Part shown: in pieces, positions 1 through 64,000 of the stretch
Layout of the letters: each line of letters begins with the position of its first letter
Numbering within the stretch: position 1 is the first letter of the stretch
Assembly (NCBI GenBank): GCA_043809245.1
Contig: JAZDDZ010000054.1
Span: 36,838 to 100,837 of the forward strand
Length of the DNA stretch: 64,000 nucleotides
Direction of reading: 5' to 3'
Source of the DNA: Candidatus Iainarchaeum sp.
GTDB lineage: Archaea; Iainarchaeota; Iainarchaeia; Iainarchaeales; JAZDDZ01
Notes under the pieces: model-generated
The model's input: only the letters and a program-made list of their open reading frames with translations
Databases searched by the model: none
Told to the model about the DNA's origin: nothing
Translations under genes and position numbers: made by a program

Positions 1-1277
1 AACCGGATGCGCCGAGCAACGGAATACAGCAGGCCGAGCCACAGCAGGAAACCGCTTTCTTCCAAAGCAACTGCAATGGCCTGGCAATCGCAACAGAAGG
101 AATCTCGGTTGAATCAGGGGGAATTGCCAAAAAGAATTTTTTGCTTAAAAATTTCGGCGCGGAAAAATTCTACATTGATTCCGTTGAAGTGAATGGCAGT
201 TCCGGCAAATTCGGCGTTGCGCCGTCCTATTCGCCTTCATTTGTTTTCGCGGGCTCGGAATCGCTGATAGGCGTGGCGGTTTCAGCGGAAAGCGTTGAAA
301 GTGACGCTGTTGGAAGCGCAACAGTAAAGGTCAAAGGGCATTACGCTGGCGGGGTTTACTGCGAGGCGGGTCCCGAGGAGTTTTATGTTTTTGTTGAGGC
401 TGTAAAAAAGCCGGCTTGCCCTAATGTTTCCATTAAAACACCCGCAACAGTTGAGGCTGTAGGAACAGCAGCCGCGTTTTCATTCACAGCGGAAAATTCA
501 GCTGACAGGCAGGCAATTGTTTCATTGAGCGGAAAAAATTTGGATGTTGAAAACAATTCATTTGCAATTGCGCCGAACACGGTTGCCGAAAGGGCTGTGC
601 TTGCGGAAAACCTTTCCGCAGAAGCGGGATGGGTTATCTTCTCAATCTCGGTTCCTGGCAGTGGATGCGAATATCTCCAAAAAACCACAAAAATACTTGG
701 CGAAAAAAAAGCAGAAGCGCAGGGGGAAGGCCCAGGATTGGTGGAAGGAATTGAGCTTGTAAGCTTCACTGAAAGAGCGGACATGAATAACTCTGCGCTG
801 ATTGAGGTTGTTTTGAAAAACAATTCAGCGGAAAACGCAAATGTTTCGCTTGGCATTAAGGGTTTGCCTGAAGGGTTTTATGTTAGGGGCATTGAAAGCG
901 TGCTGCCTTCAGGGGCAAGCCGCTCTTTTTTCATTGAAGTGAAAACAAACAATGCGCAGAAAGGCCTTTCAACAGGAATACTTGAAGTGGTTTCAGGGGA
1001 GCGCGTTTTTGAAAGGGGCGTGCAATTCAATGTGCTTGGCGGGATAAGCATTGAAGAGCCGGAGGAAGGCACAGGGGAAACCGCTGACCAGAACACGATA
1101 ATCGTTCCACTGCAGAAAATTGCGGCAAGCGCTTTTGCGGTTCTTTCAAATAATTCGCTTGCATTAGGAGTTCTTGTCTTGGCTATACTTGTTATTGCAC
1201 TGCTCTATGTTAACGCAAAAGAAACAGAAAAAGACATGAAGAACGCGGAGAAATGGCGCGGCAGCAATAAGGAATAA
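1..1277 (+). CDS. 5'-truncated cell-surface protein with a C-terminal transmembrane anchor (frame open to the window edge)
   Basis: The ORF frame has no stop back to nt 3. Repetitive beta-rich N-terminal region. The C-terminus LALGVLVLAILVIALLYV is followed by a charged tail, typical of a C-anchored archaeal surface/S-layer-like protein. Confidence 0.45.
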   Translation, partial: PDAPSNGIQQAEPQQETAFFQSNCNGLAIATEGISVESGGIAKKNFLLKNFGAEKFYIDSVEVNGSSGKFGVAPSYSPSFVFAGSESLIGVAVSAESVESDAVGSATVKVKGHYAGGVYCEAGPEEFYVFVEAVKKPACPNVSIKTPATVEAVGTAAAFSFTAENSADRQAIVSLSGKNLDVENNSFAIAPNTVAERAVLAENLSAEAGWVIFSISVPGSGCEYLQKTTKILGEKKAEAQGEGPGLVEGIELVSFTERADMNNSALIEVVLKNNSAENANVSLGIKGLPEGFYVRGIESVLPSGASRSFFIEVKTNNAQKGLSTGILEVVSGERVFERGVQFNVLGGISIEEPEEGTGETADQNTIIVPLQKIAASAFAVLSNNSLALGVLVLAILVIALLYVNAKETEKDMKNAEKWRGSNKE

Positions 1278-1568
1278 ATACTGCTTTAAACTATTTATTG
1301 GCATGCGGCCGCCAAGGAAAAAACGCCAACAAACAAAAATTCCCAGAAAGAGGCTGACTGAAGAGCAACGCACAGTATTACACCGCTCCATTGCAAAAGT
1401 GAAAAAGGGAAAGCCACTTACCACTGAAGAAAGGAATATATACAATAGGTTCCGTGCATGGCATAATAAGCATACAAAATAATGGTAAGCGCAAAGGCCT
1501 CTGCTTTTTTTAAAAAAAACCGAATCGTAAAGTATTTAAAGCTGAACTGCGTTATTAGATAAATCAAA

Positions 1569-3293
1569 ATGCGCGGAAAAAAGGTTTTTTTGGTTTTATT
1601 CTTTACAGCATTGCTTTTGGCAATTGCCTCTGCTGACACTTACCGCATTACAATAACGCCTCAAGCCGCAGTGCCTGACATAACCCCGCCAGTGATTTCC
1701 AGCGTGGCTTCCTCTTCAGTTGACCGCAATTCAGCGGTTATTACCTGGGCCACAAACGAGTCCTCTGATTCAAACGTGCTTTACGGCAAAACAAGCGCAA
1801 ACAAGAACCAAAGCAAATACTCTTTAACCATGGTTTTATCGCATTCAGTTTCCCTTACTTTGCTGGATGCAAACACCACTTATTATTATGCGGTCAAAAG
1901 CTGCGATGCAAACCATAACTGTGCCACTTCAAGCGAAAGCACGTTTAAGACAACAAGCTGTTCAGTCGGGCGCATTCTCTGCGGCAGCACATGCGTATTG
2001 CCTGCATGCAATGTGAACAGCGACTGCCCAAGCGACAACAACAGCACGACAACAGAGGTATGCAACAATCCAGGAACTTGCACAGCGTCCTGCGCGTCAG
2101 TGCCGCTACAGGCATGCCCTTCGGGAACAGCAATCAGCGCGCCATGCAGGTGCGGAAGCACAATAATAAGCAGCGGATTGTGCTGCAGCGGCACCCCAAA
2201 AATTCCCTGCACAAATGCCTCGGAATGCAATGACAATGATGTTTGCACAAACGACTCCTGCCTTAACCCGGGAACATGCAGTGCGGCTTGCACTAATGCA
2301 ACGGTTCCAAACTGCGTTCCACCACCAGTGTGCGGGGATGGAACATGCAGTGGAGGCGAAACTTGCTCTTCCTGTTCCAATGACTGCGGGGGATGCCCTG
2401 CAACACAGGTTTGCGGTGACGGAAGCTGCAGCGGAACAGAGGACTGCTCTTCATGCTCTAGCGACTGCGGCTCCTGCGGAACAGGGCCTGGCGGTTCGCC
2501 CGGTTCAAGCACTGGAACAGTTGCGCGTTGCGGCAACGGCTTGTGTGAAAGGGGCGGAGGAGAGAACACGCTTAACTGCCTTATTGACTGCGGAAACCAG
2601 AATGTTTTGGCGCAAATGGACAGCGACAATGACGGAAGCACTGCTGACAAGGACTGCGATGACAAGAATCCCGCTGTAAAGGAATGCACTGGCTGCATGA
2701 TCTGCAAAAAGAATGCCTGTGTTGAAACCGCTGCATGCGGAAATATTTCTTTGGATGACTCTGATGGGGACGGCTTGACCAATGCAAGGGAAGCCGAACT
2801 AGGCACAAATCCCAATGAAATTGACTCAGACAAGGACACTGTTAGCGACGGACAGGAAGGCCAGGACGGAACAGACCCCTTGGATGAAACAAGCAACCTT
2901 GTGAGGGTGCATGCTTTTGGAATAATAGATGTTAATGCAGTGCAGCAAATAACTTTGTCACACCCGAAAACAGGGAACGTGCGCGGATTTTACGTTGACA
3001 TAATTTCGCCGAGCGGAAGGATTTTCCATTTGCAGGCGGAGGATGACACTATAAGCTTTACGGTTAGCGAGCCGGGAAAATACATTGTGAAAGCATACAA
3101 GGAAGGGTTAAAGGATGAGACAACTTTCACTGTTAAAAAAGAAGGCGAAGTTGTGTTGCCTGGTTTGCCAGGGCAGCCGCAGACAATAGCGCCTTGGTGG
3201 CTGTTTGTCTTGCCGGTTATTTCAGCGGCGGTAAGCGCAGCGATTCTTTACGGCTATCTGGTCAGAAGGAAAAGGCTTGCGGGACAGGGATAA
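1569..3293 (+). CDS. Secreted Cys-rich surface protein with a C-terminal TM anchor: signal peptide, FN3-like domain, two tandem 6-Cys modules, and Asp-rich Ca-binding-like repeats
   Basis: N-terminal MRGKKVFLVLFFTALLLAIASA signal. VITWATNESSDSNVLYGKT is FN3-like. Tandem CGDGTCSGGETCSSCSNDCGGCP / CGDGSCSGTEDCSSCSSDCGSCG modules. DSDGDGLTNAREAELGTNPNEIDSDKD thrombospondin-type-3-like repeats. C-terminal hydrophobic helix followed by RRKR. Confidence 0.6.
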   Translation: MRGKKVFLVLFFTALLLAIASADTYRITITPQAAVPDITPPVISSVASSSVDRNSAVITWATNESSDSNVLYGKTSANKNQSKYSLTMVLSHSVSLTLLDANTTYYYAVKSCDANHNCATSSESTFKTTSCSVGRILCGSTCVLPACNVNSDCPSDNNSTTTEVCNNPGTCTASCASVPLQACPSGTAISAPCRCGSTIISSGLCCSGTPKIPCTNASECNDNDVCTNDSCLNPGTCSAACTNATVPNCVPPPVCGDGTCSGGETCSSCSNDCGGCPATQVCGDGSCSGTEDCSSCSSDCGSCGTGPGGSPGSSTGTVARCGNGLCERGGGENTLNCLIDCGNQNVLAQMDSDNDGSTADKDCDDKNPAVKECTGCMICKKNACVETAACGNISLDDSDGDGLTNAREAELGTNPNEIDSDKDTVSDGQEGQDGTDPLDETSNLVRVHAFGIIDVNAVQQITLSHPKTGNVRGFYVDIISPSGRIFHLQAEDDTISFTVSEPGKYIVKAYKEGLKDETTFTVKKEGEVVLPGLPGQPQTIAPWWLFVLPVISAAVSAAILYGYLVRRKRLAGQG

Positions 3294-3551
3294 AAGCGGT
3301 TTCGCTTATAACGTTTGGCTTGCGGAAACCATCCGGCACAAGCTTTAAATACCTTTTTGATGCAAATATCTTAAGTTTAAAGCAAACTGTATCTTTGGAG
3401 AGCCTCCAAGGATATAACTGCCGAAAAACAGCGTTTTCAACGAGTTTTTTGGTTTTTTAACCCCCTATGCAGGGCAGGTATTTGCTTTGATGCATTATAC
3501 TTGGCTTTGCCTTTTTGCTTTATAACCGCAATGAAAGGATTGGTTTAAGGA

Positions 3552-4721
3552 ATGACGAAGCGTTCAAGGCCCAGATCCGGCTCAATGGGTGTATACCCTA
3601 GAGTCAGGGCCAAGAAAATTGTTGCCACTTTTAGCACTTATCCGGCTGTTGACGGCGAGGTCAAGCCATTGAATTTTTTCGGCTACAAGGCAGGAATGGT
3701 TCACGCAATGGCCTTGGATGATCACCAGAAAGCGGTTTCATTCGGCCAGCAGATTGTGGTGCCGTGCACTGTGATTGAATGCCCACCATTAAAGGTTTTC
3801 GGGGTAAGGGCATACAAGAAAACCCATTATGGCCTGGAGGCCGCGGGAGACGTGCTTGCTGAAAAGGTTGAAAAGCATTTCAAAAAAAGGGTTAAGAATT
3901 TTTTGCAGAAGTCCAAGAAAAACAAGGAAAAGAAAAAAGAGGAAGGAAAAAAATTCGCTGATTTGGAGAAAGAAAAAGAAGCGATTTCCGAGATAAGATT
4001 GCTTGTGCACGCGCAGCCATACCTTACAACGATAGGGAAAAAGTCGCCTGAGGCAATTGAACTCAAGCTGAACGGCAGCGTTGAGCAGCAGCTTGTGTTT
4101 GCAAAGCAGAAGCTTGGGGGAGAAATTTCATTAAAGGATGTTTTCAAGGAAAAGCAGTTTGTGGACGTGAAAGCCGTAAACAAGGGAAAGGGCTTTCAGG
4201 GAGTGATTAAGAGGTTTGGCGTGAAACAGCACAGGCCGAAAGCGAAAAAAAGAAGGATTGTCGGAAGCATTGGGCCTTGGAACCCGAGCACAGTGATGTA
4301 CACTGTTGCAAGGGCAGGCCAGATGGGATTCCATTCAAGAACCGAATACAATAAGAGGGTTATTGCAATAGGGAATGATGCTGAAGGCATTAATCCCGGA
4401 GCGGGTTTCAGGAATTACGGCCTGGTGAAAAACGAGTTCTTGGTTTTGGCTGGCTCGCTTCCAGGTCCCGCGAAAAGGATTATCGCGTTAAGGGAGCCGA
4501 TAAGGCCTGTTCCGTTGGAAAGGTTTAACGTGAAGGATATTTCATTCGCAATAGGTGCAAGGAAAAAAGGCGCGGAAGCAAAACCGGTTGCAGAGGAAGA
4601 GGAAAAAATCGCCACAAAAGTTGAAATAAAGAAAGAGGAGAAAAAGGGGCATAAAAGCGTTGAAGAGGAAATAGCTGCAGCGGCGAAAGGCGCGGAAAAA
4701 AAGGAAAAGAAGAAAGAGTGA
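3552..4721 (+). CDS. rpl3: Ribosomal protein uL3 with K/E-rich insertion and tail
   Basis: MTKRSRPRSGSMGVYPRVRAKK...FGYKAGMVH is a typical archaeal L3 N-terminus. An internal KKNKEKKKEEGKK insert and a C-terminal EEEEK...KKEKKKE tail are present. Confidence 0.9.
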   Translation: MTKRSRPRSGSMGVYPRVRAKKIVATFSTYPAVDGEVKPLNFFGYKAGMVHAMALDDHQKAVSFGQQIVVPCTVIECPPLKVFGVRAYKKTHYGLEAAGDVLAEKVEKHFKKRVKNFLQKSKKNKEKKKEEGKKFADLEKEKEAISEIRLLVHAQPYLTTIGKKSPEAIELKLNGSVEQQLVFAKQKLGGEISLKDVFKEKQFVDVKAVNKGKGFQGVIKRFGVKQHRPKAKKRRIVGSIGPWNPSTVMYTVARAGQMGFHSRTEYNKRVIAIGNDAEGINPGAGFRNYGLVKNEFLVLAGSLPGPAKRIIALREPIRPVPLERFNVKDISFAIGARKKGAEAKPVAEEEEKIATKVEIKKEEKKGHKSVEEEIAAAAKGAEKKEKKKE

Positions 4722-4731
4722 ATGGGAAAAC

Positions 4732-5550
4732 GTGAAGTTTATGGCATTGAAAGCGGTTGTGCATTCCCTGGATGGAAAGGAATTGAAGGAGATAAGCCTG
4801 CCGGAGGCATTTGAAGCGGAGATAGATGAAGCGCTCATCAAGAGAGCCGTGCTTTCAATTCAGAGCGCGAGGGTGCAGAGGAAAGGCGCAAGCCATGCAG
4901 CGGGAAGGGATTACGCGATATTCTTCTCTGCGCTGAGGTCAAAGCCAAGCATGTACCGCGTAATAAACACCGAGCATGCAAGGCTGCCTAGGCTGAAAAA
5001 CAGGCGCTATCCCCTGAGCGGAAGGGTTGCCGGGGTTTCGCATGCAGTTAAGGGAACAAGGGCGCACCCCCTGAAGCCGGAAAAGAATCCAGCGGAAAAA
5101 ATAAACAAAAAAGAGAAAAAAAAGGCAACTGCTTCAGCGATTGCGGCAACTGCAAAGCCCGAGCTTGTGAAGAAAAGGGGGCATTTGTTTGCAAAGGACA
5201 CAAGGCTTCCGTTGGTTGTGGAGGACAAATTCGAGGAATTGAAGAAGACAAGGGAAGTCGTGCACGCGCTTGAAAAGCTTAACTTGTTTGAAGACGTGGA
5301 GAAAGTGAAAAAGAAGAAGAAAAAGGTGCGCGCGGGAAAGGGAAAAAAGCGCGGAAGAAAATACAAGGGCGGCAAAAGTGTTTTGATTGTAACGGGAAAA
5401 AACGCCTCTGTTTTCAATGCCGCGAGAAACCTGCCTGGAGTGGAGATAGTCGAGGCAAGGAATCTGAACGCGGAACTTTTGGCGCCGGGAGCGGTTCCTG
5501 GAAGGCTAACGCTTTGGACAGAGAGCGCATTGAAGTTTTTGGGAAAGTGA
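4732..5550 (+). CDS. rpl4: Ribosomal protein uL4 (L1e)
   Basis: L4 family similarity (RKGASHAAGRDYA...). K-rich inserts. Position after rpl3. Confidence 0.88.
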   Translation: MKFMALKAVVHSLDGKELKEISLPEAFEAEIDEALIKRAVLSIQSARVQRKGASHAAGRDYAIFFSALRSKPSMYRVINTEHARLPRLKNRRYPLSGRVAGVSHAVKGTRAHPLKPEKNPAEKINKKEKKKATASAIAATAKPELVKKRGHLFAKDTRLPLVVEDKFEELKKTREVVHALEKLNLFEDVEKVKKKKKKVRAGKGKKRGRKYKGGKSVLIVTGKNASVFNAARNLPGVEIVEARNLNAELLAPGAVPGRLTLWTESALKFLGK

Positions 5551-5556
5551 ATGTAA

Positions 5557-6009
5557 ATGGCTGCGAAAAAAGAAGGGAAAAAGAAGGAACACGAGGGCAA
5601 GGGAAAGCCCGCGCAGAAAAAGGAAAAAAAGGCGGAGAAAAAAACAGCCACTGCAAAAAAAGAGGAAGCGAAAAAGGTTGCGATTGAGAAAAAGGAGATT
5701 GTGGAGAAAGTGAAGGAGGAAGCGAAAAAGATTTCCATTGAAGAGCAGCTTAATGCGCTTGAAATTTTAAAGTACCCCTTGATTTCGGAGAAAGCGGTTA
5801 ACATGATTGAATCCGAGAACAAGCTTTGCTTTATAGTTGACCAGCGGGCTTCAAAGGCGGATGTAAAGAAAGCCGTTGAAGGGCTTTACGCTGTAAAGGT
5901 TGACAGGGTTAACATTATTCACGACATGAGGGCGAGAAAAAAGGCCTTGGTGAAAATAAACAAGGCATTCAAGGCGCAGGATGTTGCTACAAAACTTGGT
6001 GTATTGTAA
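5557..6009 (+). CDS. rpl23: Ribosomal protein uL23 with an N-terminal K/E-rich extension
   Basis: ILKYPLISEKAVNMIESENKLCFIVD...KADVKKAVEGLYAVKV core. Conserved position. Confidence 0.85.
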   Translation: MAAKKEGKKKEHEGKGKPAQKKEKKAEKKTATAKKEEAKKVAIEKKEIVEKVKEEAKKISIEEQLNALEILKYPLISEKAVNMIESENKLCFIVDQRASKADVKKAVEGLYAVKVDRVNIIHDMRARKKALVKINKAFKAQDVATKLGVL

Positions 6010-6735
6010 ATGGCAAAGAGAATAAAGTCCCAGAGGGCTGGAAAGGGAAGCCCGACGTTCATGGCGACAAAGAACGGAGTAGCGGACATCAAGTACATTA
6101 CGGTTGGAGAAAAGCAGAGGGACGGAGTGTTAAAGGGAGAGGTAATTGACTTGGTTAACGACCCCGGAAGGACAAGTGTTCTCGCAAAAATAGTGTTCGA
6201 GGACGGAAGAGAGGAGTTTGTGATTGCTGCAGAGGGATTAGGTGTCGGCGACAGGATAGCGTACGGCAGGAAAGCAGGCCTTGCCATTGGAAATGTTTTG
6301 CCTTTAGGTGAATTGGTTGAAGGAGCACCTGTGTTCAACATAGAGAAAGAAATGGGTGATGGGGGAAGGATTGCCCGCGCCTCGGGGCTTTATGCTTTGA
6401 TTATGGCAAAGGACAAGGCAGGGGTAAGCGTTAAATTGCCTTCCGGCAAAATAATTGTTCTGCCGCACGAGTCCAGGGCGACTGTTGGATGCTGCGCCGC
6501 CGGGGGAAGGCCTGAAAAGCCCTTGCTTAAGGCCGGAAGCAACTGGCATAAGTTTCACGCGCGCGGCCACAAGTATCCGGGAGTACGCGGCGTTGCACAG
6601 AACCCATTGTCGCATCCATTTGGCGGTTACCAGCATCATCCTGGAAAGTCAAAGAGCACTTCAAGGCACGCTCCGCCCGGAAGAAAAGTGGGAGCGATTG
6701 CATCAAAGAGGACTGGAAGGAGAAAAAAGAATTAA
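6010..6735 (+). CDS. rpl2: Ribosomal protein uL2
   Basis: MAKRIKSQRAGKGSPTF...GRPEKPLLKAGSNWHKFHARGHKYPGVRGVAQNPLSHPFGG. Confidence 0.92.
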   Translation: MAKRIKSQRAGKGSPTFMATKNGVADIKYITVGEKQRDGVLKGEVIDLVNDPGRTSVLAKIVFEDGREEFVIAAEGLGVGDRIAYGRKAGLAIGNVLPLGELVEGAPVFNIEKEMGDGGRIARASGLYALIMAKDKAGVSVKLPSGKIIVLPHESRATVGCCAAGGRPEKPLLKAGSNWHKFHARGHKYPGVRGVAQNPLSHPFGGYQHHPGKSKSTSRHAPPGRKVGAIASKRTGRRKKN

Positions 6736-6745
6736 AGGTGAATGA

Positions 6746-7150
6746 ATGGCAAAACAGTTTACTTTCCGCGGAAAAACAATCGAGGAACTCAATGCGTTAA
6801 GCATAGAGGAGTTCTCAAAGCTCGTCACGTCAAGGGCGAGAAGGACGCTTAAGAGAAAGGACTTCAAAAAGTTCCTGAAGAAAATCGAGAAGGCAAGGCA
6901 GGCAAAGGCAGGCGGAAAGGATGTCAAGCCAGTGAAAACGCACAGGCGCGACACAATTGTTGTTCCTGCAATGGTGGGATTGAAGGTCGGCATTCACGCC
7001 GGAAAGGAATTCCAGACAGTTGAAATCACTGAGAAAATGCTTGGGCATTTTTTGGGGGAATTTGCGCTTACAAGGAAAAGATTGTTGCACGGAAAAGCCG
7101 GAATAGGCGCCACAAGGTCAAGCACTGCGCTTGTGTCGGCAAGAGGATAA
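6746..7150 (+). CDS. rps19: Ribosomal protein uS19
   Basis: HRRDTIVVPAMVGLKVGIHAGKEFQTVEI...HGKAGIGATRSS. Confidence 0.9.
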   Translation: MAKQFTFRGKTIEELNALSIEEFSKLVTSRARRTLKRKDFKKFLKKIEKARQAKAGGKDVKPVKTHRRDTIVVPAMVGLKVGIHAGKEFQTVEITEKMLGHFLGEFALTRKRLLHGKAGIGATRSSTALVSARG

Positions 7151-7161
7151 AGAAAAAAACA

Positions 7162-7641
7162 GTGAACAAAATGGTGAAGAAAAATTACCAGATAGAGATT
7201 CCGAACGAGAAAAAGATAGCGAAAGCAGTTGCCAAGAATGCGCATGCCTCGCTGAAGTATTCAACGGAGCTCGTGAGGGAATTGAAGGGGCAAAGGCTTG
7301 ACAGGTCCATGGAATTCCTGCAGAGGATAATGGAGAAAAAAGAGCATTTGCCTTTAAGGAGATACAAGAAAAAGGTGCCGCACAGGAAAGGCGAAACAAA
7401 AAGCTTCACGAAAACAGGCCGCTATCCGGTCAAGACCGCGGGGATTTTTTCAAGCCTTTTGGAGTCTGTTAAGTCAAACGCGGATTACAAGGGCCTGGAC
7501 GCGGAGAATTTGCTGATAACGCACATGTTTGTTTCCCAGGGATTTGGAAGGATTGGATACCAGCCGCAGGGAAGGATTTCGGGAAAGGCAAGGAGAAAAA
7601 AGGCGGTTCACTTGGAAGTTGTTGTGACAGAGGCGAAATAA
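7162..7641 (+). CDS. rpl22: Ribosomal protein uL22
   Basis: NYQIEIPNEKKIAKAVAKNAHASLKYSTELVRELKG; operon position. Confidence 0.85.
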   Translation: MNKMVKKNYQIEIPNEKKIAKAVAKNAHASLKYSTELVRELKGQRLDRSMEFLQRIMEKKEHLPLRRYKKKVPHRKGETKSFTKTGRYPVKTAGIFSSLLESVKSNADYKGLDAENLLITHMFVSQGFGRIGYQPQGRISGKARRKKAVHLEVVVTEAK

Positions 7642-7653
7642 TTTTGTTTATGG

Positions 7654-8562
7654 GTGAAAGAAATGATTGAAAAGATTTTCATTGAGCAGGGAGTTAAAAG
7701 AGTGGAATTGGAGGAGTTCTTGAAGAAAGAGCTTGACCGAGCCGGCTTCACAAAGTCGGAGATACAGAAGACTCCGCTTGTAACGCGCATTATAGTCAAT
7801 GTCACAAGGCCCGGGCTTGCGATTGGGAAAAGCGGCGCAAACATAAGGCAGTTGACTGAGATAATCCATTCAAGGTTTGGAATTGAAAACCCGCAGCTTG
7901 AAATAAAGGAGATAACAAAGCCGGAGCTTGACGCAGCCGCAATGGTTAACAGGCTCAAGGCGCTTATTGAGCGAGGGCATTCATGGAGAAGCATTGCATA
8001 CAGGGTGGTAAATGACATTTCGATGGCTGGAGCGCAGGGCGTTGAATTGGTTGTTTCCGGAAAGCTCACGGGAAAAGGCGGAAGGAAGAAAAGGGTCAGG
8101 ATAGCGCAGGGATACATGAAGAAAGTCGGCGACCAGGCTTCGCTTGTTGATTATGCAAAGACAACGGCATATCCAAAGCCGGGTGCGATTGGGATAAAGC
8201 TAAAGCTTGTCAGGCCGGAAACAATTTTCCCGGACAAGGTTAATATTATTGAAATCATCAGGGCGAAAAAGGCAGCTGACTTCAAGGCAGCCAAGGCGCA
8301 GGAAGATAAAAAAGAGGAAGGCGCGGAGGCGGCCGAAGAAGGGAAAACCGAAGTGAAGGCAGCGGAAAAAAAAGAAGAGAAAGACGGAAAAAAGGACGCA
8401 GAGAAAAAGCACGAGGGAAAAAAAGAAGAAAAGCCCGCGGAAAAAAAACACGTTGAGAAGGCGGAGCACGAAAAGAAAGCCGAAGACAAAAAGCACGGGA
8501 AAAAAGAAGAGAAAGCCGAAAAAAAGAACGGGAAAGAAAAAGGAAAGGGCAAGGAAAAGTAA
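7654..8562 (+). CDS. rps3: Ribosomal protein uS3 with a ~95-aa K/E/A-rich C-terminal tail
   Basis: KH domain PLVTRIIVNVTRPGLAIGKSGANIRQLTEII. The tail is EDKKEEGAEAAEEGKTEVKAAEKKEEKDGKKDAEKK... Confidence 0.9.
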   Translation: MKEMIEKIFIEQGVKRVELEEFLKKELDRAGFTKSEIQKTPLVTRIIVNVTRPGLAIGKSGANIRQLTEIIHSRFGIENPQLEIKEITKPELDAAAMVNRLKALIERGHSWRSIAYRVVNDISMAGAQGVELVVSGKLTGKGGRKKRVRIAQGYMKKVGDQASLVDYAKTTAYPKPGAIGIKLKLVRPETIFPDKVNIIEIIRAKKAADFKAAKAQEDKKEEGAEAAEEGKTEVKAAEKKEEKDGKKDAEKKHEGKKEEKPAEKKHVEKAEHEKKAEDKKHGKKEEKAEKKNGKEKGKGKEK

Positions 8563-8581
8563 TGCAAAAAAAAGTGAGTGA

Positions 8582-8821
8582 TTGTTTATGGCTGCGGTGA
8601 AGAAAAAGGATTTGAGGGAAATGCCGAAAGCGGAACTAGAGGAAAAGCTTGCGGAGATAAGCATGGAGCTTGCAAAGGAAAGGGCAATGCTTGCCTCGGG
8701 AACAAGGCCTGAAAAGCCCGCGAAAATAAAGCAGTTAAGGAAAGGCATTGCAAGGATTAAGACTTTCCTGCACCAGAAAAAAATGGGTGAAGGAAATAAA
8801 AAGGATAAAGCAAAGGAGTGA
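8582..8821 (+). CDS. rpl29: Ribosomal protein uL29
   Basis: MAAVKKKDLREMPKAELEEKLAEISMELAKERA...KQLRKGIARIKT. Confidence 0.85.
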   Translation: MFMAAVKKKDLREMPKAELEEKLAEISMELAKERAMLASGTRPEKPAKIKQLRKGIARIKTFLHQKKMGEGNKKDKAKE

Positions 8822-9132
8822 CCAAGGGAATGAAGGATATCTGTGAGAAATGCGGCCTGCCAAAAAACATCTGTGTCTGCGAGGAAATCGAAAAGGAAAC
8901 GCAGAAAATCAGGATTAGGACGCTTTCAAGGAGATTCGGGAAAATCGTCACAATCGTAAGTGGCCTTACGGACAAGGAGCAGGCAAAAGAGCTCGAGAAG
9001 ACGCTGAAAAGAAAGCTTGCGTGCGGCGGAACATTAAAGGGAAGCGAAATAGTATTGCAGGGCGAACACAGGAAAAAAGTCAACGAAATATTGCTAAAGG
9101 AAGGGTTCAAACAGGAGTTGATTGAAGCATAA
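8818..9132 (+). CDS. Translation initiation factor SUI1 (aIF1)
   Basis: CEKCGLPKNICVCEE...IRIRTLSRRFGKIVTIVSGL...KLACGGTLKGSEIVLQGEHRKKV. Conserved archaeal position between rpl29 and rnp1. Confidence 0.8.
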   Translation: MTKGMKDICEKCGLPKNICVCEEIEKETQKIRIRTLSRRFGKIVTIVSGLTDKEQAKELEKTLKRKLACGGTLKGSEIVLQGEHRKKVNEILLKEGFKQELIEA

Positions 9133-9162
9133 AAAATTTTGGTAACTTGTGAAGTGGTTTTT

Positions 9163-9474
9163 ATGGCTGTGAAAGGAAAAGGATATGAAATCAATGCGCG
9201 GAATTTGCTTGCGCATGAATTGATTGGCCTGCAGGCAGAGGTAATCGAAAGCACCGACAGGGGAAGAAAGGGAATCAAAGGCCGGGTTGTTGATGAGACA
9301 ATGAACGTGCTTGTTGTTGAAACCGTGAAAGGGGAGAAAAAGGTTCCGAAAAAAGAGGCAGGGTTTGTTTTTGACCTTGAAGGGGAAAAGGCGTTTGTAG
9401 AGGGCGCATTGCTTTTGGCAAGGCCGGAGGACAGGGTCAAGGTTTTTGTGAAAAAATTCAAAAAGGCATTTTGA
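9163..9474 (+). CDS. rnp1: RNase P protein component 1 (Rpp29/Pop4)
   Basis: LIGLQAEVIESTDRGRKGIKGRVVDETMNVLVVET matches the Rpp29 core. Canonical location between rpl29/SUI1 and rps17. Confidence 0.7.
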   Translation: MAVKGKGYEINARNLLAHELIGLQAEVIESTDRGRKGIKGRVVDETMNVLVVETVKGEKKVPKKEAGFVFDLEGEKAFVEGALLLARPEDRVKVFVKKFKKAF

Positions 9475-9501
9475 GGTCGGAAAAAATTTGAGGTTGTAAA
9501 A

Positions 9502-9930
9502 ATGGCGAAAGATGAAAATAAGGGAAACGCGGTAAAATGCAGTGACGTGAAATGCGCGCTGCACGGAAGCCTTAAAGTGAGGGGAAACCTTTTCACGGGA
9601 AAGGTCGTGAGCGCAAAGGCGGAAAAGACAGTTGTAGTTGAGAGGGAGATAATGCACTTTGTGCACAAATACGAGAGGTATAAGAAGACGGTTTCAAGGA
9701 TTGCGGCTTACAACCCAAAATGCATTGATGCAAAGGAAAACGACATAGTTAAAATCGGGGAGACAAGAAGGCTAAGCAAGACAAAGAGCTTTGTAGTGCT
9801 TGAAAAAATCGGCCACGCAAAGGACATAAGAAGGGAAGAGGCATTCTTTGGCGGAAGCAAAGGCGAAAAAGAATCAGCAGAAGAGGCCGTGGAAGAAAAG
9901 GAAAGCGAAAGGGAAGTTGATGAAAAATGA
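9502..9930 (+). CDS. rps17: Ribosomal protein uS17 with an acidic tail
   Basis: GKVVSAKAEKTVVVEREIMHFVHKYERYKKTVSRIAAYNP...IVKIGETRRLSKTKSFVV. Confidence 0.85.
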   Translation: MAKDENKGNAVKCSDVKCALHGSLKVRGNLFTGKVVSAKAEKTVVVEREIMHFVHKYERYKKTVSRIAAYNPKCIDAKENDIVKIGETRRLSKTKSFVVLEKIGHAKDIRREEAFFGGSKGEKESAEEAVEEKESEREVDEK

Positions 9931-10325
9931 AGGCGATTAATGCGACTCCAACGCAAGGGTTGATGCAGAAAAGCAGGCTTTTGTGCGCTGACAACAGCGG
10001 TGCAAAGGAAGTGGAAATAATCAGCGTTATCGGCTATCATGCGAGGAAAAGGCAGAGCCAGATGGCGGGCATTGCATCGATGGTTAATGTCGTGGTAAAG
10101 AAAGGAAAGCCGGAGATAAGGAAGAAAGTTGAAAGGGCGGTTGTGGTTCGAGTGAGAATGCCTTACAGGAGAAGTGACGGGACAAGGGTTTGCTTTGAGG
10201 ATAATGCAGCAGTAATAGTGGATGAGAAAGGCATTCCAAAGGCATCTGAAGTGAAAGGCGTTGTTGCAAGAGAAGTAGGGGAGAGGTGGCCGAAAGTGGC
10301 CGGGCTTGCTTCCGCGGTTGTTTGA
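9927..10325 (+). CDS. rpl14: Ribosomal protein uL14
   Basis: GLMQKSRLLCADNSGAKEVEIISVIGY...VVVRVRMPYRRSDGTRVCFEDNAAVIVDEKG. Confidence 0.9.
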   Translation: MKAINATPTQGLMQKSRLLCADNSGAKEVEIISVIGYHARKRQSQMAGIASMVNVVVKKGKPEIRKKVERAVVVRVRMPYRRSDGTRVCFEDNAAVIVDEKGIPKASEVKGVVAREVGERWPKVAGLASAVV

Positions 10326-10337
10326 GGTTGAAGATTT

Positions 10338-10778
10338 ATGAATATTGAAAGCGCTAAACCGAAAAAGCAGAGGAAATTCAAGGCAATGCTGCCGCTTCAC
10401 CTTAAAAGAAAGCAGCTCAGCAGCCATTTAAGCAAGGAGTTAAGGAAGGGAATTGGAAGGAGAGCTGTTGAGGCAAGGAAAGGCGACAAGGCAAAGGTTT
10501 TGCGCGGTGACTTCAGGGGAAAAGAGGGAAAAATTGTAAGGGTTGACGTTGCAAGGCAGAAGTTATTCATTGAAAAGCTTGTGAGGAAAAAGGCTGACGG
10601 CACGGAAAAGCTTGTTCCATTTAACGCATCGAATCTTTTGCTTGTTGAACTCGAAAGAAGCGATGACAGAAGATTCAGGGAAAGGAAAGGCACGGGCAAA
10701 ATGAATGGCAAAAAGGAAAAAGAAGCAGGCGAAGTTAAAGCTGGAAAAAAAGAAGAAAAAACTGAAGGGAAGAAATAG
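10338..10778 (+). CDS. rpl24: Ribosomal protein uL24 (KOW) with a K/E tail
   Basis: KGDKAKVLRGDFRGKEGKIVRVDVARQKLFIEKL. Confidence 0.85.
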   Translation: MNIESAKPKKQRKFKAMLPLHLKRKQLSSHLSKELRKGIGRRAVEARKGDKAKVLRGDFRGKEGKIVRVDVARQKLFIEKLVRKKADGTEKLVPFNASNLLLVELERSDDRRFRERKGTGKMNGKKEKEAGEVKAGKKEEKTEGKK

Positions 10779-10790
10779 GAGTTGTAGGGT

Positions 10791-11537
10791 ATGGCTAAGA
10801 AAGGTGAAGGGAAAAGCCAGAAAAGGCTGAGCGCGCAGAAGGCAATGTTTTTGCCTAGAAAAGGAAAGGTTTGGGCGATAAAGGGAAGGCCGGGGCCGCA
10901 CAGCAGCCAGGCATCAGTGCCATTGGGTTTTGTTTTAAGGGATTTGCTTGGAATCGCGAAGACTTTAAAGGAAGCGAAAAAAATCCTTTTAAGCGGCGCA
11001 GTGCATGTAAATGGAGTTGTTAGAACCGAGTACAGGCTTCCAGTGGGAATTTTTGACCTCATTGAATTGCCTGGGGTGAAAAAAGTTTACAGGGCAGTCA
11101 TTGACTCAAAGCAAAGGATTGCGGTAAGGGTTTTGGATGCAAAAGCCGAGAAGGCAAGGATCTGCAAGGTCACGGGAAAAAAGACCGCGAAAAAAGGAAT
11201 GGTGCAATTGACCTTCAATGATGGCACGGTTTTGCTTGAAAAGAAAACAAAGCTGAAATGCATGGATTCCGCGAAATTAAGCGTGCCTGAAAAAAAGATT
11301 TTGGCAGAACTTGCGTTAAGCGAGGGAAGCCTTGCCTATCTTTTGACTGGAAAATCCGCGGGAGCTGTCGCAAGAATCAAAAAGATTTTCGAGGCCACGA
11401 TGAGAAAGCCGAGAGTAGTCGAGCTTGAGCAGGGAAAAAATGTTTTCCAGACAAACGCGGAAAACGTGCTTGTGGTCGGAGAAAAAAAATTGGAGATTGA
11501 CTTGGGAATAGAGGAAGAAAAAAATAAAAGGGAATGA
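10791..11537 (+). CDS. rps4e: Ribosomal protein eS4
   Basis: KRLSAQKAMFLPRKGKVWAIKGRPGPHS...VHVNGVVRTEYRLPVGIFDLIEL. Confidence 0.88.
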   Translation: MAKKGEGKSQKRLSAQKAMFLPRKGKVWAIKGRPGPHSSQASVPLGFVLRDLLGIAKTLKEAKKILLSGAVHVNGVVRTEYRLPVGIFDLIELPGVKKVYRAVIDSKQRIAVRVLDAKAEKARICKVTGKKTAKKGMVQLTFNDGTVLLEKKTKLKCMDSAKLSVPEKKILAELALSEGSLAYLLTGKSAGAVARIKKIFEATMRKPRVVELEQGKNVFQTNAENVLVVGEKKLEIDLGIEEEKNKRE

Positions 11538-11543
11538 AAGAAC

Positions 11544-12065
11544 ATGGGCGAAAGCAACAACCACATGAGGGAAATAGAGATTGAAAAGGTCACGGTAAAC
11601 ATGGGTGTTGGCCAGACAGGGCAGGAACTCGACAAGGCATGCACTATCCTTGAGAACATCACGGGAATGAAGCCATTGAGGACTTCATGCAAGGTCAGGA
11701 TTCCGACCTGGGGTATAAGGGAAGGCCTGCTTATCGGCGCGAAGGTTACCTTGCGCGGAAAAAAAGCCGAGGAATTCCTTAAAAAGGCATTGAATGCAAA
11801 GGACAATTCGGTTAAGGGGAAAAGCTTTGACCAGAAAGGAAACTTTGGCTTTGGGGTAAAGGAGCATATTGACATGCCGGGAGTAAAATACGACCCAAAG
11901 TTAGGCATAAGGGGCTTGGATGTGCTTGTTACGCTTAAAAGGCACGGGGGATACAGGCTTAGAAGGAGAAAAATCGGCAAGAAAAGCATTGGTTCAAGGC
12001 ACTCATTGAAAAAAGCCGAGGCAATGGAGTTTGTGAAAAAAAAATTTGGGGTTGAAGTGAAATGA
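11544..12065 (+). CDS. rpl5: Ribosomal protein uL5
   Basis: IEIEKVTVNMGVGQTGQELDKA...GIRGLDVLVTLKRHGGYRLRRRK. Confidence 0.9.
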   Translation: MGESNNHMREIEIEKVTVNMGVGQTGQELDKACTILENITGMKPLRTSCKVRIPTWGIREGLLIGAKVTLRGKKAEEFLKKALNAKDNSVKGKSFDQKGNFGFGVKEHIDMPGVKYDPKLGIRGLDVLVTLKRHGGYRLRRRKIGKKSIGSRHSLKKAEAMEFVKKKFGVEVK

Positions 12066-12226
12066 GCGAAAAAGGAAAACTTGGCTTTGGAAAAACGCAG
12101 TCCGCGGGAAAAAAGTGCAGGAGATGCAAGAACAGGCGCGGGCTTATCTCAAAGTATGGAATGAAGCTTTGCAGGCGCTGCTTCAAGGACGTTGCCTTGC
12201 AGATGGGTTTCAAGAAATTCGATTAG
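12062..12226 (+). CDS. rps14: Ribosomal protein uS14 (Zn-binding type, 54 aa; below the ORF-track cutoff)
   Basis: ATGA overlap with the rpl5 stop. Translates to MSEKGKLGFGKTQSAGKKCRRCKNRRGLISKYGMKLCRRCFKDVALQMGFKKFD (a CxxC...CxxC zinc ribbon). Confidence 0.8.
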   Translation: MSEKGKLGFGKTQSAGKKCRRCKNRRGLISKYGMKLCRRCFKDVALQMGFKKFD

Positions 12227-12240
12227 TGAGATTAATGAAA

Positions 12241-12330
12241 GATTTAGGAAAAATATATAGAGGAAGGGAATCGGGAGGAACCTGGAACTGAAGGGAAACC
12301 TAGGTTTCCCTGCGGTTCGGATGGGGTTCA
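12241..12330 (+). promoter_or_regulatory. Conserved promoter + 5'-leader cassette, copy A (TATA-like AAAATATATA, then GAGGAAGGGAATCGGGAGG...GGGAAACC-TA-GGTTTCCC hairpin ...TGCGGTTCGGATGG), upstream of rps8
   Basis: Near-identical cassette found at 4 loci. An 8-bp perfect hairpin is present. See findings. Confidence 0.6.
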
Positions 12331-12372
12331 AAAAATTTGACTGAATTTGGAGTTTGTGGAGAGTGAATGAGA

Positions 12373-12765
12373 ATGACATTGGTTGACCCGATTGCTGACG
12401 CGCTAGTCAACATAAAGAACCACGAGAATGCCTCGAAAAAACTATGCATTGTCAGGCCTGCGGCAAAGCTTTTGGGCGAAATACTGCGCGTCATGCAGGA
12501 GCAGGGCTACATCAGCACCTACGAGTTCGTTGATGATGGAAGGGAGGGCCTTTACAAGATAAACCTTATGGGAAAAATAAACGAGTGCAAGGCAATCAAG
12601 CCCCGGTACGCAGTCAGGAAAAACGAGTTTGAAAGATACGAGAAAAGGTATCTTCCCGCAAAAGACGTGGGCTCGTTGATTGTGAGCACCCCCCGCGGGG
12701 TTATGACGCACAATGGCGCAAAGGAAAAGGAAATCGGCGGAAGGCTGATAGCTTACATTTACTGA
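12373..12765 (+). CDS. rps8: Ribosomal protein uS8
   Basis: MTLVDPIADALVNIKNHENASKK...GVMTHNGAKEKEIGGRLIAYIY. Confidence 0.88.
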   Translation: MTLVDPIADALVNIKNHENASKKLCIVRPAAKLLGEILRVMQEQGYISTYEFVDDGREGLYKINLMGKINECKAIKPRYAVRKNEFERYEKRYLPAKDVGSLIVSTPRGVMTHNGAKEKEIGGRLIAYIY

Positions 12766-12794
12766 ATGAAAAAAATTGATGGAAAAGTGGGATT

Positions 12795-13358
12795 ATGGAA
12801 GACTTTGAAAGGAAAATCAGCTTGCCGGAAGGATTTGAGGCTTCGGCTGAGGGAAGCAAGATGACTGTCGGCTTCAAGGGAAAACAACTGGTTAAGGACT
12901 TCCACGCGCAATCGCTTTCATTCGATGTAAAGGGAAAAGAAATAGTGGTTTCAATCGCGAACGGAAAGGCAAAGAAAAGGGATTTGGCTGTGTTGAACGC
13001 AGTAAATTCCGAGATAAACAACATGCTTGCAGGGTTGTCAAAGGGATTCGAGTACAAGTTAGAGGTCGTGTACGCGCACTTCCCGATGAACATCAGTGTC
13101 AAGGAAAAAGTTGTGGAAATAAGCAATCTCTGCGGAAGCAAGATGGTCAGAAGGGCGGCAATTGTCGGTGAAACAAAGGTAGAGATAAAGGGAAAAGAGA
13201 TATTTGTCAGGGGCGCGGACAAGGAAGCCGCAGGGCAGACAGCGGCAAACATAGAGCAGGCAACAAGGCTGTCGGGAAAAGACGTAAGGGTATTCAACGA
13301 CGGCATTTACATTGTTTCAAAGCCGCATGTTTCAATTGAAGAGCGTGAAAAGAAATGA
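12795..13358 (+). CDS. rpl6: Ribosomal protein uL6
   Basis: Two-domain L6 pattern (ISLPEGFEASAEGSKMTVGFKGKQL...VRGADKEAAGQTAANIEQATR). Confidence 0.88.
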   Translation: MEDFERKISLPEGFEASAEGSKMTVGFKGKQLVKDFHAQSLSFDVKGKEIVVSIANGKAKKRDLAVLNAVNSEINNMLAGLSKGFEYKLEVVYAHFPMNISVKEKVVEISNLCGSKMVRRAAIVGETKVEIKGKEIFVRGADKEAAGQTAANIEQATRLSGKDVRVFNDGIYIVSKPHVSIEEREKK

Positions 13359-13984
13359 CTGAAAAAAAATCTGTGAAGAAAGCGGAAAAGCCGAAGGCAA
13401 AGAATGCCGTGAAAAAAGAAGAGAAAAAGGCGGCTGTGGAAAAAGTGCACGAAAAAAAAGAGCACAATGAAGCCGCAAAGCAAGTTGAGGAAAAAAAAGA
13501 GGCTGCAAAAGAGTCTTTGGGAAAAGGAAAAGATGCAAAGGAAGCAAAGGGAAAAAAGGCGAAGAAAGAAAAGCCGTCAAAGCCCAAGGCAAAAGGCAGG
13601 GGCAAAGGGCTTTCGGAAGAGGTTAAAAAGCTGAGGAAACAAATCGCCAGAAAAAAACTGCCTTCATTCAGGGGCAGGTTCGGCGAAAGGGGAAGGACAA
13701 GGAAGATAAGCAGGGAGAAATTCATGAAGTGGAGGAAGCCGCGCGGCATTGACATTAAGTTCAAGCAAGAGGACGGCGCGCTTCCAAGGACTGGTTACAA
13801 GGCCCCGAGAGAGATAAGGTTTTTGCATCCCTCGGGTTTCAGGGAAGCCCTTGTTTCAAATGCAATGCAGCTTGAAATGTTTGAAAAGAATGTGGTTGCA
13901 AGGATTGCGGGAACAGTTGGAGAAAAGAAGAGAAGGGAAATTGTGAAGAAAGCCAAGGAATTGGGTGTGAGGCTGCTTAATTGA
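13355..13984 (+). CDS. rpl32e: Ribosomal protein eL32 with an ~80-aa K/E-rich N-terminal extension
   Basis: FMKWRKPRGIDIKFKQEDGALPRTGYKAPREIRFLHPSGF core. Confidence 0.85.
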   Translation: MTEKKSVKKAEKPKAKNAVKKEEKKAAVEKVHEKKEHNEAAKQVEEKKEAAKESLGKGKDAKEAKGKKAKKEKPSKPKAKGRGKGLSEEVKKLRKQIARKKLPSFRGRFGERGRTRKISREKFMKWRKPRGIDIKFKQEDGALPRTGYKAPREIRFLHPSGFREALVSNAMQLEMFEKNVVARIAGTVGEKKRREIVKKAKELGVRLLN

Positions 13985-14009
13985 TTTGCGCTTTGAAAAG
14001 GTGTGAAAG

Positions 14010-14462
14010 ATGATATTGGATAAAATCAGGGAAATTTCCGCAGGGCTGCTGAAAATAGGCAAAAGCAAGGTCTGGTTTGACTCAGAAAAGCTTGACCAGA
14101 TAAAGGAAGCCATGACTAAAGAGGATGTCAGGGGCCTTATAGCGGAAAAAGCGATAGGGAAGAAAAAGCCCTCACAGCACAGCAGGGGAAGGGCAAGGGT
14201 CCTGCACCAGAAAAAGAAAAAGGGAAGAAAAAGGGGCTACGGCAAAAGAAAAGGCCTTCAAAGCGCGAGGGAGAAAACAAAGGAGAAATGGATGCTGCTC
14301 TCAAGGGCTTTGAGGAAAAAGCTCAAGGAAATGAAGGGCAAAAAGGAAAAATTGAAGGTGGATTACAGGAAGCTTTATAATTTAAGCAAGGGCGGCTACT
14401 TTAAGGGAAAAAAATACCTTGAGGCTTACGCGCTTGGAAAAGAAACCAAGGAGAAAAAATAG
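14010..14462 (+). CDS. rpl19e: Ribosomal protein eL19
   Basis: MILDKIREISAGLLKIGKSKVWFDSEKLDQIKEAMTKEDVRGLIAEKAI. Confidence 0.85.
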   Translation: MILDKIREISAGLLKIGKSKVWFDSEKLDQIKEAMTKEDVRGLIAEKAIGKKKPSQHSRGRARVLHQKKKKGRKRGYGKRKGLQSAREKTKEKWMLLSRALRKKLKEMKGKKEKLKVDYRKLYNLSKGGYFKGKKYLEAYALGKETKEKK

Positions 14463-14484
14463 CAAAGGAAAGGAATGAATTGTT

Positions 14485-15000
14485 ATGACACATAAAACAA
14501 CCTACACTATGCCCTTCAGAAGGAGAAGAGGGGAGAAAACAAATTACAAGAAAAGGCTTGCATTGCTCAAGTCAGGCAAGCCAAGGCTTGTTGTCAGGAA
14601 AACTAACGCGAATTTTCTCGCGCAGATAGTGAAGTTCATGCCAAAGGGAGATGAAACAGTCGCATCAGCGAATTCAAGCGAACTGAAAAAATTCGGCTGG
14701 AACAGCCATAAGGGAAATTTGCCCACCGCATACCTCGTTGGGTTTGCATGCGCACTCAAGGCAAAGAAAAAGGAAGTGAAAGAAGCAGTGCTTGACATAG
14801 GGCTTTATACGCCGGTGCACGGCTCAAGGGTTTTCGCGGCGCTCAAGGGCGCGGTTGACGCGGGCATGCAAATAGCGCTTGACGAAAAGGTTTTCCCGAA
14901 AGAGGAAAGGCTCAAAGGAAAGCACATAAGCGAAAAAATCGCGCAGGAATTCGAAAAGGCAAAAAAAGAGATTGAGTTAAAGATAGGTGAAGCGAAATGA
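14485..15000 (+). CDS. rpl18: Ribosomal protein uL18
   Basis: FRRRRGEKTNYKKRLALLKSGKPRLVVRKTNANFLAQIV. Confidence 0.85.
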   Translation: MTHKTTYTMPFRRRRGEKTNYKKRLALLKSGKPRLVVRKTNANFLAQIVKFMPKGDETVASANSSELKKFGWNSHKGNLPTAYLVGFACALKAKKKEVKEAVLDIGLYTPVHGSRVFAALKGAVDAGMQIALDEKVFPKEERLKGKHISEKIAQEFEKAKKEIELKIGEAK

Positions 15001-15812
15001 GTGAAAAAGAAAGCGCAAAAAAGAAGGAAGAAAAAGTGAAGACTGTGGAAGAAGAGGAAGCCGTTGAGGCGGTAGTGGAAGCCGTGGAACTGCCTGAAGC
15101 AGTTGCGGACGATGAAGAAATCGGAGAAAGGTTTGAGAGCCTTGACAAAAGAGACGAAAGGATGAGGGCACTCGATAAATGGGTTCCGCGGACAGAGTTG
15201 GGGAGAAAAGTCAAGGACAAGGAGATAAGCTCCCTTGAAGAGGTGTTCCAGAAAAATTACAAGATAATGGAGCCGCAGATAGTCGACTCTCTTTTGGGCG
15301 ATGTACATGAAAAAATGATTGGCTTTACCAAGACCACAAGGGTTATTGCAGCTGGAAGGCAGTTTTCGTTCCGGGCAGCGGTTATTGTAGGGGATGGAAA
15401 GAGCTATGTCGGCGTTGGAACAGGAAAGGACCGCGAGAGATGGCCTGCAATAAGGAAAGCGGGAAAAAACGCAAAACTGCACTTGATTAAGGTAAGGAAA
15501 GGCTGCGGAAGCTGGGAGTGCACGTGCGGAACCTCGCATTCAGTGCCGTTCAAAGTTGAGGGAAGTTCCAGTTCAGTCAGGGTAATACTTTACCCTGCGC
15601 CAAAGGGAACAGGCCTTGTGATAGGCGACAAGGTAAAGGATGTTTTAAGGTTTGTCGGAATACGGGATGTCTGGAGCGACACAAGGGGCAGCACGGATAC
15701 AACACTTGACTTTGTGCAGGCGACAATCAATGCTTTAAGCAAGACAACCTCGATGAAGGTTTCAAATGACATCGAGGCAAAAACAAAGGGAAATGAAAGG
15801 GGAGAATACTAA
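14997..15812 (+). CDS. rps5: Ribosomal protein uS5 with an acidic N-terminal extension
   Basis: S5 dsRBD + C-terminal domain (RTELGRKVKDKEISSLEEV...TRVIAAGRQFSFRAAVIVGDGKSYVGVGTGK). Confidence 0.9.
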   Translation: MSEKESAKKKEEKVKTVEEEEAVEAVVEAVELPEAVADDEEIGERFESLDKRDERMRALDKWVPRTELGRKVKDKEISSLEEVFQKNYKIMEPQIVDSLLGDVHEKMIGFTKTTRVIAAGRQFSFRAAVIVGDGKSYVGVGTGKDRERWPAIRKAGKNAKLHLIKVRKGCGSWECTCGTSHSVPFKVEGSSSSVRVILYPAPKGTGLVIGDKVKDVLRFVGIRDVWSDTRGSTDTTLDFVQATINALSKTTSMKVSNDIEAKTKGNERGEY

Positions 15813-16279
15813 TGTTTGCAGTGATTAGAATCAGGGGCAGCGTTGACTTGAATTCCGAGAAAAAGAAAACCCTCGAATTTCTCAGGCTTGACAGGGTAAA
15901 CCATTTGGTGCTTGTGCCGCAGACAGCGAGCATAAAGGGAATGGTGAAAAAAGTCGAGGACACAGTAACCTTTGGGGAAATAAACGATGAAACCATTGGA
16001 AAGCTGATTGAGAAAAGGGGAAGAATGCAGGGAGACAAGATTTTCGGGACAGCGGGCTTGAAGAAGGCAGCTGGCAAGGCAAAGGACTTCAAGGAATTGG
16101 GCCTGGCATTGCTGCAGGGAAGGGTTTCACTTAAAGAACTGGGTTTGAAGCCAGTGTTCAGGCTCAGGCCGCCGAGAAAAGGCTTTGAAAGAAAGGGAAT
16201 AAAGAGAAACTTTTCAATCGGGGGCGCAGCAGGTTACAGGGGAACGGAAATAAACAAATTAATCGAGAAAATGATTTAA
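15812..16279 (+). CDS. rpl30: Ribosomal protein uL30
   Basis: MFAVIRIRGSVDLNSEKKKTLEFLRLDRVNHLVLV. Confidence 0.85.
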   Translation: MFAVIRIRGSVDLNSEKKKTLEFLRLDRVNHLVLVPQTASIKGMVKKVEDTVTFGEINDETIGKLIEKRGRMQGDKIFGTAGLKKAAGKAKDFKELGLALLQGRVSLKELGLKPVFRLRPPRKGFERKGIKRNFSIGGAAGYRGTEINKLIEKMI

Positions 16280-16286
16280 TGGAAAA

Positions 16287-16802
16287 ATGCGTTTGGTGAA
16301 AAAAATGACTGTAAGGAAGAGAAGAAAAGTAAACAAGATGCGCGGAAAAAGGCTGCATGGCGCCGGGGACACCAAGAACAGGCGCGGCTCTGGCTGCAGG
16401 GGCGGGGTAGGACGCGCGGGCAACCACAAGCACAAATTCACCAAATACTACATGGAATTCGGGACAAAAATAACTCTGAAGGCAAAGCAAAAAGGCAAGG
16501 CAATCAACCTCGATGATTTGCAGAAAAACCTCGCGAAATGGATTGGCGAAAAAAAGGTTGAAAAGGCCTCGGGAACAATTGAGTTCGACGGAAAGAAAGT
16601 TGGCATTGCAAAAATCCTTTCAAGGGGAAGCATCAGCGAAAAAATTTCATTCAAAAACGTTTCATTCAGCGAAAATGCAAGGCAAAAAGTGCTCGCTGCG
16701 GGCGGAAAAATCGAGGGCACGGCAAAAGAAGAAGGATTTGGCGAGGAAGACGATGACTTTGAGGCAGCCGGGGAAAACGAAGAGGGAAAAGCGGAGAAGT
16801 GA
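16287..16802 (+). CDS. rpl15: Ribosomal protein uL15 with an acidic tail
   Basis: KRRKVNKMRGKRLHGAGDTKNRRGSGCRGGVGRAGNHKHKF. Confidence 0.85.
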   Translation: MRLVKKMTVRKRRKVNKMRGKRLHGAGDTKNRRGSGCRGGVGRAGNHKHKFTKYYMEFGTKITLKAKQKGKAINLDDLQKNLAKWIGEKKVEKASGTIEFDGKKVGIAKILSRGSISEKISFKNVSFSENARQKVLAAGGKIEGTAKEEGFGEEDDDFEAAGENEEGKAEK

Positions 16803-16809
16803 AAATTGA

Positions 16810-18204
16810 ATGGGTTTCCTTGAATGGTTTGAACCGATTTACAGGCTTTTGCCCGAAGTAAAAAGCCCTGAAGTAAAGCCGACCCTGAAAAAAAGGCTGA
16901 TGTGGACAGCACTTGCGCTTGTAATTTTTTACATAATGGGAAACATCCAGGTTATTGGGATAACCGCTTCATCTGCAGGGCAGCTTGAGCAACTGCAGGT
17001 AATACTTGCATCCGAAATAGGAACACTGATTACGGTTGGAATTGGCCCAATTGTTTTGGCTTCAATTATTCTGCAGCTTTTGATTGGAGGCGGCCTGATT
17101 GACGCGGACTTGACTGACCCGAAAACAAAGGCAAGGTTCACTTCAATGCAGAAACTCATGGCCATAGTGCTCTGCTTTTTTGAGTCAGCAATTTACGTCT
17201 TAAGCGGATTCATTGCCCCTGACCCGGGAATGCTTCTGTTTGTCGTATTACAGATTTCCTTGGGCGCAATATTATTGATTTACCTTGATGAAGTTGTTTC
17301 AAAGTACGGCATTGGTTCAGGCATTGGATTGTTCATTGCGGCAAACGTCGCGGGAAGCGTGTTCTGGAGGGTTTTCGCTCCGCCAATCGCTTTACAGGGC
17401 CAGCTCGCGGGCGGAATTTTAAGCCAGTTCATTGACTCTGTCGCAAGCGGAAGCATTAACCTGATAATATTGCTGCCGTTGCTTTTCACGTTAATTGTTT
17501 TTGTCGTGGTAACATTCGCGGAAGGAATGCATGTGAACATTCCGCTCACGATGGGCCCTCGCGGAGTGGGCGGAAGGTTTCCCGTCAAATTCCTTTACGT
17601 TTCAAACATTCCAGTCATACTTGCAGCAGCGCTATTCGCTAATTTGCGGCTGTGGGCAGAGTTCACTAAAACCGTGCCAGTATTGGGGTATGTGTTAAAT
17701 GGAGTTGCTACAATTGTTGTCGCGCCTTACGGCCTGATTGAAAAAATGCTTTTACAGGGAGTTTCATTTGACGTTTTCGGGCAAATGCTTGACAGCATAT
17801 TGAAATTACAGATAATAGGGCTTGGAGGCGAAATAATACACGCGATCCTCTACATAATTATTTTGACTGTGCTTTGTGTTGTTTTCGGAAAATTCTGGGT
17901 TGACATGGGCGGACAGGGCACTGAAGCCGTGAGCAACCAATTGCAGAAAGCGGGAATGAGCATCCCAGGTTTCAGGAAGGACCCGCGCATTATAAGGAAA
18001 GTGCTTGAAAGGTACATTCCCCCTGTAACTGTTTTGGGCTCGATTTTCGTGGGGTTGCTTGCTGGCTTTGCGGACTTGACAGGCGCGCTTGGCTCAGGCA
18101 CAGGCATACTGCTAACGGTTGGAATTGTTTACAGGCTTTACGAGGACCTTGCAAAAGAGCAGGTTGCGGAAATGTACCCAATGCTTGGAAGGTTTTTCAC
18201 TTGA
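16810..18204 (+). CDS. secY: Preprotein translocase SecY
   Basis: 10-TM SecY/Sec61alpha pattern. Follows rpl15 as in all archaea. Confidence 0.9.
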   Translation: MGFLEWFEPIYRLLPEVKSPEVKPTLKKRLMWTALALVIFYIMGNIQVIGITASSAGQLEQLQVILASEIGTLITVGIGPIVLASIILQLLIGGGLIDADLTDPKTKARFTSMQKLMAIVLCFFESAIYVLSGFIAPDPGMLLFVVLQISLGAILLIYLDEVVSKYGIGSGIGLFIAANVAGSVFWRVFAPPIALQGQLAGGILSQFIDSVASGSINLIILLPLLFTLIVFVVVTFAEGMHVNIPLTMGPRGVGGRFPVKFLYVSNIPVILAAALFANLRLWAEFTKTVPVLGYVLNGVATIVVAPYGLIEKMLLQGVSFDVFGQMLDSILKLQIIGLGGEIIHAILYIIILTVLCVVFGKFWVDMGGQGTEAVSNQLQKAGMSIPGFRKDPRIIRKVLERYIPPVTVLGSIFVGLLAGFADLTGALGSGTGILLTVGIVYRLYEDLAKEQVAEMYPMLGRFFT

Positions 18205-18346
18205 ACGAGGAAGGGGAATTGATTGGAATAAGGGAAATTTTTAATGAAAGGGGCATGGGTTTAATAATGAATGGCAGCAAAAATAATTATACGCAAATAA
18301 CGCCATTTTGCTTCAAATCCCCCGTTAAATGGCTTAAAAAGGTGGT

Positions 18347-18841
18347 TTGCTGATGGTTATTTTCTCCCCAATCATAGACATTGCATTGGTTGCCTTTGGC
18401 TTGGCATTGGTTTCAATGGTCCTGCAGGTGAAGCTTTTCAAGAAAAGGGAGAAGGCATTAATTCAGAAAAAAATCAAGGAAATACAGAAAAAAATAAGCG
18501 AGCTCACAAAAAAAGGCGGGGACAAAAAGGAAATTGACAGGCTGCAGGAGGAAATGTTAAAGCTGTTGAACGAGCAGATGAAGGACATGCCAAAGCAGAT
18601 GATTGTCTCAATGATAATCTTCCTTCCCCCATTTTACTTCATCCGCGAAATTTACGGAAACAGCATTCACATGCTGCATCCTTTCGGCCTTGACATACCC
18701 CTTTTTGGAACAACAATGGGCTGGTTTGAGGTGTACATAATTTGCTCGCTTATCTCGAGCCTTGTGCTGAATGCAATTGTTGACGCTTACGAGAAAAATA
18801 AAGTAAAAAATGAAAACGGAAACAAAATTGTTAAGGGATAA
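18347..18841 (+). CDS. DUF106 / archaeal Oxa1-YidC-like (EMC3-like) membrane insertase
   Basis: TM - coiled-coil (KKIKEIQKKISELTKK) - TM-TM topology. Conserved position downstream of secY in archaeal r-protein clusters. Confidence 0.55.
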   Translation: MLMVIFSPIIDIALVAFGLALVSMVLQVKLFKKREKALIQKKIKEIQKKISELTKKGGDKKEIDRLQEEMLKLLNEQMKDMPKQMIVSMIIFLPPFYFIREIYGNSIHMLHPFGLDIPLFGTTMGWFEVYIICSLISSLVLNAIVDAYEKNKVKNENGNKIVKG

Positions 18842-19186
18842 TTGATGCCGAGAAGAAGCCAAAGGTCAAAGAGCAAAAAGTTCAGGAAGACTCCTGGGGG
18901 AAAAACAAAGACGCATTACTTTAAGGGCAAGGGAAGCAAGCACGAGTGCGCTTCATGCGGAAAGCAATTGCACGGAGTGCCGCATTCAAGGAAAAACTTT
19001 GAGGTAAGGAACCTTTCGAAAAGCCAGAGAAGGCCAAGCGCATTGTTCGGCGGCGTGCTCTGCGGAAAATGCAGGCGCATTGTTGTAGAGGAAACCGCAA
19101 AAGTAAAGCACGGATTGAAGGAAGCGGGGGATGTTTCGCTTTCGTTGAAAAAATTCGTGGAACAGGCAATGAAAAAAGTTGATTAA
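18842..19186 (+). CDS. rpl34e: Ribosomal protein eL34
   Basis: MMPRRSQRSKSKKFRKTPGGKTKTHYFKGKGSKHECASCGKQLHGV. Confidence 0.8.
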   Translation: MMPRRSQRSKSKKFRKTPGGKTKTHYFKGKGSKHECASCGKQLHGVPHSRKNFEVRNLSKSQRRPSALFGGVLCGKCRRIVVEETAKVKHGLKEAGDVSLSLKKFVEQAMKKVD

Positions 19187-19424
19187 GGGAATGTTTATGG
19201 CTGGAGCAATAGAGATTGGAAGCATTTGCGTTAAGACCACTGGCAGAAGCGCGGGAAAAACCGCTGTAGTGGTTGACTTTGACAAGGAAGGCTTTGCGGT
19301 TATTGACGGCACTGCGCTGAAAAGAAAAAAATGCAATATAAGGCATTTATTGCCCACTGGAAAAAAAGTTGAGATAAAAAAAGGCGCCTCGCACGAAGAA
19401 GTGGTTAAAAAATTAAAGGGGTAA
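19179..19424 (+). CDS. rpl14e: Ribosomal protein eL14 (KOW)
   Basis: AIEIGSICVKTTGRSAGKTAVVVDFDKEGFAVIDG...NIRHLLPTGKKVEIKKGASHEEV. Confidence 0.7.
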   Translation: MIKGMFMAGAIEIGSICVKTTGRSAGKTAVVVDFDKEGFAVIDGTALKRKKCNIRHLLPTGKKVEIKKGASHEEVVKKLKG

Positions 19425-19433
19425 TTGGTTTTT

Positions 19434-20063
19434 ATGGCTGAAGAAAAACAGGAAAAGAAAGGCGCACAGCAGAAAGACGGGGGCCAGCGCCAGCACAAGC
19501 AGCCTTACTCAAAAGACCTGAGGCTCAGGGCAAGGGACACAGAAGACAAGGATGTTAGGTACATTGTCAGAATTGCGGGAAAGGACCTTGACGGAAGCCT
19601 TCCGGTTTACCATGCGGTTCAGTCAATTAAGGGAATAGGCCAGAGAATGGGAAAAATAATCGCATTTGCGTTTGAAAAGGAATCAGGCATTGGCTCTGAA
19701 ACTCCTTTGGGAAAAATTCCCGAAGACAAGGACAAGGCATTGGAGGAAATAGTTCTGCATCCCGAGAAATTCGGGGCGCCTTCATGGACACTTAACAAGC
19801 GCAGGGACTTTGAAACAGGCTTGGACTGGCACCCTGTAATGAACGACTGGGATTTTGGAATAAGAAAAGACGTGCAGAGAATGGCGGAGACAAAATCTTA
19901 CAAGGGATTAAGGCACATGTGGGGCCAGCCAGTGAGAGGGCAAAGGACAAAGAGCACGCACAGGGGCAAAGGCCCTGTTGTAGGGGTAATGAAGAAAGAC
20001 GCAGGCAAGCCAGGCGCCGCGGCAGCACCCGGGGCAAAAGGCGAAAAGGAAAAAAAGAAATAA
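19434..20063 (+). CDS. rps13: Ribosomal protein uS13 with N- and C-terminal low-complexity extensions
   Basis: IVRIAGKDLDGSLPVYHAVQSIKGIGQRMGKIIAF...GLRHMWGQPVRGQRTKS. Confidence 0.88.
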   Translation: MAEEKQEKKGAQQKDGGQRQHKQPYSKDLRLRARDTEDKDVRYIVRIAGKDLDGSLPVYHAVQSIKGIGQRMGKIIAFAFEKESGIGSETPLGKIPEDKDKALEEIVLHPEKFGAPSWTLNKRRDFETGLDWHPVMNDWDFGIRKDVQRMAETKSYKGLRHMWGQPVRGQRTKSTHRGKGPVVGVMKKDAGKPGAAAAPGAKGEKEKKK

Positions 20064-20074
20064 AAAAAGGAGCT

Positions 20075-20165
20075 AAGATGAAATAAAAATCTGCGGAGGA
20101 AGGGGGTCAGGAAGACCCTGAAACTGGGGGGAAACCCTAGGTTTCCCGCGGTTTGGAAGGAAAAG
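20075..20165 (+). promoter_or_regulatory. Conserved promoter + 5'-leader cassette, copy B (GGGAAACC-CTA-GGTTTCCC hairpin, then GCGGTTTGGAAGG), upstream of rps4
   Basis: Same cassette as 12241-12330. Confidence 0.6.
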
Positions 20166-20180
20166 AAAAAGTGATGATTT

Positions 20181-20813
20181 ATGGGCGACCCGAAAAAAAC
20201 CTCAAGGCAGTATGAAAGGCCGAAAAAAAGATGGCAGAAGCAGAGGATAGAGAGCGAGAAGAAGATACTTGAAATCTACGGCCTGAAAAACAAAAGGGAA
20301 TTAAGGAGAGCCGAGACAATTTTAAGGAAGAAAAGGCAGAGCGCAAGAAAGCTCCTTGCATTGCCTTTGGAGAAAAGGGAGAAAAAGGAACGCGAACTCG
20401 TTGAAAGCCTGATTAGAATGGGGCTGTTCAAGGCAAAGGCAACAGCCGACGACATCTTAAGCCTTTCAATTGAGGAACTTCTTGAGAGAAGGCTGCAGAC
20501 AATCATCTGGAGAAAAAACCTGGCAAAGACAGTCAAGCAGGCAAGGCAGTTCATCGCCCATGGGCACATTGCGGTTAACGGAGTAAAGACAACAAGCCCG
20601 AGCTACATTGTAAGGCACGGCGAAGAGGCAAAAATAGCCTATTACAAGAGGCCGATAATGCTTGAACCCCCAAAAAAAGACTCAAAGGAAAAAATGAAGA
20701 AAGCATTCGAGGAAGCAGCGCCCGCAGCAATTGAAGCCGCAGAGGAAGCAAAGGCAGGGGCAGTTGAAGCCGCGGCTGAAAAGAAAGAAACTCCTGTGGA
20801 GGCAAAGCAATGA
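20181..20813 (+). CDS. rps4: Ribosomal protein uS4 with an A/E-rich tail
   Basis: [39 protein letters not shown]...[19 protein letters not shown] (S4 domain). Confidence 0.9.
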
Positions 20814-21202
20814 GCGACAAAATAAAGCGCGGAATAATCCACATTTACGCATCGCACAACAACACAATTATTTTGCTTACAGACCCCACTGGAGCGGAAA
20901 CGATTGCAAAGTGCTCCGGGGGCATGGTTGTAAAGGCACAGCACAAAGAGGGCTCCCCTTATGCTGCAATGAAGGTAGCGGAAATCGTGGCGGAAAAGGC
21001 AAGGGAAAAAGGGATAACTAATGTCAAGATAAGGGTCAGGGCACAGGGAGGCATCAAGCCCCGTTCACCAGGCCAGGGCGCCGAGGCCGCAATTGTTTCG
21101 CTTACAAGGCACGGAATGATGATAGAGGACATTGAAAATGTCACGCCTTTGCCTCACGACGGCTGCAGGAGAAAAAAAAGGAACAGGAGCAAAAAAACTT
21201 AA
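20810..21202 (+). CDS. rps11: Ribosomal protein uS11
   Basis: [46 protein letters not shown]. Confidence 0.9.
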
Positions 21203-21240
21203 TTGCAAATAAAAATGCATGAAAATTATTTGAAGGTGAA

Positions 21241-21822
21241 ATGAAAATGGAAGTAAAAGTTGTTTCGGATAAGGGCGCAATGCTGAAGTTCTCGGTTAAG
21301 GGAACTGATTCCGCGTTCGCGAACGCGTTGAGGAGAACTGTAATGAACAACGTGCCGGTTTTCGCGATAGAGGATGTCTCGTTTTACGAGAACAGCGGCG
21401 TGGTATTCGATGAAATGCTTGCGCACAGGCTTGCACTGCTGCCAATCAAAATGGATTTAAAGCACTACAAGGAAGGCGAAAGCGTCACAATGATGCTTGA
21501 AAAGGAAGGCCCTGGAATGGTGTACAGCAAGGACGTGAAAAGCACTGACCCCAAAATAGAGGTCATAGACAAAAGGATTCCCCTCACAAAGCTCAAAAAA
21601 GGGCAGAAGCTAAAGATTGAAATGAAGGCAGTGGCTGGAGTGGGAAAAGAGCACGCCAAATGGCAGCCCGCAATAATCGCTTACGAACAGCACGGCGAGG
21701 ACGCATTCACTTTCATGATGGAAAGCCACGGCAACCTCGACAACGGGGAAACAGTGAAGGCGGCAGTTGAAAGGTTAAGGGAGAAAACCGCGGAATTCAA
21801 GAAAGCATTAAAAGACATCTGA
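21241..21822 (+). CDS. rpoD: DNA-directed RNA polymerase subunit D (Rpo3), short form
   Basis: SAFANALRRTVMNNVPVFAIEDVSFYENSGVVFDEMLAHRLALLPIK. Canonical position after rps11. Confidence 0.72.
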   Translation: MKMEVKVVSDKGAMLKFSVKGTDSAFANALRRTVMNNVPVFAIEDVSFYENSGVVFDEMLAHRLALLPIKMDLKHYKEGESVTMMLEKEGPGMVYSKDVKSTDPKIEVIDKRIPLTKLKKGQKLKIEMKAVAGVGKEHAKWQPAIIAYEQHGEDAFTFMMESHGNLDNGETVKAAVERLREKTAEFKKALKDI

Positions 21823-21843
21823 GGTGGAAGATAGTTAGGCAAT

Positions 21844-21979
21844 GCAGGGGTACCGAAGCGGCTAAACGGGCGGGACTTAAGATGCTTGCAGGAAAAATTG
21901 CAATTGTTTTTTTTAAGCAGAAAAGCGGAGGAAATCCCGTGGCTTAGTGCCTTCAGCGGTTCGAATCCGCTCCCCTGCA
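21844..21979 (+). tRNA. tRNA-Leu (anticodon UAA) with a 52-nt intron at canonical position 37/38 (21883-21934)
   Basis: The acceptor stem GCAGGGG/CCCCTGC is a perfect 7 bp. Anticodon stem CGGGA/TCCCG. Loop CTTAAGA. Long variable arm GGC-TTAGT-GCC. T-arm AGCGG-TTCGAAT-CCGCT. Discriminator A. Confidence 0.8.
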
Positions 21980-22022
21980 AAAAAAAACCATTAAAAGGAA
22001 AAATGAAAAAAAGTGAAATGAA

Positions 22023-22391
22023 ATGAAGAGAACAGGCCCCACCAAGAAAAGCATGAGAGAGCTTGTCGTTGCCTTTGAAAAAAAAGGCAAAAAGGAAAAG
22101 CAGGCAATCTGGCTAAGGGTATCGAAAATGGTTAACGCGCCCAGAAGGAAAAGGGCAGAGGTAAGCCTCTGGCGCATTGAAGGCCTGGCGAAAAAAGCAA
22201 AGGGAAAAACGCTTGTGGTTGCGGGAAAGGTAATAGGCTCGGGCGCGCTCGGCGAAAAAATGAGCATCGCGGCGCTTGAATTCAGTTCCGGGGCAAAAAA
22301 AGCAATTGAAGATGCAAAGGGAAAGACCATTGACTTGGCGCAGTATGTCACTGAAAAAGTGAATGCCGCGGAATTAAAGTTAGTGAAATGA
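22023..22391 (+). CDS. rpl18e: Ribosomal protein eL18
   Basis: AIWLRVSKMVNAPRRKRAEVSLWRIEGLAKKAKGKTLVVAGKV. Confidence 0.78.
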   Translation: MKRTGPTKKSMRELVVAFEKKGKKEKQAIWLRVSKMVNAPRRKRAEVSLWRIEGLAKKAKGKTLVVAGKVIGSGALGEKMSIAALEFSSGAKKAIEDAKGKTIDLAQYVTEKVNAAELKLVK

Positions 22392-22401
22392 GAAAAAGGT
22401 T

Positions 22402-22842
22402 TTGATGCTTATGGACGGAGAAGTAATTGATGGCACGAATGCCGTGCTTGGAAGGCTTTCATCGATTGTGGCATCAAAGGCGCTTAAGGGAGAAAAGGTC
22501 CTGATAGTGAATGCGGAAAAAATAGTGGTTAGCGGGAAAAAGGAGATTCACTTTGCGGATTTCCAGCACAAGATTGACCTGAAGTCAAAGGGAAACCCGA
22601 GGAAAGGCCCGAAGTATTCGAGGACTCCGCATAAAATGGTTAAGAAAACAATTGAGGGAATGATGCCCAACAGCAGGAGAGGCGAAAAAGCGATAAAAAA
22701 CGTAAGGGTATTCATCGGCGTGCCGGAAGAGCTCAAGGGAAAGGAAAACGAAATAAAAAAGCTGCCGGGAACGGAAAGGAAGTTCAAGGCAAAATACATT
22801 ACGATTGGCGAGTTAAGCGAACACTTTGGAATGAAATGGTGA
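22402..22842 (+). CDS. rpl13: Ribosomal protein uL13
   Basis: VIDGTNAVLGRLSSIVASKALKGEKVLIVNAEKIVVSG. Confidence 0.85.
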   Translation: MMLMDGEVIDGTNAVLGRLSSIVASKALKGEKVLIVNAEKIVVSGKKEIHFADFQHKIDLKSKGNPRKGPKYSRTPHKMVKKTIEGMMPNSRRGEKAIKNVRVFIGVPEELKGKENEIKKLPGTERKFKAKYITIGELSEHFGMKW

Positions 22843-22846
22843 AAAT

Positions 22847-23272
22847 ATGCCGAAAAAGAAAAGAAAATCAAAGGCAAAGGGAATCCATGTAAAGGCAAAG
22901 AAAAAGGAGGCCGTTGCAAGGGCGACAATAAAGGCCGGAAAAGGCATCGTGAAAGTAAACCACCTGGCAATTGACGCGATTACCCCGCACTACGTGCATG
23001 AACTTATTAAGGAACCAATTTACATTGCAGGGGACTTGTGCAACGGAGTTGACATAATTGTTGAGGTAAGGGGCGGGGGATTCATGGGCCAGGCGATTGC
23101 AGCAAGGGGCGCAATTGCAAAGGCACTGGTTGAATTCACGGGTGACGAAAAACTCCGCAAAACTTTTATGAATTATGACAGGCTATTGCTTGTGGATGAC
23201 GCGAGAAGAGTGGAATCCAAGAAGCCGCTTGGTCCAAAGGCAAGGGCAAAGAAGCAGAAAAGCAAAAGATGA
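22847..23272 (+). CDS. rps9: Ribosomal protein uS9
   Basis: GGGFMGQAIAARGAIAKALVEF...KKPLGPKARAKKQKSKR. Confidence 0.9.
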   Translation: MPKKKRKSKAKGIHVKAKKKEAVARATIKAGKGIVKVNHLAIDAITPHYVHELIKEPIYIAGDLCNGVDIIVEVRGGGFMGQAIAARGAIAKALVEFTGDEKLRKTFMNYDRLLLVDDARRVESKKPLGPKARAKKQKSKR

Positions 23273-23302
23273 CGAAAGGGTTTTTTTAGGGGTGAAAGGA
23301 AA

Positions 23303-23500
23303 ATGATTGTTCCAATAAGGTGTTTTTCATGTGGAAAAGTCCTGGCACAGGACTACGAGGAATACGTGAAAAGGACCTCTGAAAAAAAGGAGACACCGGA
23401 AAAAGTGCTCGACGAACTGGGCATTAAAAGGTATTGCTGCAGGCGCACGATTTTCTCGCACGTCGACTTAATCGACGAGATAATGAAGTACAACGTTTAA
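23303..23500 (+). CDS. rpoN: RNA polymerase subunit N (Rpo10)
   Basis: [21 protein letters not shown]...[18 protein letters not shown]. Confidence 0.85.
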
Positions 23501-23524
23501 CGGTTTAACAGACGGTGAAAAAAA

Positions 23525-24283
23525 ATGGCTGAAAAATCCAAGGCATTAATTGAAGGGGACAGGTATCTGCAGAGCGGAATACACATCGGCACAAGGTTCA
23601 AGAGCGGGGAAATGCGAAGATTCATTTACCGCGTAAGAAAGGACGGATTGAATGTATTCGACATCTCAACCGTTGATGAAAAAATAGCTGTTGCGGCAAA
23701 ATTCATTGCACAGTTCCCAAATGAAAGGATTGCGGTTGTGGCTAGAAAGCTTTACGCTTCAACCCCTGTGAAATCATTCGCTGACGCCATCGGCGCAAAG
23801 GCATTCACTGCAAGGTTTGTGCCCGGCACTTTCACCAACCCCACTTCAAAAATATTCTTCGAGCCAAGGGTTGTAATTGTAACCGAATCAGAGCCGGATT
23901 CACAGGCAATAGAGGAGGCAACACGCATTAAGGTGCCGGTTGTCGCGCTATGCAGCACAAACAACTCAACAAAAAACGTGGACATAGTTGTCCCGATGAA
24001 CAACAAGGGAAGGAAAAGCCTTGCACTGGCCTACTGGCTGCTTGCAACGGAAATACTCAAGGCAAAAGGCGAAATCAAGGCGGATACTGATTTTCCAAAA
24101 ACTCCGGAAGACTTTGAATACAAGCTGAAAGAAGGCGACATACAGGAAGGCGAGGACTCAGGCTATGATGAAAGAGGCCGCGGAAGAAGAAGCGGATTCA
24201 AAGGCAAAATGACCGGAAGGCCAGGCCTAAAGAGGGGCAAGCCTGAAAGCGGAAGAACTAACACCAGAAGAAAGAGAGACTAA
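23525..24283 (+). CDS. rps2: Ribosomal protein uS2 with a basic/acidic tail
   Basis: LQSGIHIGTRFKSGEMRRFIYRVRKDGLNVFDISTVDEKI...VPVVALCSTNNS. Confidence 0.9.
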   Translation: MAEKSKALIEGDRYLQSGIHIGTRFKSGEMRRFIYRVRKDGLNVFDISTVDEKIAVAAKFIAQFPNERIAVVARKLYASTPVKSFADAIGAKAFTARFVPGTFTNPTSKIFFEPRVVIVTESEPDSQAIEEATRIKVPVVALCSTNNSTKNVDIVVPMNNKGRKSLALAYWLLATEILKAKGEIKADTDFPKTPEDFEYKLKEGDIQEGEDSGYDERGRGRRSGFKGKMTGRPGLKRGKPESGRTNTRRKRD

Positions 24284-25101
24284 TGGCTCAAGCAACCCGT
24301 GAAGCTGCTGTCGCAGGGCAGTTTTATCCCCGCGACAGGGAATTACTAAAAAAGCAGATTTCTGATTTTATTTCAAAAGCAAAAAAGTCCGGGCAAAAAG
24401 AAAAAAGCAGCGCAGTTATAGCGCCGCATGCAGGGCTTATTTATTCGGGGCAGACAGCGGCTTATTCATTCAATGCCCTACAAGCTGCGGAAACATTTCT
24501 CATTGTTTCGCCGAACCACACAGGCGTGGGGGAAAGAATAAGCGTTTTTCCCGCGGGAAAATGGGAAATGCCCTTGGGCGAAATTGAAATTGATTGGAAG
24601 CTAAGCGAAAAAATCTGCTTGGAATTGGGAATTGAACCTGATGAAAGCGCGCACATAGGCGAGCACTCGATTGAAGTGCAGCTTCCGTTTCTCCAATTCG
24701 TTTACGGAAACAAATTTAGGCTCGTTGCAATAACCATCGCGGAGAACAGGCTGCGGGAACTGAAAAAACTCGGGGAGGCGATTGCCAATGCATGCAAGGG
24801 CGAAAGCGTTTCCCTAATTGCCTCAAGCGATTTCAGCCACTTCATTCCGCTTAAAGCCGCAAAAAAAAGGGATTCGGAGGCAATTGGCTTCATTGAAAGG
24901 ATTGACTTGGACGGATTCCACAAAACGGTTTTGGAAAAGTATTACAGCATCTGCGGCTTTGCCCCGATAACCGCGCTGATGCATTGCTGCAAAATAAACG
25001 GGTTCAAGGGCGCTGAACTTTTGCGCTATGACTCCAGCGCAACTGAGAGCGGCGATGAGGGAAGCGTTGTCGGTTACGCGGCAATCAAATTTTTAAAGTA
25101 A
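24283..25101 (+). CDS. MEMO1 / AmmeMemoRadiSam-system protein B family
   Basis: VAGQFYPRDRELLKKQI...VIAPHAGLIYSGQTAAYSF...SSDFSHF matches the Memo-like fold. Confidence 0.72.
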   Translation: MAQATREAAVAGQFYPRDRELLKKQISDFISKAKKSGQKEKSSAVIAPHAGLIYSGQTAAYSFNALQAAETFLIVSPNHTGVGERISVFPAGKWEMPLGEIEIDWKLSEKICLELGIEPDESAHIGEHSIEVQLPFLQFVYGNKFRLVAITIAENRLRELKKLGEAIANACKGESVSLIASSDFSHFIPLKAAKKRDSEAIGFIERIDLDGFHKTVLEKYYSICGFAPITALMHCCKINGFKGAELLRYDSSATESGDEGSVVGYAAIKFLK

Positions 25102-25129
25102 AAGCCGCTTATTTATTCGGCGGATACGA

Positions 25130-25918
25130 TTGAATGCAACCGAACTCCTGTGGAAATTCAAGGCATCACTGCTGCTTTTATTTCTCATTCTCTTAAGCTA
25201 TGTTTTGCTTTCAAAGGGCGCTTTCTTCATTCCACTTGAATCGCTTTTGGCGGTTTCATTCAACGCGCAGATGCCCCTGAATATTTTTTTCTACGAATTC
25301 ATTCACACAGGCGTTTTCCACCTATCCGCAAACCTATTGTCGCTTCTCTTTTTCGCGCTTATTTTGGAGGCAGCGCTTTCCTCGCTTGATGTGGTGCTCG
25401 TGTTTCTTTTCTCCGGAACGCTTGCGGCAATTGTTTTTTCCTCGCTTAACCCTGCAACTGCAATGATTGGCGCGAGCGCGGGAATAAGCGGATTGTTTGG
25501 CGCTGCGTTTTCATTGAAGCCCTTGAAAACGCTTATTGCGACGGCTGCGGCTTTGGCTCTTCTTTACTTTGCGGTTGCGCCCGCGCTTTCATTTGCAATC
25601 GGGGAATTTGAAGCAAACTCAACGCAAAAGATTTCAGCGCTTGAACTGGATTTGAACAGGGCACGGGAACAGGGTGACCTGAACAAGGCTGCAGTGATTT
25701 CCAAAAAGCTAACTGAATCAAAAAAAGAGATTGAAAAATTCGGCGAGGGAAAAGAATTCGAAATCAAGACAAGCACTGATTTCTTTGTGCACGGCTATGC
25801 CGCCGCGTTCGGCTTCCTTTACGTTTTCTTATTCAGGAGAAAAAAGTTCTCGGAAGCAATGAAGGGGATAAGAGAGAAAAGAATTGCAGTTCAGGGAAAG
25901 ATTTTTGGAAAAAAATAA
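25130..25918 (+). CDS. Rhomboid-family intramembrane serine protease with an inserted amphipathic loop
   Basis: Multi-TM. GASAGISGLFGAAF (GxSxxxxG serine motif) and distal VHGYAAAFGFL (TM6 His). A ~60-aa charged insert sits between them. Confidence 0.5.
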   Translation: MNATELLWKFKASLLLLFLILLSYVLLSKGAFFIPLESLLAVSFNAQMPLNIFFYEFIHTGVFHLSANLLSLLFFALILEAALSSLDVVLVFLFSGTLAAIVFSSLNPATAMIGASAGISGLFGAAFSLKPLKTLIATAAALALLYFAVAPALSFAIGEFEANSTQKISALELDLNRAREQGDLNKAAVISKKLTESKKEIEKFGEGKEFEIKTSTDFFVHGYAAAFGFLYVFLFRRKKFSEAMKGIREKRIAVQGKIFGKK

Positions 25919-26075
25919 GATTGGCTTAAAACAGCAGCCTGCTAAGTATTTATTTTTTAATGTCTGCCTCTCCTTATCCATTTTTCAGCGGAAGTTGTAA
26001 TGTCCATGATTCACTTTCTTTGGTTCCTAGGTGATTCGCTTATTTTTTAGTTAATCATCTGTTTTTAGGGCGTCT

Positions 26076-26444
26076 TTAGTCAGCTATCCTCCTACGCGGT
26101 TTGTCTTTTAATTTGCGGCCTTTTCGGACAACTCCTCTTCTAGTTGCAGTCACGCGGTCGCCAGGATTTAACCCATACCTAATTCCAAGGTCATCAGCCT
26201 TTGCATCTATGCCCCCCATTAAATTTGCAGCCCCTACTTCGCGGCCAGCTATCAGTGTTTGGGCTTTTGAGTATTTCCTTCTTTCTTTTCCTTCAGACAA
26301 TACCTGCTGCCTTGAGAGATCTCTTCTCCCGAGATCTATGCCTGAAAGTCTTAAAACTTGGGCCGGGTATTCCCCGCCGCTACGTATAAGCCTACCTCTA
26401 AACGTGCTGACCCTATTACGTTTACGTTTTATTCTTTGCCTCAT
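26076..26444 (-). CDS. Hypothetical small very basic protein (identity unresolved; may be spurious)
   Basis: The ORF (GTG at 26510 or ATG at 26444) encodes an R/K-rich polypeptide (MRQRIKRKRNRVSTFRGRLIRSGGEYPAQVLRLSGID...). It sits immediately downstream of the trmB-like gene. No confident family match by eye. Confidence 0.22.
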   Translation of the reverse strand: MRQRIKRKRNRVSTFRGRLIRSGGEYPAQVLRLSGIDLGRRDLSRQQVLSEGKERRKYSKAQTLIAGREVGAANLMGGIDAKADDLGIRYGLNPGDRVTATRRGVVRKGRKLKDKPRRRIAD

Positions 26445-26506
26445 TTTTGGTATTATTGCTCCAACCAATATAATCCATCCCCTTTTTTTGTTCAAACCAC
26501 ATTCAA

Positions 26507-27265
26507 TCACAATTTTTTTCCCTGTTTCCAGGAGTCGTCAAAGTGCTTTTGCAAGGCGTTAGCCATTGCCTTGTTGTCAGGCCAGATTGTGAAATGGTAT
26601 TCCGGCTGGTCTTTTGAGAAATCGCTTAACGCCATTACAACTTTTTTTCCGTCAATTATGTAAGCGTGCATTCCATGGTCAAAGTCCTTTACTGTTGCGC
26701 CGTGCTCTGAGAAATCCTTTGCGAGCCTGGCGCTTTCACCCGCGATTTTTCCAATGAGCTTTATTTCGATTTTTTTTGCCTTGGCATTCTTAATGTGGTC
26801 CTTGAGTAAGTGCTGTTCTTTGGAGAAATGCGTGAAGCCGGAAACAGATTCCTTTGCGGAATCAATTTCCTGGCCTAAAATGCGGGTGAAATCACTTTTG
26901 TCCTTTACCTTCATTACCTTTTCAATTGCTTCCTTTTGGCCTTCGCCGCTGAAGCTTCCCCTCAAATCCTTGGCTTTTTCCTCCAATTCCTTTAAACTGG
27001 CTTTTTTTTCGGATATAAGTGAATCAAAAACCCTTCCAACTTCAACAGAGCGGTATTTCTTTGGCCTGCCGTAAATTTCAATGATCAGGCCTTTCTTTGT
27101 AAGGCGCTCCAATACATCGTAAACCCTTGTCTTTGGAACCTGTGCAATGCGGCTGATTTCAGGGGCCTCGGCTTCCCTTAACTTGAACAAAGCGTTAAGG
27201 CTCTTTGCCTCGTATTCAGTCAAGCCAAGGTTTTCAAGAAAACCGTGAACCTCTGCTTCCGCCAT
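26507..27265 (-). CDS. TrmB-family transcriptional regulator
   Basis: N-terminal wHTH LGLTEYEAKSLNALFKLREAEAPEISRIAQVPKTRVYDVLERLTKKGLI plus a TrmB C-terminal domain. Confidence 0.72.
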   Translation of the reverse strand: MAEAEVHGFLENLGLTEYEAKSLNALFKLREAEAPEISRIAQVPKTRVYDVLERLTKKGLIIEIYGRPKKYRSVEVGRVFDSLISEKKASLKELEEKAKDLRGSFSGEGQKEAIEKVMKVKDKSDFTRILGQEIDSAKESVSGFTHFSKEQHLLKDHIKNAKAKKIEIKLIGKIAGESARLAKDFSEHGATVKDFDHGMHAYIIDGKKVVMALSDFSKDQPEYHFTIWPDNKAMANALQKHFDDSWKQGKKL

Positions 27266-27457
27266 CAAAACCGCCTCAACACATAAATATGGTAAAAAAC
27301 ATCAAATTATACTAAAGATAATGTCATAATTACTATATATAGTTTACTGCTTTCAGTTAAAAGGTGTCAGATGGATATTTCTGCATTTGACACACACCCT
27401 TCACACAACATTTTAATGAAAAGGTAGTGCAAAGGTAATGAAATATTTAAATACTGT

Positions 27458-27736
27458 TTGTTGCAGTTTATTCTTATGATTGTGGTCTGGACAAGGCATT
27501 CAAGGGAACGGTTCTTTGAGCGCCTGCTGATTTACGGTATAAACCTTGGAGAGGTTGAACAAAACATAATCGCGCAAAAAGTAAGGGAAAAGCAGGACGA
27601 TAGAACTGTTAAAACAGTCTTCAAGGTTCTTGATTATTATTTTACTGTGATAAAAGAGGAAACAAAAAAATATGCAAACGTTGTAAGCATCTGGGAGGCA
27701 AACGAAAAGGAGGTTGATTTATGGAGAAAAAAGTAG
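27458..27736 (+). CDS. Hypothetical protein (possible partner of the Zn-ribbon/AbrB protein)
   Basis: ORF only. Overlaps the next gene by 16 nt, suggesting coupling. Confidence 0.25.
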   Translation: MLQFILMIVVWTRHSRERFFERLLIYGINLGEVEQNIIAQKVREKQDDRTVKTVFKVLDYYFTVIKEETKKYANVVSIWEANEKEVDLWRKK

Positions 27737-28050
27737 ATTGTGTCTTTTGCGGCGGCGAAACAGAGGTTAAATGCGAAACCATTGAATTGCTTGGCGGGAA
27801 GGTAACCCTGAAAGAACAGCCGTATTATTCTTGCAGGAAGTGTAAAAAGGAGTTTGTTTCAAGCGAACAAATGAGGGAAACGGAGAAACAGTTAAACTCT
27901 TTTTCAATAACACGGCAAATTGTTTCAACTGGAAGGAGCCTTGCGGTAACGATTCCCGCTGACCTCGCGGAATTCTATAACCTGAAAAAAGGCGAAAAAG
28001 TGCAGCTCATCCCTGAAAGCAGGCATTTGCTAAAATTAAAAATGCATTAA
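27721..28050 (+). CDS. Zn-ribbon + AbrB/MazE-like swapped-hairpin fusion protein (paralog of 41576-41920)
   Basis: CVFCGG...CRKCKK zinc ribbon, then ITRQIVSTGRSLAVTIPADLAEFYNLKKGEKVQL (AbrB/SpoVT/MazE-type beta-barrel motif). Confidence 0.5.
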   Translation: MEKKVDCVFCGGETEVKCETIELLGGKVTLKEQPYYSCRKCKKEFVSSEQMRETEKQLNSFSITRQIVSTGRSLAVTIPADLAEFYNLKKGEKVQLIPESRHLLKLKMH

Positions 28051-28107
28051 TTGCCTGCCCGGCAATACCGTATTATTCCTTTCGCAGCCCTAACTTTAAG
28101 GAAAAAG

Positions 28108-29781
28108 GTGTTATTCTTGGAGGAAAAGGTAAGGCAGCACGCACACCGTTACGCGGTAAAAAATGCGTTCCTGCACTCTGGAAAAGCCGATTTGGGCGCG
28201 GTAGTGGGAAAAGTAATCGCATTAGAGAAAGGATTGGACTTCAAAAAGGCAATGCCAATCATAAAAGAAGAGGTAGACAAAGTAAACGCAATGGGCCTTG
28301 AAGAAATAAAGGCAGCATACGAAAAATTTGAAGGCTCCTATGAATTAAAGCCCAAAGAAAAAGTGCCCGGCCTAGAGCCACTTGAATGGGCTGAAAAAGG
28401 GGAAAAAGCCATTACGCGTTTTGCGCCAAACCCAAACGGCCCCTTTCATTTGGGCAATGCGCGTGCGGCAATCCTTTCACACGAATACGCACGCAAATAT
28501 AATGGGCGCTTTTATCTTCGATTTGATGACACTGACCCCAAAGTGAAAAAGCCGATTGCAAACGCAAAAGAAGTGTTTTTGCATGACTTGCAGTGGCTTG
28601 GATGCAAAGTGGACGAGGTTTTCTTTGCCTCAGACAGGCTTGAAATTTACTACGAGCACATGAAAAAACTAATTGAATTGGGCGGCGCATATGTATGCAG
28701 CTGTGAATCGCAAAAATGGCGTGAAATGACCAAGGAAAAAAAAGCCTGCCCGCACCGGGAAGTGGAGCCGAAAGAGCAGAAAAAACTGTTTGAGCAAATG
28801 CTTTCACATCAGCTAAAAGAAGGGCAGGCGGTTTTAAGGGTGAAAACTGAGTTGGACCACGCAGACCCAAGCATTCGCGACTGGTGGGCAGCAAAAATTG
28901 TTGATGAAGTCAATCATCCAAACAAAAACGCGCAGGGAAAACACGTTTGGCCCAGCTATAATTTCGCTTCCGCTGTTGACGACCACTTGCTTGGCACAAC
29001 GCTTATTCTCCGCGGGCAAGAGCACGCGCAAAACCAGACAAAACAGGAGTTTTTGTACACCTACTTTGGATGGGTTTACCCCCATGCAATGCATTTCGGA
29101 AGAGTCAAATTAGAGGGAATGGTTTTAAGCACTTCAAAAATAGCGAAAGGAATAGAGGAAGGCCTTTACACTGGCTGGGATGACCCAAGGCTTGGCACGA
29201 TAAAGGCTTTGAGGCGAAGGGGCTTTGACCCCCGCGCACTGAAAGAGGCAATCATTGAAATCGGCGCAAAGCCAAATGATGCGACAATTGAAATGTCCAA
29301 GCTAAGCGACCTGGACAAAAAGTTCATTGAAAGCGAAAGCAGGCGCGCTGCATTCTTTGAAGAGCCGGTTAAACTTGACGTGATTTACGCACAGGAATCG
29401 GAAGTGGAAAAAGACGGAGTGCAGTTCTCCCTTGCCCCAGGCACACAAACATTCCTTGTGCCAAAAAAAGAACTGGAGCCATTAAAGGAGGGAAGCGTTA
29501 TCCGCTTAAGGCAGGCTTACAACGTGCTTTTAAGGAAAAAAGACGAGTTCACTGCAATCGGGGAATGGGCCGGTGCTGCAAAAAAAGACAAAAACATAAT
29601 CAACTGGGTACTTAATCCAATGGACGTGGAAGTGCTTGACGCGAAAAACCAGAAGGTTTTAGGCGTGACAGAGGAATTCAATGCAAAAAAAGGCGACAGG
29701 CTTTGCTTTGACAAATTCGGCTATGTTATAGTTGAAGAGGCAAAAAACGGGAAAATTAACTGCATTTTCACGCACAAATAA
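28108..29781 (+). CDS. gltX: Glutamyl-tRNA synthetase (archaeal/eukaryotic-type GlxRS)
   Basis: ITRFAPNPNGPFHLGNARAAILSHEYARKYNGRFYLRFDDTD (HIGH-class motif). VLSTSK (KMSKS-like). Archaeal N-terminal domain ...NAFLHSGKADLGAVVGKV. Confidence 0.9.
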   Translation: MLFLEEKVRQHAHRYAVKNAFLHSGKADLGAVVGKVIALEKGLDFKKAMPIIKEEVDKVNAMGLEEIKAAYEKFEGSYELKPKEKVPGLEPLEWAEKGEKAITRFAPNPNGPFHLGNARAAILSHEYARKYNGRFYLRFDDTDPKVKKPIANAKEVFLHDLQWLGCKVDEVFFASDRLEIYYEHMKKLIELGGAYVCSCESQKWREMTKEKKACPHREVEPKEQKKLFEQMLSHQLKEGQAVLRVKTELDHADPSIRDWWAAKIVDEVNHPNKNAQGKHVWPSYNFASAVDDHLLGTTLILRGQEHAQNQTKQEFLYTYFGWVYPHAMHFGRVKLEGMVLSTSKIAKGIEEGLYTGWDDPRLGTIKALRRRGFDPRALKEAIIEIGAKPNDATIEMSKLSDLDKKFIESESRRAAFFEEPVKLDVIYAQESEVEKDGVQFSLAPGTQTFLVPKKELEPLKEGSVIRLRQAYNVLLRKKDEFTAIGEWAGAAKKDKNIINWVLNPMDVEVLDAKNQKVLGVTEEFNAKKGDRLCFDKFGYVIVEEAKNGKINCIFTHK

Positions 29782-29882
29782 AATGCCTCGCCAAAAAAGC
29801 GCTTCTTTAATGCATAAATAGGCCTTTGAACATTTTTCAGGCACATAAAAAGCCAATCGCCTTTTAAACTGTTTATTGCCAA

Positions 29883-29909
29883 TGAACATATGTTCAGTCT
29901 TAATGAACA
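29883..29909. promoter_or_regulatory. Perfect 14-bp palindrome TGAACATATGTTCA plus a downstream half-site ATGAACA, abutting the start of the HTH-nucleotidyltransferase gene (putative operator)
   Basis: Palindrome read directly at 29883-29896. Half-site repeat at 29903-29909. Confidence 0.45.
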
Positions 29910-30536
29910 GTGAGTTTTATGCGAATGCTGCAAACCTTAATTGATTCGGATGCGAAGACAAGGCTTTTGGAAAAGCTTTTTGAGAGGCCGGGCGTATCTT
30001 TATCCGTGTCAGAACTTGGAAGGATTGCTGGCTTGTCTAAGGCATCTGTCTCAAATATAGTTTCTGAATGGGAAAAATCCGGATTGGCGCTCTCGGCACA
30101 CGAGGGCAGGAACAAGATGGTTTGCATTAACTGCAAGTTTTACCTGCTCCCTGAACTGAAAAGGATTTTCGAGAAAACTAAGGATTTTCAAAAGCCGTTA
30201 GTGGAGGAGCTAAGGAAAATGCCGAGCCTAAAAAACAAGGAAGTGAAAGCGGTAATAATGTTTGGCTCTAGGGCAGGAAAAGACTTCACACATTACTCGG
30301 ATTTTGATGTGCTTGTCGTGGTGGAAAACAGCAACAGCAATTTGTCTGAAAGAATCATGGAAGAATCAGTAAAAGTGTCTGAAATAACAGGCATTCGTTT
30401 TTCACCAGTGATAATGGGCACAAAGGACTTCAATGACAGATGGAAAGAAAAAGACAAGTTCATACAAAACATACTTAAGGAAGGCAGGGCACTCAAAGGA
30501 GGGAAATGGATTGGGAACATTCAAGCATCACGCTGA
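29910..30536 (+). CDS. wHTH-fused minimal nucleotidyltransferase (MNT, pol-beta superfamily)
   Basis: HTH SVSELGRIAGLSKASVSNIVSEW. NTase motif VIMFGSRAGKDFTHYSDFDVLVVV (hG[GS]...D.D). Confidence 0.6.
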   Translation: MSFMRMLQTLIDSDAKTRLLEKLFERPGVSLSVSELGRIAGLSKASVSNIVSEWEKSGLALSAHEGRNKMVCINCKFYLLPELKRIFEKTKDFQKPLVEELRKMPSLKNKEVKAVIMFGSRAGKDFTHYSDFDVLVVVENSNSNLSERIMEESVKVSEITGIRFSPVIMGTKDFNDRWKEKDKFIQNILKEGRALKGGKWIGNIQASR

Positions 30537-30879
30537 CCTTGCAAGCGAACGCTTCCAAGTGGCGGAAGAACAATTTGATGAAGAAAATTACCACACAGCA
30601 GCGCACCTTTACATTAACTCTGCAATAAATTACCATAACGCATTATGCCAGAAATTCCTAAAACAAATACCCTCACACAAACCGCATTCTGACACGAGTT
30701 ACTTTAATGAACTCAGAAAGCCATTGGGCCCAGAATTCCAAAAATACACAGCCGCCTATCAATTCCTCATAGGATACAAGAGCCAGGCAGACTATGGAAC
30801 AGAGCTCTCATTTGAAATTGCAAAGCAAATAAAGAGGAGGGCAAGGACAATTAAAGAAATAGCAGAAGCCCTGCTGTAA
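30514..30879 (+). CDS. HEPN-domain protein, cognate partner of the MNT (HEPN/MNT toxin-antitoxin-like pair)
   Basis: Overlaps the MNT 3' end in the +1 frame. TTG start after GGAGG. Helical protein with HEPN-like conserved R/H positions (EENYHTAAHLYINSAINYHNALCQK...). Confidence 0.45.
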   Translation, partial: GTFKHHADLASERFQVAEEQFDEENYHTAAHLYINSAINYHNALCQKFLKQIPSHKPHSDTSYFNELRKPLGPEFQKYTAAYQFLIGYKSQADYGTELSFEIAKQIKRRARTIKEIAEALL

Positions 30880-30987
30880 AACAATTATTTTTTAGGGCAA
30901 ACAACCATGAGTATAGGGGAAAATACAGTTAAAAGACCTGCCGCAAATGTTTATAATTTATTGGCTGCACAAAATTGTTGTGATTAT

Positions 30988-31194
30988 ATGCAGGTCCAAA
31001 TTTCAAAAAAACTCGACAAAAAAATAAGGCAGGCATCAAAAACATTGGGCTTTGAAGAAAAAAAAATAGTTGAACGGGCAATTTTGTTTTATCTTTCGGC
31101 AGTGAAAAGCCAGCTTGAACTGAAAAGAGAATTCATTGAATGGGATTTGTTAAGTGACGAGGCACTCGGGTTATTTGAAAAGGGCTTGAAATGA
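30988..31194 (+). CDS. MazE/PemI-like antitoxin
   Basis: 68-aa protein MQVQISKKLDKKIRQASKTLGFEEKKIVERAILFYL immediately upstream of, and overlapping, a MazF-like gene. TATA-like TTTATAAT sits ~25 nt upstream. Confidence 0.5.
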   Translation: MQVQISKKLDKKIRQASKTLGFEEKKIVERAILFYLSAVKSQLELKREFIEWDLLSDEALGLFEKGLK

Positions 31195-31517
31195 ATAAAG
31201 GCGAAATCTGGAATGTTGAAATTCCAGCCTCAAATGGCCACGAGCAAAGCGGTTTAAGGCCTGCTTTGGTTTTATCCGAAGGGGAAGCGGGAATAGCAAT
31301 TATCGCACCTTTTACAGCCAATCTCCAAGCCATGAGATACAATTATACAGTAAGCGTAGGCCCTTCAAAATCAAACGGCTTAACCATTGATTCAGTTGCA
31401 CTCGTATTTCAGTTGCGCGCAATTGACTCTAAAAGGCTGAAAAACAGGATAGGCAAACTTGAAGAAAAACCATTAAGGGAAATTGAAGCACTGATTAAAC
31501 GGCTGCTGAAAATTTAG
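31191..31517 (+). CDS. MazF/PemK-family endoribonuclease toxin
   Basis: MNKGEIWNVEIPASNGHEQSGLRPALVLSEGEAGIAIIAPFT matches the PemK/MazF fold. Confidence 0.7.
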   Translation: MNKGEIWNVEIPASNGHEQSGLRPALVLSEGEAGIAIIAPFTANLQAMRYNYTVSVGPSKSNGLTIDSVALVFQLRAIDSKRLKNRIGKLEEKPLREIEALIKRLLKI

Positions 31518-31568
31518 CGGCAAAAAGTGCAGTGCATTTTCACGCACAAGTAAGGGTTCCTGATCAGG

Positions 31569-32990
31569 ATGAGCACTGCAGCAAGAATCGCAAAAAACAC
31601 TTTTTTCCTTGCATCAGGGCAGATTGCCTGGCTGTTTCTCTCCCTGCTCCTTTTAGCGGTTGCAGGCAGGCAGCTGGGTGTTGATGATTTCGGAAAATAC
31701 GCCTTTGCATTCTCCTTTGCCGCAATATTCCTTGCATTCACTGAAATGGGCTTCGGGCAATTGATTGTGAGGGATGTCGCAAGGGAAAAAAGCCTAACGG
31801 AAAAATACCTTGGAAACATTTTTTCAGCAAAGCTATTGCTTGGCTTAGCGGCTTTCGCGCTTGCCGCATTGCTCGTGAATCTTTTGGGTTACCCTGCTGA
31901 CACGAAAACCGCGGTCTACCTCTTAAGCGCCTACACCGTGCTTTCCTCTCTCGCGGGGCTTGCGAAAAACGTTTTCCGCGCACACGAAAAAATGAAATAC
32001 GAAAGCGCGATAACTGTTTCAGCCAAAACCCTCAATGTTGCGCTGGGTGTTGCAGCGCTTTTTTTGGGCTATGGGCTCATAGGGCTTTGCCTTGCATTCC
32101 TTTTATCAGGGGCATTTGAATTCATTGCCTCATTTTTTTTGCTGTCATGGAAAATCTCGCGCTTCAGGCCTGAAATTGATTTCGTTTTCTGGCGCAGGAT
32201 TTTTTCAGATGCCGCTGCATTCGTTGCAATCGCGTTCATTGCCTCGCTTTACGGAAGCGCAAACCAGTTGCTCCTGTCATTCTTTAACGGCGACACCGCA
32301 ACAGGAATATTCGGCGCAGCATTCAAGCTCATTGAAGGATTTGAAATGCTGCCCTGGCTTTTCATTGCAGCAGTGTTTCCCGCGCTTTCGCTTTTCTTTT
32401 CCTCTTCCAGGGAACTGCTGCAGAAAACCTATTCAAAGGCATTCAAGCTGCTGTTCATGATAGGGCTTCCCTTTGCGGTAGGGGTTACTTTAACCTCTGA
32501 TAAAATAATCTCCCTTGTATTCGGAACAGAATTCATTGGCGCAGCCACAGTTCTCACTATTCTTGCATGGGCTTCGCTTTTGAAAACCCTTAACTCGCTT
32601 GACGTATCCCTGCTTTTTGCTGCAAACCAGCAGAAAAAAGTGCTTGGTTTTGCAGCTGCAAGCGCATTAATTGCATTGGCAGTGCAGCTTGCATTCATCA
32701 AGGAAAGCTTTTTCGGCGCTGCAGGGGCGCTTATTGCCGCAGTGTTTTTCGGCTTCACTGCAAACCACTTAAATGCGCGAAAAATCTGCCGCACCGGGGA
32801 AAATGCTTTCATCCTAAAATCATGCATTGCCGCAATTGCAATGGCCTTGTTTCTCCTCTTTTTTGCATGGATTGAAGTGATTGCATTGATTGTTTTTGCG
32901 GCAGCGATTTACTTTGCGGCATTGCTTTTGCTGAAGGGAATTTCAACGGAAGAAATTGGGATGGCAAGGAAAGCAATTGGCTTGAACTAA
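31569..32990 (+). CDS. Polysaccharide/oligosaccharide flippase (MOP/Wzx-RfbX family)
   Basis: 473 aa, ~12-14 TM. Architecture typical of polysaccharide biosynthesis protein/flippase. Confidence 0.65.
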   Translation: MSTAARIAKNTFFLASGQIAWLFLSLLLLAVAGRQLGVDDFGKYAFAFSFAAIFLAFTEMGFGQLIVRDVAREKSLTEKYLGNIFSAKLLLGLAAFALAALLVNLLGYPADTKTAVYLLSAYTVLSSLAGLAKNVFRAHEKMKYESAITVSAKTLNVALGVAALFLGYGLIGLCLAFLLSGAFEFIASFFLLSWKISRFRPEIDFVFWRRIFSDAAAFVAIAFIASLYGSANQLLLSFFNGDTATGIFGAAFKLIEGFEMLPWLFIAAVFPALSLFFSSSRELLQKTYSKAFKLLFMIGLPFAVGVTLTSDKIISLVFGTEFIGAATVLTILAWASLLKTLNSLDVSLLFAANQQKKVLGFAAASALIALAVQLAFIKESFFGAAGALIAAVFFGFTANHLNARKICRTGENAFILKSCIAAIAMALFLLFFAWIEVIALIVFAAAIYFAALLLLKGISTEEIGMARKAIGLN

Positions 32991-33994
32991 TCAGTGCCTG
33001 AATCGCCAGTTGAATAATTCCCGCCGACTATCCTTACAGCGAACTCGCTTAACGAATAAATAGTGTAACCATTGTCTTTTTCCTTGCAAATCAAGGGCTT
33101 TGTAACGCCTTTTCTCTCCATGTACTCTTTTTTTGCGTTAAGGCATAAAAGCGACAATTGTTTTCCCACTGTTCCAATTGAACTGCCTGTCCTGACCGAT
33201 ATTTCGGTTAAACTCATTGGGCTTTCGCTTAAAAGTGAAACAATGGAGCGCTGCAATGGGGTAAGGCGCTCCATTACATTGGTTTCATCCTGTGGCGCGG
33301 TTTCCTCTGCTGTTGTTGTGGCCTGTGGTGCCTCAATAACCGCTTTTTCGCCTAAATCCTTTTTCACTTCATCCAGCATTATTTCTTCATCCGCTGAATG
33401 GAATTCATGCAGTTTTATTATGGTTTTCTTGCAGTTCAATAAAAAATTCCTTGGATTGCCCTTTGAGTTTTCCGCAAAATAGTCAACCGTCTGTTCATGC
33501 AGGGGATTTGTGCCGTTAAGCCTTTTGCCTAAAATTTCCTTTAATTCCTCTTTTGTAAGGCGCCTTAGCATTAGGTCTTCGGCTAACCTGTTTCCAAAAC
33601 AGCTTGAAACCGCTGCATTGTTTTTTTCAGTCAAGGAAATGATAATTGAATGGACTTCATCAGCGTCATACAAGCCCTTTAAGTAATTGCATTGGCTTGC
33701 CAAAAGCAAATGCGCTTCGTCTACAAGCAAAACCTTTTTGTTTTTGCCTAAAACACGGATTCTCTGCAAAAACCTGACTAAAGCGTTTTTTTTGGAGAAA
33801 ATCTTCGGCACCTTGTTGAAACCGTCAAAAGCGGAAAAATAATGCGCGTCAAAGCCCTTTAATCCGTTTATTTTTTTATCCATTAACTTTAGCAAAGAAG
33901 TCTTGCCTAAACCCTGCTCGCCTTTTAACTGTATTACGTTGCCTGAAAGCAAATGATTTGAAATAGTTTTCTCTTCGCTTTCCCTTCCAATCAA
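32987..33994 (-). CDS. ATPase_2 (archaeal ATPase, PF01637-like) AAA ATPase with a C-terminal wHTH (DUF234-like)
   Basis: Walker A GEQGLGKTSLL (GKTSLL signature). Walker B LLVDEAH. C-terminal wHTH LTPLQRSIVSLLSESPMSLTEISVRTGSSIGTV. Confidence 0.55.
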   Translation of the reverse strand: MIGRESEEKTISNHLLSGNVIQLKGEQGLGKTSLLKLMDKKINGLKGFDAHYFSAFDGFNKVPKIFSKKNALVRFLQRIRVLGKNKKVLLVDEAHLLLASQCNYLKGLYDADEVHSIIISLTEKNNAAVSSCFGNRLAEDLMLRRLTKEELKEILGKRLNGTNPLHEQTVDYFAENSKGNPRNFLLNCKKTIIKLHEFHSADEEIMLDEVKKDLGEKAVIEAPQATTTAEETAPQDETNVMERLTPLQRSIVSLLSESPMSLTEISVRTGSSIGTVGKQLSLLCLNAKKEYMERKGVTKPLICKEKDNGYTIYSLSEFAVRIVGGNYSTGDSGTD

Positions 33995-34379
33995 ATCAAT
34001 TGAAGGCTTTACAGATAAAGGGTCTGCGTTATAGCCGTATCGTTCAAACCATGTTTCAAATCCTATAAAACCACCCTGTGAAAAAATTTATTTCCTGACT
34101 AAAACCATTAACTGATTAACTAAACACCAGACTTATTTTTAAACCAAACAATTTTTAAGCAAATAACTGCAGCCAGATGCAAAAAAGTTCCCGTGAAAGT
34201 GTAAGATTTTTTGAAAAACACGCTAAAAGAGCAGTTTTAACCTGACTACTCTGCCTAAACCTTGACTAACCTTTAACGTTTATAAAACCGAACAGCGCTT
34301 ATTGGTTAAGAGATAAAAAAATTTCAATTAAACATAGTTACCGTGGTCTTCGACCACAAAAAGACGAGGTGGGAAAAAA

Positions 34380-37300
34380 ATGAGCAAAACAACAACTAAA
34401 CCAATTAACTCAACTTCAACAAGGCGATTAATCCCACTCACAATACTCATTTTCTGCCTAGCCATCGGAATATTCGCTGGAACGGCGAGCGCTGCGCACA
34501 ATAATAGTGCAACTATTTCCCCAGTATGGTCCACGCCAGGGGAAATTGAAGATTACACAGTAACCATTTGTAATGTGATAGGCGGTAATGATTCGATTGA
34601 TGAAGTAAGACTTTACCAGGCAACAGGGTATACAATACAAGATCCCCCAAATCAAAAAGATGGGTGGTATCTGTCACCATACCAGCCGACCAAGCATTAT
34701 TATCTATATACTGCAGAGAGTGCCGATAATTATATTGCTGCAGGAGAATGTACTGATTTTACATTTTCAGCAAAAACTCCAGAAAACGAAGCTGCCTGCA
34801 ATTTGGCATGGAAATTTGAAACAAGAGATATAACCAATGTGTGGAAAGAGGTAAATGCTTTTACAAGCGTTGATGGGCGAGCTCCAACCATAACAAAAAA
34901 TGTAATAGGACCACAACTAATGAACGGAGAAGGATGCCCTAATGGGCCAGGTGATGGAGAGGAATGCTGGGTACAGGATCACGAGACAACTATAACTGTT
35001 TCAGTTGAAGATACCCTCATTGAAGGCGGTTGTAACCCTCCAAGTGGAGTGGACTACTGCGATTTTACAATCACACTTGACGGTGTGCCAAATGACAGTT
35101 GGCGCATTGATGCAGAACAGGGAGCTGTTTATGACGAAATCGTATTCGAAGAAGATTCAGTTCATGTTCTAGGCATAACTTGCTATGATGTTGCGGGAAA
35201 TGATGTTACAGATACAGAAACATTCAGAGTAGACTCAACGCCGCCTGAAACCGATAAGACATTCAACGGCCCGCAGAAAATTGACGAGAAAGGCGTTGAA
35301 TGGATTGACGGCGTAACAACGGTTACATTAACTTCAGATGACCCCGAAGCGGAAACGACTCCTGAAGGCGTTGACTGCAGCATTGGTGTTGACAAGACAT
35401 GGTATGCAAATGAGCTTGCGGATGGCGAGAGCGCTTGCTTTAACCCAAACAATGCCGAGTATTGCCACGCAGTATTAAGAAATCCTTACGATGCGGAAGG
35501 GGCAAAGGAATGCATTGATGATGCACAAGTTTATTGTGAAGAAAACTGGGATGAAGACTGGGACAGCTGGGCAGCCTGCGTTGAGGACCTCGCACACAAT
35601 AACTGTGACGTTGATTCAAGATGGCATCTCTACGACGGAAACCCAATTCCAAAAGACGAGGAATCCTGCCATATACTCCAGTACTTCAGTATAGATGAAT
35701 TAGGCAACACAGAAGACATGCAGACAAACTGCTTCTTCGTTGACAAGACGCCGCCTGCAATTAGCAAGGATGTTGGCGATAACAAGGTTCCTCTTTGCAG
35801 TTTAGATGACGAGGGAACAGTAATAGTTGATGAATCAGAGATGAATAAAATCAAAGGAGAATTTGGACTAACAGTGACTAAAGAAGACATAGGGGACAGC
35901 ATCAAATGGACTTTCGACTTTGATGAAGAAGATATTTCAGGGCATACTTCAACTGGTGCGCAAGTAATTATTGCCAACGACTCAGTGCCTTTGTTCACTT
36001 TGGGCTGGAGTCCGGGTGAAAGCACAAGCGCGCCTGTTTACAAGCCTTACAGCGGAGGCTGGGGTGCAGCAACAACTGTTTTGCCTGCTGGAATGAGTGT
36101 TTCAGGAAACTATAATGAAACCTATTACGAAATAGTCATTCCAAAAGACGCTTTAGGCGGATGCCCGTATTATTGGGCAATAAATGGCGAAGCAACCGCG
36201 CCTCAGGCTTTGGGAACATCTAGTTCAGTCCAAGAAAACTACCCTGCAAACTGGGGAAGATGGACTGCAACAAATGCAGCTCAAGGCGGAAACGCGGACA
36301 ATTGGTGGGTTACAACTAAAACACCAATTACATTGAATTGTGAAGACGTTGGACCTCATCCAAGCGGCGACGTAACAATTTACTGGAAGTGGAGGTTTGA
36401 CGGCGGCGCATGGAATGAAGGAAGCTACCAAGGCGAAAGCTATGACCTATACTTTAACGAAGAATCAGTTCACGACTTGGAGTTCTGGTGCCAGGATGCA
36501 GTGCAGAAAGAATCAGAGCACGACACAGAGACATTCAGGGTTGACGACACACCGCCAGAAATTGACAAATCAATGCTCGGAGAAGAAGAGGTTGATTACC
36601 TCGGCGACTGCCCACCGCAAGACGAAGAAGACATATGCTTTGTCGCGGATAACGGCAGGGGCGGAGTGCACATTGATGTTTCAGACCCAGACCCAACTAC
36701 AATGGGCTGCAATGTTGACAACAGCACCTGTAACTACGAGCTGTGGTGGCAGACAACCCTGGCTAACTGCCAGGAATATGTTGGCCCAGACCACTTATAC
36801 AATGATGGAACAGGCGAATGCTTTGTGGAAGGAGGCCAATTCGGAGAGGACGGAACAGACATTCTCTTCACACAGGACTCAACCCACAGGCTTGTAGTCA
36901 ACTGTGAGGACGCATTGGGCAATGAAATGAACACAGACACAGAGTACTTTAAAGTTGACTCAACGCCTCCGGTTACAACAAAGACTTACGGTGAACCAGC
37001 ATACCCAGAGAACATCAATGAACCGGGACCATACCCGCACTGGATCACAAGCGATACACCGATAACGCTGGAAGCGACAGACAACAAGGTTGGAGTTGAC
37101 AAGACATTCTGGAGATACGCAGTTGTTGACAACCAATGGTGTGAGACAGAGGCAAGCGGTTGCTCAACTTATGACGGAGAGCTTCCTGACTTTACAGAAT
37201 ATACTGGAACCGTCACACTTCCGGAAGAGTCATGCCACTTGATTGAATTCTACAGCAAAGACTTGCTCGGAAACACAGAGAAAGCAAACAGGCAGTGCGT

Positions 37301-39434
37301 GTTCGTGGATAACAGCGCACCGGAAGTAGATAAGAACGTCGGTGAAAACAAGGTTGCCTGCGAGGAAGGCGAGGTATGCGATTACTACATCAACCAGAAC
37401 ACGCCGATAAGCTTGTCCTGCGAGGATGTGCTCCCACACCCGGTTGGAAATGTTTCACTGTGGTACCATTACAGGTATGCAAAGACCTGCGATGACCTTG
37501 GAACTGCAACTTGGTCTGAATTGGTTGACACTGAGGGAGAACCCATTTACTTCACAGAGGACTCATGCCACGAGTTAGAGTACTACTGCGAGGACGCATT
37601 GGGCAACACATCAGACACTTTCAGCGAAATAGACATTGTTGACACACAGCCACCTGAAATCACAAGTTCAATTGACGGCCCAAGCATTGTAATCGGTGAA
37701 AAGACATACATTGACACGGTTACAAAGATTCACATTGAAGCAACAGATCCAGATCCGCACCCAGTTGACAATGTGAAGTGCGAATGGTCTTACATCTTGG
37801 ATGACGGCCAGAGTATCTTCGGGGGAGACGATCAGGCACCTCCTTTGGATATAACTTTCCCTGAGGAATCAAAGCACAAACTGCACGTCAAGTGCTGGGA
37901 TGCATTGAAGAACAAAAGCGAACTGGTTGAAACATACTACGCTGACCACACGCCTCCGACAACTACAAAGACTTACGGAGACCCATTCTTCCAAGGCGAA
38001 GGAAGCGAGTGGATTAACAGCACTACACCCATAACTTTAACAGTTGACGATACAGGCATACACAAAACAGGAATTAAGGAAACAGATTACAGGGTAACGC
38101 TCGTTGACGACAGCTACTGCAGGCCGCCGGTGCAATGCATTGGTGACTGCATTGAAAGCGTCGTTTTGCCAAGCTGCGAGAATGCAGAAGGCTCATACGC
38201 CTGGCAAACCTATGAAGGGGAGCCATTCACAATAGGTGAGGAGTCATGCCACCTAATAGAGTACTACTCTGTGGATAACGTTGACAAGACAGAGAAAACA
38301 AAGAAACAGTGTGTCTTTGTTGACAACCAGCCACCCACTCCAGTAAAAACAGTCGGTGACCCCAACAGCGTGTGGACTCCTGGAAAGAATGGGGATGTTG
38401 AATCCTATTTCTACCCAGAGGAGACGGCTCACTGTTGGGATGGAACAGATCAAAACATTGACTGCTGGAAAGTCACATTGATGACTCCAATTAAATTGGA
38501 ATGCAATGACCCACAGCCACACCCAGTTGATAATGCAAAAGTTTGCTTCCAACTTGGTTTGGACGGGCAGGATGCAACGGAAAAATACTGCTCGCCGCGT
38601 AAATACAATGGGGAGATGGAAGACGGCTACTGCTGTGTTGGAAGTGAAATAGATCCATTCTATTTCAAAGAGGAGTCAGAGCACAACCTGAAGTACTACT
38701 GCGAGGATGCATTAGGCAACAGCAATAAGTTGGATGTGGATGAGGAGAAATTCAAGGTAGAAGGACAGCCATTCGAGATAAAGCTCTACAAGAAATGGAA
38801 TCTCATCTCAGTGCCATTCGTATTGCTGGACAGCAATGTTCAGGAAGTATTCAAAGGGCTTGACAAAAACATAGAATCCGTCTGGTCATATGATGGAACA
38901 ACAGGCGAATGGTCTGTCTACAGACCAGGAGTGCCAAGCAACTTGACAGAGATAAAACCAGGCTGGGGCTACTGGGTGAACGCATATAACAAGGTAAAGG
39001 TGCTCATTGGAGGAGCACTATTCTCGCCTGCTACAGTGCCACCGAGCAAGCCACTAGCGCAGGGCTGGAACCTCATTGGAACCTACGGTCTTAACTGGCA
39101 GGAATACCCAGACATGGATGACACAAAGTTGATTTGCGGTGTTCCATTCGGAAAAGTCTTCGGAACCAATGTCTACTGCGGTCTGAACTCACTTGTTGGA
39201 TCCATACAGGAAGGGCCAAGGTGGGCTTCCCTTGTAGGCTATGTTAGATGCAGCGACTACGATACGCAAGGCCAGTGGACTACAATGAATGCCTGCATTA
39301 ACAACTTCAACAAGTTGTATGCGGGAAGGGGTTACTGGATATACATGCGCATGAGTGACATCTACGCTCCGGCCACAACCTGCATCTGGAACGAAGACAA
39401 TATCTGCATTGACAACAATCCAAAATGGTTTTAA
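34380..39434 (+). CDS. Giant (1684 aa) secreted cell-surface protein: N-terminal signal/anchor, ~10 tandem Ig/HYR-like beta-sandwich repeats, and a distinct C-terminal domain
   Basis: SD GGTGG then ATG. N-terminal LIPLTILIFCLAIGIFAGTASAAH. The motif EESCH.IEYYS.D.LGN.E......FVD.TPP..K recurs ~10 times. C-terminal region KKWNLISVPF...WSYDG..GEWSVY...PGWGYWV. Confidence 0.7.
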   Translation: MSKTTTKPINSTSTRRLIPLTILIFCLAIGIFAGTASAAHNNSATISPVWSTPGEIEDYTVTICNVIGGNDSIDEVRLYQATGYTIQDPPNQKDGWYLSPYQPTKHYYLYTAESADNYIAAGECTDFTFSAKTPENEAACNLAWKFETRDITNVWKEVNAFTSVDGRAPTITKNVIGPQLMNGEGCPNGPGDGEECWVQDHETTITVSVEDTLIEGGCNPPSGVDYCDFTITLDGVPNDSWRIDAEQGAVYDEIVFEEDSVHVLGITCYDVAGNDVTDTETFRVDSTPPETDKTFNGPQKIDEKGVEWIDGVTTVTLTSDDPEAETTPEGVDCSIGVDKTWYANELADGESACFNPNNAEYCHAVLRNPYDAEGAKECIDDAQVYCEENWDEDWDSWAACVEDLAHNNCDVDSRWHLYDGNPIPKDEESCHILQYFSIDELGNTEDMQTNCFFVDKTPPAISKDVGDNKVPLCSLDDEGTVIVDESEMNKIKGEFGLTVTKEDIGDSIKWTFDFDEEDISGHTSTGAQVIIANDSVPLFTLGWSPGESTSAPVYKPYSGGWGAATTVLPAGMSVSGNYNETYYEIVIPKDALGGCPYYWAINGEATAPQALGTSSSVQENYPANWGRWTATNAAQGGNADNWWVTTKTPITLNCEDVGPHPSGDVTIYWKWRFDGGAWNEGSYQGESYDLYFNEESVHDLEFWCQDAVQKESEHDTETFRVDDTPPEIDKSMLGEEEVDYLGDCPPQDEEDICFVADNGRGGVHIDVSDPDPTTMGCNVDNSTCNYELWWQTTLANCQEYVGPDHLYNDGTGECFVEGGQFGEDGTDILFTQDSTHRLVVNCEDALGNEMNTDTEYFKVDSTPPVTTKTYGEPAYPENINEPGPYPHWITSDTPITLEATDNKVGVDKTFWRYAVVDNQWCETEASGCSTYDGELPDFTEYTGTVTLPEESCHLIEFYSKDLLGNTEKANRQCVFVDNSAPEVDKNVGENKVACEEGEVCDYYINQNTPISLSCEDVLPHPVGNVSLWYHYRYAKTCDDLGTATWSELVDTEGEPIYFTEDSCHELEYYCEDALGNTSDTFSEIDIVDTQPPEITSSIDGPSIVIGEKTYIDTVTKIHIEATDPDPHPVDNVKCEWSYILDDGQSIFGGDDQAPPLDITFPEESKHKLHVKCWDALKNKSELVETYYADHTPPTTTKTYGDPFFQGEGSEWINSTTPITLTVDDTGIHKTGIKETDYRVTLVDDSYCRPPVQCIGDCIESVVLPSCENAEGSYAWQTYEGEPFTIGEESCHLIEYYSVDNVDKTEKTKKQCVFVDNQPPTPVKTVGDPNSVWTPGKNGDVESYFYPEETAHCWDGTDQNIDCWKVTLMTPIKLECNDPQPHPVDNAKVCFQLGLDGQDATEKYCSPRKYNGEMEDGYCCVGSEIDPFYFKEESEHNLKYYCEDALGNSNKLDVDEEKFKVEGQPFEIKLYKKWNLISVPFVLLDSNVQEVFKGLDKNIESVWSYDGTTGEWSVYRPGVPSNLTEIKPGWGYWVNAYNKVKVLIGGALFSPATVPPSKPLAQGWNLIGTYGLNWQEYPDMDDTKLICGVPFGKVFGTNVYCGLNSLVGSIQEGPRWASLVGYVRCSDYDTQGQWTTMNACINNFNKLYAGRGYWIYMRMSDIYAPATTCIWNEDNICIDNNPKWF

Positions 39435-39570
39435 ATGAAAAAACGGGATAATGCATTTATCCCGTTCCTCCTTTCTTTTTTCTTTTCCTGAAGAAAAGGA
39501 TATATTTAAATAAATTGGCTAGGGAGAATATTTAGGTCAAATTAACCTTTTAACTGAATTAGGGGATTAA

Positions 39571-40743
39571 ATGAAGGTTGGGCAAATTTTTGGATTAATT
39601 GTTTCAATCCTATTTGTTTTTGCAATATCCAATTCAGTTTTAGCAGCGCCAGGGATCCCACACCAGTTTTTCGGCAATGTTACGATTAGTGGGCAGCCCG
39701 CGCCTAATGGAACAGTTATTGTTGCAAAGGGCGCCGGATACGAAAATGACACCACAACCACTTTGAATGGAACGTATGGTTATTCCCCTGTTTTTTTTGT
39801 GCATAACCCGAATGACAATAGGTCAGGAAAATTAATTGAGTTCTATATTGGCGACACTAAGGTTGGCGAGGCAACATTCGTAAAGGGGGGCTGCAACCTT
39901 TGTGGAGAAAATTGCGCCCTAGAAGCCTGTGTACCTTTAAATTTTGACGCTCCTTCAAGCGGCCCGATTTGCGGTGACACAAGCTGTAATGGAGCAGAGA
40001 ACTGTTCCACTTGCCCGCAGGACTGCGGAACATGCCCTCCTGCAGAGCCACCTCCAGTGATTAGCGGAGGCGGTGGCGGAGGGGGCGGCGGTGGAGGCGG
40101 AGGCGGAACAGCCACGCCGATTTTCGCGGTTGACAAGAACACTGCAATCATTGGCGAGACAGTCACTGTTACGGTTAAGTGCCTTTGGACTTACGGCTGC
40201 GTTTTAAACATTGACGGAAACCAGGTTCAGCAGTTCATTAACAGCATTGGATTGAAAAAATACGAGGCAAAATTTGATTCACCCGGAACAAAAGTCATTG
40301 AATTCCACAGGAAGGGAATGGGTGACACGCTTTTGGGAAATAAAAGCATTGTGATTTTGTCAGCGGAACAGGCACAGGCAATAGAGGATGGAAATGCAGT
40401 TGAAGAAGTTGTAAACATTCCAATAGACGACTGCGAGGGCGTTGTATGCCAGGACGATAATCCTTGCACTGCGGATTTTTGCGCGAACGCTGACTGCAAG
40501 TACGTTGCATTGGATGATGGAGTAGGATGCCAGTTAAACGGAGCGCAGGGAACATGCACTGCAGGGGAATGCGTTGTAGAGGAAGCGCCTGAAGGAAACT
40601 TGCCTTCAGCCACGGGTTTGTTCGGTTTGCCGGGAATGAGCGGTGGAATCATTTTGGGGTTAATTGTTTTGCTTGCAATTGATTTAATCGCTTTTTTTGT
40701 TGTCAGAAAAAACAGGTTAAACGCGGGAAAAGGCGCAAAATAA
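39571..40743 (+). CDS. Secreted Cys-rich surface protein with a Gly13 linker and a C-terminal TM anchor
   Basis: Signal MKVGQIFGLIVSILFVFAISNSVLAAPG. 6-Cys module CGDTSCNGAENCSTCPQDCGTCPP. Poly-Gly SGGGGGGGGGGGGGGTATP. Second Cys-rich block CEGVVCQDDNPCTADFCANADCKY...GTCTAGECV. C-terminal GGIILGLIVLLAIDLIAFFVV + RKNRL. Confidence 0.65.
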   Translation: MKVGQIFGLIVSILFVFAISNSVLAAPGIPHQFFGNVTISGQPAPNGTVIVAKGAGYENDTTTTLNGTYGYSPVFFVHNPNDNRSGKLIEFYIGDTKVGEATFVKGGCNLCGENCALEACVPLNFDAPSSGPICGDTSCNGAENCSTCPQDCGTCPPAEPPPVISGGGGGGGGGGGGGGTATPIFAVDKNTAIIGETVTVTVKCLWTYGCVLNIDGNQVQQFINSIGLKKYEAKFDSPGTKVIEFHRKGMGDTLLGNKSIVILSAEQAQAIEDGNAVEEVVNIPIDDCEGVVCQDDNPCTADFCANADCKYVALDDGVGCQLNGAQGTCTAGECVVEEAPEGNLPSATGLFGLPGMSGGIILGLIVLLAIDLIAFFVVRKNRLNAGKGAK

Positions 40744-40912
40744 AGTGCCACGATTGCACCCTATTTTTTGCTTTAAAAATTGGCTAATTATTAGTGCGCG
40801 ACAAAAGCACATAAGATAACGCTGAATAAGCCTAAATATAATGCATATTGGATATGGCATTTAATGCGCATTATTTATATGCTTTATTGTGCATCAATTT
40901 TATGGTGGTTTT

Positions 40913-41149
40913 ATGAATGTTGACCTTGGAGTGCCGTACGAGGCAATAATGAAAAAGGCAATTGAAAAAGGATATGCGGGAAACCAGACGGAAGTGGTCA
41001 GGCAGGCTTTGCTCAATTATGAGAGGGTGCTTGAGGAAGAAGAAAAAGAACTTGTTGCCAAGGCGGTTAAAATAGAAATGGGCGAGGTAAAAGCAGGCAA
41101 CATTAAAACCAAGCCCTTTGGCGAAATCAAGAAAAAGTTCAAGTGGTAA
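40913..41149 (+). CDS. ParD-like (RHH) antitoxin
   Basis: MNVDLGVPYEAIMKKAIEKGYAGNQTEVVRQALLNYE fits the ParD/CopG ribbon-helix-helix pattern. 2-nt spacing to the toxin gene. Confidence 0.5.
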   Translation: MNVDLGVPYEAIMKKAIEKGYAGNQTEVVRQALLNYERVLEEEEKELVAKAVKIEMGEVKAGNIKTKPFGEIKKKFKW

Positions 41150-41150
41150 A

Positions 41151-41411
41151 ATGGAAATACGGATTCTTGAAACCGCCGAAAAAGAACTTGAAAAAATATC
41201 CAACCCGTTAAACAAACAATTCGGAAAACACATTGAAAAAATTGCCTCAAAAGAAACCAACAAACACCTGAAACTAGGTTTGCCTTACTTTACCGAAAAC
41301 GTCACAAAACAAGCGAGAATTATCTATTACATTGAAGAAGAAACCATTTACATTCTGCATTGCTTTGCAACCCACAAAGAATATGAGAGATGGTACAAAT
41401 CATTCAAGTAA
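41151..41411 (+). CDS. RelE/ParE-family toxin
   Basis: MEIRILETAEKELEKI...ARIIYYIEEETIYILHCFATHKEY (RelE/ParE C-terminal signature). Confidence 0.6.
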   Translation: MEIRILETAEKELEKISNPLNKQFGKHIEKIASKETNKHLKLGLPYFTENVTKQARIIYYIEEETIYILHCFATHKEYERWYKSFK

Positions 41412-41575
41412 CAGCCACAAAAGACAAGCTTGTGTTTAAAAAAAACTTTTTGGAAGATAGGATAGGGATTCGTTTGGCTAAAAGGAAAAGCTTTTTTGGC
41501 GCAATTAAAGGCATTGGGGCCTTCAAAGAAAAAGACAGATTGGATTGCAGAAGCGGTTAAAGTTGTGTGATTTTT

Positions 41576-41920
41576 ATGGAGAAAATTTTGCCTTATAATT
41601 GCAGGTGCGGCGGAAAACTGAAGAAAAGCACCTGCAACGTGGAGTTTTTTGGAATAGATTTTGGCGCAAGGGAATGCGAGGTCTGCACTAAATGCAATTC
41701 CGAATACCTTGACGACAAGGTAATGGAAGAAATAGAAAACGAAGTCAAGGAAAAAAAGCTTTTTGCATTGGAGAGAAAAATTACTGTTACAAAGTCAGGG
41801 AATTCACTGGTTGTAAGGATTCCGCCGGAAATAGCCAAATTCAGCAAGCTTCATTATCAAAGCATTTTAAGGCTTGTTCCATTGACTGATAAAAGAATTG
41901 AGCTTGAAGTAATAGGCTGA
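41576..41920 (+). CDS. Zn-ribbon + AbrB/MazE-like fusion protein (paralog of 27721-28050)
   Basis: CRCGG...C..C.KC zinc ribbon, then RKITVTKSGNSLVVRIPPEIAKFSKL swapped-hairpin motif. Confidence 0.5.
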   Translation: MEKILPYNCRCGGKLKKSTCNVEFFGIDFGARECEVCTKCNSEYLDDKVMEEIENEVKEKKLFALERKITVTKSGNSLVVRIPPEIAKFSKLHYQSILRLVPLTDKRIELEVIG

Positions 41921-42067
41921 AATTACCGGGAAAAACAAGCCTTTTTAAACTATTTCCTAGGGAATTCCTTAGTAAGCCAAAAACAGCTATTTTAGCGCAT
42001 TTTGGTTTTTTTACCGATGACATACCCGGCCGTTTTGGCCGAGTTCGGGTTGGAGGTGAAAAAAAGT

Positions 42068-42433
42068 ATGGCATCGTACATAAAGTTCAGCATAACTGAC
42101 GAGTTAAAGGAAAAGCAAACGCATTTGCTTGACAAAATCAAAAAGCAGGGAAAAATTAAGGTCGGAAGCAACGAGGTTACAAAGGCAATTGAGCGCGGAA
42201 ACGCAAAGCTGGTTGTCATTGCGGAAGATGTTTCCCCGCCTGAAATAGTAATGCATTTGCCCTTGATTTGCGAGGAGAAAAACGTTCCCTATTCTTTCGG
42301 CTACTCAAAAAAGGAGTTAGGGGAAAAGGCAGGAATCAACACTGGCACTTCAGCGATTGTTGTAATCAATGAAGGCGAATCCAAAAAGGAGCTTGAGGAC
42401 CTGGCAAAAAAAATCCAGAGCCTTAAAAAGTGA
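42068..42433 (+). CDS. rpl7ae: Ribosomal protein L7Ae (eL8)
   Basis: Perfect SD GGAGGTGA 8 nt upstream. MASYIKFSITDELKEKQTHLLDKIKKQGKIKVGSNEVTKAIERGNAKLVVIAEDVSPPEIVMHLPLICEEKNVPY. Confidence 0.85.
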   Translation: MASYIKFSITDELKEKQTHLLDKIKKQGKIKVGSNEVTKAIERGNAKLVVIAEDVSPPEIVMHLPLICEEKNVPYSFGYSKKELGEKAGINTGTSAIVVINEGESKKELEDLAKKIQSLKK

Positions 42434-42447
42434 GAGCGTGATGTGGA

Positions 42448-42654
42448 ATGGATAGGGCAACGCCAGCGGAAATAGTGGAAATAGTCCAGCGGACAGGGGT
42501 TTACGGGGAAATAACCCAGGTGCTTTGCAGGATACTTGACGGCCCGGAGAAAGGAAGGGTGAAAAGGAGAAACGTTAAGGGAAACGTAAAGAAAGGCGAC
42601 TTAATAATGCTGTTAAGCACTGAAAGGGAAGCAAAAGAAATAAAGGCAAGGTGA
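42448..42654 (+). CDS. rps28e: Ribosomal protein eS28
   Basis: [40 protein letters not shown]. Confidence 0.85.
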
Positions 42655-42658
42655 ATTT

Positions 42659-42904
42659 ATGGCTAGGTGTTCTTTCTGCGGAAACGAAATGGTCAAGGGC
42701 ACGGGCCTATTGTACGTGCTTAAAGAGGGAAACTTTTACTGGTTTTGCTCAACAAAGTGCAGGAAAAACCAGTTGAAGTTAAGGAGAAACCCGCGCAAGG
42801 TTAAGTGGACTTCAATGCATTTGCAGCAGAAAAACGCGTTGAAGGGCTCAAAGGAAAAGGAAGGCAAAAAAGAGAAAAGAAAAAAGAAAAAGAAGAGGAG
42901 GTAA
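42659..42904 (+). CDS. rpl24e: Ribosomal protein eL24 with a K-rich tail
   Basis: MARCSFCGNEMVKGTGLLYVLKEGNFYWFCSTKCRKNQLKLRRNPRKVKWT. Confidence 0.85.
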   Translation: MARCSFCGNEMVKGTGLLYVLKEGNFYWFCSTKCRKNQLKLRRNPRKVKWTSMHLQQKNALKGSKEKEGKKEKRKKKKKRR

Positions 42905-42909
42905 GCTGA

Positions 42910-43383
42910 ATGCAGCGCACTCTTGTAATAGTCAAGCCAGACGGAGTCAACCGTGGCCTGATAGGCGACATAACAGGCATTTTTGAAAGAAAGGGCCTCA
43001 AAATAGTCGCAATGAAAATGGAGAAACTGAAACAGTCACAGCTTGAAAAGCATTACTCGCAGCATTCAAGCAAGCCGTTCTTCAAGCAGTTGGTCGGATT
43101 CATGTCCTCGATTCCCTCAGTGTTATTGGTGCTGGAGGGAAAGGAAGCGGTAAAGGTTGTGAGGAAAATGGTCGGCGCAACAAACGGAAGGGAAGCAGAG
43201 CCGAACACAATCAGGGGGCTTTACTCCATGAGCACGCAGTCAAACCTGATTCACGCATCCGAATCAAAGGAAATGGCTGACAAGGAAATCACGTTATTCT
43301 TTTCGGACAAAGAGCTGCACGAATACCAGAAAATGGATTGCTTCTGGATTTACTCTCCGGAAGAGCTCAACGAAAAAAAATGA
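42910..43383 (+). CDS. ndk: Nucleoside diphosphate kinase
   Basis: RTLVIVKPDGVNRGLIGDI...NLIHASESKEMADKEITLFF. Confidence 0.9.
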   Translation: MQRTLVIVKPDGVNRGLIGDITGIFERKGLKIVAMKMEKLKQSQLEKHYSQHSSKPFFKQLVGFMSSIPSVLLVLEGKEAVKVVRKMVGATNGREAEPNTIRGLYSMSTQSNLIHASESKEMADKEITLFFSDKELHEYQKMDCFWIYSPEELNEKK

Positions 43384-43475
43384 GGTAAAGATTTAGGAAA
43401 AATGCATAGAGGAGAGGGGTCAGGATTAACATAAAACTGGGGGAGAACATTAGGTTCTCCCGCGGTTTTGAAAAA
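43384..43475 (+). promoter_or_regulatory. Conserved promoter + 5'-leader cassette, copy C (GATTTAGGAAAAATGCATAGAGGAGAGGGGTCAGG...GGGAGAAC-ATTAG-GTTCTCCC hairpin ...GCGGTTTTG), upstream of dut
   Basis: Same cassette as 12241-12330. The first 14 nt are identical to copy A. Confidence 0.6.
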
Positions 43476-43494
43476 GTGAAAGGTGAAAAAAGTA

Positions 43495-43926
43495 ATGAAG
43501 GTTTTGGTGAAAAAACTCGGCGCGGAAGTCAAAGACCTGAAATTTGCGCATGAGGGAGACGCGGGCGTTGACCTTTACGCAAACGAAACCGTGGAATTGA
43601 AGCCAATGGAGAAAATGCTTGTTTGCACGGGAATAAAAATCGCTTTGCCAAAGGGATTTGAGGCGCAGGTACGGCCGAAAAGCGGCCTGGCAGCGGAACA
43701 CGGAATAACTGTTCTCAATACTCCCGGAACAATTGATGCTGGTTACAGGGGGGAAGTGAAAGTGATTCTCATAAACCTCGGGGGCAAGGCATACACTGTT
43801 GAGAAAGGGAAGAAAATCGCTCAAATGGTTTTCAACAAAATCGAGGAACCGGAAATAGTTGAAGTGGAAGAGCTTGATGAAACCAGCAGGGGAGAAGGCG
43901 GTTTTGGGTCCACGGGACTGCATTAG
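43495..43926 (+). CDS. dut: dUTP diphosphatase (trimeric dUTPase/dCTP-deaminase superfamily)
   Basis: [12 protein letters not shown]...[29 protein letters not shown]...[11 protein letters not shown] motifs. Confidence 0.75.
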
Positions 43927-43933
43927 GCAAGAG

Positions 43934-45697
43934 ATGGTTTTTATGACTCTGAGAACTCCGATAATTACCGTGATGGGGCATGTGGATAGCGGAAAAACGA
44001 AATTTTTGGACAGTATACGCGGCACAAGCATTGCGGAAAAAGAGGCAGGGGGAATAACGCAGCACATTGGCGCGACAGAGGTGCCGTTGCATGTGATAAC
44101 CAAAAGCGCGGGAACGCTGATGGAAAAATACAAGTTCAATGTTTCGCTTCCAGGGCTTTTGTTCATTGATACGCCGGGGCATGCGGCTTTCACGAATTTG
44201 AGAAAGCGCGGCGGAAGCATTGCGGATTTGGCGGTTGTTGTTATTGACATTAACAAGGGGTTTGAAGAGCAAACCATTGAAGCGCTTGAGATTCTGAAAA
44301 GCTATAAGACGCCGTTCATTGTCGCTGCAAACAAGGTTGACATGATTCACGGATGGCACGTGACAAAGGGAAGCATTACCGAGGGCCTTGCGGTTCAGGC
44401 TGAAAAAATATTGCAGGAGCTTGACGAAAAAATTTACGTGCTTGTCGGAAAACTGCACGAAAAAGGGTTTCAAAGCGAAAGGTTTGACCGAGTAAAGGAT
44501 TTCACAAAGGAAATTCCGATTGTGCCGATAAGCGCAAAGCAGGTTGAGGGAATTCCTGAAATCTTAATGTTTTTGGCTGGCTTAAGCCAGAGGTTCATGG
44601 AGAAAAAGCTGGCTGTGCACGTGAAGGGCCCTGGAAAGGGAAGCATTCTAGAGGTAAAGGAAGAAAAAGGTTTGGGAAAAACGATTGACGTTATTTTGTA
44701 TGATGGAACTATTCGCGTGGGCGATGAAATTGTTTTGGCGGGAATGAATGGTGTGATTAAGACAAAGATCCGCGCATTGCTTGAGCCAAAGCCATTGACT
44801 GAGACAACTGCTTCTGGGGAAAAATTCAAGCCTGTTCAGGAAGTTCATGCGGCGGCTGGATTAAAGATTGCCGCGCCAGGGCTTGACGAGGCCTTGCCCG
44901 GCTCTCCGTTAAGGGTTGTTGTTTCAGGGGAAGAGGAAAAAGAGGTAATTGACGAAGTCCAGAGGATAAAAATTCATTCCGATGCAGTCGGGGTTCTGGT
45001 GAAAACAGATGCCTTGGGTTCACTGGAGGCAATTGAAAAGCTGTTGACGGGAAAAGGCATCAAGCTAAGGAAAGCCGACATTGGCGAGGTTTCAAGGAGA
45101 GACGTGATGGAGGCTGAAACCGTAAAGGAAAAAGATCCCTTGAATGGAGTGATTTTTGCATTCAATGCAAAGGTGAACGAGGCCGCAAAAAGCGAGGCTG
45201 AAAAAAGGGGGGTAAAAATTTTTGAGGAAAGGGTCATTTACAGGCTTATAGAAAATTACGAGGAATGGTGCGGAAAGGAAAAAGAGGAAATCAAGAGAAA
45301 GGCATTCGAGCACTTGACCACGCCGAGCAAAATTCTTTTAATGACAGGGCATGTTTTCCGCAACAGCAAGCCCGCAATATCAGGGGTCAAGGTCCAGCTT
45401 GGAAGGATTAGGAAGGGAATGGATTTGATGAGGGAAGGTGAAGTTGTCGGAAGCATTGAATCAATCCAGTCAGAGAACAAGTCACTGGATGAGGCAAAAC
45501 AGGGGGAAGAGGTCGCGGTCTCCATCAGCGGCGCGGTTTTCGGCAGGAACATATTTGAAGGGGAAGAGCTTTACTCGTTCATTACGCCAAACCAATTGAA
45601 GGAACTGGAAAGGCTCAGGGATTCTTTGAGCCCGGGGGAACAGAAATTGCTTGAGGAAATAAAGGAAATGGAGCTCAATGCAAAGGCAAGGGCGTGA
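43934..45697 (+). CDS. infB: Translation initiation factor aIF5B (IF2 homolog)
   Basis: RTPIITVMGHVDSGKTKFLDSIRGTS...FIDTPGHAAF...AANKVD GTPase motifs, plus a beta-barrel C-terminal domain. Confidence 0.9.
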   Translation: MVFMTLRTPIITVMGHVDSGKTKFLDSIRGTSIAEKEAGGITQHIGATEVPLHVITKSAGTLMEKYKFNVSLPGLLFIDTPGHAAFTNLRKRGGSIADLAVVVIDINKGFEEQTIEALEILKSYKTPFIVAANKVDMIHGWHVTKGSITEGLAVQAEKILQELDEKIYVLVGKLHEKGFQSERFDRVKDFTKEIPIVPISAKQVEGIPEILMFLAGLSQRFMEKKLAVHVKGPGKGSILEVKEEKGLGKTIDVILYDGTIRVGDEIVLAGMNGVIKTKIRALLEPKPLTETTASGEKFKPVQEVHAAAGLKIAAPGLDEALPGSPLRVVVSGEEEKEVIDEVQRIKIHSDAVGVLVKTDALGSLEAIEKLLTGKGIKLRKADIGEVSRRDVMEAETVKEKDPLNGVIFAFNAKVNEAAKSEAEKRGVKIFEERVIYRLIENYEEWCGKEKEEIKRKAFEHLTTPSKILLMTGHVFRNSKPAISGVKVQLGRIRKGMDLMREGEVVGSIESIQSENKSLDEAKQGEEVAVSISGAVFGRNIFEGEELYSFITPNQLKELERLRDSLSPGEQKLLEEIKEMELNAKARA

Positions 45698-45752
45698 GTG
45701 TTATGGTAAAAAATTTCATTGAAAAAAAATGTTTTTGTTGGAGGGATTGAAA

Positions 45753-46223
45753 GTGAAACTGGTTATTTCTGACCCGAAAAGCGGGAAGGCTTTCTCGAAA
45801 AACGTGGAGGACTCAGCGATTTTCATCGGGAAAAAAATAGGCGAAGAGATTTCATTGGACAGCATTGGCCTGGGAGGATACACCGCCAAAATATCGGGTG
45901 GTTCGGACAAGGATGGCTTTCCGATGAGAATGGATTTAAGCGGCGCCGCAAGGAGGAAGATTTTCATTGTGTCAGACAAAAGAAGCGGCACAAAAATCAG
46001 GATTTCAAAAAGAGGAAACACGGCGGGAAAGGAAACAAGCCAGCTGAACCTTGTGGTATCAAAGCACGGCTCAACGCCTTTCCAGGAATTAATGCCGAAA
46101 GAAAAAGTTGAGGTTAAACAGGAATCAGTCAAGGAACAGATGATAAAGGAAAGCCACGAGGCGGCTGCGAAAATGAGCGCTGAAGAGGCAAGAAAATTCA
46201 TAAAGGGAAAGGCAAAGGCGTAA
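45753..46223 (+). CDS. rps6e: Ribosomal protein eS6
   Basis: KLVISDPKSGKAF...GGSDKDGFPMRMDLSGAARRKIF. Likely GTG start after GGAGG. Confidence 0.78.
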   Translation: MKLVISDPKSGKAFSKNVEDSAIFIGKKIGEEISLDSIGLGGYTAKISGGSDKDGFPMRMDLSGAARRKIFIVSDKRSGTKIRISKRGNTAGKETSQLNLVVSKHGSTPFQELMPKEKVEVKQESVKEQMIKESHEAAAKMSAEEARKFIKGKAKA

Positions 46224-46248
46224 AAAAATGAGAAAGAGGAATTGATGC

Positions 46249-47457
46249 ATGGCTGGAAAAAGTGAAGCTACTCAGTCTGAGATAAACATTGGCCTCACAG
46301 GGCATGTTGACCACGGCAAAACCTCAATTGCTCAAACCCTTACAGGCAAATGGACTGACACGCACTCTGAGGAAATAAAGAAAGGCATTTCAATAAGGCT
46401 TGGGTATGCGGATGCGTCGTTCTACAAGTGCGATGAATGCAAGGGAGCGGAGGCTTACACGAATTCAGAGAAATGCCCTTCCTGTGGAAAAAAGGCAAAG
46501 CTCTTGAGAAAAGTCAGCTTTGTTGATGCACCAGGGCATGAAACGCTTATGGCGACAATGCTGAGCGGAGCCGCGCTTATGAACGGAGCAATTCTTGTCA
46601 TTGCCGCAAACGAGCCCTGCCCGCAGCCGAGGACAGCGGAGCATTTGATGGCATTGAATATCGTTGGAGTGAAAAACATTGTTGTCGTGCAGAACAAAAT
46701 AGACTTGGTTGACAAGGCGCAGGCATTGAAGAACCACGCGGAAATAAAGGGCTTCCTCAAGGAATACGGCTTTGAGAACGCCGTGATAATTCCTGTTGCA
46801 GCGAACTTCGGCGTGAACAGGGATTTGTTGATTGCTGCGATTGAGAAAAGCATTCCCTCGCCAAAGCACTCTGTTGAAAAGGGCCTGAAAATGTACATTG
46901 TCAGGAGCTTTGACGTCAACAAGCCGGGAATAAAGCCCGAGGAACTGAAAGGCGGGGTTGTTGGCGGAAGCATTGTGCACGGAGAGATAAAAAAAGGGCA
47001 GGAAATAGAGCTTTCCCCCGGCATTGATGGAAAAAAAATAGGCACAACCATTACCGAGATAAGCGTCTCTGCTGGAAAGCTGGAGAACGCGCATCAAGGC
47101 GGCCTGATTGGCGTGCAGACAAAGCTCGACCCCTTTCTGACGAAAAGCGACCAGATGAGGGGGCAGATAGTCGGAGAGCCGGGAAAATTGCCTGAGCCGA
47201 CGAAAAGCCTGAAAATGGAGATATCGCCGCTGAAAAGGCTTATCGGCGTGACACCATCCGAAATAAAGGTTAATGACGTGGTTGTCCTTGCATTGGGCAC
47301 AATGACCGCGGTTGGAACTATTGTGAGGAAGCTTGCGGGAAAAGAATTCGAGGTATTGCTGAAAAATTTTGTTGTTGCGGAAAAAGGGCAGAATGTCGCG
47401 TTAAGCATTCGCGACGGCTCGCGCTGGAGGCTGGCGGCTTATGGAGTCGTCAGGTGA
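46249..47457 (+). CDS. eif2g: Translation initiation factor aIF2 gamma subunit
   Basis: INIGLTGHVDHGKTSIAQTLTGKWTDTHSEE...Zn-knuckle CDECKG...CPSCGK. EF-Tu-like domains. Confidence 0.9.
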   Translation: MAGKSEATQSEINIGLTGHVDHGKTSIAQTLTGKWTDTHSEEIKKGISIRLGYADASFYKCDECKGAEAYTNSEKCPSCGKKAKLLRKVSFVDAPGHETLMATMLSGAALMNGAILVIAANEPCPQPRTAEHLMALNIVGVKNIVVVQNKIDLVDKAQALKNHAEIKGFLKEYGFENAVIIPVAANFGVNRDLLIAAIEKSIPSPKHSVEKGLKMYIVRSFDVNKPGIKPEELKGGVVGGSIVHGEIKKGQEIELSPGIDGKKIGTTITEISVSAGKLENAHQGGLIGVQTKLDPFLTKSDQMRGQIVGEPGKLPEPTKSLKMEISPLKRLIGVTPSEIKVNDVVVLALGTMTAVGTIVRKLAGKEFEVLLKNFVVAEKGQNVALSIRDGSRWRLAAYGVVR

Positions 47458-47842
47458 AAAAAAGGCCAGGGGCGTGGCGCTTGACGCGAACATGCTTTTG
47501 GCGGTAGAGCAGTTCAGGGTTGATTTGAAAGAGGGGTTGAAGAATATTTTCGGCGGAAAAATAGAGGTTGTTGTTCCAACGCAAGTCATGGAAGAACTTG
47601 AAAGGCTGGGTGGAAAGGAAAAAAAGCTGCAGAGGGCTGCAAGTGTTGCGGAAAAGGTTTTGAAGCAATTGAATGCAGTGGAAAAAAAAGTGGATGCGCG
47701 GAATGCGGATGAAGCGCTTCTTTTGCTTTCGGAAAAAGGTTACATTGTTGCGACAAATGACTGGGAATTGAAGAAAAAAATCATGAAGAAAGGCGGCAAA
47801 GTGCTGCATTTGAGGCAGAAAAAGCGCTTGGAGTTCGCGTAA
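47441..47842 (+). CDS. PIN-domain protein of the conserved aIF2gamma-rpoE-spt4 operon (Fcf1/Nob1-like)
   Basis: VALDANMLLAVEQFRVDL...IVATNDWELKKK acidic PIN residues. Conserved archaeal neighbourhood. Confidence 0.55.
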   Translation: MESSGEKKARGVALDANMLLAVEQFRVDLKEGLKNIFGGKIEVVVPTQVMEELERLGGKEKKLQRAASVAEKVLKQLNAVEKKVDARNADEALLLLSEKGYIVATNDWELKKKIMKKGGKVLHLRQKKRLEFA

Positions 47843-47924
47843 CGAAATGCTGTTAAATTGATGCGGAATGTTGCGTTTTTTAAGTTATTGGTGAAAAAAA
47901 TCTGAAAAGGAGTTGAAATAAAAC

Positions 47925-48542
47925 ATGTACGCGGTTTGCAGTGTAAGGGACACGGTAAGGGTTCCGCCAAGCGATTTGGGCGGAAGCCTCAGGAAAGCCA
48001 TGCTTAAGCTGACGAGGCAGACTTACGAGGGATTAATGGATGAGGACATAGGGGTTGTTGTAACGGTTTTAGAGGTTGAAAACATCGGCGAGGGAAGGGT
48101 TATTCCCGGAGACGGCGCGGTTTATGTTCCCGCTGACATAAAAATGCTTGTATACAAGCCGGAAATGCATGAAGTCGTTGAAGGGTTTGTGACCGAGATA
48201 ACGGAGTTTGGCGCTTTCCTGAGGACAGGGCCTGTTGAAGGCTTGATTCACGTGAGCCAGGTCATGGATGACTACATCAATTACGATGCGAAAAACAAGG
48301 TTCTCACGGGAAAACAGCACAAGAAAAAGCTTGGGGTTGGAGACGACGTGTTTGCAAAGGTTGTGAGCATTTCATTTAAGGGAAACATTTCGAATTCAAA
48401 AATAGGCTTGACCATGAGGCAGGAAGGATTGGGAAAAGCGGATTGGAAAAAAATTGACGACAAGGCGGTAAAAATAAAGGAACGTGAAATAAAAAGCGAA
48501 AAAAAGCCGGAAAAAAAAGATAAAAGCGAGGGAAAGAAATGA
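47925..48542 (+). CDS. rpoE: RNA polymerase subunit E' (Rpo7) with an S1 domain
   Basis: MYAVCSVRDTVRVPPSDLGGSL... then S1 fold GFVTEITEFGAFLRTGPVEGLIHVSQV. Confidence 0.85.
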   Translation: MYAVCSVRDTVRVPPSDLGGSLRKAMLKLTRQTYEGLMDEDIGVVVTVLEVENIGEGRVIPGDGAVYVPADIKMLVYKPEMHEVVEGFVTEITEFGAFLRTGPVEGLIHVSQVMDDYINYDAKNKVLTGKQHKKKLGVGDDVFAKVVSISFKGNISNSKIGLTMRQEGLGKADWKKIDDKAVKIKEREIKSEKKPEKKDKSEGKK

Positions 48543-48733
48543 ATAAGGGAAAGGCTTGCAGGCAATGCAGGCGTGTAATAGAGGAAGGCGACAAGTGCCC
48601 GGTATGCGGGGGAAGCGCTTTCACAACCTTCTGGAGGGGCTATGTTGTAATCATTGACTCGGAAAAGTCCGAGATAGCGCAGAAAATGGGTATAACCACG
48701 CAGGGAAGGTTTGCGTTAAGGCTTAGCAGGTAA
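48539..48733 (+). CDS. spt4: Transcription elongation factor Spt4 (RpoE'')
   Basis: ACRQCRRVIEEGDKCPVCGGSAFTTFWRGYVVIIDSEKSEIAQKMG. ATGA overlap with rpoE. Confidence 0.75.
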   Translation: MNKGKACRQCRRVIEEGDKCPVCGGSAFTTFWRGYVVIIDSEKSEIAQKMGITTQGRFALRLSR

Positions 48734-48754
48734 AAAGGAAAAGGAGAGGAGAGA

Positions 48755-49099
48755 TTGAAGCTGAACATATATTCAAGGGAAAAGAACCCTTTGCTTGAAA
48801 GGGAGGAAATAAGCTTTGGCGTTGAAAGCGCAAGCGTAACCCCTTCAAGGAAAGATGTCAGGGCGAAAATCGCGGCGCTTGTGAACGCGAAAGAGGAAAC
48901 CGTTGTCATTGAACAGTTAAGGCAGCGCTTTGGCGAAAAAAAAACCGAGGGAACCGCAAGGGTTTACGCGTCTGTTGAAAAAATGAACAAAATAGAGCCC
49001 AAGCACCTTGTTGAAAGGAATTTCGGCGGCGGAAAAAAAGGGAAAAAGGAAGGCGAAGCAGAAGAAGCGCCAAAGGAAGATAAAAAAGCCGAAAAATGA
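48755..49099 (+). CDS. rps24e: Ribosomal protein eS24 with a K/E tail
   Basis: KLNIYSREKNPLLEREEISFGVESASVTPSRKDVRAKIAALVNAKEETVVI. Confidence 0.8.
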   Translation: MKLNIYSREKNPLLEREEISFGVESASVTPSRKDVRAKIAALVNAKEETVVIEQLRQRFGEKKTEGTARVYASVEKMNKIEPKHLVERNFGGGKKGKKEGEAEEAPKEDKKAEK

Positions 49100-49104
49100 A
49101 AAAC

Positions 49105-49200
49105 AGTTTAAGATGAAGGAAAAATATATGCAGGAGGGGAATCAGGAAATACCTAAAACTGAAGGGGAACCTGGGTTCCCCTGCGGTTTGGAAGGAGTGA
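49105..49200 (+). promoter_or_regulatory. Conserved promoter + 5'-leader cassette, copy D (AAGATGAAGGAAAAATATATG...GGGGAACC-TG-GGTTCCCC hairpin ...TGCGGTTTGGAAGG), upstream of rps27a
   Basis: Same cassette as 12241-12330. Confidence 0.6.
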
Positions 49201-49205
49201 TTTGA

Positions 49206-49397
49206 ATGGCTGACAAGGGCGGAAAGGCAAAGGGAAAGAAAAAAAAATCAGATTACTACAAAATCAGCGGGGAAAAAGCCGAGAGAAAAAACAAGGCCTG
49301 CCCTAAGTGCGGCGCAGGGGTTTTTCTCGCAGCGCACAAGGACAGGGTTGCATGCGGCAAATGCGGTTACACTGAATGGCATCAGGGCGCAAAATAA
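49206..49397 (+). CDS. rps27ae: Ribosomal protein eS31 (S27a), zinc-ribbon form without ubiquitin
   Basis: [43 protein letters not shown]. Confidence 0.8.
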
Positions 49398-49940
49398 ATG
49401 TCCTTGGAATTTTTTCTCCAGAACATAATTTTTGACGCCTCATTGGCTGCGGCGGCTGTCTTATTCTACCTGTTCAACAAAAAAAAGCCAGTGAAAGAGC
49501 TTTTTCTTGAAAAGCCGAAAAGCATGAGGCGCGAGCTGAAGAACACGCTTGTGCTTACCGGCGCGCTCGTGCTGGCTTCAATTGCAATAGGGCTGCTTCT
49601 ATACCCCTTTGGGCTGAATGATTCGGCTAAGGCAATTGAAAAAATAGCAGAGGTAAAGGAAATGGGTTTGTTTTTCCTAATCTACCTGTTCACTGTAAGG
49701 GTTGCGGTGGAAGAGGTTTTTTTCCGCGGCCTGCTCACGAGAAAAACAGGCGTAATAATCTCCTCTATTATTTTTGGCTTGAGCCATTTCGCTTACGGCT
49801 CGGCAATTGAATTGATTGGGGCAACTGCTTTGGGAGCGATTCTGGCAATTGCATTCAATAAAAACAGGTCAATTTATTCAAACATCCTTGCGCACTCGGC
49901 ATATAATTTTATTACTCTGGCAATGGCTGGATTGATATGA
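49398..49940 (+). CDS. CPBP-family (CAAX/Abi) intramembrane metalloprotease
   Basis: EEVFFRGLL, FGLSHFAYG and HSAYNF motifs in TM helices. Confidence 0.7.
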   Translation: MSLEFFLQNIIFDASLAAAAVLFYLFNKKKPVKELFLEKPKSMRRELKNTLVLTGALVLASIAIGLLLYPFGLNDSAKAIEKIAEVKEMGLFFLIYLFTVRVAVEEVFFRGLLTRKTGVIISSIIFGLSHFAYGSAIELIGATALGAILAIAFNKNRSIYSNILAHSAYNFITLAMAGLI

Positions 49941-50521
49941 ATGGAAAAATAAGCAAAGCCGTTGAATCGCTGCGGAAAGGCGGGGTAATAGTTTACCCCA
50001 CTGAAACAAGCTATGGGCTTGGGGCAAGCATTGAATGCATTGGAGCAATAAGGCGCATTAAAAAAATCAAGGGAAGGGATGGAAGGAAGCCTATTTCAAT
50101 AATTGTTTCCAGCGCAAAAATGGCGGAAAAATACTGTGTACTGGGAAATGATGCAAAAAAATTAATGCGTGAATTCATGCCAGGGCCTTTAACGCTTGTT
50201 GTGGATAAAAAGAAAACCGTGACAAAGGAATTAACGCGGGAAAAAACGATTGCATTCAGGGTTTCCTCAAACAGGACAGCGAATGCGATTGTGAAAGCGC
50301 TTGGAGTTCCGATAACTGCGACGAGCGCAAACAAAAGCGGGGACAAGCCGATTTATTTGGGAAAAAAAGCTGAAAAGGAATTTGCGGGAAAAGTTGATTT
50401 TGTGCTTAATGCGGGAAACCTGCGGAGACGAAAAGTTTCAACGGTTTTTTCAGTAATGGAAAAAAAAATTCTTAGAAAGGGAAAAATTAGCGAGAAGGAA
50501 ATTCTGAGGGTGCTTAAGTAA
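49937..50521 (+). CDS. tsaC: L-threonylcarbamoyladenylate synthase TsaC/Sua5 (YrdC-only form)
   Basis: GGVIVYPTETSYGLGASIEC...KGRDGRKPISIIVSS...FMPGPLTLVV. Confidence 0.8.
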   Translation: MNGKISKAVESLRKGGVIVYPTETSYGLGASIECIGAIRRIKKIKGRDGRKPISIIVSSAKMAEKYCVLGNDAKKLMREFMPGPLTLVVDKKKTVTKELTREKTIAFRVSSNRTANAIVKALGVPITATSANKSGDKPIYLGKKAEKEFAGKVDFVLNAGNLRRRKVSTVFSVMEKKILRKGKISEKEILRVLK

Positions 50522-50641
50522 TTGTTTAGGATTTGAATCAGAAATTATAACCACTCCCAATAGAGAATTTTTTCTTAGGACTCTGATTTTTCGGCTTAAA
50601 CCTTTGCACGCCTGATTTCTACTTTTAGTGCAAAGGATTTA

Positions 50642-50887
50642 ATGCCTCCAAAATCAGCAGAGACGTCCACGAAAAAATTCATTCTTTATGGAGGTGGTTC
50701 AATGGTTAAAATTCAACTCCCATCAAGGGGGAAAAGAAGGTTGGCTGAACAACTGGTTAGAATAGATCCAGAGAATTTAACCGATAAGGAACGTTGGATT
50801 CTGCAAGGGGCGATTTCTGATGCATTCCCGCATCGGAAACGCACTCCCGAAAGAGCTATAAAGAGAAAAAAGAGGAATTTATTATGA
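50642..50887 (+). CDS. Hypothetical basic 81-aa protein, translationally coupled (ATGA) to the next ORF
   Basis: ORF only. Overlaps the downstream start. Confidence 0.3.
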   Translation: MPPKSAETSTKKFILYGGGSMVKIQLPSRGKRRLAEQLVRIDPENLTDKERWILQGAISDAFPHRKRTPERAIKRKKRNLL

Positions 50888-51708
50888 ACCCGATTATAAC
50901 ACTAAACGGACTGCTTAGAGCTTATTTGTACAACAAATGGAAAAGTCCAAAAATCGAATTGATTATTTATAATGCAAAATTTGCTCAAGTGACTGAAAAA
51001 TTAAATGAAACTTTTTGTGCTATAATTGAATTTGGGAATGACCCCATATTGATAAAAAAAGCTCCATTTGGAAATAGGTTTTATTCACAAGTAAAAAATC
51101 AAACTTCCGTTCTTTCTATTGCAAAGTTAATCAGTTTAGAAGAAAAAAATATAATAAGAGAATTGGTAAAAGAAAATGGAGGCTATTACACAAAGAATGT
51201 AGAAGTGCAAATAAATCCTAGCGAATGGAACATGCAATTTCATGACTTTTTTACTGAAAGTCCTGAAGAACAACAATTGGTAAAAGAATTAGCGGAAAAC
51301 TTCAAAATGCAGAATATTACTGCAAATTCAAAAAAAGCCAAAAAATATGGCAACGGGGACATTCTTTTAACCTATCAGCAAAAGGAAGTTCCCATTGAGA
51401 TTACAATACACCCTCCAAGTTATAGACAAAAAGAAATCAAAAAAGGGATTAATGCTCCACACGGCCAAAAATGGGGAAAAGTGACCTCCAGAATTCTTCC
51501 AATGTTTATTTTTTCTGTAAACAATAAAAGCCCTTCCTTCATAATAATACATAACGATTGGAAAAAATATTCTCACACACAAAAACTTAAAGAACAGATT
51601 AAAAAATCAAAATGTTTTTTAATTTATACAAATTTCCAAAAAGATTGGGAAAAATGTGTAAGAGCAGAAATTGAAAGATTCTTAGGTGATGAACTTTGTT
51701 ATGTCTAG
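50884..51708 (+). CDS. Hypothetical 274-aa protein encoded by a conspicuously AT-rich segment, wedged between tsaC and kae1
   Basis: Long ORF in a compositionally deviant (AT-rich, N/K/I-rich) stretch. Its 3' end overlaps the TTG start of kae1. Confidence 0.4.
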   Translation: MNPIITLNGLLRAYLYNKWKSPKIELIIYNAKFAQVTEKLNETFCAIIEFGNDPILIKKAPFGNRFYSQVKNQTSVLSIAKLISLEEKNIIRELVKENGGYYTKNVEVQINPSEWNMQFHDFFTESPEEQQLVKELAENFKMQNITANSKKAKKYGNGDILLTYQQKEVPIEITIHPPSYRQKEIKKGINAPHGQKWGKVTSRILPMFIFSVNNKSPSFIIIHNDWKKYSHTQKLKEQIKKSKCFLIYTNFQKDWEKCVRAEIERFLGDELCYV

Positions 51709-52676
51709 GAATTGAAAGCACCGCACACAGCTATGCCGTTGGAATAGTTGATGAAAAATGTAGCATATTAGCTAACGAAAAACATGCTGTTATAACTGAA
51801 GAAGGGGGATTGATTCCAAGGGAGCTTGCAGAACACCACTTAAAATATGCAAAACCAGTGATTGAAAATGCCCTCAAAAAAGCAAGGGTGCAGCTAAAAG
51901 ATATTGATTTGATCGCCTTCTCTCAGGGACCAGGAATCGGCAGCGCACTGACGGTTGGAGCGGTTGCAGCCAGAGCATTGTCTTTGGCGCACGGCATTCC
52001 ATTGATTGGGGTAAACCACTGCGTGGCACACATTGAAATCGGGAGAAAGCTCACAGGGGCAAAAAACCCTTTGGTTGTTTATGTCAGCGGCGCCAACTCG
52101 CAAATCATTGGATTTGAAAGCGGAAAGTACCGCGTGTATGGTGAAACGCTTGACATTGGCCTGGGAAACCTGCTGGACAATTTTGGAAGGGCAATGGGCT
52201 TGGGTTTTCCCGCGGGGCCAAAGCTTGATGAAATGTATTTCAATGCAAAAAAACTTGTTGAATTGCCTTACAGTGTCAAGGGAATGGACTTGGTTTTCAG
52301 CGGGCTCTTGACCGCGGCAGAGCAGAAAATCGGCAAAGCGAATGAAACGGATTTGGCTTACTCGTTAATGCATACAGCGCTTGCAATGGTTTCAGAGGTC
52401 AGTGAAAGGGCTCTGGCGCACACTGAAAAAAAAGAACTTCTATTGGTTGGCGGGGTTGCTGCTTCTAGGGCTTTAAGGGAAATGCTGCAGGAAATGTGCA
52501 AAGGCCAAAAGGCAAAGTTTTTTGTTCCGCCATTCGGCGTGTGTATCGATAATGGTTTGATGATTGCATGGCAGGGGCTGCTGGAGCACGTGCACGGGAA
52601 AAGAATGGCGCTGGAGGAAACTGAAATCAACCAGCGTTTCCGCACAGACCAAGTTCAAGTGAACTGGATGAAATGA
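51696..52676 (+). CDS. kae1: tRNA N6-adenosine threonylcarbamoyltransferase Kae1 (KEOPS catalytic subunit), not fused to Bud32
   Basis: LCLGIESTAHSYAVGIV...GPGIGSALTVGAVAARALSLAHGIPLIGVNHCVAHIEIG (His pair for metal binding). Confidence 0.9.
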   Translation: MLCLGIESTAHSYAVGIVDEKCSILANEKHAVITEEGGLIPRELAEHHLKYAKPVIENALKKARVQLKDIDLIAFSQGPGIGSALTVGAVAARALSLAHGIPLIGVNHCVAHIEIGRKLTGAKNPLVVYVSGANSQIIGFESGKYRVYGETLDIGLGNLLDNFGRAMGLGFPAGPKLDEMYFNAKKLVELPYSVKGMDLVFSGLLTAAEQKIGKANETDLAYSLMHTALAMVSEVSERALAHTEKKELLLVGGVAASRALREMLQEMCKGQKAKFFVPPFGVCIDNGLMIAWQGLLEHVHGKRMALEETEINQRFRTDQVQVNWMK

Positions 52677-52683
52677 TTTTTTT

Positions 52684-53805
52684 TCAGAAGTTCTGGCTGA
52701 TTATTTTTTCCGCTTCAGTGAATGGAATGTTGAATGCATCTGAAACTCCTTTATAGGTCACTTTTCCGCGGAACATGTTCAGGCCTTTCATTAGCGCGGG
52801 GTTTTCCTTTAAAGCGTTTTTTATTCCCTTGTTTGCGAGTTCCAGGACATAGGGAAGCGTTGCGTTCGTGATTGCGATTGTTGAGGTACGCGGGTATGCG
52901 CCGGGCATGTTTGCAACGCAGTAATGCACTACTCCGTCAACCTCGTAGACTGGCTTTGAATGCGAAGTGGCTTTGGATGTTTCAATGCATCCCCCCTGGT
53001 CTATGGCAACGTCAACAATCACAGAGCCTTTTTTCATCTGAGAGACAAGCTCCTTGGAGACAAGCTTTGGCGCTTTTGCCCCGGTTACAAGCACCCCTCC
53101 AATCAAGGCATCGCATTCCTTTGCGAGCTTTTCAACTGATTCCTTTGAGGATTTTTCAATTGAAACATTAGGCAGTTCCTGTTTGAGCTGCTGTATTTTT
53201 TCGTCGTTTATTTCAAGCAGGGAAACATTTGCACCCATTGCAGCCGCTATTTTTGCAGCGTTCTGGCCGACAATTCCGCCGCCTAAAACCAAAAATTTTG
53301 CAGGGTCAACGCCTTTCACGCCAGTTGCAAGGATGCCCCTTCCCCCCAAAGGCTTTGCAAGATAGTTTGCCGCAACGATTGCGCTCATTTTTCCCGCGAC
53401 CTCACTCATTGGAGCAAGAAGAGGCAAGGAGCGGTCAGGCAGTTCAACGGTTTCATAGGCAATGCATGTTGCGTTTGATTCAATCATTGCGTTTGTCAGT
53501 TGCTCTCCTGAAGCGAAGTGAAAGTAAGTGAAAATAGTGCTTTTCTCGTTGAAGAAATTGTATTCCTGGTGCAATGGCTCCTTTATTTTCAAAACCAGTT
53601 CAGCTGTTTTCGCGATTTCGTGCGGCGAGGAAATTATTTCCGCGCCTGAGTTCTTGTATTCCTCGTCGGAAAACCCAGAGCCCAAGCCAGCGTTTTTTTC
53701 CACCAAAACCTTGTGCCCTGCCGCAACGAGTTTCCCGGTGCCGTTCGGCGTCAACGCAACCCTGTTTTCATTCTCCTTTATTTCCTTCAAGCAACCAACA
53801 ATCAT
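52684..53805 (-). CDS. ald: Alanine dehydrogenase
   Basis: MIVGCLKEIKENENRVALTPNGTGKLVAAGHKVLVEKNAGLGSGFSDEEY...LVLGGGIVGQNAAKIAAAMGA (Rossmann). Confidence 0.8.
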   Translation of the reverse strand: MIVGCLKEIKENENRVALTPNGTGKLVAAGHKVLVEKNAGLGSGFSDEEYKNSGAEIISSPHEIAKTAELVLKIKEPLHQEYNFFNEKSTIFTYFHFASGEQLTNAMIESNATCIAYETVELPDRSLPLLAPMSEVAGKMSAIVAANYLAKPLGGRGILATGVKGVDPAKFLVLGGGIVGQNAAKIAAAMGANVSLLEINDEKIQQLKQELPNVSIEKSSKESVEKLAKECDALIGGVLVTGAKAPKLVSKELVSQMKKGSVIVDVAIDQGGCIETSKATSHSKPVYEVDGVVHYCVANMPGAYPRTSTIAITNATLPYVLELANKGIKNALKENPALMKGLNMFRGKVTYKGVSDAFNIPFTEAEKIISQNF

Positions 53806-53806
53806 T

Positions 53807-54097
53807 TTATCCCTCCATTTCAATGCTTTTCTTTTTTTTAACCTCATTTAAAAGAACCTTCATTGCCGCGGCTCCCGCGGCAACCGCGCTCCAGTCGTTT
53901 TTCGCGGCATCAAAGAATTCGCCTGCAGCTGAAAGGCGCGCGTGAACAGAAAAATTCTGCCTTTTTCCTTCCTTGCCTTTCTCGTGCTCTTTAATGTGCA
54001 CGTGAAGGCGCAGTTCGTTGGGAAAAATTTTCTTAAGCTTTTCAAATGCAACAGTGCATTCGTTCATTAACTGCTCTTTTTCAAAGCCGTCATTCAC
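53807..54097 (-). CDS. Possible ribosome hibernation factor-like (HPF/RaiA/YfiA-fold) small protein
   Basis: LRLHVHIKEHEKGKEGKRQNFSVHARLSAAGEFFDAAKNDWSAVAAGAAAMKVLLNEV resembles the HPF core (…V.V.K…V.A…G.…A…D.Y.AID…L…L). The stop abuts the ald start. Confidence 0.33.
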   Translation of the reverse strand: MNDGFEKEQLMNECTVAFEKLKKIFPNELRLHVHIKEHEKGKEGKRQNFSVHARLSAAGEFFDAAKNDWSAVAAGAAAMKVLLNEVKKKKSIEMEG

Positions 54098-54193
54098 CTT
54101 GCTAATGCCGTCAAATTCCAGAAGCTGCTTTTCTTCAAAAGATTTCGCCAGAAAAAACCACCTTAAAAGATTAGGTGAGTTTTGGTTAAAAAG

Positions 54194-54844
54194 TTAATGG
54201 ATTGGGGTATACAATGAATGGCTGCAAATGAAGTTAAACCTGCAGCGGGCGCACTTATTGGCGTGCGGCGAGGGATTGAATTCCGTTTCACCCCTGAACA
54301 ACGAGTGAAAGCGGTTGACTGCTGAAAGGGTTTGCTCCCTTAATTCCTCGGAGAATTCCGTGAAAAGAATGGTTTCAAGTGAGCGGGAATCCCTTACACT
54401 CAGGAATACATTGGAGGGTTTGGGGAATATTTCCTGAAAGCACAGGGCATAGGCACCCAATTGCATTAGGTCTGCATTGGAGGCAGTGCTTTTTGTCTTG
54501 TCGTCAATGATTATTGCGCGGTCCTGGAAAATTTTGAGCTCGTCAATGCGGCCGTTTAAAAAAAACCTGAAGGATTTCACGCTTAACTCCCTAACAGAAA
54601 TCGGTTCAGCGGAACCCAAAACTATTTTTTCTACATAACTGTGCAGCGGCTCGCGCAGTTCTTCCGCTCCGCTTTTGAACTCCTGGAACAATTTCGCATG
54701 CTGCCTTGCGCCCGCAACCAACGCCAAGGAGAAAGGCGCCTTTATTTTTTTCACCTGCGCCAAAAAAAGCGAGTGCTCGCAGTAAAGCATCTGCTGCAGC
54801 CAGCTTACCGGTAAAAATTCCCTTTCAACCAATCCGAACATCAA
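54194..54844 (-). CDS. Stand-alone Cas4-like PD-(D/E)xK nuclease (DUF83) with a 4-Cys cluster
   Basis: N-terminal YCEHSLFL. GRIDEL...IIIDDKTKS nuclease motifs. QLGAYALCF (QxxxY). C-terminal CARCRFNFIC. Confidence 0.58.
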   Translation of the reverse strand: MMFGLVEREFLPVSWLQQMLYCEHSLFLAQVKKIKAPFSLALVAGARQHAKLFQEFKSGAEELREPLHSYVEKIVLGSAEPISVRELSVKSFRFFLNGRIDELKIFQDRAIIIDDKTKSTASNADLMQLGAYALCFQEIFPKPSNVFLSVRDSRSLETILFTEFSEELREQTLSAVNRFHSLFRGETEFNPSPHANKCARCRFNFICSHSLYTPIH

Positions 54845-54944
54845 AGAGATTTACGCGAGCAGGGTTAAAAAAGAAAAGGGATAGTGGGTTTCCGGTGCGG
54901 AAAACAAAAAAGAACACACATATATACAAGAAAGCACTAAATTA

Positions 54945-57900
54945 TTGGCAATGAAAAAAGCAATTTTGCTCGGGGTTCTGCTGTTATCGCTGTTTTCCCT
55001 TAGCGTTCATGCAAGCGAATGCGATAGCCCTAAACCAAACTGGTTTTTCTGCCACGATTTTGAAGCTTCTGATTCAGGGAATTTCGCAAAGTACTGGGAT
55101 GATTTCGGGGACTTGGTTACAGCAAACAGGGAGATAGCCCTTAGAAACGAGAACGTACCCAGCCTTGAAGGCACAAAGAGCGTAAGGTTTCTGATAAAGA
55201 ACGAAACAGGAAGCGCAATTTCCGCTGTCGGAGCAGGGTTCAAAAAATTCTTTGGCACGGCATACAGCCAAGTGGGCTATGACACTGTTTACTACCGCTT
55301 CTACTTCCGCCTCAACGAGCAATGGAGCCATGGCTGGGGCATGCACTGGCTGAGCTTAAGCGGCTGCAACGTAAACAGCAATGTATGGGGCTGCATGGGA
55401 ACAGCAGGCCTTAAGCCTGATGGAACCAACTGGTTTTCAGTTGGCACAGACCTTTGGACAAACTGGGAAAGCATTCCCGCACCAGGCGAAATTGTTACAT
55501 ATTCTTATCACATGGACCTAACCCCTGATGGCCATGGCGATTACTTTGGGGAGAACATGACCCCGCACCCGGGAATTTCACCTGAAAGGGGAAAATGGCA
55601 TGTCATCGAGATGATGGGAAAATCAAACACCCCGGGATTGTATGATGGCGAACAAAAAATCTGGTTTGACGGCAAGCTAGTCGGAAATTATTCAGGCATT
55701 AGATGGCGCTCAACAAACGACGTTAAAATTACATACGCGGGCTTCTACATCTACATCCACAACCCCCCCGCAAATTCACTGAACTACATTGACAACGACA
55801 ACGTGGTTTTCAGCACCTCCTATATAGGCCCCGCAAAATGCGTTGACAGTGTTTCAATTGAAGCCCCGTGCTATTGTGGTGGAACGCCTTCTCCAACCAA
55901 TTCATCCAATATTTATGCAAGCGGAGTCTGCCTTGGCAATGTTTGGTATGAATCCAATGCACAATGCACTGTAAACGGCCAGACAAGAAGCTGCTCAACA
56001 GGGAAGAACGGAATCTGTGCAACAGGAACACAAACATGCTCAGGGGGAAACTGGGGCACGTGCATTCAAAACCTGCAGGCAGGAAACGAAGTGTGCGATG
56101 ATGCAGGCAATTTGGACGAGGACTGCGATGGCCTGAGTAACTGTGATGACACAGGCTGTTCCACTAATCCAGCCTGCCAGTCTGCGGAGGAGACTTATTA
56201 CATTTTCGGTGGCGCAACCGATAATTACTGGCCTGGCGCCTATCCTGATTCAAGCGACAGCATCACAAGAACCACTAACAACCCTGCCGCTGGAACCCAT
56301 AACCTGCAGTTCCCTTCAACTGGCGCGTGGATGAATGTAAATATTTATGGAGTTTCAATTCCGACAGCTGACTTGGACTGGGCAAATTCTTATCTGGAAT
56401 TCAAAATTTCCACCTCCGCGCCTGTTGGCTATATGGAAGCGCATTTGGGTTCCAGCAGCGGCGCCTATCCCTACAAAACTTTCACAACAACAGGAACTGG
56501 TTATGACACAATACGGATTAACCTAACTGATTTTGCCGCGACAAAAGCCGCATTTGGCAGTTCAATCGCGGGCTTCTTCATCGGCGGAGGCTGGCCAGCT
56601 TCAACTGTTTACATTGACGAAATCAAAATCGTTTCACCCGGAACAAGCCCACAGCCGTGCACGGAAAACTGGAGCTGCACTACATGGAGCAGCTGTGTGA
56701 ACAACCAACAGACACGCACCTGCACGGATTTGGCCGGATGCGGCACCACGGCAAACAAGCCGATTGAAACGCAAACATGCACAACCTGCACGGAGCAATG
56801 GAGCTGCACGCAATGGAGCGCATGCAGCAACGGTTCACAATCACGCACTTGCTCTGATCCAAACCCTTCAACAACAAATTGCCCCGCGCTTCCAAAACCA
56901 ATGGAAACTCAGAGTTGCACTGTCGGGCAGGTTTGTGAAACAACGGCCGAACACTGCAAATACGCGAGCAACCGCACGGATTCAGGAACCGGCAGCTTCA
57001 GCGACCCCTGGAACATTTCCCAGGCGTTCACAAATGCTTCTGCGGGAGACCTTGTTTATTTCAGGGGCGGGGAATATGATGTAAGCGCCGGCACACCACA
57101 GATAACCACCTCCGGTACTTCGGATGCCTGGATAACCTTCAAGGCATATCCTGAGGAAAATCCACACCTCGACGCAAAATATATGGGGAAATGCCCGATT
57201 GAATTATATCAGGTCAGAAATATCATTATTGATGGCTTCGAGATTTCAGGGATAGGTGAAGGTCCCTCAGGCGAAACCTGTGGCGGAGGCATCTATCTAA
57301 AAGGTTCTGCAGATTTGAAGGGGGAAAATATTACTATAAGGAACAACGATTTGCACGGGCTGGAACTATGCACCATAGGGACAATATGCACCAACAGGGG
57401 GCTGATAAAAACCTATGAATACAATAACGTGATTATTGAGAACAACACCATTCATGACATAACTTCCGGAACTTATGGCGGGAACAATACTGCAGGAATT
57501 TACATCATGTCAGGGGGATTATTTGGCCGGCCATATGACGGGATAAATATGATAATCAGGAATAACCACATATACAACATGTTCGGCCAGGTGCTTTGCA
57601 TAAAGCACAAGTACCCAAACCACGGCCCCTACTTAATTGAAGGCAATACACTTCATGACTGTGCCACAGCTTTTTATACAAGCGGTCTGGATGAGGCGAT
57701 ATTCCGGAATAATTTGATTTATAATGTTACTCTTGGAATAGATGACGCTGGTTACCAAGTCGGTTCCTGGAACTACACTGCTGAGCCTTTTGAAATTACA
57801 AATAATACTTTCTACAGCATATATGTTGCGGCATTGATATTCAGGGACAACGATATCACTCCGAGAATAATTGAAAAAAATATTTTTGTTGACTCAAGCG

Positions 57901-58454
57901 GCAGCGGTGGAGCAGACAATTCGGCGGATATTTCCATAAGGGAGCCAGTATCCTATGTTGGAATTGAAAGTAATGCCAATTGTGTCTGGTATCCTGGCTC
58001 GCAATATCATGTGAGATACCATAACCCCTATAGCTGTTCAGGAGGATGCCTTAGTTTTGAAGGGGCGCAACTGAGCCCTTATTTTTATGATTTGGATTCA
58101 GTCAAGCTCAGTGATTCCCAGGCCGCGGGCCTTTTCGTGAACCCCCCCGCAGGCGATTTCCATCTCAACAACCCTTCGCTGTGCCCTGGAATAGGCGCAT
58201 ATGCAAATGCACTGCAGTGCACGGTAAATGTTGCGACGCCCTGCACGATTTTCCTCGCTGGCGGGACAATAAGCGCCTGCTCACAGCAGAGCCTGATTTA
58301 CCAGTATGATGCAACAGCAACAGTAAACAACACTGTAAACGGCCTGCAGGCGAATAAATCGCATGACATAAAAATTGAGAACATCACGCAGGGAACGGAG
58401 CAGAACATTTCAGCAACCACCAACTCAAACGGAGTGCTGCAATTCAATTCATGA
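54945..58454 (+). CDS. Secreted 1169-aa protein: N-terminal domain, MopE-like Asp/Cys motif, TSP1-like W-S-C repeats, and a right-handed parallel beta-helix repeat region
   Basis: Signal MAMKKAILLGVLLLSLFSLSVHASE. VCDDAGNLDEDCDGLSNCDD. WSCTTWSSCVNNQQTRTCTDLAGCG / WSCTQWSACSNGSQSRTCSD. PbH1-like repeats NNDLHG / NNTIHD / RNNHIYN / EGNTLHD / RNNLIYN / TNNTFYS. Confidence 0.7.
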   Translation: MAMKKAILLGVLLLSLFSLSVHASECDSPKPNWFFCHDFEASDSGNFAKYWDDFGDLVTANREIALRNENVPSLEGTKSVRFLIKNETGSAISAVGAGFKKFFGTAYSQVGYDTVYYRFYFRLNEQWSHGWGMHWLSLSGCNVNSNVWGCMGTAGLKPDGTNWFSVGTDLWTNWESIPAPGEIVTYSYHMDLTPDGHGDYFGENMTPHPGISPERGKWHVIEMMGKSNTPGLYDGEQKIWFDGKLVGNYSGIRWRSTNDVKITYAGFYIYIHNPPANSLNYIDNDNVVFSTSYIGPAKCVDSVSIEAPCYCGGTPSPTNSSNIYASGVCLGNVWYESNAQCTVNGQTRSCSTGKNGICATGTQTCSGGNWGTCIQNLQAGNEVCDDAGNLDEDCDGLSNCDDTGCSTNPACQSAEETYYIFGGATDNYWPGAYPDSSDSITRTTNNPAAGTHNLQFPSTGAWMNVNIYGVSIPTADLDWANSYLEFKISTSAPVGYMEAHLGSSSGAYPYKTFTTTGTGYDTIRINLTDFAATKAAFGSSIAGFFIGGGWPASTVYIDEIKIVSPGTSPQPCTENWSCTTWSSCVNNQQTRTCTDLAGCGTTANKPIETQTCTTCTEQWSCTQWSACSNGSQSRTCSDPNPSTTNCPALPKPMETQSCTVGQVCETTAEHCKYASNRTDSGTGSFSDPWNISQAFTNASAGDLVYFRGGEYDVSAGTPQITTSGTSDAWITFKAYPEENPHLDAKYMGKCPIELYQVRNIIIDGFEISGIGEGPSGETCGGGIYLKGSADLKGENITIRNNDLHGLELCTIGTICTNRGLIKTYEYNNVIIENNTIHDITSGTYGGNNTAGIYIMSGGLFGRPYDGINMIIRNNHIYNMFGQVLCIKHKYPNHGPYLIEGNTLHDCATAFYTSGLDEAIFRNNLIYNVTLGIDDAGYQVGSWNYTAEPFEITNNTFYSIYVAALIFRDNDITPRIIEKNIFVDSSGSGGADNSADISIREPVSYVGIESNANCVWYPGSQYHVRYHNPYSCSGGCLSFEGAQLSPYFYDLDSVKLSDSQAAGLFVNPPAGDFHLNNPSLCPGIGAYANALQCTVNVATPCTIFLAGGTISACSQQSLIYQYDATATVNNTVNGLQANKSHDIKIENITQGTEQNISATTNSNGVLQFNS

Positions 58455-58461
58455 AGAAAGG

Positions 58462-58890
58462 CTATTTTTTCTTCCTGATTCTTTTCTCCAGTTTTTTTAT
58501 GACTGGCTCTGACTGTATTTTTGAGCGGAATTCCTGCGTGAAGCGCATCACGTAAAAAATCGCGGCAACCCATACAGCGAAAATAATGTAGCTCCATGGC
58601 GCTTCGGGAATGCTCTGGAGGAATGCCTGCGGCGCAATTGAAGGGTCAACAAGGCCGTGCTGCTGTAAAGCCACAACTATTTTGATTAAAGTGTCTGTGT
58701 CGCGAAGTAGATACACAGCGAAAGCGAACATGAATGTGAGAATCAAAAGCAGCTGTATCACTTCAATGGCAATGAAACGCGGGTCGCTTTTTGCCTTAAG
58801 CCATTTCTCGCGCGCCTTGTCCTCTATTGCTTTGCCCGCAAGCTTGCCTACTTCCTTTGCGCGGCGAAGCCTTTCCCTAACCTTTGGCAT
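58462..58890 (-). CDS. Hypothetical small membrane protein
   Basis: ORF with two hydrophobic helices (LLLILTFMFAFAVYLL, IIFAVWVAAIFYV). Start chosen at MPKV to avoid overlap. Confidence 0.3.
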   Translation of the reverse strand: MPKVRERLRRAKEVGKLAGKAIEDKAREKWLKAKSDPRFIAIEVIQLLLILTFMFAFAVYLLRDTDTLIKIVVALQQHGLVDPSIAPQAFLQSIPEAPWSYIIFAVWVAAIFYVMRFTQEFRSKIQSEPVIKKLEKRIRKKK

Positions 58891-58930
58891 AACAGTAAAA
58901 GAAGAGACAAAGTGGTATAAAAAGCTTCTT

Positions 58931-59656
58931 TCAGCGCCCCGTGGTTTTGCCCAGATATGCTTTCCTTTTCTTTTCAGGAAACTTTTCAATCGCATAACGG
59001 AGCATTGTTCGCGGCATTTTCACAGCGTGCTTTTTCAGGAATCGTTCTTCCGCAGCCAAAGCCCTTTTGCCTATTTCGCGAAGCATCCAGCCAACTGCCT
59101 TGTGGATTAAGTCATGCTTGTCTTCAAGCAGCAGCTCTGCGATTGAAAGCGATTCATCAAAGCGCTTTTCCCTTATGAACGAAAAAGTTGAAAGCACTGC
59201 AATGCGTTTCTCCCACAAATTTTTTGACTTTGCCAAGCGGAAAAGAACTGCTTTTTCTTTTTTGCTTTTTTCCAGCAAAAAATTCCCAGGAATGTTAGGC
59301 GCGGAAAGGTCAACCAAATCCCAGTTGTTCACGCGCTTTGCATTTTCAAGGTAAAAGTTAAAGATTTCTTTTTTTTCGTTTTCATCAGCTTTTTTGAATT
59401 TGCTTACAAGGATGAAGAGCGCGGTGAGCCTGTGCTCGTGCACTTTGCTTGAAAGCAGCGACTGAATTTCTTCAAGAGAAAGGTTCGGGTATTTTTTCGC
59501 AAACTTTCTCTGCTCCGGCACCATCACGCCAAGAAAGACATCGCCTTCGCCGTACTCTCCTTTTCCGGTTTTAAAGAAACGGGAAAGGAGTTTTGCCTTT
59601 CCAGGCACTGCGGCTGACTGCAAATCGGATTTTAACTGGATTAATTTGCTTGGCAT
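58931..59656 (-). CDS. DNA alkylation repair enzyme (AlkD/AlkC-like HEAT-repeat glycosylase family)
   Basis: FFKTGKGEYGEGDVFLGVMVP, NNWDLVD and HDLIHKAVGWMLREIGK motifs. Confidence 0.7.
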   Translation of the reverse strand: MPSKLIQLKSDLQSAAVPGKAKLLSRFFKTGKGEYGEGDVFLGVMVPEQRKFAKKYPNLSLEEIQSLLSSKVHEHRLTALFILVSKFKKADENEKKEIFNFYLENAKRVNNWDLVDLSAPNIPGNFLLEKSKKEKAVLFRLAKSKNLWEKRIAVLSTFSFIREKRFDESLSIAELLLEDKHDLIHKAVGWMLREIGKRALAAEERFLKKHAVKMPRTMLRYAIEKFPEKKRKAYLGKTTGR

Positions 59657-59677
59657 AACTATCTTCGCTTAAAAAAT

Positions 59678-59932
59678 TCAGATTTTTCGGTAAACCTTTT
59701 TTCTATGTGCGACGGTAATGGCAGTTATCTTCTTTTGAATGAAATTAATCTGGCAAATGATCCGATATTTGCCAACACGCAACTTGAATAAATCGTGGCC
59801 AGTGAGCCTTTCAAAAAAAAGTTGCGGCTGTTCTGCAGCCAATATTAATTTTTTCTTTATCCGTTCAACATCAATGTTTTCAAATTTTTTTAGCTCGGAA
59901 GAAAAGCCTTTGGTGACAAGAAGCTCGAACAA
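59678..59932 (-). CDS. RelE/ParE-family toxin
   Basis: LTGHDLFKLRVGKYRIICQI...KKITAITVAHRKKVY. Confidence 0.6.
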   Translation of the reverse strand: MFELLVTKGFSSELKKFENIDVERIKKKLILAAEQPQLFFERLTGHDLFKLRVGKYRIICQINFIQKKITAITVAHRKKVYRKI

Positions 59933-60175
59933 TCAGATTCCCCATTTCTTCTCTGCTTCTTTCAATGGAAGGACCCTCCCCGCCTTGATGTCTTCAAGGG
60001 ATCTTTCTATCTGCCTTATTTCATCATCGCTTAAGGGCTCATCGTCTTCAGCCATATTCACAAGCCTTTCAATTACCTCTGAATAGCTCTCCCTTTCAAA
60101 AGTCTTAATTTTGTCAAGCTTGTTTTTAAGGGAAGAATCAATTCTAACAGTTGTCGCAACAGCCAATTCAATCAC
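59933..60175 (-). CDS. RHH-type antitoxin paired with the RelE toxin
   Basis: Immediately upstream of, and abutting, the toxin on the minus strand. TTVRIDSSLKNKLDKIK beta-strand + helices. Confidence 0.5.
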   Translation of the reverse strand: MIELAVATTVRIDSSLKNKLDKIKTFERESYSEVIERLVNMAEDDEPLSDDEIRQIERSLEDIKAGRVLPLKEAEKKWGI

Positions 60176-60222
60176 TAAATATACTTAAGTATACAGAAGT
60201 ATATAAATATATGCTGAGGAGC

Positions 60223-60699
60223 TCACTCTTCGGTTTTTATCCCGAACTCTTCGTCAATGTCTTTCGCGGCTTTTTTCATTTTCTGGAATATGCGTTCAAT
60301 GTCTTCCTCTATTTCTGAAACTGTCCGGAAAATGCTCCTGCTTCGGCTTTCATAAACGCGCCCGTGCCTTACGATTAAACCTGAGCGCATTAAGTTGTTC
60401 AAGTGGTTGATTATTGAGCCGCGGCTCATGCCGACTCTCTGCGACAAAGCGGTTGAAGTTGGGGGCTTTCCTTTTTCTGTTCCGTCAACGATTACCCTGA
60501 AAACAGCTGCAGCGGTTTTGCCGCGAACCTTGCCGCCTGAATCGACAGGCTTATGCTCTTCAATACCCTGCAGTCTTGGCTCGAAAAAGCCGAAAGTCTG
60601 GCAAATCCAGTTCAATTCGTCATCACGGCTGGAAGAAAAAGGCCTTTCAACCTGCCGGATGACTATTTTAAAGGCACCTCTGCGCTGAATTTGTCCAGC
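60223..60699 (-). CDS. wHTH transcriptional regulator divergent from grpE-dnaK (candidate heat-shock regulator)
   Basis: wHTH TALSQRVGMSRGSIINHLNNLMRSGLIVRHG. Divergent arrangement with the chaperone operon. Confidence 0.42.
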   Translation of the reverse strand, partial: AGQIQRRGAFKIVIRQVERPFSSSRDDELNWICQTFGFFEPRLQGIEEHKPVDSGGKVRGKTAAAVFRVIVDGTEKGKPPTSTALSQRVGMSRGSIINHLNNLMRSGLIVRHGRVYESRSRSIFRTVSEIEEDIERIFQKMKKAAKDIDEEFGIKTEE

Positions 60700-60756
60700 C
60701 ATAAGAGAAAAGGGCACGGAAAGCTTTAAATACATTTTGATTAAAAAGTTGTTTAA

Positions 60757-61332
60757 TTGATTAAAAAAATTAGTCAAAAACGTGGTTTTGTGGATAAAAC
60801 GCCTAAAAATGATGAAAAGAAAGGGGAACCCCCAGGCAAGGGGCTTGAGGCAAGGCTTGAGGCTGCATTAAAAGAAAAAGAGGAATTAAAGGATTTGGCG
60901 CAAAGAATTCAGGCAAACTTTGAGAACTACTGCAAGCGCGTTGAAAAAGAAAACATTGAGTTCAAAAAGTTTTCCGCTGCAGGGGTTGTGAAGGATTTGC
61001 TTCCATTCATTGACTCGGTTGACAGCGCAATTGAGGCAATGAAAAAAGCGCAGGAAAAAGAAATTGAAACAGGGAAGGTTGTTGCCGGAATTGAACTGCT
61101 CAAAAAGCAGCTGATTGAGATTTTGAAAAAAGAGGGCTTGGAGGAAATCAAAGCGAAAGGCACAAAGTTTGACCCTCACTTGATGGAAGCGCTGATGCAC
61201 GAAAGCATTGAAGGAAAAAAAGACGAGGAAGTTTTGGAGGAAATGCAGAAAGGCTATCTTTTCCATGGAAAGGTTTTAAGGCCCGTGAAAGTTAAGGTTA
61301 ATTTAATTAAAAAAAACGGAGAAAAAAATTAA
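60757..61332 (+). CDS. grpE: Nucleotide exchange factor GrpE
   Basis: Coiled-coil N-terminus + GrpE core (LKDLAQRIQANFENYCKRVEKE...GKVLRPVKVKV). Confidence 0.85.
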   Translation: MIKKISQKRGFVDKTPKNDEKKGEPPGKGLEARLEAALKEKEELKDLAQRIQANFENYCKRVEKENIEFKKFSAAGVVKDLLPFIDSVDSAIEAMKKAQEKEIETGKVVAGIELLKKQLIEILKKEGLEEIKAKGTKFDPHLMEALMHESIEGKKDEEVLEEMQKGYLFHGKVLRPVKVKVNLIKKNGEKN

Positions 61333-61357
61333 TTTTAAAAACGGAGTGTGGTATTGA

Positions 61358-63241
61358 ATGGCAAAGACAATAGGCGTGGATCTCGGCACATCTAATAGCG
61401 CTGCCGCAATTTTAGAGGGCGGAAAGCCCAAAATAATTCCAAGCGCGGAAGGCGCTTCACTTTACGGAAAGGCATTTCCAAGCGTGGTTGCTTTCACGAA
61501 AGACGGGCAGTTATTGGTTGGGGAGCCCGCGAAAAGGCAGGCAGTTACAAACCCTGAGGGGACAATCACTGCAGCGAAAAGAAAAATGGGAACAAATTTC
61601 AAGTACGCGATTGGCGGAAAAGAGTACACGCCACAGCAAATCAGCGCGTTTATTTTGCAGAAAATAAAAAGGGACGCGGAAGAATTTTTAGGGGAAAAAG
61701 TGGAGAAAGCGGTTATCACTGTTCCCGCTTATTTTGATGACAACCAAAGGCAGGCAACAAAAGACGCTGGGCAGATTGCGGGCCTTGAAGTCATAAGGCT
61801 TGTCAACGAGCCGACAGCCGCATCGCTTGCATACGGCTTGGACAAGAAAGGAAAAGACCACAAAATCTTGGTTTTTGACTTCGGCGGCGGAACATTGGAT
61901 GTAACCATAATGGAGTTCGGCGGAGGGGTCTTTGAGGTTAAAAGCACGAGTGGAGACACGCAGTTGGGCGGAACAGACATGGACAAATTGCTTTCCGATT
62001 ACATTGTTGCGGAATTCAAAAAAGAACAGTCAGTTGATTTAACCAAGGACAGGATGGCAATGCAGAGGCTTGCGGAGGCAGCGGAGAAGGCAAAAATAGA
62101 GTTAAGCACTGTGATGGAGACAGACATCAATCTGCCTTATGTTACCGCGGATTCAAACGGCCCAAAGCACCTTGCAATGAAAATAACGCGCTCAAAACTG
62201 GAGCAGCTGGTTGAGCCAATCATTAAAAAATGCGAGAAGCCGATAGCGCAGTCGCTTGCAGACGCAAAGCTCACCGCCGGAGAGATTGACAAAATCATTT
62301 TAGTCGGAGGCCCAACTAGAATGCCTGTCGTGCAAAAATTTGTGGAAAAAGTCGTTGGAACAAAAGTTGAGAGAGGCGTTGACCCAATGGAGTGCGTTGC
62401 AGTGGGCGCGGCAATACAGGCAGGCGTGCTTAGCGGCGAGGTAAAGGATGTTTTGCTGCTTGATGTTACGCCGCTCAGCCTTGGAATTGAAACCCTTGGC
62501 GGAGTGCTGACAAAACTGATTGAAAGGAACACGACTATTCCCACAAAAAAATCGCAGATTTTTACAACCGCGGCTGACAGCCAGACAGCTGTTGACATTC
62601 ACATTCTGCAGGGAGAAAGGCCAATGGCAAACGACAACAGGGAACTGGGAAGGTTTCAGTTGGTTGGAATTCCTCCCGCGCCGCGCGGTGTTCCGCAGGT
62701 TGAGGTTTCGTTTGACATTGACGCGAACGGAATAGTGAATGTGACAGCGCTTGACAAGGCAACGAATAAAAGCCAGAGCATCAAAATAGTTGCCTCACAG
62801 AAATTAAGCGACACGGAAATAGAGAGCATGAGAAAGGCAGCGGAAGCGCACGCGGAAGAGGACAAGAAGAAAAAAGACGAAATTGAGGCAATCAACCAGG
62901 CTGATGCGGTTACTTACAGCACTGATAAAATGCTCGAGGAATTCAAGGGAAAAGTTGAACAGGGAAAACTTGACAGCGTGAAAAAAGCCAACGATGAATT
63001 GAAGGAATTGCTTGGAAAAGAGCCAAAGGACGCGGGCAGCATAAAGGCAAAAATGGATGAACTGAACAAGTTGCTGCAGGCAATCGGCTCGGAAATGTAT
63101 GGAAAAGCACAGCAAGGGCAACAGCAGCAAGGCGAAAGCAACAGCGGCGCAGGCAGTGGCAGCGAAGAGCACAAGGGAAAGCACGGGAAAGGAAAAGTCG
63201 TTGACGCTGACTTCAAAGTGGAAGACGAGGGCAAGAAATAA
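61358..63241 (+). CDS. dnaK: Chaperone DnaK (Hsp70)
   Basis: [15 protein letters not shown]...[14 protein letters not shown]...[15 protein letters not shown]. Canonical Hsp70 signatures. Confidence 0.95.
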
Positions 63242-63313
63242 AAGCAAAAACCAAGCATTTAAATACATTTTCGTATCAAATAGTTATTAGTTGATAACTA
63301 TTTTAGTGGTTTT

Positions 63314-63592
63314 ATGCAAGAACAGGTTCAGCTGAGGAGATTGGAACATTCGCCTACACTTAATACGGTAATCATGGTGGAAGACACTTTGAAGGCAATG
63401 AATGAAAGCATTATCAGTGTCGCTAATCTTAAGAGAAAGCTGCCAAGGCAGGTAAACCACAACACCCTAAGGACAATTCTTGAATACCTTTTGGAAAGCA
63501 ATAAAATTGCGGTTAGCCTTAAGGGAATAACCTGGATTCACAACCCTAACCCTAATTTGAGAAAGGCAATTGCAACGGGTCTTGAATTATGA
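63314..63592 (+). CDS. Hypothetical protein, possible antitoxin partner of the following RelE-like gene
   Basis: 4-nt overlap with the downstream toxin-like ORF. Confidence 0.28.
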   Translation: MQEQVQLRRLEHSPTLNTVIMVEDTLKAMNESIISVANLKRKLPRQVNHNTLRTILEYLLESNKIAVSLKGITWIHNPNPNLRKAIATGLEL

Positions 63593-63942
63593 AGAATGTT
63601 AGGGCGATTTTTTCCCCTGAAGCTGAAGAGGTTTTCAGATACCTGAACCGCGAAGCTGCAAATTCAAAAACTGAGAGAACAATCCTTAACGCAGTAAAAA
63701 GCAAAATAGGCCTGATTAAAGCAAACATCCATTACGGCGACCCAATCGGCAAGGACTTAATCCCAAAGGAATACAAAGAAAAATACGGCATAAACAACCT
63801 ATTTAGGGTTGAGCTGCCGAATTATTGGAGGATGCTCTATTCACTCACAAATGATGAAAACAAAATTGAAATAATTGCTTTCATTCTTGACTTGATTAAC
63901 CACGACCAATACAACAAAAAATTCGGCTACAAAAAGAAATGA
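63589..63942 (+). CDS. RelE/ParE-superfamily toxin-like protein
   Basis: NLFRVELPNYWRMLYSLTNDENKIEIIAFILDLINHDQY (RelE-fold signature). Confidence 0.42.
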   Translation: MKNVRAIFSPEAEEVFRYLNREAANSKTERTILNAVKSKIGLIKANIHYGDPIGKDLIPKEYKEKYGINNLFRVELPNYWRMLYSLTNDENKIEIIAFILDLINHDQYNKKFGYKKK

Positions 63943-64000
63943 GTTTTTAACAACAATTAAAAAAACAATTCAGCAGGTTTTATCTTATGCCAAAACACGA

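Follow-up and report, generated by a model that had tools for sequence, protein, structure and literature searches.

Small structured repeats within conserved gene clusters of DPANN archaea: a probable family of non-autonomous mobile elements

INTRODUCTION

By analogy of architecture, the closest known kind of element to the one analyzed here is that of the interspersed intrastrand-triplex repeats, namely BoxC/PIT/TMECO and the rPQS of Methanomicrobiaceae. BoxC/PIT/TMECO are multi-copy, non-coding repeats interspersed in the genomes of Enterobacteria and Cyanobacteria and linked to genomic rearrangement (Holder et al. 2015, PMC4666352; Hoyne & Maher cited therein). In the passages of PMC4666352 considered here, one of their strands is built of three blocks (reverse-Hoogsteen purine, purine, and complementary pyrimidine) and can give a hairpin with a third strand and G.G-C and A.A-T triples; an arrangement with the third strand at the 5' end is termed class I. 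The same passages state that RNA strands do not adopt purine-motif triplexes, and they describe an in vitro block to DNA polymerase at such repeats. Archaeal interspersed repeats, the repetitive PQS/C3TC3 of Methanomicrobiaceae, are made of G-runs that precede a C-rich complement (Chashchina et al. 2021, PMC8044849); the portion of that paper considered here places them in intergenic regions, in an orientation independent of the genes, and reports that in vitro they switch among a hairpin, an antiparallel triplex, and a G-quadruplex.

The element described below, found in DPANN archaea and present in a 64-kb stretch of DNA (the window, which is the whole of the sequence analyzed at the outset), resembles BoxC/PIT in having a mirror purine block plus a Watson-Crick complement block. 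According to the same passages of PMC4666352, BoxC is a class II repeat with the pyrimidine block first, G/C only, and loops of 3 to 6 nt, whereas the DPANN element would belong to class I and has covarying, mixed A/G putative triples, a 20-nt connector, an outer helix with a U.G pair, and an R.G mismatch. The connector places it outside the ITxF definition given there, which allows loops of 1 to 6 nt between the blocks. The DPANN element is, moreover, archaeal and accompanied by target duplications, empty sites, and tRNA introns; neither duplications nor tRNA introns are mentioned for BoxC in these passages. The rPQS, from a different lineage, have four G-runs with 1- to 5-nt loops and no conserved connector in the portion of PMC8044849 considered, whereas the window copies have too few G-runs for a G-quadruplex, a candidate structure rejected on this ground. 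Target duplications or an association with tRNAs are unreported in the results section of PMC8044849.

The element is also like MITEs and REP/BIME in being small, non-coding, multi-copy, structured, located at gene ends or between genes, and dependent on functions supplied in trans. It differs from them in its duplications, which vary from 19 to 75 nt instead of being fixed at 2 to 10 bp, in its single hairpin with a proposed third-strand tract, and in having no RAYT or transposase linked to it. As for the mobile bulge-helix-bulge tRNA introns of Thermoproteales, Fujishima et al. reportedly found, in 2010, related short sequences in introns of different tRNA genes of these archaea, suggesting intron transposition; most copies of the DPANN element, in contrast, lie outside tRNAs, flanked by duplications.

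RESULTS

Four copies within conserved gene clusters

The window was searched with an nhmmer profile of the four copies and with a covariance model with all filters off. Both found exactly four copies, all on the plus strand and identical with the four recurring cassettes listed in the preliminary description of this DNA. In the covariance model they scored 69 to 74 bits, versus 8 to 18 bits for the reverse strand at the same sites. The features are as follows.

12239..12320, plus strand: copy A, between the S14 stop (12226) and the S8 ATG (12367), neighbors by Pfam; 73.5 bits
12239..12260, plus strand: 22-nt A/T-rich extension of copy A
12261..12320, plus strand: 60-nt core of copy A
12264..12270, plus strand: purine tract AAGGGAA of copy A, mirroring 12291-12297; proposed third (reverse-Hoogsteen) strand
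12281..12320, plus strand: hairpin of copy A, from covariation and folding
12281-82 with 12319-20: CC/GG outer pairs of copy A
12285-90 with 12313-18: GAACTG/CGGTTC outer pairs of copy A
A12291.G12312: mismatch of copy A
12292-12300 with 12303-11: inner stem of copy A, AGGGAAACC with GGTTTCCCT
12202..12226, plus strand: upstream flanking repeat of copy A, comprising the S14 stop and the 7 codons before it (ATG GGT TTC AAG AAA TTC GAT TAG)
12320..12344, plus strand: downstream flanking repeat of copy A (ATG GGG TTC AAA AAA TTT GAC TGA), reading MGFKKFD*
20075..20156, plus strand: copy B, between the S13 stop (20063) and the S4 ATG (20181); extension 20075-20096, core 20097-20156; 68.8 bits
20100-06, plus strand: tract AAGGGGG of copy B, mirroring GGGGGAA at 20127-33
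43388..43470, plus strand: copy C, between the Ndk stop (43383) and the dUTPase ATG (43495); extension 43388-43409, core 43410-43470; 69.4 bits
43413-19, plus strand: tract AGAGGGG of copy C, mirroring GGGGAGA at 43440-46
49110..49191, plus strand: copy D, between the S24e stop (49099) and the S27a ATG (49206); extension 49110-49131, core 49132-49191; 74.2 bits
49135-41, plus strand: tract AGGGGAA of copy D, mirroring AAGGGGA at 49162-68

The Pfam assignments of the neighbors (S14/A/S8, S13/B/S4-S11, Ndk/C/dUTPase-aIF5B, and S24e/D/S27a) place the copies between genes within conserved clusters. They therefore do not head operons, contrary to what had been proposed. The 14-nt stretch said to be common to copies A and C (GATTTAGGAAAAAT) is indeed there, and the Shine-Dalgarno sequence and start codon described downstream of the cassette were found within 45 nt of each copy. 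All the copies (4/4) are co-oriented with highly expressed genes. The cores differ from one another by ~20%, yet the A/T-rich extension is kept in all four, and the two parts give conflicting groupings, the extension pairing A with C and the core pairing A with D.

Rfam returned no match at gathering score over the whole window; around copy A at permissive E-values the best score was 15.8 bits versus a cut-off of 70 bits, and all E-values were at least 2. That the preliminary description had not recognized the cassette as a described archaeal r-protein leader or riboswitch agrees with this, and no description of the element was found in Rfam or in the literature searched.

A core of about 60 nt is the conserved unit

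The window is syntenic with the Iainarchaeum MAG locus L016, at 67 to 76% nucleotide identity, and hence derives from a DPANN archaeon of that neighborhood. The ~60-nt core recurs over 150 times among Micrarchaeota/Iainarchaeota MAGs and metagenomes. A degenerate core pattern gave 17 archaeal MAG loci (Micrarchaeota, Iainarchaeum, and unclassified archaea) and one chance match in Nitrospira; a looser pattern gave at least 120 loci in metagenomes, with at least about 150 copies overall; and a covariance model yielded 101 matches. None of the 2.9 million viral contigs of IMG/VR matched the core. A GC-rich subfamily includes tandem and partial copies. The consensus reads (G)GGRRGGGRR-UCMGGA-RRANCNUNR-AACUG-R-[free stem]-loop-[stem']-G-CGGUU-Y-NG, in which the invariance of AACTG, GCGGTT, and some G/C positions is partly by construction, since the search patterns prescribed them.

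The 22-nt A/T-rich "TATA" extension (AAGATKWARKAAAAAT...) is common to all four window copies. Most other copies are preceded by unrelated sequence, which among the matches listed is similarly A/T-rich only in L007. The extension is thus an extra of the window's subfamily and the functional unit is the ~60-nt core; the TATA-like box is not conserved across the family. Its retention despite the divergence of the cores could mean that the extension is itself selected, for instance as a putative promoter.

The preliminary description had favored a shared cis-regulatory leader, that is, a promoter plus 5'-leader cassette whose A/T box is a TATA box and whose 5'-UTR hairpin binds a protein or protects the mRNA, coordinating r-protein, dUTPase, and initiation-factor genes. 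The extension, which at zero mismatches (AAGATNNANNAAAAAT) occurred in the four window copies and nowhere else in the search, would suit such a role, as would the nearby Shine-Dalgarno sequence and start codon, the uniform orientation toward highly expressed genes, and the covariation of the hairpin. We nevertheless give this explanation little credence, as the extension is missing from most family members, the sites are internal to conserved operons, and cores also occur in tRNA introns, in spacers (one of them of rRNA), at unrelated gene ends, and beside genes or tRNAs of the opposite strand, while orthologous junctions in relatives are tight and element-free (see below). Furthermore, if AAAAAT served as a TATA box at the usual spacing of ~25 nt, transcription would be predicted to start inside the core, past the conserved purine tract, and an RNA so made would not explain why the tract is conserved. 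The other suggestion made earlier, a small mobile promoter module, comes close to the truth in its mobile part, the promoter-like part not being conserved family-wide.

A covarying hairpin of 15 base pairs

RNAalifold gave an irregular hairpin of 15 bp, as did pair counting over 94 distinct members among the matches listed. Paired cells made up 97.2%, versus 83.0 +/- 0.5 in shuffles (0/500) and 36 to 60% in slid controls. Double changes were seen in 11 of the 15 pairs, with 237 compensatory cells, so the covariation described earlier from the four copies is borne out. The 8-bp perfect hairpin of that description is likewise real, only longer: an outer helix, AACUG/CGGUU with an invariant U.G wobble, is separated by an invariant 1x1 R.G mismatch from an inner stem of 8 to 10 bp, which takes 47 different sequences in 132 distinct cores among the matches listed. 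A 2-bp extension beneath the outer helix also covaries (CG/GC/UA), and the 3 nt after GCGGTT are therefore part of the fold. The purine-rich (top) strand folds 3 to 5 kcal/mol better than its complement (ViennaRNA, secondary structure only).

Several other structures were tried and rejected. A small 5' hairpin, GGGUC...GACCC, folds in copy B alone and is inconsistent family-wide. The nucleotides that define a C/D box, H/ACA, a K-turn, a hammerhead, group II domain V, SRP helix 8, or a long-SD/anti-16S pairing were, by eye, variable or missing.

A purine tract mirrors the stem

The heptanucleotide directly 5' of UC(A/C)GGA reads as a mirror image of the one directly 3' of AACUG, the latter being made up of the mismatch purine and the six bases with which the purine strand of the stem begins. 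In 101 distinct combinations of tract and stem among the matches listed, the mean leading mirror run was 6.1, compared with 1.97 +/- 0.26 (maximum 2.9 in 1000) when tracts were re-paired with the stems of other copies. At positions 1 to 6 the base was the same in 88 to 97 of the 101 combinations, A/A and G/G both being common, and the commonest exception was T opposite A. The commonest tract was the identical mirror in 9 of 18 stem states; in two chance matches the tract was unrelated to the stem by this rule. The four window stems (AAGGGAA, GGGGGAA, GGGGAGA, and AAGGGGA) are each mirrored 7/7, and in copies B, C, and D a direct repeat does not fit. Watson-Crick pairing of the tract with the 3' strand was marginal at best (6.5 versus a control of 6.2 +/- 0.11), and the mirror rule fits far better. 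On the other side of the stem, the pyrimidine block is the Watson-Crick complement of the purine block (97.2% paired), and a conserved connector of 20 nt leads from the tract to the purine strand.

Identical bases facing each other in antiparallel orientation, T being accepted opposite A, are what the purine (reverse-Hoogsteen) triple-helix motif requires. The core is therefore probably able to form a purine-motif intrastrand triplex of class I, with the third strand at the 5' side: the 7-nt tract would occupy the major groove of the stem, running antiparallel to its purine strand and forming G.G-C, A.A-T, and T.A-T triples, and would be joined to the hairpin through the 20-nt connector. The events that support a triplex are not independent, since the covariation is among related copies only. 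We know of no comparable family-wide covariation case for a purine-motif triple helix selected in vivo. The connector is much longer than those of characterized intrastrand triplexes, an observation that counts against the triplex reading.

Given the reports that RNA does not support purine-motif triplexes and that DNA polymerase is blocked at such repeats, the form may well be a folded single-stranded DNA. The sequence data thus lean toward a folded single strand as the active form, with DNA more likely than RNA. An RNA form must exist too, for the element is transcribed at least in pre-tRNAs, and the fold may instead be an RNA-plus-protein structure.

Insertion polymorphism and flanking direct repeats

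Comparison with relatives revealed filled and empty versions of the same junctions. The S14-S8 junction, occupied by copy A in the window, is empty in L016 (S14 stop, 12 nt, S8 ATG). Conversely, the L30-L15 junction has a core in L016 and none in the window, and the interval from the rpoD stop to the tRNA contains two cores in L090 versus 20 nt in the window. At the site of copy C, synteny with L090 ends.

About 25 non-redundant copies among the matches listed have significant direct repeats of 19 to 75 nt on either side, perfect ones being those of L016 (20 nt), L010 (19 nt), and L059 (23 nt); none that is convincing was seen around copies B and D. On the downstream side the repeat begins at the hairpin foot, 2 to 5 nt past GCGGTT; on the upstream side, 0 to 60 nt separate the end of the repeat from the core. 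In L063, where two different cores occupy one target, the native sequence past the target shares a GTAGGGG microhomology with the 5' end of the core. Elements have thus been gained at new sites, each with a long target duplication of variable length (19 to 75 nt), with a 3' junction that is precise at the hairpin foot and a ragged 5' junction with 0 to 60 extra nucleotides and, in one case, microhomology. An assembly artefact was judged an unlikely source of the repeats: many assemblies show one and the same geometry, and some of the repeats are perfect.

The 5' junctions coincide with stop codons. The repeats usually span the stop codon or the stop/start junction, so both neighboring genes are left intact, and the location at gene junctions, tRNA flanks, and tRNA introns follows from the fact that the duplications of the surviving copies keep the upstream stop and the downstream start. 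The same position at stop codons would be expected of a domesticated structural element, a stable hairpin or triplex kept at gene ends, REP/BIME-like, where it might protect mRNA 3' ends, serve in processing, or signal pausing or termination. The coordinated three-way changes, seen even among window copies whose extension and core groupings conflict, would agree with such a role. We consider it quite unlikely all the same, because purifying selection on random insertions would leave copies at stop codons equally well and the occurrence of the element in tRNA introns and upstream of tRNAs would go unexplained.

The anatomy of the insertions was also compared with that of known mobile elements. 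It had been suggested that the cassette might prove to be the tail of a known MITE, but by eye the ends (AGGAAGGG... and ...GCGGTTYGG) show no inverted repetition, and the duplications are long and variable (19 to 75 nt) instead of short and fixed. Derivation from IS200/IS605 as a PATE or REP was rejected in view of the single hairpin, the long duplications, and the lack of TnpA/RAYT on the one contig examined. One contig bounded by two copies contained no mobility gene, only ordinary metabolic genes.

In integrons, the attC boxes R'' (RYYYAAC) and R' (GTTRRRY) pair at the base of a bulged hairpin, and the sites lie in cassette arrays. The element might accordingly be a folded single-strand recombination or nicking site, either attC-like or an HUH/relaxase/IS200-type hairpin, which a recombinase or nickase acting in trans would cut just 3' of the hairpin foot. 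Its structure is conserved while the stem sequence is free, its conserved AAC/GTT at the base can be likened to R''/R', folding is strand-specific, and the boundary is precise, 2 to 5 nt past GTT. Integrons have, in addition, been reported in archaea (PMC9668308, in the part considered here). This explanation appears very doubtful to us, however. Insertions of attC and IS200/IS605 are not known to make a target duplication of 19 to 75 nt; the flanks, (C/T)N(A)AAC and GTTYNG, agree only partly with the R''/R' consensus, Y standing where the first R is expected; attC, HUH, and IS200-type sites are not known to have anything like the conserved 5' tract and connector; the copies are solitary, between essential genes, with no cassette arrays; and the contig bounded by two copies carries no integrase or HUH gene.

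Copies in tRNA introns, tRNA leaders, and other contexts

Among the matches listed, a predicted tRNA is found no more than 150 nt from 24 of 148 copies, and 20 of these 24 have the orientation of the tRNA. At least four confidently predicted tRNA introns, ~100 to 110 nt long, contain a core (L005, L006, L046, and L118); in L005 and L006, read directly from the sequence, it ends ~4 nt before the 3' splice site. Other cores end 1 to 8 nt before the mature 5' ends of tRNAs. One core lies inside a 16S-tRNA-Ala spacer, and further ones follow a ribonucleotide-reductase-like C-terminus or lie within the C-terminus of a PEP-utilising enzyme. In L009, L017, and L097, copies adjoin genes or tRNAs of the opposite strand. 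Given the tRNA introns and leaders, the rRNA spacer, and the opposite-strand neighbors, a function specific to translation genes is unsupported.

A strict hBHBh' scan (two 3-nt bulges 4 bp apart) gave two candidates in copy A versus 0.9 expected and none in copies B, C, and D; it also missed the bona fide tRNA-intron copies L005, L006, L046, and L118. ARAGORN found no tRNA in the window by default and one with the intron option. A crude test of copy orientation relative to long ORFs was ambiguous in GC-rich loci.

The insertion anatomy and the tRNA contexts recall eukaryotic SINE/LINE elements mobilized by target-primed reverse transcription, in which, likewise, the 3' end is precise, the 5' junction varies and shows microhomology or extra bases, copies are found truncated, target duplications vary in length, and there is an association with tRNA genes. 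In an RNA-mediated, SINE-like scheme, a processed RNA whose 3' end lies a few nucleotides past GCGGUU, for example an excised tRNA intron or a leader released by RNase P, would be copied at a target nick by a reverse transcriptase acting in trans. The distance from core to 3' splice site in L005 and L006 equals the offset at insertion junctions, the cores ending just before mature tRNA 5' ends would suit a released leader, and the prevalent tRNA orientation is also in line with this scheme. Such a retroposon seems unlikely, though. The DPANN element has no internal promoter, no A-rich or other priming tail, and a prokaryotic host, and no reverse transcriptase was found or is linked to it; some copies adjoin opposite-strand genes or tRNAs; the extension of the window copies lies upstream of the start predicted for its own putative promoter; and the mirror rule argues against an RNA intermediate, since it matches the purine-motif triplex, from which RNA strands are reportedly excluded (passages of PMC4666352 cited above).

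Differences between coding repeats are mainly synonymous

The two flanking repeats of copy A differ only by synonymous or stop-to-stop changes (4/4 synonymous, plus the stop). Coding repeats elsewhere behave in the same way, with 7/7 differences synonymous in L069, 5/5 in L072, and most in L047 and L138. Overall, 39 synonymous codon differences were counted between coding repeats versus 15.8 expected, with a maximum of 28 in 2000 simulations. Nucleotide differences by codon position were 25/21/53, totals that include non-coding GC-rich arrays. Unlike the coding repeats, a relic tRNA end in L097 has decayed.

This pattern is not what a simple target duplication decaying neutrally predicts. Its best explanation may be homologous recombination with alleles of element-free strains, overwriting one or the other repeat; the recombination tracts would then have to end at the element. 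A swapped polymorphism in L063 and L114 is compatible with such exchange. As alternatives, the pattern might arise through Campbell-type re-integration of excised circles or through some form of expression of both repeat copies. Adenine mutagenesis of the DGR type was rejected, as the changes are not A-specific.

DISCUSSION

On balance we regard it as probable, with room for doubt, that the four cassettes are members of a mobile-element family of DPANN archaea (Micrarchaeota/Iainarchaeota-like) whose elements are small, non-autonomous, and defined by their structure. It is their spread through DPANN genomes, together with gene-end sites flanked by duplicated target, that argues for a mobile element and against a dedicated r-protein switch. 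The insertion anatomy is unlike that of a DDE transposon, of IS200/IS605, or of attC and, by analogy, resembles templated insertion by strand switching. Copying might thus proceed by template switching onto the 3' end of the folded strand during DNA synthesis, in a TPRT- or MMBIR-like manner, and a cut-and-paste transposase would not be involved. Any effect on adjacent r-protein genes, such as an internal promoter or protection of mRNA ends, would be secondary.

A bolder version of the mobile-element reading can be put forward only tentatively, and we think it improbable as a whole. In it, the element needs no enzyme of its own: a strand of 60 nt folds into a triple-helix hairpin, and the fold itself is the unit copied, whether through template switching by a polymerase or, starting from excised tRNA introns, through reverse transcription, creating new tRNA introns and intergenic spacers in reduced DPANN genomes.

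DPANN archaea have very small genomes, and the element is abundant in them, inside their most conserved operons and tRNA genes. It would provide a family-wide covariation case for a purine-motif triple helix under selection in vivo, a natural system tying non-B DNA structure to insertion and duplication events, and a possible route for the origin of archaeal tRNA introns and intergenic spacers. Were it RNA-mediated, it would be, as far as we know, the first SINE-like retroposon family described in archaea. The synonymous-only divergence of flanking repeats may serve as a signal of homologous recombination between strains in uncultured populations. The element also leaves its mark on sequence data: copies stand at contig ends, which indicates that it breaks metagenome assemblies, and it hides tRNAs from default tRNA finders.

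Two insertions at a single target, and a possible partial copy

Direct repeats flanking the core, the ~60-nt hairpin repeat that we read as mobile, were present in more than two copies at one locus:

L063 700-900, + strand: double core insertion, also found at L114

Here two different cores followed one another at the same target, ...CAAACTTGGCA|GTAGGGG, and the target was consequently present in three copies. L114 carried the same insertion as L063, with a synonymous C/T polymorphism swapped between the upstream and the downstream repeat. At a further locus, L003 (640-760), the upstream repeat was separated from the core by 25 nt (gggaagggtcaggattaacctttca), a stretch which, judging by its sequence, looks like a 3'-truncated copy of the 5' part of the core itself.

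Cores within the 3' ends of coding sequences

At two loci, L012 (- strand) and L047 (+ strand), the core lay inside a coding sequence, within its 3' end, and the encoded C-terminus was duplicated. The frame of the upstream copy ran into the core, where it terminated: in L012 at the conserved AACTGA, in L047 at the TAG of the hairpin loop. The downstream copy retained the natural C-terminus and stop codon with its frame intact.

Association with tRNA genes

A core was also found between two tRNA genes:

L106 1180-1606, - strand: tRNA-Lys(UUU), core, tRNA-Lys(UUU)

A complete, intron-less tRNA-Lys(UUU) was followed after 10 nt by the core and, after another 47 nt that included a TATA-like box, by a second tRNA-Lys(UUU) bearing a 42-nt intron placed in the T-loop. 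The flanking "repeat" at this locus is an entire tRNA gene, whose two copies differ by an intron.

The window itself contains an intron-bearing tRNA gene 20 nt downstream of the rpoD stop codon:

21843-21980, + strand: class II tRNA with intron, Leu or Ser type

It was detected solely with the intron option of ARAGORN, which assigned it as Ser-TGA with a 52-nt intron, and was missed by the default tRNA scan. The element was absent from this intron.

Sequence context of the window copies

Window copies B and D lie next to the following ribosomal protein genes:

19425-20063: S13, 212 aa, Pfam domain at residues 49-180
48755-49099: S24e

Both proteins have long terminal extensions rich in Lys and Glu, and any flanking repeats of these copies cannot be judged because the adjacent coding sequence is of low complexity and A-rich. 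Purine and GC skew was very strong, up to 0.36, at 4000-24000 and 40000-50000, where the + strand carries almost all genes. In all four window elements, the purine-rich folding strand was the + strand, i.e., the non-template strand for transcription.

GC-rich subfamily

Metagenomes Ga0272448 and Ga0078972 yielded a GC-rich form of the core:

L085 1-960; also L025, L031, L119 and L122: GC-rich subfamily

Its stem is GGGGGAGGGGG. The subfamily was very abundant in one community, occupying many contig ends, and its ~340-nt composite unit (the core plus further hairpins) was arrayed in tandem, with head-to-tail and partial copies. It could represent a satellite-like or rolling-circle-derived form.

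Follow-up and report, generated by a model that had tools for sequence, protein, structure and literature searches.

The window analysed, a stretch of 64,000 nucleotides, contains an uninterrupted ATG-to-TAA open reading frame (ORF) of 1684 aa that encodes a giant protein (hereafter, the giant) and is directly followed by the gene of a smaller partner protein (Table 1). The initial annotation of the window, made without database searches, had already pointed to a single ~5-kb ORF taking up ~8% of the window, and the value we obtain is 7.9%. The giant matches NCBI record MFH1257227.1 at 100% identity over the part covered by the record; the name of this record ('Candidatus Diapherotrites archaeon') and the archaeal gene context confirm that the DNA comes from a DPANN archaeon, as had been proposed, here an uncultured member of Diapherotrites represented by a metagenome-assembled genome. 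In the deposited gene call the protein is truncated at its N-terminus, losing most of the N-terminal domain and the whole signal peptide, which is thereby hidden from secreted-protein screens. The ORF is uninterrupted and 119 homologs (see below) keep its architecture, so we reject the possibility of a pseudogene with a disrupted frame, which had been raised at the outset, or of an artefact: the giant is a real, intact secreted protein, of the kind expected at the cell surface.

Its N-terminus consists of a basic n-region (RR at positions 15-16) and a hydrophobic core (residues 17-35) followed by ASA/AH. Residues 1-38 are the sole hydrophobic segment, and the Kyte-Doolittle peak, of the whole protein, and the homologs have their N-terminal domain beginning at residue 36 (median). 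Given the canonical AxA cleavage site, this segment is more likely removed than kept as an anchor; of the 'signal/anchor' initially annotated, the Sec-type signal thus stands and the anchor probably does not. The N-terminal domain that follows (aa 39-171) has no sequence match in Pfam, NCBIfam or the PDB (nothing below E=0.2 in the latter).

Most of the giant is made of repeats carrying the signature E-E/D-S-x-H ... (A/L)GN ... VD-x-T/S/Q-P-P, of which there are nine occurrences (ends at aa 284, 454, 721, 859, 976, 1087, 1188, and 1314, the ninth being a degenerate copy at ~1458). They are spaced by 101-170 aa, except at repeat 3, where the spacing reaches 267 aa because of a ~180-aa insert. 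The N-terminal domain likewise terminates in VDGRAPT, so that a count of ~10 domains is fair; the ~10 repeats of ~110-130 aa announced by the initial annotation correspond to nine motif repeats of broader spacing, each with 2-9 Cys (2-6 conserved Cys in the initial annotation). The repeats are mutually homologous (25-55% identity, up to 75 bits in pairwise BLASTP comparisons) and fall into two subtypes, A (R2, R5, and R8) and B (the remaining ones). No tandem repeat was found in the giant gene at the DNA level, which indicates that the duplications are old and rules out a recent slippage-type expansion. Several Cys pairs conserved within repeats (C57/C64, C88/C109, C150/C206, and C270/C308 in the numbering of alignment A2) fit intradomain disulfides. 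The insert in R3, which we call the cassette, was matched in only three of the 120 listed family proteins, one of them being the record of the same gene (P0001), and has no Pfam match and no PDB sequence match below E=0.2.

Table 1. Features of the giant-partner locus, with positions in the window. The signal peptide and the Shine-Dalgarno-like and TATA-like elements were read from the sequence; the functions of these elements are putative.
Feature	Position	Strand	Remarks
TATA-like TTTATAAAA upstream of giant	34279-34287
Shine-Dalgarno-like GAGGTGGG	34366..34373	+	ends 6 nt before giant ATG
Giant gene	34380..39434	+	1684 aa; mature protein 183.6 kDa, pI 4.12, 61 Cys
Sec-type signal peptide (aa 1-38)	34380..34493	+	...GTASA/AH
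N-terminal domain (aa 39-171)	34494..34892	+	present in 73/120 listed family proteins
Repeat R1 (aa 172-289)	34893..35246	+	subtype B
Repeat R2 (aa 290-459)	35247..35756	+	subtype A, Cys-rich expansion; OmpL47-type match E=1.7e-4
Repeat R3 (aa 460-726)	35757..36557	+	subtype B, holds insert
Variable cassette (aa ~470-650)	35787..36329	+	non-repeat insert in R3
Repeat R4 (aa 727-864)	36558..36971	+	subtype B
Repeats R5, R6, R7 (aa 865-1193)	36972..37958	+	subtypes A, B, B; AF2 + Foldseek; R5 OmpL47-type match E=8.8e-10
Repeat R8 (aa 1194-1319)	37959..38336	+	subtype A; OmpL47-type match E=6.5e-7
Repeat R9 (aa 1320-1463)	38337..38768	+	subtype B, degenerate terminal motif KVEGQPF
C-terminal domain (aa 1464-1684)	38769..39431	+	221 aa; AF2 pLDDT 85.3, pTM 0.85
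Hairpin (10 bp, 39442-39466) then T-rich tract	39442..39487	+	terminator/attenuator-like, starts 8 nt past giant stop
TATA-like TTTAAATA upstream of partner gene	39505..39512	+
Partner gene	39571..40743	+	390 aa; directly downstream of giant

Fold and family of the repeats

The repeats R5-R7 were modelled by AF2 as three consecutive all-beta sandwiches (pLDDT 93.5, pTM 0.79), and this model had 192 PDB matches at E≤0.001 in Foldseek, FN3 arrays foremost. They include the FN3 arrays of contactin, the adhesin SiiE (2yn5, TMq 0.44), the grappling hook protein GhpA (9flw, TMq 0.43), and the Deinococcus HPI S-layer protein, the sequence identity to SiiE and GhpA being only 10-14%. The beta-sandwiches of the Ig/FN3 kind expected by the initial annotation are thus recovered in the model, which places the repeats in a structural class and not in a sequence family; this fold is generic and does not imply adhesion by itself. 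By contrast, the membership in HYR or bacterial Ig-like families that had been read from the repeat motif did not hold up, as neither HYR (PF02494) nor the Big_x, CARDB, and He_PIG models of Pfam matched the whole giant (E≤1) or its single repeats (E≤10), nor did any other Pfam model; the likeness is restricted to an Ig-like fold in general and to the short (A/L)GN ... VD.TPP motif. Another protein of the family (P0018) has a borderline Big_13 match (30.2 bits). In a related genome, one neighbouring surface protein (L001 855-3587) matches He_PIG and Big_7 and, more weakly, HYR and Big_9. A PDB sequence search with the repeat profile returned nothing below E=0.2.

The sole family model matched by the giant is NCBIfam NF047446, the OmpL47-type beta-barrel domain (98.9 bits for a cutoff of 40, E=1.7e-28, with a domain model of 68 positions). 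R5, R8, and R2 match it best through an EESCH.IE(Y/F)YS.D..GN.E......VD core, and R6 and R9 weakly. The OmpL47 equivalog model NF047441 scores 77 bits, far from its cutoff of 250. The prototype, OmpL47 of Leptospira interrogans, is placed by one report among surface-exposed, outer-membrane-spanning proteins (PMC2698987), and it also appears in a paper on the elastin-binding OmpL37 (PMC2935396). The giant differs from it in being archaeal and five times longer, in its N- and C-terminal domains, in the absence of an outer membrane that could harbour it, and in its pairing with an anchored partner.

The giant family and its C-terminal domain

We found 119 giant homologs (1285-2590 aa among those listed) with the same organisation of N-terminal domain, repeats, and C-terminal domain. 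Judging from these sequences, the giant belongs to a large uncharacterised DPANN-wide family, which comprises about 300 clusters at 50% identity. The number of subtype-B matches per listed protein ranges from 3 to 11, i.e., repeat number varies, and some members carry VWA/integrin-beta-like or DUF4215 domains in the middle of the protein. Such cassettes and the varying repeat number resemble the variability of adhesins. Some genomes encode two or three tandem giant paralogs with unrelated N-termini: in tandem giants sharing one partner, the C-terminal domains are 50-64% identical and the N-terminal 150 aa do not align.

Of the 120 listed family proteins, 117 contain the C-terminal domain and end a median of 2 residues beyond it, and it was retrieved in 294 representative clusters at E≤1e-30; it is the most conserved part of the family and always lies at the extreme C-terminus. 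It is unrelated to the repeats (BLASTP comparison), and so distinct from them as initially annotated, although shorter than the ~250 aa suggested then. It consists of two homologous beta units of ~100 aa, each with the pattern WNLIS.P ... W.YD ... PG.GYW, that reflect an internal duplication (hhalign probability 95%, E=2e-8). The half-unit is also found, as a repeated module, in a giant bacterial surface protein that carries PKD and LamG domains. The AF2 model of the domain had no fold match in the PDB or BFVD. A PDB sequence-profile search returned designed Kelch-type 'SAKe' propellers with E down to 3e-10, a relationship that we discarded because the score sums a ~25-residue W.YD...W hairpin over the designed repeats, no single stretch passing, and because AF2 models these 221 aa as a beta domain of two units.

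The partner gene

The partner begins with a signal peptide, a conserved N-domain of ~115 aa (PHQFFGNVTISGQPAPNGT...), and a Cys-rich linker, and continues with a poly-Gly run, a variable middle region, an A-T-G-L-F motif, a C-terminal transmembrane (TM) helix, and a basic tail. A same-strand homolog lies directly downstream of a giant in 60 of the 69 evaluable loci (median gap of 74 nt), none being detectable in the other nine, and the pair occurs across many DPANN lineages. Members of the partner family are ~300 aa long and, after a signal peptide and the conserved N-domain, have a linker rich in Gly and a TM anchor at the C-terminus; among the 60 partners, the TM helix is found in 56, the basic tail in 54, and a Gly/Ser run in 43. 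The 56 tails inspected have three parts, namely an [I/P]TG[F/A/L] motif, the TM helix, and basic residues. Three partners searched against Pfam and NCBIfam had no match, including to sorting-signal models of the PGF-CTERM/LPXTG type.

Between the two genes lie a hairpin (-16.1 kcal/mol, z=-4.2) with its T-rich tract and a TATA-like box, so that the two may be transcribed separately. Homology of the partner N-domain with modules of the giant was ruled out (hhalign probability ≤1%). In a mirror-tree analysis, distances between partner N-domains correlated with those between giant C-terminal domains (r=0.49, reached in 0 of 2000 permutations) and less with those between the adjacent giant repeats (r=0.31; bootstrap difference 0.19 [0.04-0.36]), a signal that is modest and has shared phylogeny as a confounder.

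A probable two-part surface fibre and its rivals

As giants of this family nearly always adjoin a small membrane-anchored partner, the two probably form a two-part cell-surface fibre, and this conserved neighbour changes the likely mechanism from that of the initial annotation. The explanation that we prefer, giving it an even chance of being right, is that of a secreted disulfide-rich fibre with its C-terminal domain docked on the anchored partner and a variable outer end for binding. The giant is a very acidic, Cys-rich string of ~10 Ig/FN3-like beta-sandwich domains with an N-terminal head and a cassette in repeat 3, and it would be left with no membrane anchor of its own once its signal peptide has been cleaved. 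Its conserved C-terminal double-beta domain would form a non-covalent dock with the partner at the conserved N-terminal domain of the latter, which a C-terminal TM helix or sorting-signal-like tail would hold in the membrane through a flexible linker rich in Gly, while the variable N-terminal end and the cassette would point outwards and bind another cell or a substrate. What the sequences and models show is the ORF, its signal peptide, the homology and beta-sandwich fold of the repeats, the architecture kept across the family, and the gene pairing; we infer the docking and the adhesive function, as well as the signal-peptide cleavage, the disulfide bonding, and the orientation of the giant. 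The latter is suggested by tandem giants with one partner, which keep the C-terminal domain and differ at the N-terminus, as expected if the C-terminal end is the docking end. The mirror-tree correlation also speaks for this docking, and the hairpin and TATA-like box between the genes and the nine loci lacking a detectable partner speak against the model; nevertheless, the N-terminal domain, conserved in about 60% of the members, could be the docking end instead. The host attachment and episymbiosis suggested initially are unproven.

The main rival, which we consider unlikely, is a two-component S-layer in which the giant would make the outer lattice (SlaA-like) and the partner the stalk (SlaB-like) of the main DPANN envelope. 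In the slaAB operon of Sulfolobales the genes for the large and the stalk protein are adjacent and SlaB contains a coiled coil, in place of which the partners have a poly-Gly linker. The resemblance is one of working principle, between systems made of a large secreted anchorless multi-Ig-like protein and a smaller protein whose signal peptide and C-terminal TM helix allow it to tie the large one to the membrane (10.1101/2023.10.27.564410), and the gene layout of the family, a giant (1285-2590 aa among the listed homologs) followed by a ~300-aa partner, is the same. The giant also shares its pI of 4.1 and Ig-like build with SlaA and other archaeal S-layer proteins as they are described, the HPI protein figures among its Foldseek matches, and the wide distribution of the pair agrees with a main envelope in DPANN, most of which are without a determined S-layer protein (10.1101/2023.10.27.564410). 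However, S-layer proteins are described as having almost no sulfur amino acids and many glycosylation sites (10.1101/2021.04.28.441871), whereas Cys make up 3.6% of the giant (61 in total; family median 3.9%) and its N-glycosylation sequons are not enriched (12 vs. 13.5±3.5 expected). Tandem paralogs with unrelated N-termini and VWA-type cassettes are a trait of adhesin families and not of a single lattice protein, and different, highly expressed proteins are the S-layer candidates of Micrarchaeota and Nanoarchaeota (Micr_00292, NEQ300, and MJ1_0160; 10.1101/2021.04.28.441871; 10.1101/2023.10.27.564410), yet loci labelled as belonging to these two groups also carry the giant family. Neither the giant nor the partner matches any S-layer model in Pfam or NCBIfam, and no sequence relationship with SlaA/SlaB was detected.

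A stand-alone adhesin, as implied by the initial annotation, would have an uncleaved signal-anchor, a repeat stalk, and a ligand-binding tip at the C-terminus, the downstream gene being functionally unrelated or loosely related. The N-terminal location of the only hydrophobic segment and the terminator-like hairpin parting the two genes agree with it, and the half-unit repeated in the bacterial PKD/LamG giant could make the C-terminal domain a binding module. We nonetheless regard this reading as slightly less likely than the S-layer in view of the AxA motif after the h-region, of a C-terminal domain that is the most conserved across lineages expected to differ in hosts or ligands and is kept by same-genome paralogs varying at the other end, and of a partner adjacency far beyond that of unrelated genes. 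The fibrillar giant adhesins SiiE of Salmonella, GhpA of Aureispira, and RTX adhesins share with the family a tandem beta-sandwich stalk, together with acidity in the giant and cassettes of a ligand-binding type (VWA) in some members, but the giant has no type I secretion signal (T1SS), retention module, or detected Ca-binding repeat signature and is presumably anchored via a separate protein in a single-membrane archaeon. Finally, it is very unlikely that the giant is secreted to act away from the cell, as a matrix or biofilm scaffold or with aa 470-650 as an enzymatic or toxin cassette that escaped recognition: the lack of an anchor of its own, a cassette and N-terminal domain with no match in the families searched, and Cys-rich disulfide-stabilised domains suited to extracellular life would be in keeping with this, but no catalytic or toxin family of Pfam or NCBIfam was matched and retention at the surface is favoured by the conserved pairing of the giant with a protein anchored in the membrane.

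The anchored fibre may tentatively be taken further, as a previously undescribed two-gene surface module of DPANN in which a disulfide-rich Ig-like fibre with variable heads sits, through its novel C-terminal double-beta domain, in a dedicated membrane-tethered socket protein, with a new [I/P]TG[F/A/L]-TM-basic sorting signal as the possible processing site of the latter. If true, the module would be general hardware for the display of interchangeable binding heads by many DPANN archaea, and it might underlie their cell-cell contact or their envelope, for which a basis has long been sought. Our literature search retrieved no description of the giant family or the gene pair, an absence that is not proof given a thin coverage of subscription journals. 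The DPANN-wide family, its conserved terminal domain, the partner pairing, and the tandem paralogs differing at the N-terminus are new here, and three or four modules are without Pfam coverage (the N-terminal domain, the C-terminal double domain, the partner N-domain, and the cassette). For the attachment and envelope make-up of DPANN, candidate proteins come from few cultured species and all belong to other families; the locus offers a testable handle, as its modules are defined and one particular partner is predicted.

The SPEARE proteins of Nanohaloarchaeota, such as SVXNc_0300 (9,409 aa), for which a role in host contact has been proposed, are also surface proteins of DPANN and, like the giant, combine a Sec signal with long Ig-like arrays. 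They reach 5-9 kaa and include a TM segment as well as a VirB4/TraG-like ATPase domain on the cytoplasmic side (PMC10266531), whereas the 1684 aa of the giant contain neither a hydrophobic segment in the interior or at the C-terminus nor an ATPase match, and its family has instead the C-terminal double domain and a separate anchor gene.

The giant gene and its start

The initial annotation had described one 5-kb reading frame for a 1684-aa surface protein, which is borne out with minor numerical corrections: the giant gene, as read in the window, is a single uninterrupted ORF preceded by a 385-nt spacer, and its neighbours are archaeal (S4e, eIF2-gamma, aIF5B, and Sec61-type SecY). The encoded protein shows 100% identity to NCBI MFH1257227.1 ([quoted passage not shown]), a 1543-aa record that begins at Leu142 of the ORF and so lacks both the signal peptide and the greater part of the conserved N-terminal domain. 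A Sec-type signal spans residues 1-38, with a basic n-region, a hydrophobic core, and the site ASA↓AH, and residues 51-150 align in 111-113 of 119 homologs. The better start is the ATG at 34380. Since the deposited call omits the signal peptide, the giant would be missed in screens for secreted proteins. Apart from this signal, no hydrophobic segment was found in the whole protein.

Coordinates of the giant gene, its flanks, and other features of the window
Feature	Position	Details
574-aa protein gene	1569-3293	Pur_ac_phosph_N and TSP3 repeat
Rhomboid-family intramembrane protease gene	25130-25918	housekeeping context
Nucleotidyltransferase (NTP_transf_2) gene	29910-30536	N-terminal MarR-type wHTH; housekeeping context
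TATA-like TTTATAAAA	34279-34287	in spacer 5' of giant
Short inverted repeat GTGGTC-TTC-GACCAC	34343-34357	giant 5' leader, ~9 nt upstream of Shine-Dalgarno-like element
GAGGTGGG element		ends 6 nt before giant's ATG
Giant ORF	34380-39434 (+)	1684 codons
Part left out of MFH1257227.1	34380-34805	
10-bp hairpin and T-rich tract	39442-39512 region	right after giant's stop codon; -16.1 kcal/mol, z=-4.2
TATA-like TTTAAATA	within 39442-39512	after hairpin/T-tract, ahead of partner gene
Partner gene	39571-40743	390 aa; next gene after giant
Partner three-part tail	40620-40743	
1169-aa protein ORF	54945-58454	no Pfam match

Repeats, terminal domains, and family

DPANN archaea are already known to have giant surface proteins with Ig-like repeats. 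The degenerate tandem repeats proposed for this one stand, with slightly corrected numbers, as nine homologous units (R1-R9; 25-55% identity, up to 75 bits), each with the signature E-E/D-S-x-H ... GN ... VD-x-TPP. They fall into two subtypes, A (R2, R5, and R8) and B (all others), and are spaced 101-170 aa apart except for R3, which carries an unrelated insert of ~180 aa (the cassette, aa ~470-650). No DNA-level tandem repeats were found in the gene, so the duplications are ancient. Pfam matched neither the whole protein nor, at E<=10, single repeats, which leaves the suggested HYR or Big_x membership unsupported, as well as that of CARDB and He_PIG. The giant scores above the cutoff of the NCBIfam OmpL47-type domain model (98.9 bits vs 40) and below that of the NCBIfam full-length Leptospira OmpL47 equivalog model (77 vs 250). 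The beta-sandwich fold anticipated for the repeats was recovered in an AlphaFold2 model of R5-R7, built on an alignment of 21 family segments, which consists of three all-beta domains (pLDDT 93.5); Foldseek returned 192 PDB matches to it at E<=0.001, with FN3 triplets on top and SiiE, GhpA, mastigonemes, and a Deinococcus S-layer protein among them. The nearly invariant Cys pairs within repeats in the family-segment alignment suggest intradomain disulfides.

The N-terminal (39-171) and C-terminal (1464-1684) domains are both unrelated to the repeats. The latter had been recognized as separate, correctly, but measures 221 aa instead of ~250. Its AlphaFold2 model is all-beta (pLDDT 85.3, pTM 0.85), hhalign shows homology between its two halves (95%, E=2e-8), and Foldseek found no match to the model in PDB or BFVD. 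PDB profile matches to designed Kelch propellers were judged spurious.

The 119 homologs retrieved by database search (1285-2590 aa, 30-53% identity) come, where a source is named, mostly from Diapherotrites, Aenigm-, Woese-, Pace-, Nano-, and Micrarchaeota, and essentially all share the repeats and the C-terminal domain. Among the 120 proteins listed, this domain forms the very end of 117 and the N-terminal domain type occurs in 73, with the cassette matched in only three, including the record of the giant itself. Other members bear mid-protein VWA/integrin-beta-like or DUF4215 modules, and repeat number differs among them. An exhaustive search with the C-terminal domain profile yielded 294 representative clusters at E<=1e-30, besides weaker matches numbering in the thousands. 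One match, the 3424-aa surface protein MCF7912336.1 (P0224) of a Candidatus Cloacimonadota bacterium, contains eight half-units of this domain (WNLIS...GYW) in addition to PKD, LamG, cadherin-like, and dockerin domains, which makes the half-unit, for which Pfam has no model, a wider extracellular module. Some family members lie on contigs labelled Omnitrophota, Chloroflexi, or Pseudomonadota (L006, L007, L012) or Methanosarcinales (L017, L047, L067, L072-L074), several of them short (5-12 kb; L017 and L072 are ~45 kb); mis-binned DPANN contigs seem more likely here than true presence.

A membrane-anchored partner

The partner consists of a signal peptide, an N-domain of ~115 aa, a Cys-rich linker, a poly-Gly run, a variable region, a C-terminal TM helix, and a basic tail, and matched no Pfam or NCBIfam model. 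In two loci retrieved through protein identity, partner homologs likewise come after the giant. Searching with the C-terminal domain profile gave a synteny set of 75 loci; of the 69 evaluable ones, 60 have a partner-type ORF on the same strand directly 3' of a giant (median gap 74 nt), with a TM helix in 56 of these 60 partners, a basic tail in 54, and a Gly/Ser run in 43. The tail, in the window as in partner ORFs of L002-L076, has three parts, namely [I/P]-T-G-[F/A/L] followed after 5-15 residues by the TM helix and then Lys/Arg; among the 56 tails inspected, most have the motif ahead of the helix. This tail resembles LPXTG or PGF-CTERM sorting signals, matches no curated model, and may represent a new signal for processing or lipid anchoring. 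Between the two genes, the hairpin, T-tract, and TATA-like box suggest termination or attenuation and a separate partner promoter despite the conserved adjacency, so giant and partner may have transcripts of their own or differ in transcript level.

In several other DPANN genomes, a single partner is preceded by a tandem array of two or three giants, or giant and partner genes alternate in pairs (L001/L043, L019, L026, L029, L031, L032, L041, L054, and L064). Tandem paralogs retain the C-terminal domain at 50-64% identity whereas their N-termini are unalignable, and by sequence conservation this domain is the giant's most conserved module. Divergence of the partner N-domain follows it (r=0.49) more closely than the adjoining repeats (r=0.31; bootstrap difference 0.19 [0.04-0.36]). 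A giant devoid of an anchor, its anchored and adjacent partner, the conserved C-terminal domain, the tandem paralogs, and the divergence tracking lead us to favour a two-component surface fibre, in which the giant would be docked onto its partner through the C-terminal domain, with the variable head and cassette held distally, where they would serve in binding.

This layout recalls SlaA/SlaB, the two-component S-layer of Sulfolobales, but the giant contains 3.6% Cys, its sequons are not enriched, its paralogs are multi-copy with variable heads, and Micrarchaeota and Nanoarchaeota have other S-layer candidates. The AxA site and the partner synteny make both a stand-alone adhesin anchored by its N-terminus and a freely secreted protein less likely. 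Unlike the giant with its separate anchored partner, the giant nanohaloarchaeal surface proteins SPEARE and SVXNc_0300 contain an ATPase domain and a TM segment of their own. Neither the family nor its C-terminal domain nor the gene pair was described in the literature searched. As a class, such proteins are familiar; the unfamiliar features are the terminal modules, which are unassigned, and the conserved pairing of the giant with an anchored partner dedicated to it.

Other genes of the window

In the whole 64 kb, neither tRNA or rRNA genes nor any other Rfam family reached threshold, despite the large ribosomal-protein operon. The NTP_transf_2 gene is reminiscent of the DPANN-specific MNT family (PMC6393860), although no HEPN domain could be detected; a rhomboid-family protease gene also lies in housekeeping context. 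The 574-aa protein has a short Cys-rich stretch in common with the window's partner and both other partners tested, and the 1169-aa protein matches, among the partners tested, that of L002 only. These two proteins may belong to a wider surface-protein set with a common linker.

Follow-up and report, generated by a model that had tools for sequence, protein, structure and literature searches.

A predicted nuclease gene at archaeal kae1 is probably part of a homing-type cassette that supplies a replacement 5' end

Does a gene that persistently adjoins kae1 in a scattering of archaea encode a partner of Kae1, or does it merely exploit the kae1 gene? This question is raised by a stretch of 64,000 nucleotides from Candidatus Iainarchaeum sp. 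(hereafter the window), in which two ORFs, encoding a small protein and a protein of 274 aa (orf274), separate tsaC/sua5 from kae1. The initial annotation had left two readings of the pair standing, namely highly divergent KEOPS accessory subunits or a horizontally inserted gene pair. The features on which the following analysis rests are, in order:

49937-50521, plus strand: tsaC/sua5, a context gene (Pfam Sua5_yciO_yrdC 1.2e-46; TIGR00057 2.3e-51)
50523-50540, plus strand: probable vestige, now decayed, of the original kae1 5' end, TGTTTAGGATTTGAATCA (degenerate 18-mer; Kae1 N-terminus HMM)
50548-50700, plus strand: long, imperfect, conserved hairpin of 42 bp and 153 nt (MFE, RNAalifold, covariance model)
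50702-50887, plus strand: small ORF of 61 aa, or 81 aa if the alternative start at 50642 is used (homologs, NCBI annotation, frame analysis)
50821-50883, plus strand: probable relic of a nuclease N-terminal extension, CIPASETHSRKSYKEKKEEFI (nuclease frame; homology to L003 and L084)
50884-51708, plus strand: orf274, predicted two-domain nuclease-like protein of 274 aa (AF2 model, Foldseek, conserved residues)
51685-51719, plus strand: probable cassette-borne replacement kae1 5' end (Shine-Dalgarno-like GGTGAT at 51685-51690, TTG at 51696, codons 1-8)
51696-52676, plus strand: kae1, the functional full-length target gene (arch_KAE1 1.5e-133; PRK09605 positions 1-327)

Profile matches to Sua5_yciO_yrdC, TIGR00057 and arch_KAE1 bear out the earlier identification of the flanking genes, and all the sequence features listed at that stage were recovered either exactly or displaced by 1-2 nt, including the ATGA overlap at 50884-50887 and the kae1 TTG codon at 51696, which falls within the final codons of orf274. 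With this TTG as start, the alignment of Kae1 to arch_KAE1 begins at residue 1. The suspected AT-rich dip also emerged upon computation: orf274 has a GC content of 0.302 and a GC3 of 0.251, compared with a GC3 of 0.40-0.60 in the neighbouring genes and a GC of 0.453 for the 64-kb window. The low GC of the nuclease gene is specific to the window host, the orf274 homolog of L001 not being compositionally deviant in a locus with a GC of 0.305; at every locus checked the nuclease gene has a lower GC than the downstream kae1 sequence. The gene kae1 itself begins with ~180 nt of low GC, but as relatives with empty sites share this profile, we dropped the idea that co-conversion had brought in foreign DNA there.

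The far side of the two ORFs proved informative with regard to their origin. The tsaC stop codon adjoins the old kae1 start, as it does in relatives with an empty site, and the adjacent sequence TGTTTAGGATTTGAATCA encodes C-L-G-F-E-S, corresponding to about codons 3-8 of kae1, with the start codon gone. Since simple local alignment of nucleotides lacked the sensitivity to compare the kae1 5' end with the DNA before it, we turned to a Kae1 N-terminus HMM and to a degenerate 18-mer pattern derived from the kae1 starts of other genomes. The 18-mer matched the 64 kb only at 50523-50540, and it occurred in 0 of 100 shuffles even when two mismatches were tolerated; the same segment is the top non-kae1 match to the HMM within the window. 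Judging from the sequence, this remnant is the left boundary of an insertion. It is short in the window (18-21 nt), and comparable leftovers of kae1 were recovered from L088 (27 aa, E 7e-17), L090 (23 aa, E 3e-13), L091 (31 aa, E 3.5e-16) and L085/L086 (MICLGIES, E 0.005), the breakpoint in L085 being identical to that in the window. L084 and L001 likewise show short kae1 remnants precisely at the boundary, and none was detected in L002, L003, L087, L095 and L096. Upstream of its kae1 remnant L001 also encodes orf208, which we considered as a Bud32 or a part of the cassette and rejected on account of this location and its weak methyltransferase-like matches.

At the opposite end, the replacement kae1 5' end overlaps the last orf274 codons and is in frame with the remaining kae1, an arrangement that recurs in L001, L002, L003, L084 and L087; kae1 stays functional because the replacement Shine-Dalgarno sequence, start and first codons are fused in frame. 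In L088 the two copies of the gene end differ in composition, with the remnant showing a GC3 of 0.78 (0.54 in the rest of kae1) and the 27-codon carried copy a GC3 of 0.37 (0.38 in the nuclease gene; Fisher p = 0.005). A comparison of the remnant and the carried copy for closeness to host relatives showed no clear difference (67 vs 62 % and 62 vs 58 %). The breakpoints define two insertion sites, one after kae1 codon ~6-8 (the window, L085, L084 and L001) and the other after codon ~27 (L088/L090 and L091), two sub-lineages having different insertion points in kae1. The carried copies keep an intact junction sequence, and a comparison of occupied with empty alleles, an example of whose kae1 5' region reads ...ATGATTTGTTTAGGTATTGAATCAACTGCACATAC..., yielded no consistent difference that could explain self-immunity. 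Insertion accounts for the constant adjacency to kae1, given that a leftover of the kae1 5' end is found beyond the cassette, away from the functional gene; together, the leftover 5' ends and the foreign composition therefore argue for insertion and against co-evolution. It is thus very probable that 50523-51695 constitutes an insertion of ~1.2 kb in the 5' coding end of kae1 that carries a replacement for this end, the order from left to right being kae1 leftover, hairpin, small ORF, nuclease gene, and replacement Shine-Dalgarno sequence, start and first kae1 codons.

In 11 lineages (the window, L001, L002/L093/L094, L003, L084, L085/L086, L087, L088-L090, L091, L095 and L096), a member of the orf274 family lies immediately 5' of kae1 or overlaps it, while the genes further upstream vary, being tsaC, S27e, deoxyhypusine synthase with an unknown ORF, or a gene on the minus strand. 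Synteny among relatives agrees with the suggestion of an inserted gene pair: the insert is missing in L007, L008 and L009, where tsaC directly adjoins kae1, and present in other lineages. The nuclease gene is absent from all six nearest Kae1 relatives (L004-L009). Kae1 of the gene-free L004, L005 and L006 is 72, 70 and 66 % identical to that of the window, compared with 67 and 63 % for the occupied L094 and L001, and on the Kae1 identity matrix the occupied loci (the window, L001, L094 and L084) are distributed patchily relative to the empty ones. In related genomes the close homologs always occur at kae1 and not at unrelated loci; the two distant members whose context was examined, L092 and L097, are located elsewhere. 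In L097 a duplication of the elp3 5' end reached a pairwise p of ~0.01, with no match to the ELP3_N profile, and no flanking duplication was found for the wHTH-fused member L092. Because the kae1-linked nucleases are old and divergent (28-58 % identical), vertical inheritance with repeated precise loss, through recombination between the duplicated 5' ends, may instead underlie this distribution. As a separate observation, putative BHB mini-introns are present in cassette-bearing kae1 genes, as inserts of 16 nt in the L085 type and 13 nt in the L096 type, and would place kae1 among the few archaeal protein-coding genes that contain splicing-endonuclease introns.

The hairpin between the kae1 remnant and the small ORF has an MFE of -52.5 kcal/mol (z = -6.0) and forms a single rod without a multi-helix junction. 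RNAalifold analysis of four sequences revealed compensatory changes at 13 pairs, with 94.6 % of the alignment cells paired, a level reached by 0 of 500 shuffles and lost in slid controls, where the structure collapses. An inverted repeat noted earlier in front of the small ORF does exist, but its stem is perfect (9 of 9 pairs and not 8 of 9), with CCTTTGCAC at 50601-50609 pairing with GTGCAAAGG at 50629-50637, and it is just the tip of this larger structure. A search of 50300-51100 against Rfam gave a best E of 0.66, with nothing near a gathering score, and the only convincing matches to a covariance model of the hairpin are cassette copies; as these were accompanied by just one weak match in L001 (E ~0.1), we rejected the idea of a dispersed MITE-like repeat. 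The GGAGGTG Shine-Dalgarno sequence of the small ORF lies in the 3' arm and is paired with an anti-Shine-Dalgarno sequence at the 5' end. By sequestering this site the hairpin would restrain translation of the small ORF and of the nuclease coupled to it, with kae1 being translated from its own Shine-Dalgarno sequence within the final codons of the nuclease gene.

The ORF of 81 aa reported previously is present at 50642-50887, but the start in the NCBI annotation is at 50702 (61 aa), and the first 20 codons of the longer version overlap the hairpin, show poor protein conservation and, in L003, lie out of frame. Conservation is concentrated in the N-terminal ~40 aa (MV.IQ.P...PE.L.D.E.W.LQ), with homologs in L003 and L084, and searches of the small ORF against Pfam, NCBIfam, PADLOC and PHROGs returned nothing above noise. 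Its basic C-terminal tail is, by comparison with relatives, an out-of-frame read-through of what is in them an N-terminal extension of the nuclease. In the nuclease frame this region of the window, CIPASETHSRKSYKEKKEEFI, has no start codon and is homologous to MTSPARHFQSNYKDSKEIFSM in L003 and MTPPERKSGSDYKDSKMNLNM in L084, and the stop-start junction, at which the small ORF stop overlaps the nuclease start, is displaced by 1 nt relative to these genomes' counterparts. The loss of the remnant's start codon and the 1-nt frameshift at the small-ORF/nuclease junction suggest that the element in this genome is in early decay.

The overlapping stop and start codons of the two genes might instead point to an addiction, toxin-antitoxin-like or defence-like pair, in which a small DNA-binding or neutralising protein accompanies a nuclease toxin; lodged at kae1, such a pair would be kept since its loss would disrupt the expression of an essential gene, and would spread passively by homologous recombination via the flanking kae1 sequence with the target left uncut. 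The kae1 translation signals embedded in the 3' end of the nuclease gene accord with this, as does the small ORF of L091, which is MazE/AbrB-like (E 8e-5), albeit at 23.0 bits against a cut-off of 24.7. However, the window proteins match no PADLOC or toxin-antitoxin family, and L001 and L085 have no small ORF, that of L002 being decayed. Moreover, toxin-antitoxin modules are not site-specific, yet 11 of 11 close lineages have the gene at kae1, at two defined positions and with a duplicated target end. We accordingly regard such a pair as rather improbable.

The AF2 model of orf274 (pLDDT 94.8, pTM 0.88) comprises an N-terminal beta domain (approximately aa 1-110) and a C-terminal PD-(D/E)xK-like domain (aa 112-272), whose order of secondary structure elements fits the alpha-beta-beta-beta-alpha-beta core. 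The candidate active-site residues are E125, D159 and E172-x-T174. D159 and E172 form the only invariant columns across 38 family sequences, E125 comes close to invariance within the kae1-linked subfamily, and the canonical Lys of the (D/E)xK motif is replaced by Thr174, which is invariant in this subfamily. The best-supported Foldseek matches were Bax1, Cdn1, SfsA, EcoT38I and Hjc (probability 0.96-0.98), Mus81 and viral 'restriction endonuclease' models; further matches of higher probability include Hef, XisH and BsoBI, and most of that set are PD-(D/E)xK nucleases, with E values of at least 1e-3 for the full model and at least 0.04 for the domain and TM scores of 0.37-0.47. On the basis of this confident model, orf274 is predicted to be a nuclease combining a beta domain with a PD-(D/E)xK nuclease-like domain. 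The family is rare, with 54 proteins among 1.84 billion representatives, and an alignment search returned relatives named only 'hypothetical protein'. Searches of orf274 against Pfam, NCBIfam, PADLOC and PHROGs, which might have revealed homology to an unrelated known family, matched none above noise, and sequence and profile searches against the PDB gave no match. In Pfam searches with 38 family members only wHTH domains were found, located in N-terminal extensions, indicating that distant members are fused to wHTH DNA-binding domains. No relatives were found in viral contigs, and a metagenome scan with query A5 recovered only the L002 population again, query A4 being too divergent for such a scan.

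This prediction bears directly on the possibility that the protein is a lineage-specific functional partner of Kae1, whether as a KEOPS subunit (divergent or a replacement) or as a domesticated protein of nuclease fold that works on tRNA, and is co-translated for stoichiometric assembly. The strict adjacency and translational coupling to kae1 across divergent lineages would be accounted for, as would the neighbourhoods of distant members, one of which precedes elp3 and another of which neighbours a wyosine radical-SAM gene, both being tRNA-modification genes. Nevertheless, neither ORF shows a match to Bud32, Cgi121, Pcc1 or Pcc2: Pfam and NCBIfam scans found no kinase, Pcc1 or CGI-121 family at E <= 1, in agreement with the initial failure to recognise kinase or Pcc1 motifs, and no KEOPS subunit was among the 50 best listed Foldseek matches of either search. 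Further, the predicted fold is that of a beta domain with a PD-(D/E)xK domain, the gene is missing in the closest Kae1 relatives, whose tsaC-kae1 junctions are intact, the family is very rare, and the leftover kae1 5' ends and foreign composition would have no place in such a partnership. The earlier suggestion of divergent KEOPS accessory subunits hence finds no support, and a partner role in any form appears very unlikely. Direct repeats of a gene end around foreign DNA are typical of integrase-mediated integration (tRNA genes, icd), but the least probable account is that the cassette, lying between attL and attR, is what trimming has left of a larger plasmid or virus for which the kae1 5' end served as attachment site, because, notwithstanding these flanking repeats and a Phage_integrase-domain gene ~1.3 kb downstream of kae1 in L095, an integrase is present inside 0 of 11 cassettes, whose content is always the same ~1-1.2 kb, the repeat copies differ strongly at synonymous sites with no identical core, and viral contigs contain no relatives.

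Based on these observations we propose that the inserted gene pair, as the alternative reading of the initial annotation had it, is more precisely a selfish nuclease cassette with a replacement kae1 5' end, and that it is most likely a homing-type mobile ORF (at a probability of roughly 0.6 for insertion and nuclease-driven homing combined). The nuclease would cut cassette-free kae1 alleles near the insertion point, and recombinational repair from an occupied allele would copy in the cassette along with its own kae1 5' end; whether the nuclease itself drives this homing is a point on which we are evenly divided. By analogy, we infer the homing of a free-standing mobile ORF that mirrors the mORFs of fungal mitochondria. 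More speculatively, and with the balance tilted towards doubt, such cassettes might represent a new class of archaeal chromosomal homing elements, whose PD-(D/E)xK-fold endonucleases spread among DPANN and perhaps other archaea by cutting essential genes for tRNA modification at their 5' ends (two sites in kae1, and possibly elp3 as well), are copied in with a replacement 5' end and are throttled by the Shine-Dalgarno-sequestering hairpin, with BHB mini-introns arising as a by-product or as a counter-measure that disrupts the target sites at the DNA level. We found no published description of such a cassette in archaeal chromosomes, and its nuclease family was found in no database searched. 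If the proposal is correct, the gene neighbourhood with kae1 reflects parasitism of a gene and not partnership, which corrects a tempting functional inference. With targets that would be long and conserved, the predicted nucleases are candidates for rare-cutting endonucleases, and the cassette could naturally mark the exchange of DNA among DPANN archaea, in which the mechanisms of gene flow are poorly understood.

Among known systems, e14 and phage 21 in E. coli icd and the elements in tRNA genes consist of foreign DNA with a copy of a gene end on either side, of which the functional one comes with the element. They share this organization with the cassette, but use an integrase, replace 3' ends and span many kilobases, whereas the cassettes hold only the hairpin, small ORF and nuclease gene, with no tyrosine or serine recombinase. 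In terms of the nuclease, Hjc, Bax1, SfsA, the type II restriction enzymes and the intron-encoded homing enzyme I-Ssp6803I display the alpha-beta-beta-beta-alpha-beta core predicted in orf274, in which a Glu immediately precedes helix 1, strand 2 begins with an Asp and strand 3 contains a further Glu, and SfsA additionally has a beta domain preceding its nuclease domain. Orf274 differs from them in having Thr in place of the motif Lys, in its TM scores of about 0.4 and in having no sequence match to any Pfam, NCBIfam or PDB family. PD-(D/E)xK enzymes are a recognised class of homing endonucleases (PMC6083498). The free-standing homing endonucleases of phages (T4 seg and mob, F-CphI) and the associated 'fractured genes' resemble the cassette in that a stand-alone nuclease gene is patchily found beside or inside a conserved gene, with a proposed spread by double-strand breaks and co-conversion of flanks; unlike the cassette, they lie between genes or split-intein halves with no duplication or replacement of a 5' end, and belong to other nuclease families in phage genomes (PMC2790892, PMC6083498, PMC2677866). 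The closest parallels are offered by the fungal mORFs, which carry a gene terminus and leave behind a native remnant in Allomyces macrogynus atp6 and in Glomus atp6, atp9, cox2 and nad3: here too a free-standing endonuclease gene resides within a conserved protein-coding gene, a foreign copy of the terminus is fused in frame such that the host gene works, a diverged native remnant is left, and presence or absence varies between close relatives (PMC3630166). In contrast to the mORFs, which replace the 3' end and thereby the C-terminus, the cassette replaces the 5' end and N-terminus, resides in an archaeal chromosome instead of a mitochondrion, has a nuclease of predicted PD-(D/E)xK-like fold instead of LAGLIDADG or GIY-YIG type, and possesses a hairpin leader and a small ORF, its mobility being inferred. 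The cassette would bring the strategy of gene-end-replacing mobile ORFs, known from fungal mitochondria (PMC3630166), into the chromosomes of archaea, where it affects the 5' end of a gene that is both universal and essential.

The window belongs to a MAG of Candidatus Diapherotrites (DPANN), and the gene order described in the initial annotation holds: TsaC and a full-length, TTG-initiated Kae1 flank two ORFs of 81 and 274 amino acids (the small ORF and orf274), which are joined by an ATGA overlap, with the kae1 start lying within the final codons of orf274. The AT-rich dip it described is likewise real, orf274 having a GC of 0.302 and a GC3 of 0.251 versus a window GC of 0.453, while GC3 in the neighboring genes is 0.40-0.60.

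Features of the window around kae1
49937-50521, TsaC gene
50523-50540, leftover kae1 5' end (remnant)
50548-50700, 153-nt hairpin element
50642-50887, small ORF, 81 aa
50884-51708, orf274, 274 aa
51685-51690, Shine-Dalgarno-like GGTGAT, which with the TTG start and first codons forms the functional kae1 5' end
51696-52676, Kae1 gene
54194-54844, minus strand, stand-alone Cas4/PD-(D/E)xK-family protein (PDDEXK_1, 1e-11), ~1.5 kb downstream of kae1
54945-58454, plus strand, 1169-aa ORF adjoining the Cas4-family gene, with a signal-peptide-like N-terminus and rich in Cys repeats

Searches with orf274 recovered no match in Pfam, NCBIfam, PADLOC or PHROGs, and none in the PDB by sequence. A word-indexed search of 5.8 billion proteins found three relatives and an exhaustive profile search of 1.84 billion representatives 54 family members, every named one of which is labelled hypothetical; some distant members additionally carry N-terminal winged-helix DNA-binding domains. 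An AlphaFold2 model built with the family alignment is very confident (pLDDT 94.8, pTM 0.88) and predicts an N-terminal beta domain followed by a C-terminal alpha/beta domain. Its Foldseek matches are each weak (E 1e-3 or worse), and the majority of those with higher probability are PD-(D/E)xK nucleases, namely Bax1, Cdn1, SfsA, EcoT38I and Hjc (the last at probability 0.96-0.98), as well as Mus81, Hef, XisH, BsoBI and viral 'restriction endonuclease' models. Secondary-structure elements in the model follow an order consistent with the canonical PD-(D/E)xK core: E125 immediately precedes helix 1, D159 opens strand 2 and E172-x-T174 lies within strand 3, threonine replacing the lysine of the motif. 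D159 and E172 are the sole invariant columns across 38 diverse family members. We conclude that these proteins define an uncatalogued, divergent family of the restriction-endonuclease fold, with predicted nuclease activity.

Counting every close or moderately distant member with a readable contig, a family member (28-58 % identical) lies directly upstream of, or overlaps, kae1 in 11 lineages: the window and the comparison loci L001, L002/L093/L094, L003, L084, L085/L086, L087, L088-L090, L091, L095 and L096. The genes further upstream vary, being tsaC, ribosomal protein S27e, deoxyhypusine synthase with an unknown ORF, or a gene on the opposite strand. The nuclease gene was found in none of 80 Kae1 loci from GTDB species representatives, and tsaC abuts kae1 in L007, L008 and L009, the nearest GTDB loci with enough upstream sequence. 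Sites in L004, L005 and L006 are also empty; judged by sequence identity, their Kae1 proteins (72, 70 and 66 % identical to that of the window) are on the whole closer to it than the Kae1 of L094 (67 %) or L001 (63 %), both of them occupied. L004 (JAFCCG010000013.1) is a contig labelled as a 'Chloroflexi bacterium' MAG, which encodes an archaeal Kae1 in an archaeal-type gene order (Rce1-like, tsaC, kae1) and is probably mis-binned; a 240-aa ORF lies between its tsaC and kae1.

Across the cassette from the functional gene there is a second, leftover kae1 5' end, which we regard as the decisive evidence for insertion into kae1.

Leftover kae1 5' ends
Window: TGTTTAGGATTTGAATCA (C-L-G-F-E-S), immediately past the tsaC stop
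L001: FCLGIE
L084: MKCLGI, immediately past sua5
L085/L086: MICLGIES, immediately past the S27e gene, E 0.005
L088: 27 codons, MLCLGIEGTAHTFGVGIVDSRGKVLAM, E 7e-17
L090 (population of L088): 23-codon copy ended by the contig edge, E 3e-13
L091: 31 codons, E 3.5e-16

The 18-mer of the window fits a pattern drawn from the kae1 starts of other genomes and occurs once in the 64 kb; none of 100 shuffles matched the pattern, even when two mismatches were tolerated. The breakpoint base is identical in the window and L085 (…TTGAATCA/, the slash marking the break), and the element ends beyond it are similar. The insertion points fall at two places in kae1, site A after about codon 6-8 and site B after about codon 27. 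The functional kae1 5' end is therefore part of the right end of the cassette. In the GC-rich L088 the remnant has a GC3 of 0.78, likened to the remaining kae1 (0.54), and the functional 27-codon copy one of 0.37, similar to the nuclease gene (0.38); remnant and carried copy differ (Fisher p = 0.005), and the composition switches at about codon 30. L001, from a second Diapherotrites MAG, also encodes a 208-aa ORF with weak class-I methyltransferase-like matches (9156-9782) between tsaC and the remnant; being upstream of the remnant, it is outside the cassette. Of the two readings offered initially, a horizontally inserted gene pair or divergent KEOPS subunits, the latter fails, with sequence, fold, phyletic pattern and insertion scars all against it. 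A true partner of Kae1 is a very improbable identity for the nuclease.

About 40 residues of the small ORF are conserved across the window, L003 and L084; the ORF has decayed in L002 and is missing from L001 and L085, and an AbrB/MazE-like protein takes its place in L091. Relative to L003 and L084 the window has a 1-nt frameshift at the junction with the nuclease (50821-50883), where a conserved N-terminal extension of the nuclease lacks a start codon. Due to this shift the small ORF reads the extension out of frame, which accounts for the basic tail noted earlier, and the frameshift may mark early decay of the element. An addiction or toxin-antitoxin-like gene pair that spreads passively is the alternative that survives best, and we consider it unlikely; that the cassette is a trimmed element once borne by an integrase is the least probable reading.

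The inverted repeat noted before the small ORF, a perfect 9-bp stem (50601-50609 pairing with 50629-50637), is the tip of the hairpin element, which is conserved in the window, L002/L093/L094, L003 and L084 and folds as a single long imperfect hairpin (z = -6.0 and -8.4). Compensatory double changes affect 13 of its 42 pairs, and 94.6 % of alignment cells are paired, a value reached by 0 of 500 shuffles, with slid-register controls collapsing. G-U pair and A-C mismatch counts do not separate action as RNA from action as DNA. The 3' arm contains the GGAGGTG Shine-Dalgarno of the small ORF, pairing with an anti-SD at the 5' end. A covariance model found no further convincing copy in the window or 20 loci, and Rfam held no match.

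Short inserts with a canonical bulge-helix-bulge (BHB) fold interrupt two cassette-bearing kae1 genes. In L085 (2700-2725; L086, an independent sample, is identical) a 16-nt insert follows codon 10 of the functional kae1, two codons away from the insertion at site A (GCUC/UAGUUUAACUGCAGAA/AUACC); its parts are an exon-exon helix, 4 bp of helix (CUGC/GCAG) and two 3-nt bulges, UCU and AAA. A second candidate mini-intron of matching helix-bulge architecture, 13 nt long, lies at about codon 81 in L096 (~6178-6190; GGGGUU/AAGAUUUCCCUAA/AGGUGCC), and on a sister contig (JGI 3300072015) the gene is split by the 13-nt insert as well. If each bulge is cut behind its second base, the conserved frame is restored exactly, giving ...GTAHTFGV... 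and P-G-L-G-A-C-L-R-V-G, respectively. The first report of BHB introns in archaeal protein genes concerned crenarchaeal cbf5 (PMC2738675), and a broad-specificity splicing endonuclease is known from the DPANN archaeon ARMAN-2 (PMC12397907).

Two distant members lie away from kae1. That in L097 (2424-4167; 23 % identical to orf274) is 1 nt upstream of an Elp3 gene (ELP3_N + Radical_SAM). The DNA preceding it bears a weak resemblance to the N-terminus of Elp3 (10 of 1000 shuffles score equally) and has no ELP3_N profile match; elp3 may be a second target gene of the family. The winged-helix-fused member in L092 (P0031, 1094-2146) has a NucS_C-like gene on one side and a wyosine-type radical-SAM gene on the other; no duplication flanks it, and its GC dips only slightly (0.42 vs 0.45).

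In fungal mitochondria, mobile ORFs (mORFs) encoding endonucleases home into atp6, atp9, cox2 or nad3, bringing a foreign C-terminal gene segment while the native C-terminus persists as a remnant (PMC3630166). The cassette is the mirror image of these, replacing the 5' end rather than the C-terminus, and the six recognised homing-endonuclease families include PD-(D/E)xK (PMC6083498); we therefore propose that it homes. The nuclease would cut kae1 alleles that lack the cassette, close to codon 8 or codon 27, and repair from an occupied allele, with remnant and kae1 body as homology arms, would copy in the cassette together with its own kae1 start. Such a cycle would also entail self-immunity and a route of DNA exchange. 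The hairpin would limit translation of the nuclease, with kae1 retaining its own Shine-Dalgarno. The window copy seems to have entered the decay phase of such a homing cycle. Our literature search found no paper connecting kae1 to a relevant homing endonuclease. The gene-end-replacing mobile ORF is an already known kind of element; novel here are the host domain and target gene, the 5' polarity, the nuclease family and the hairpin.
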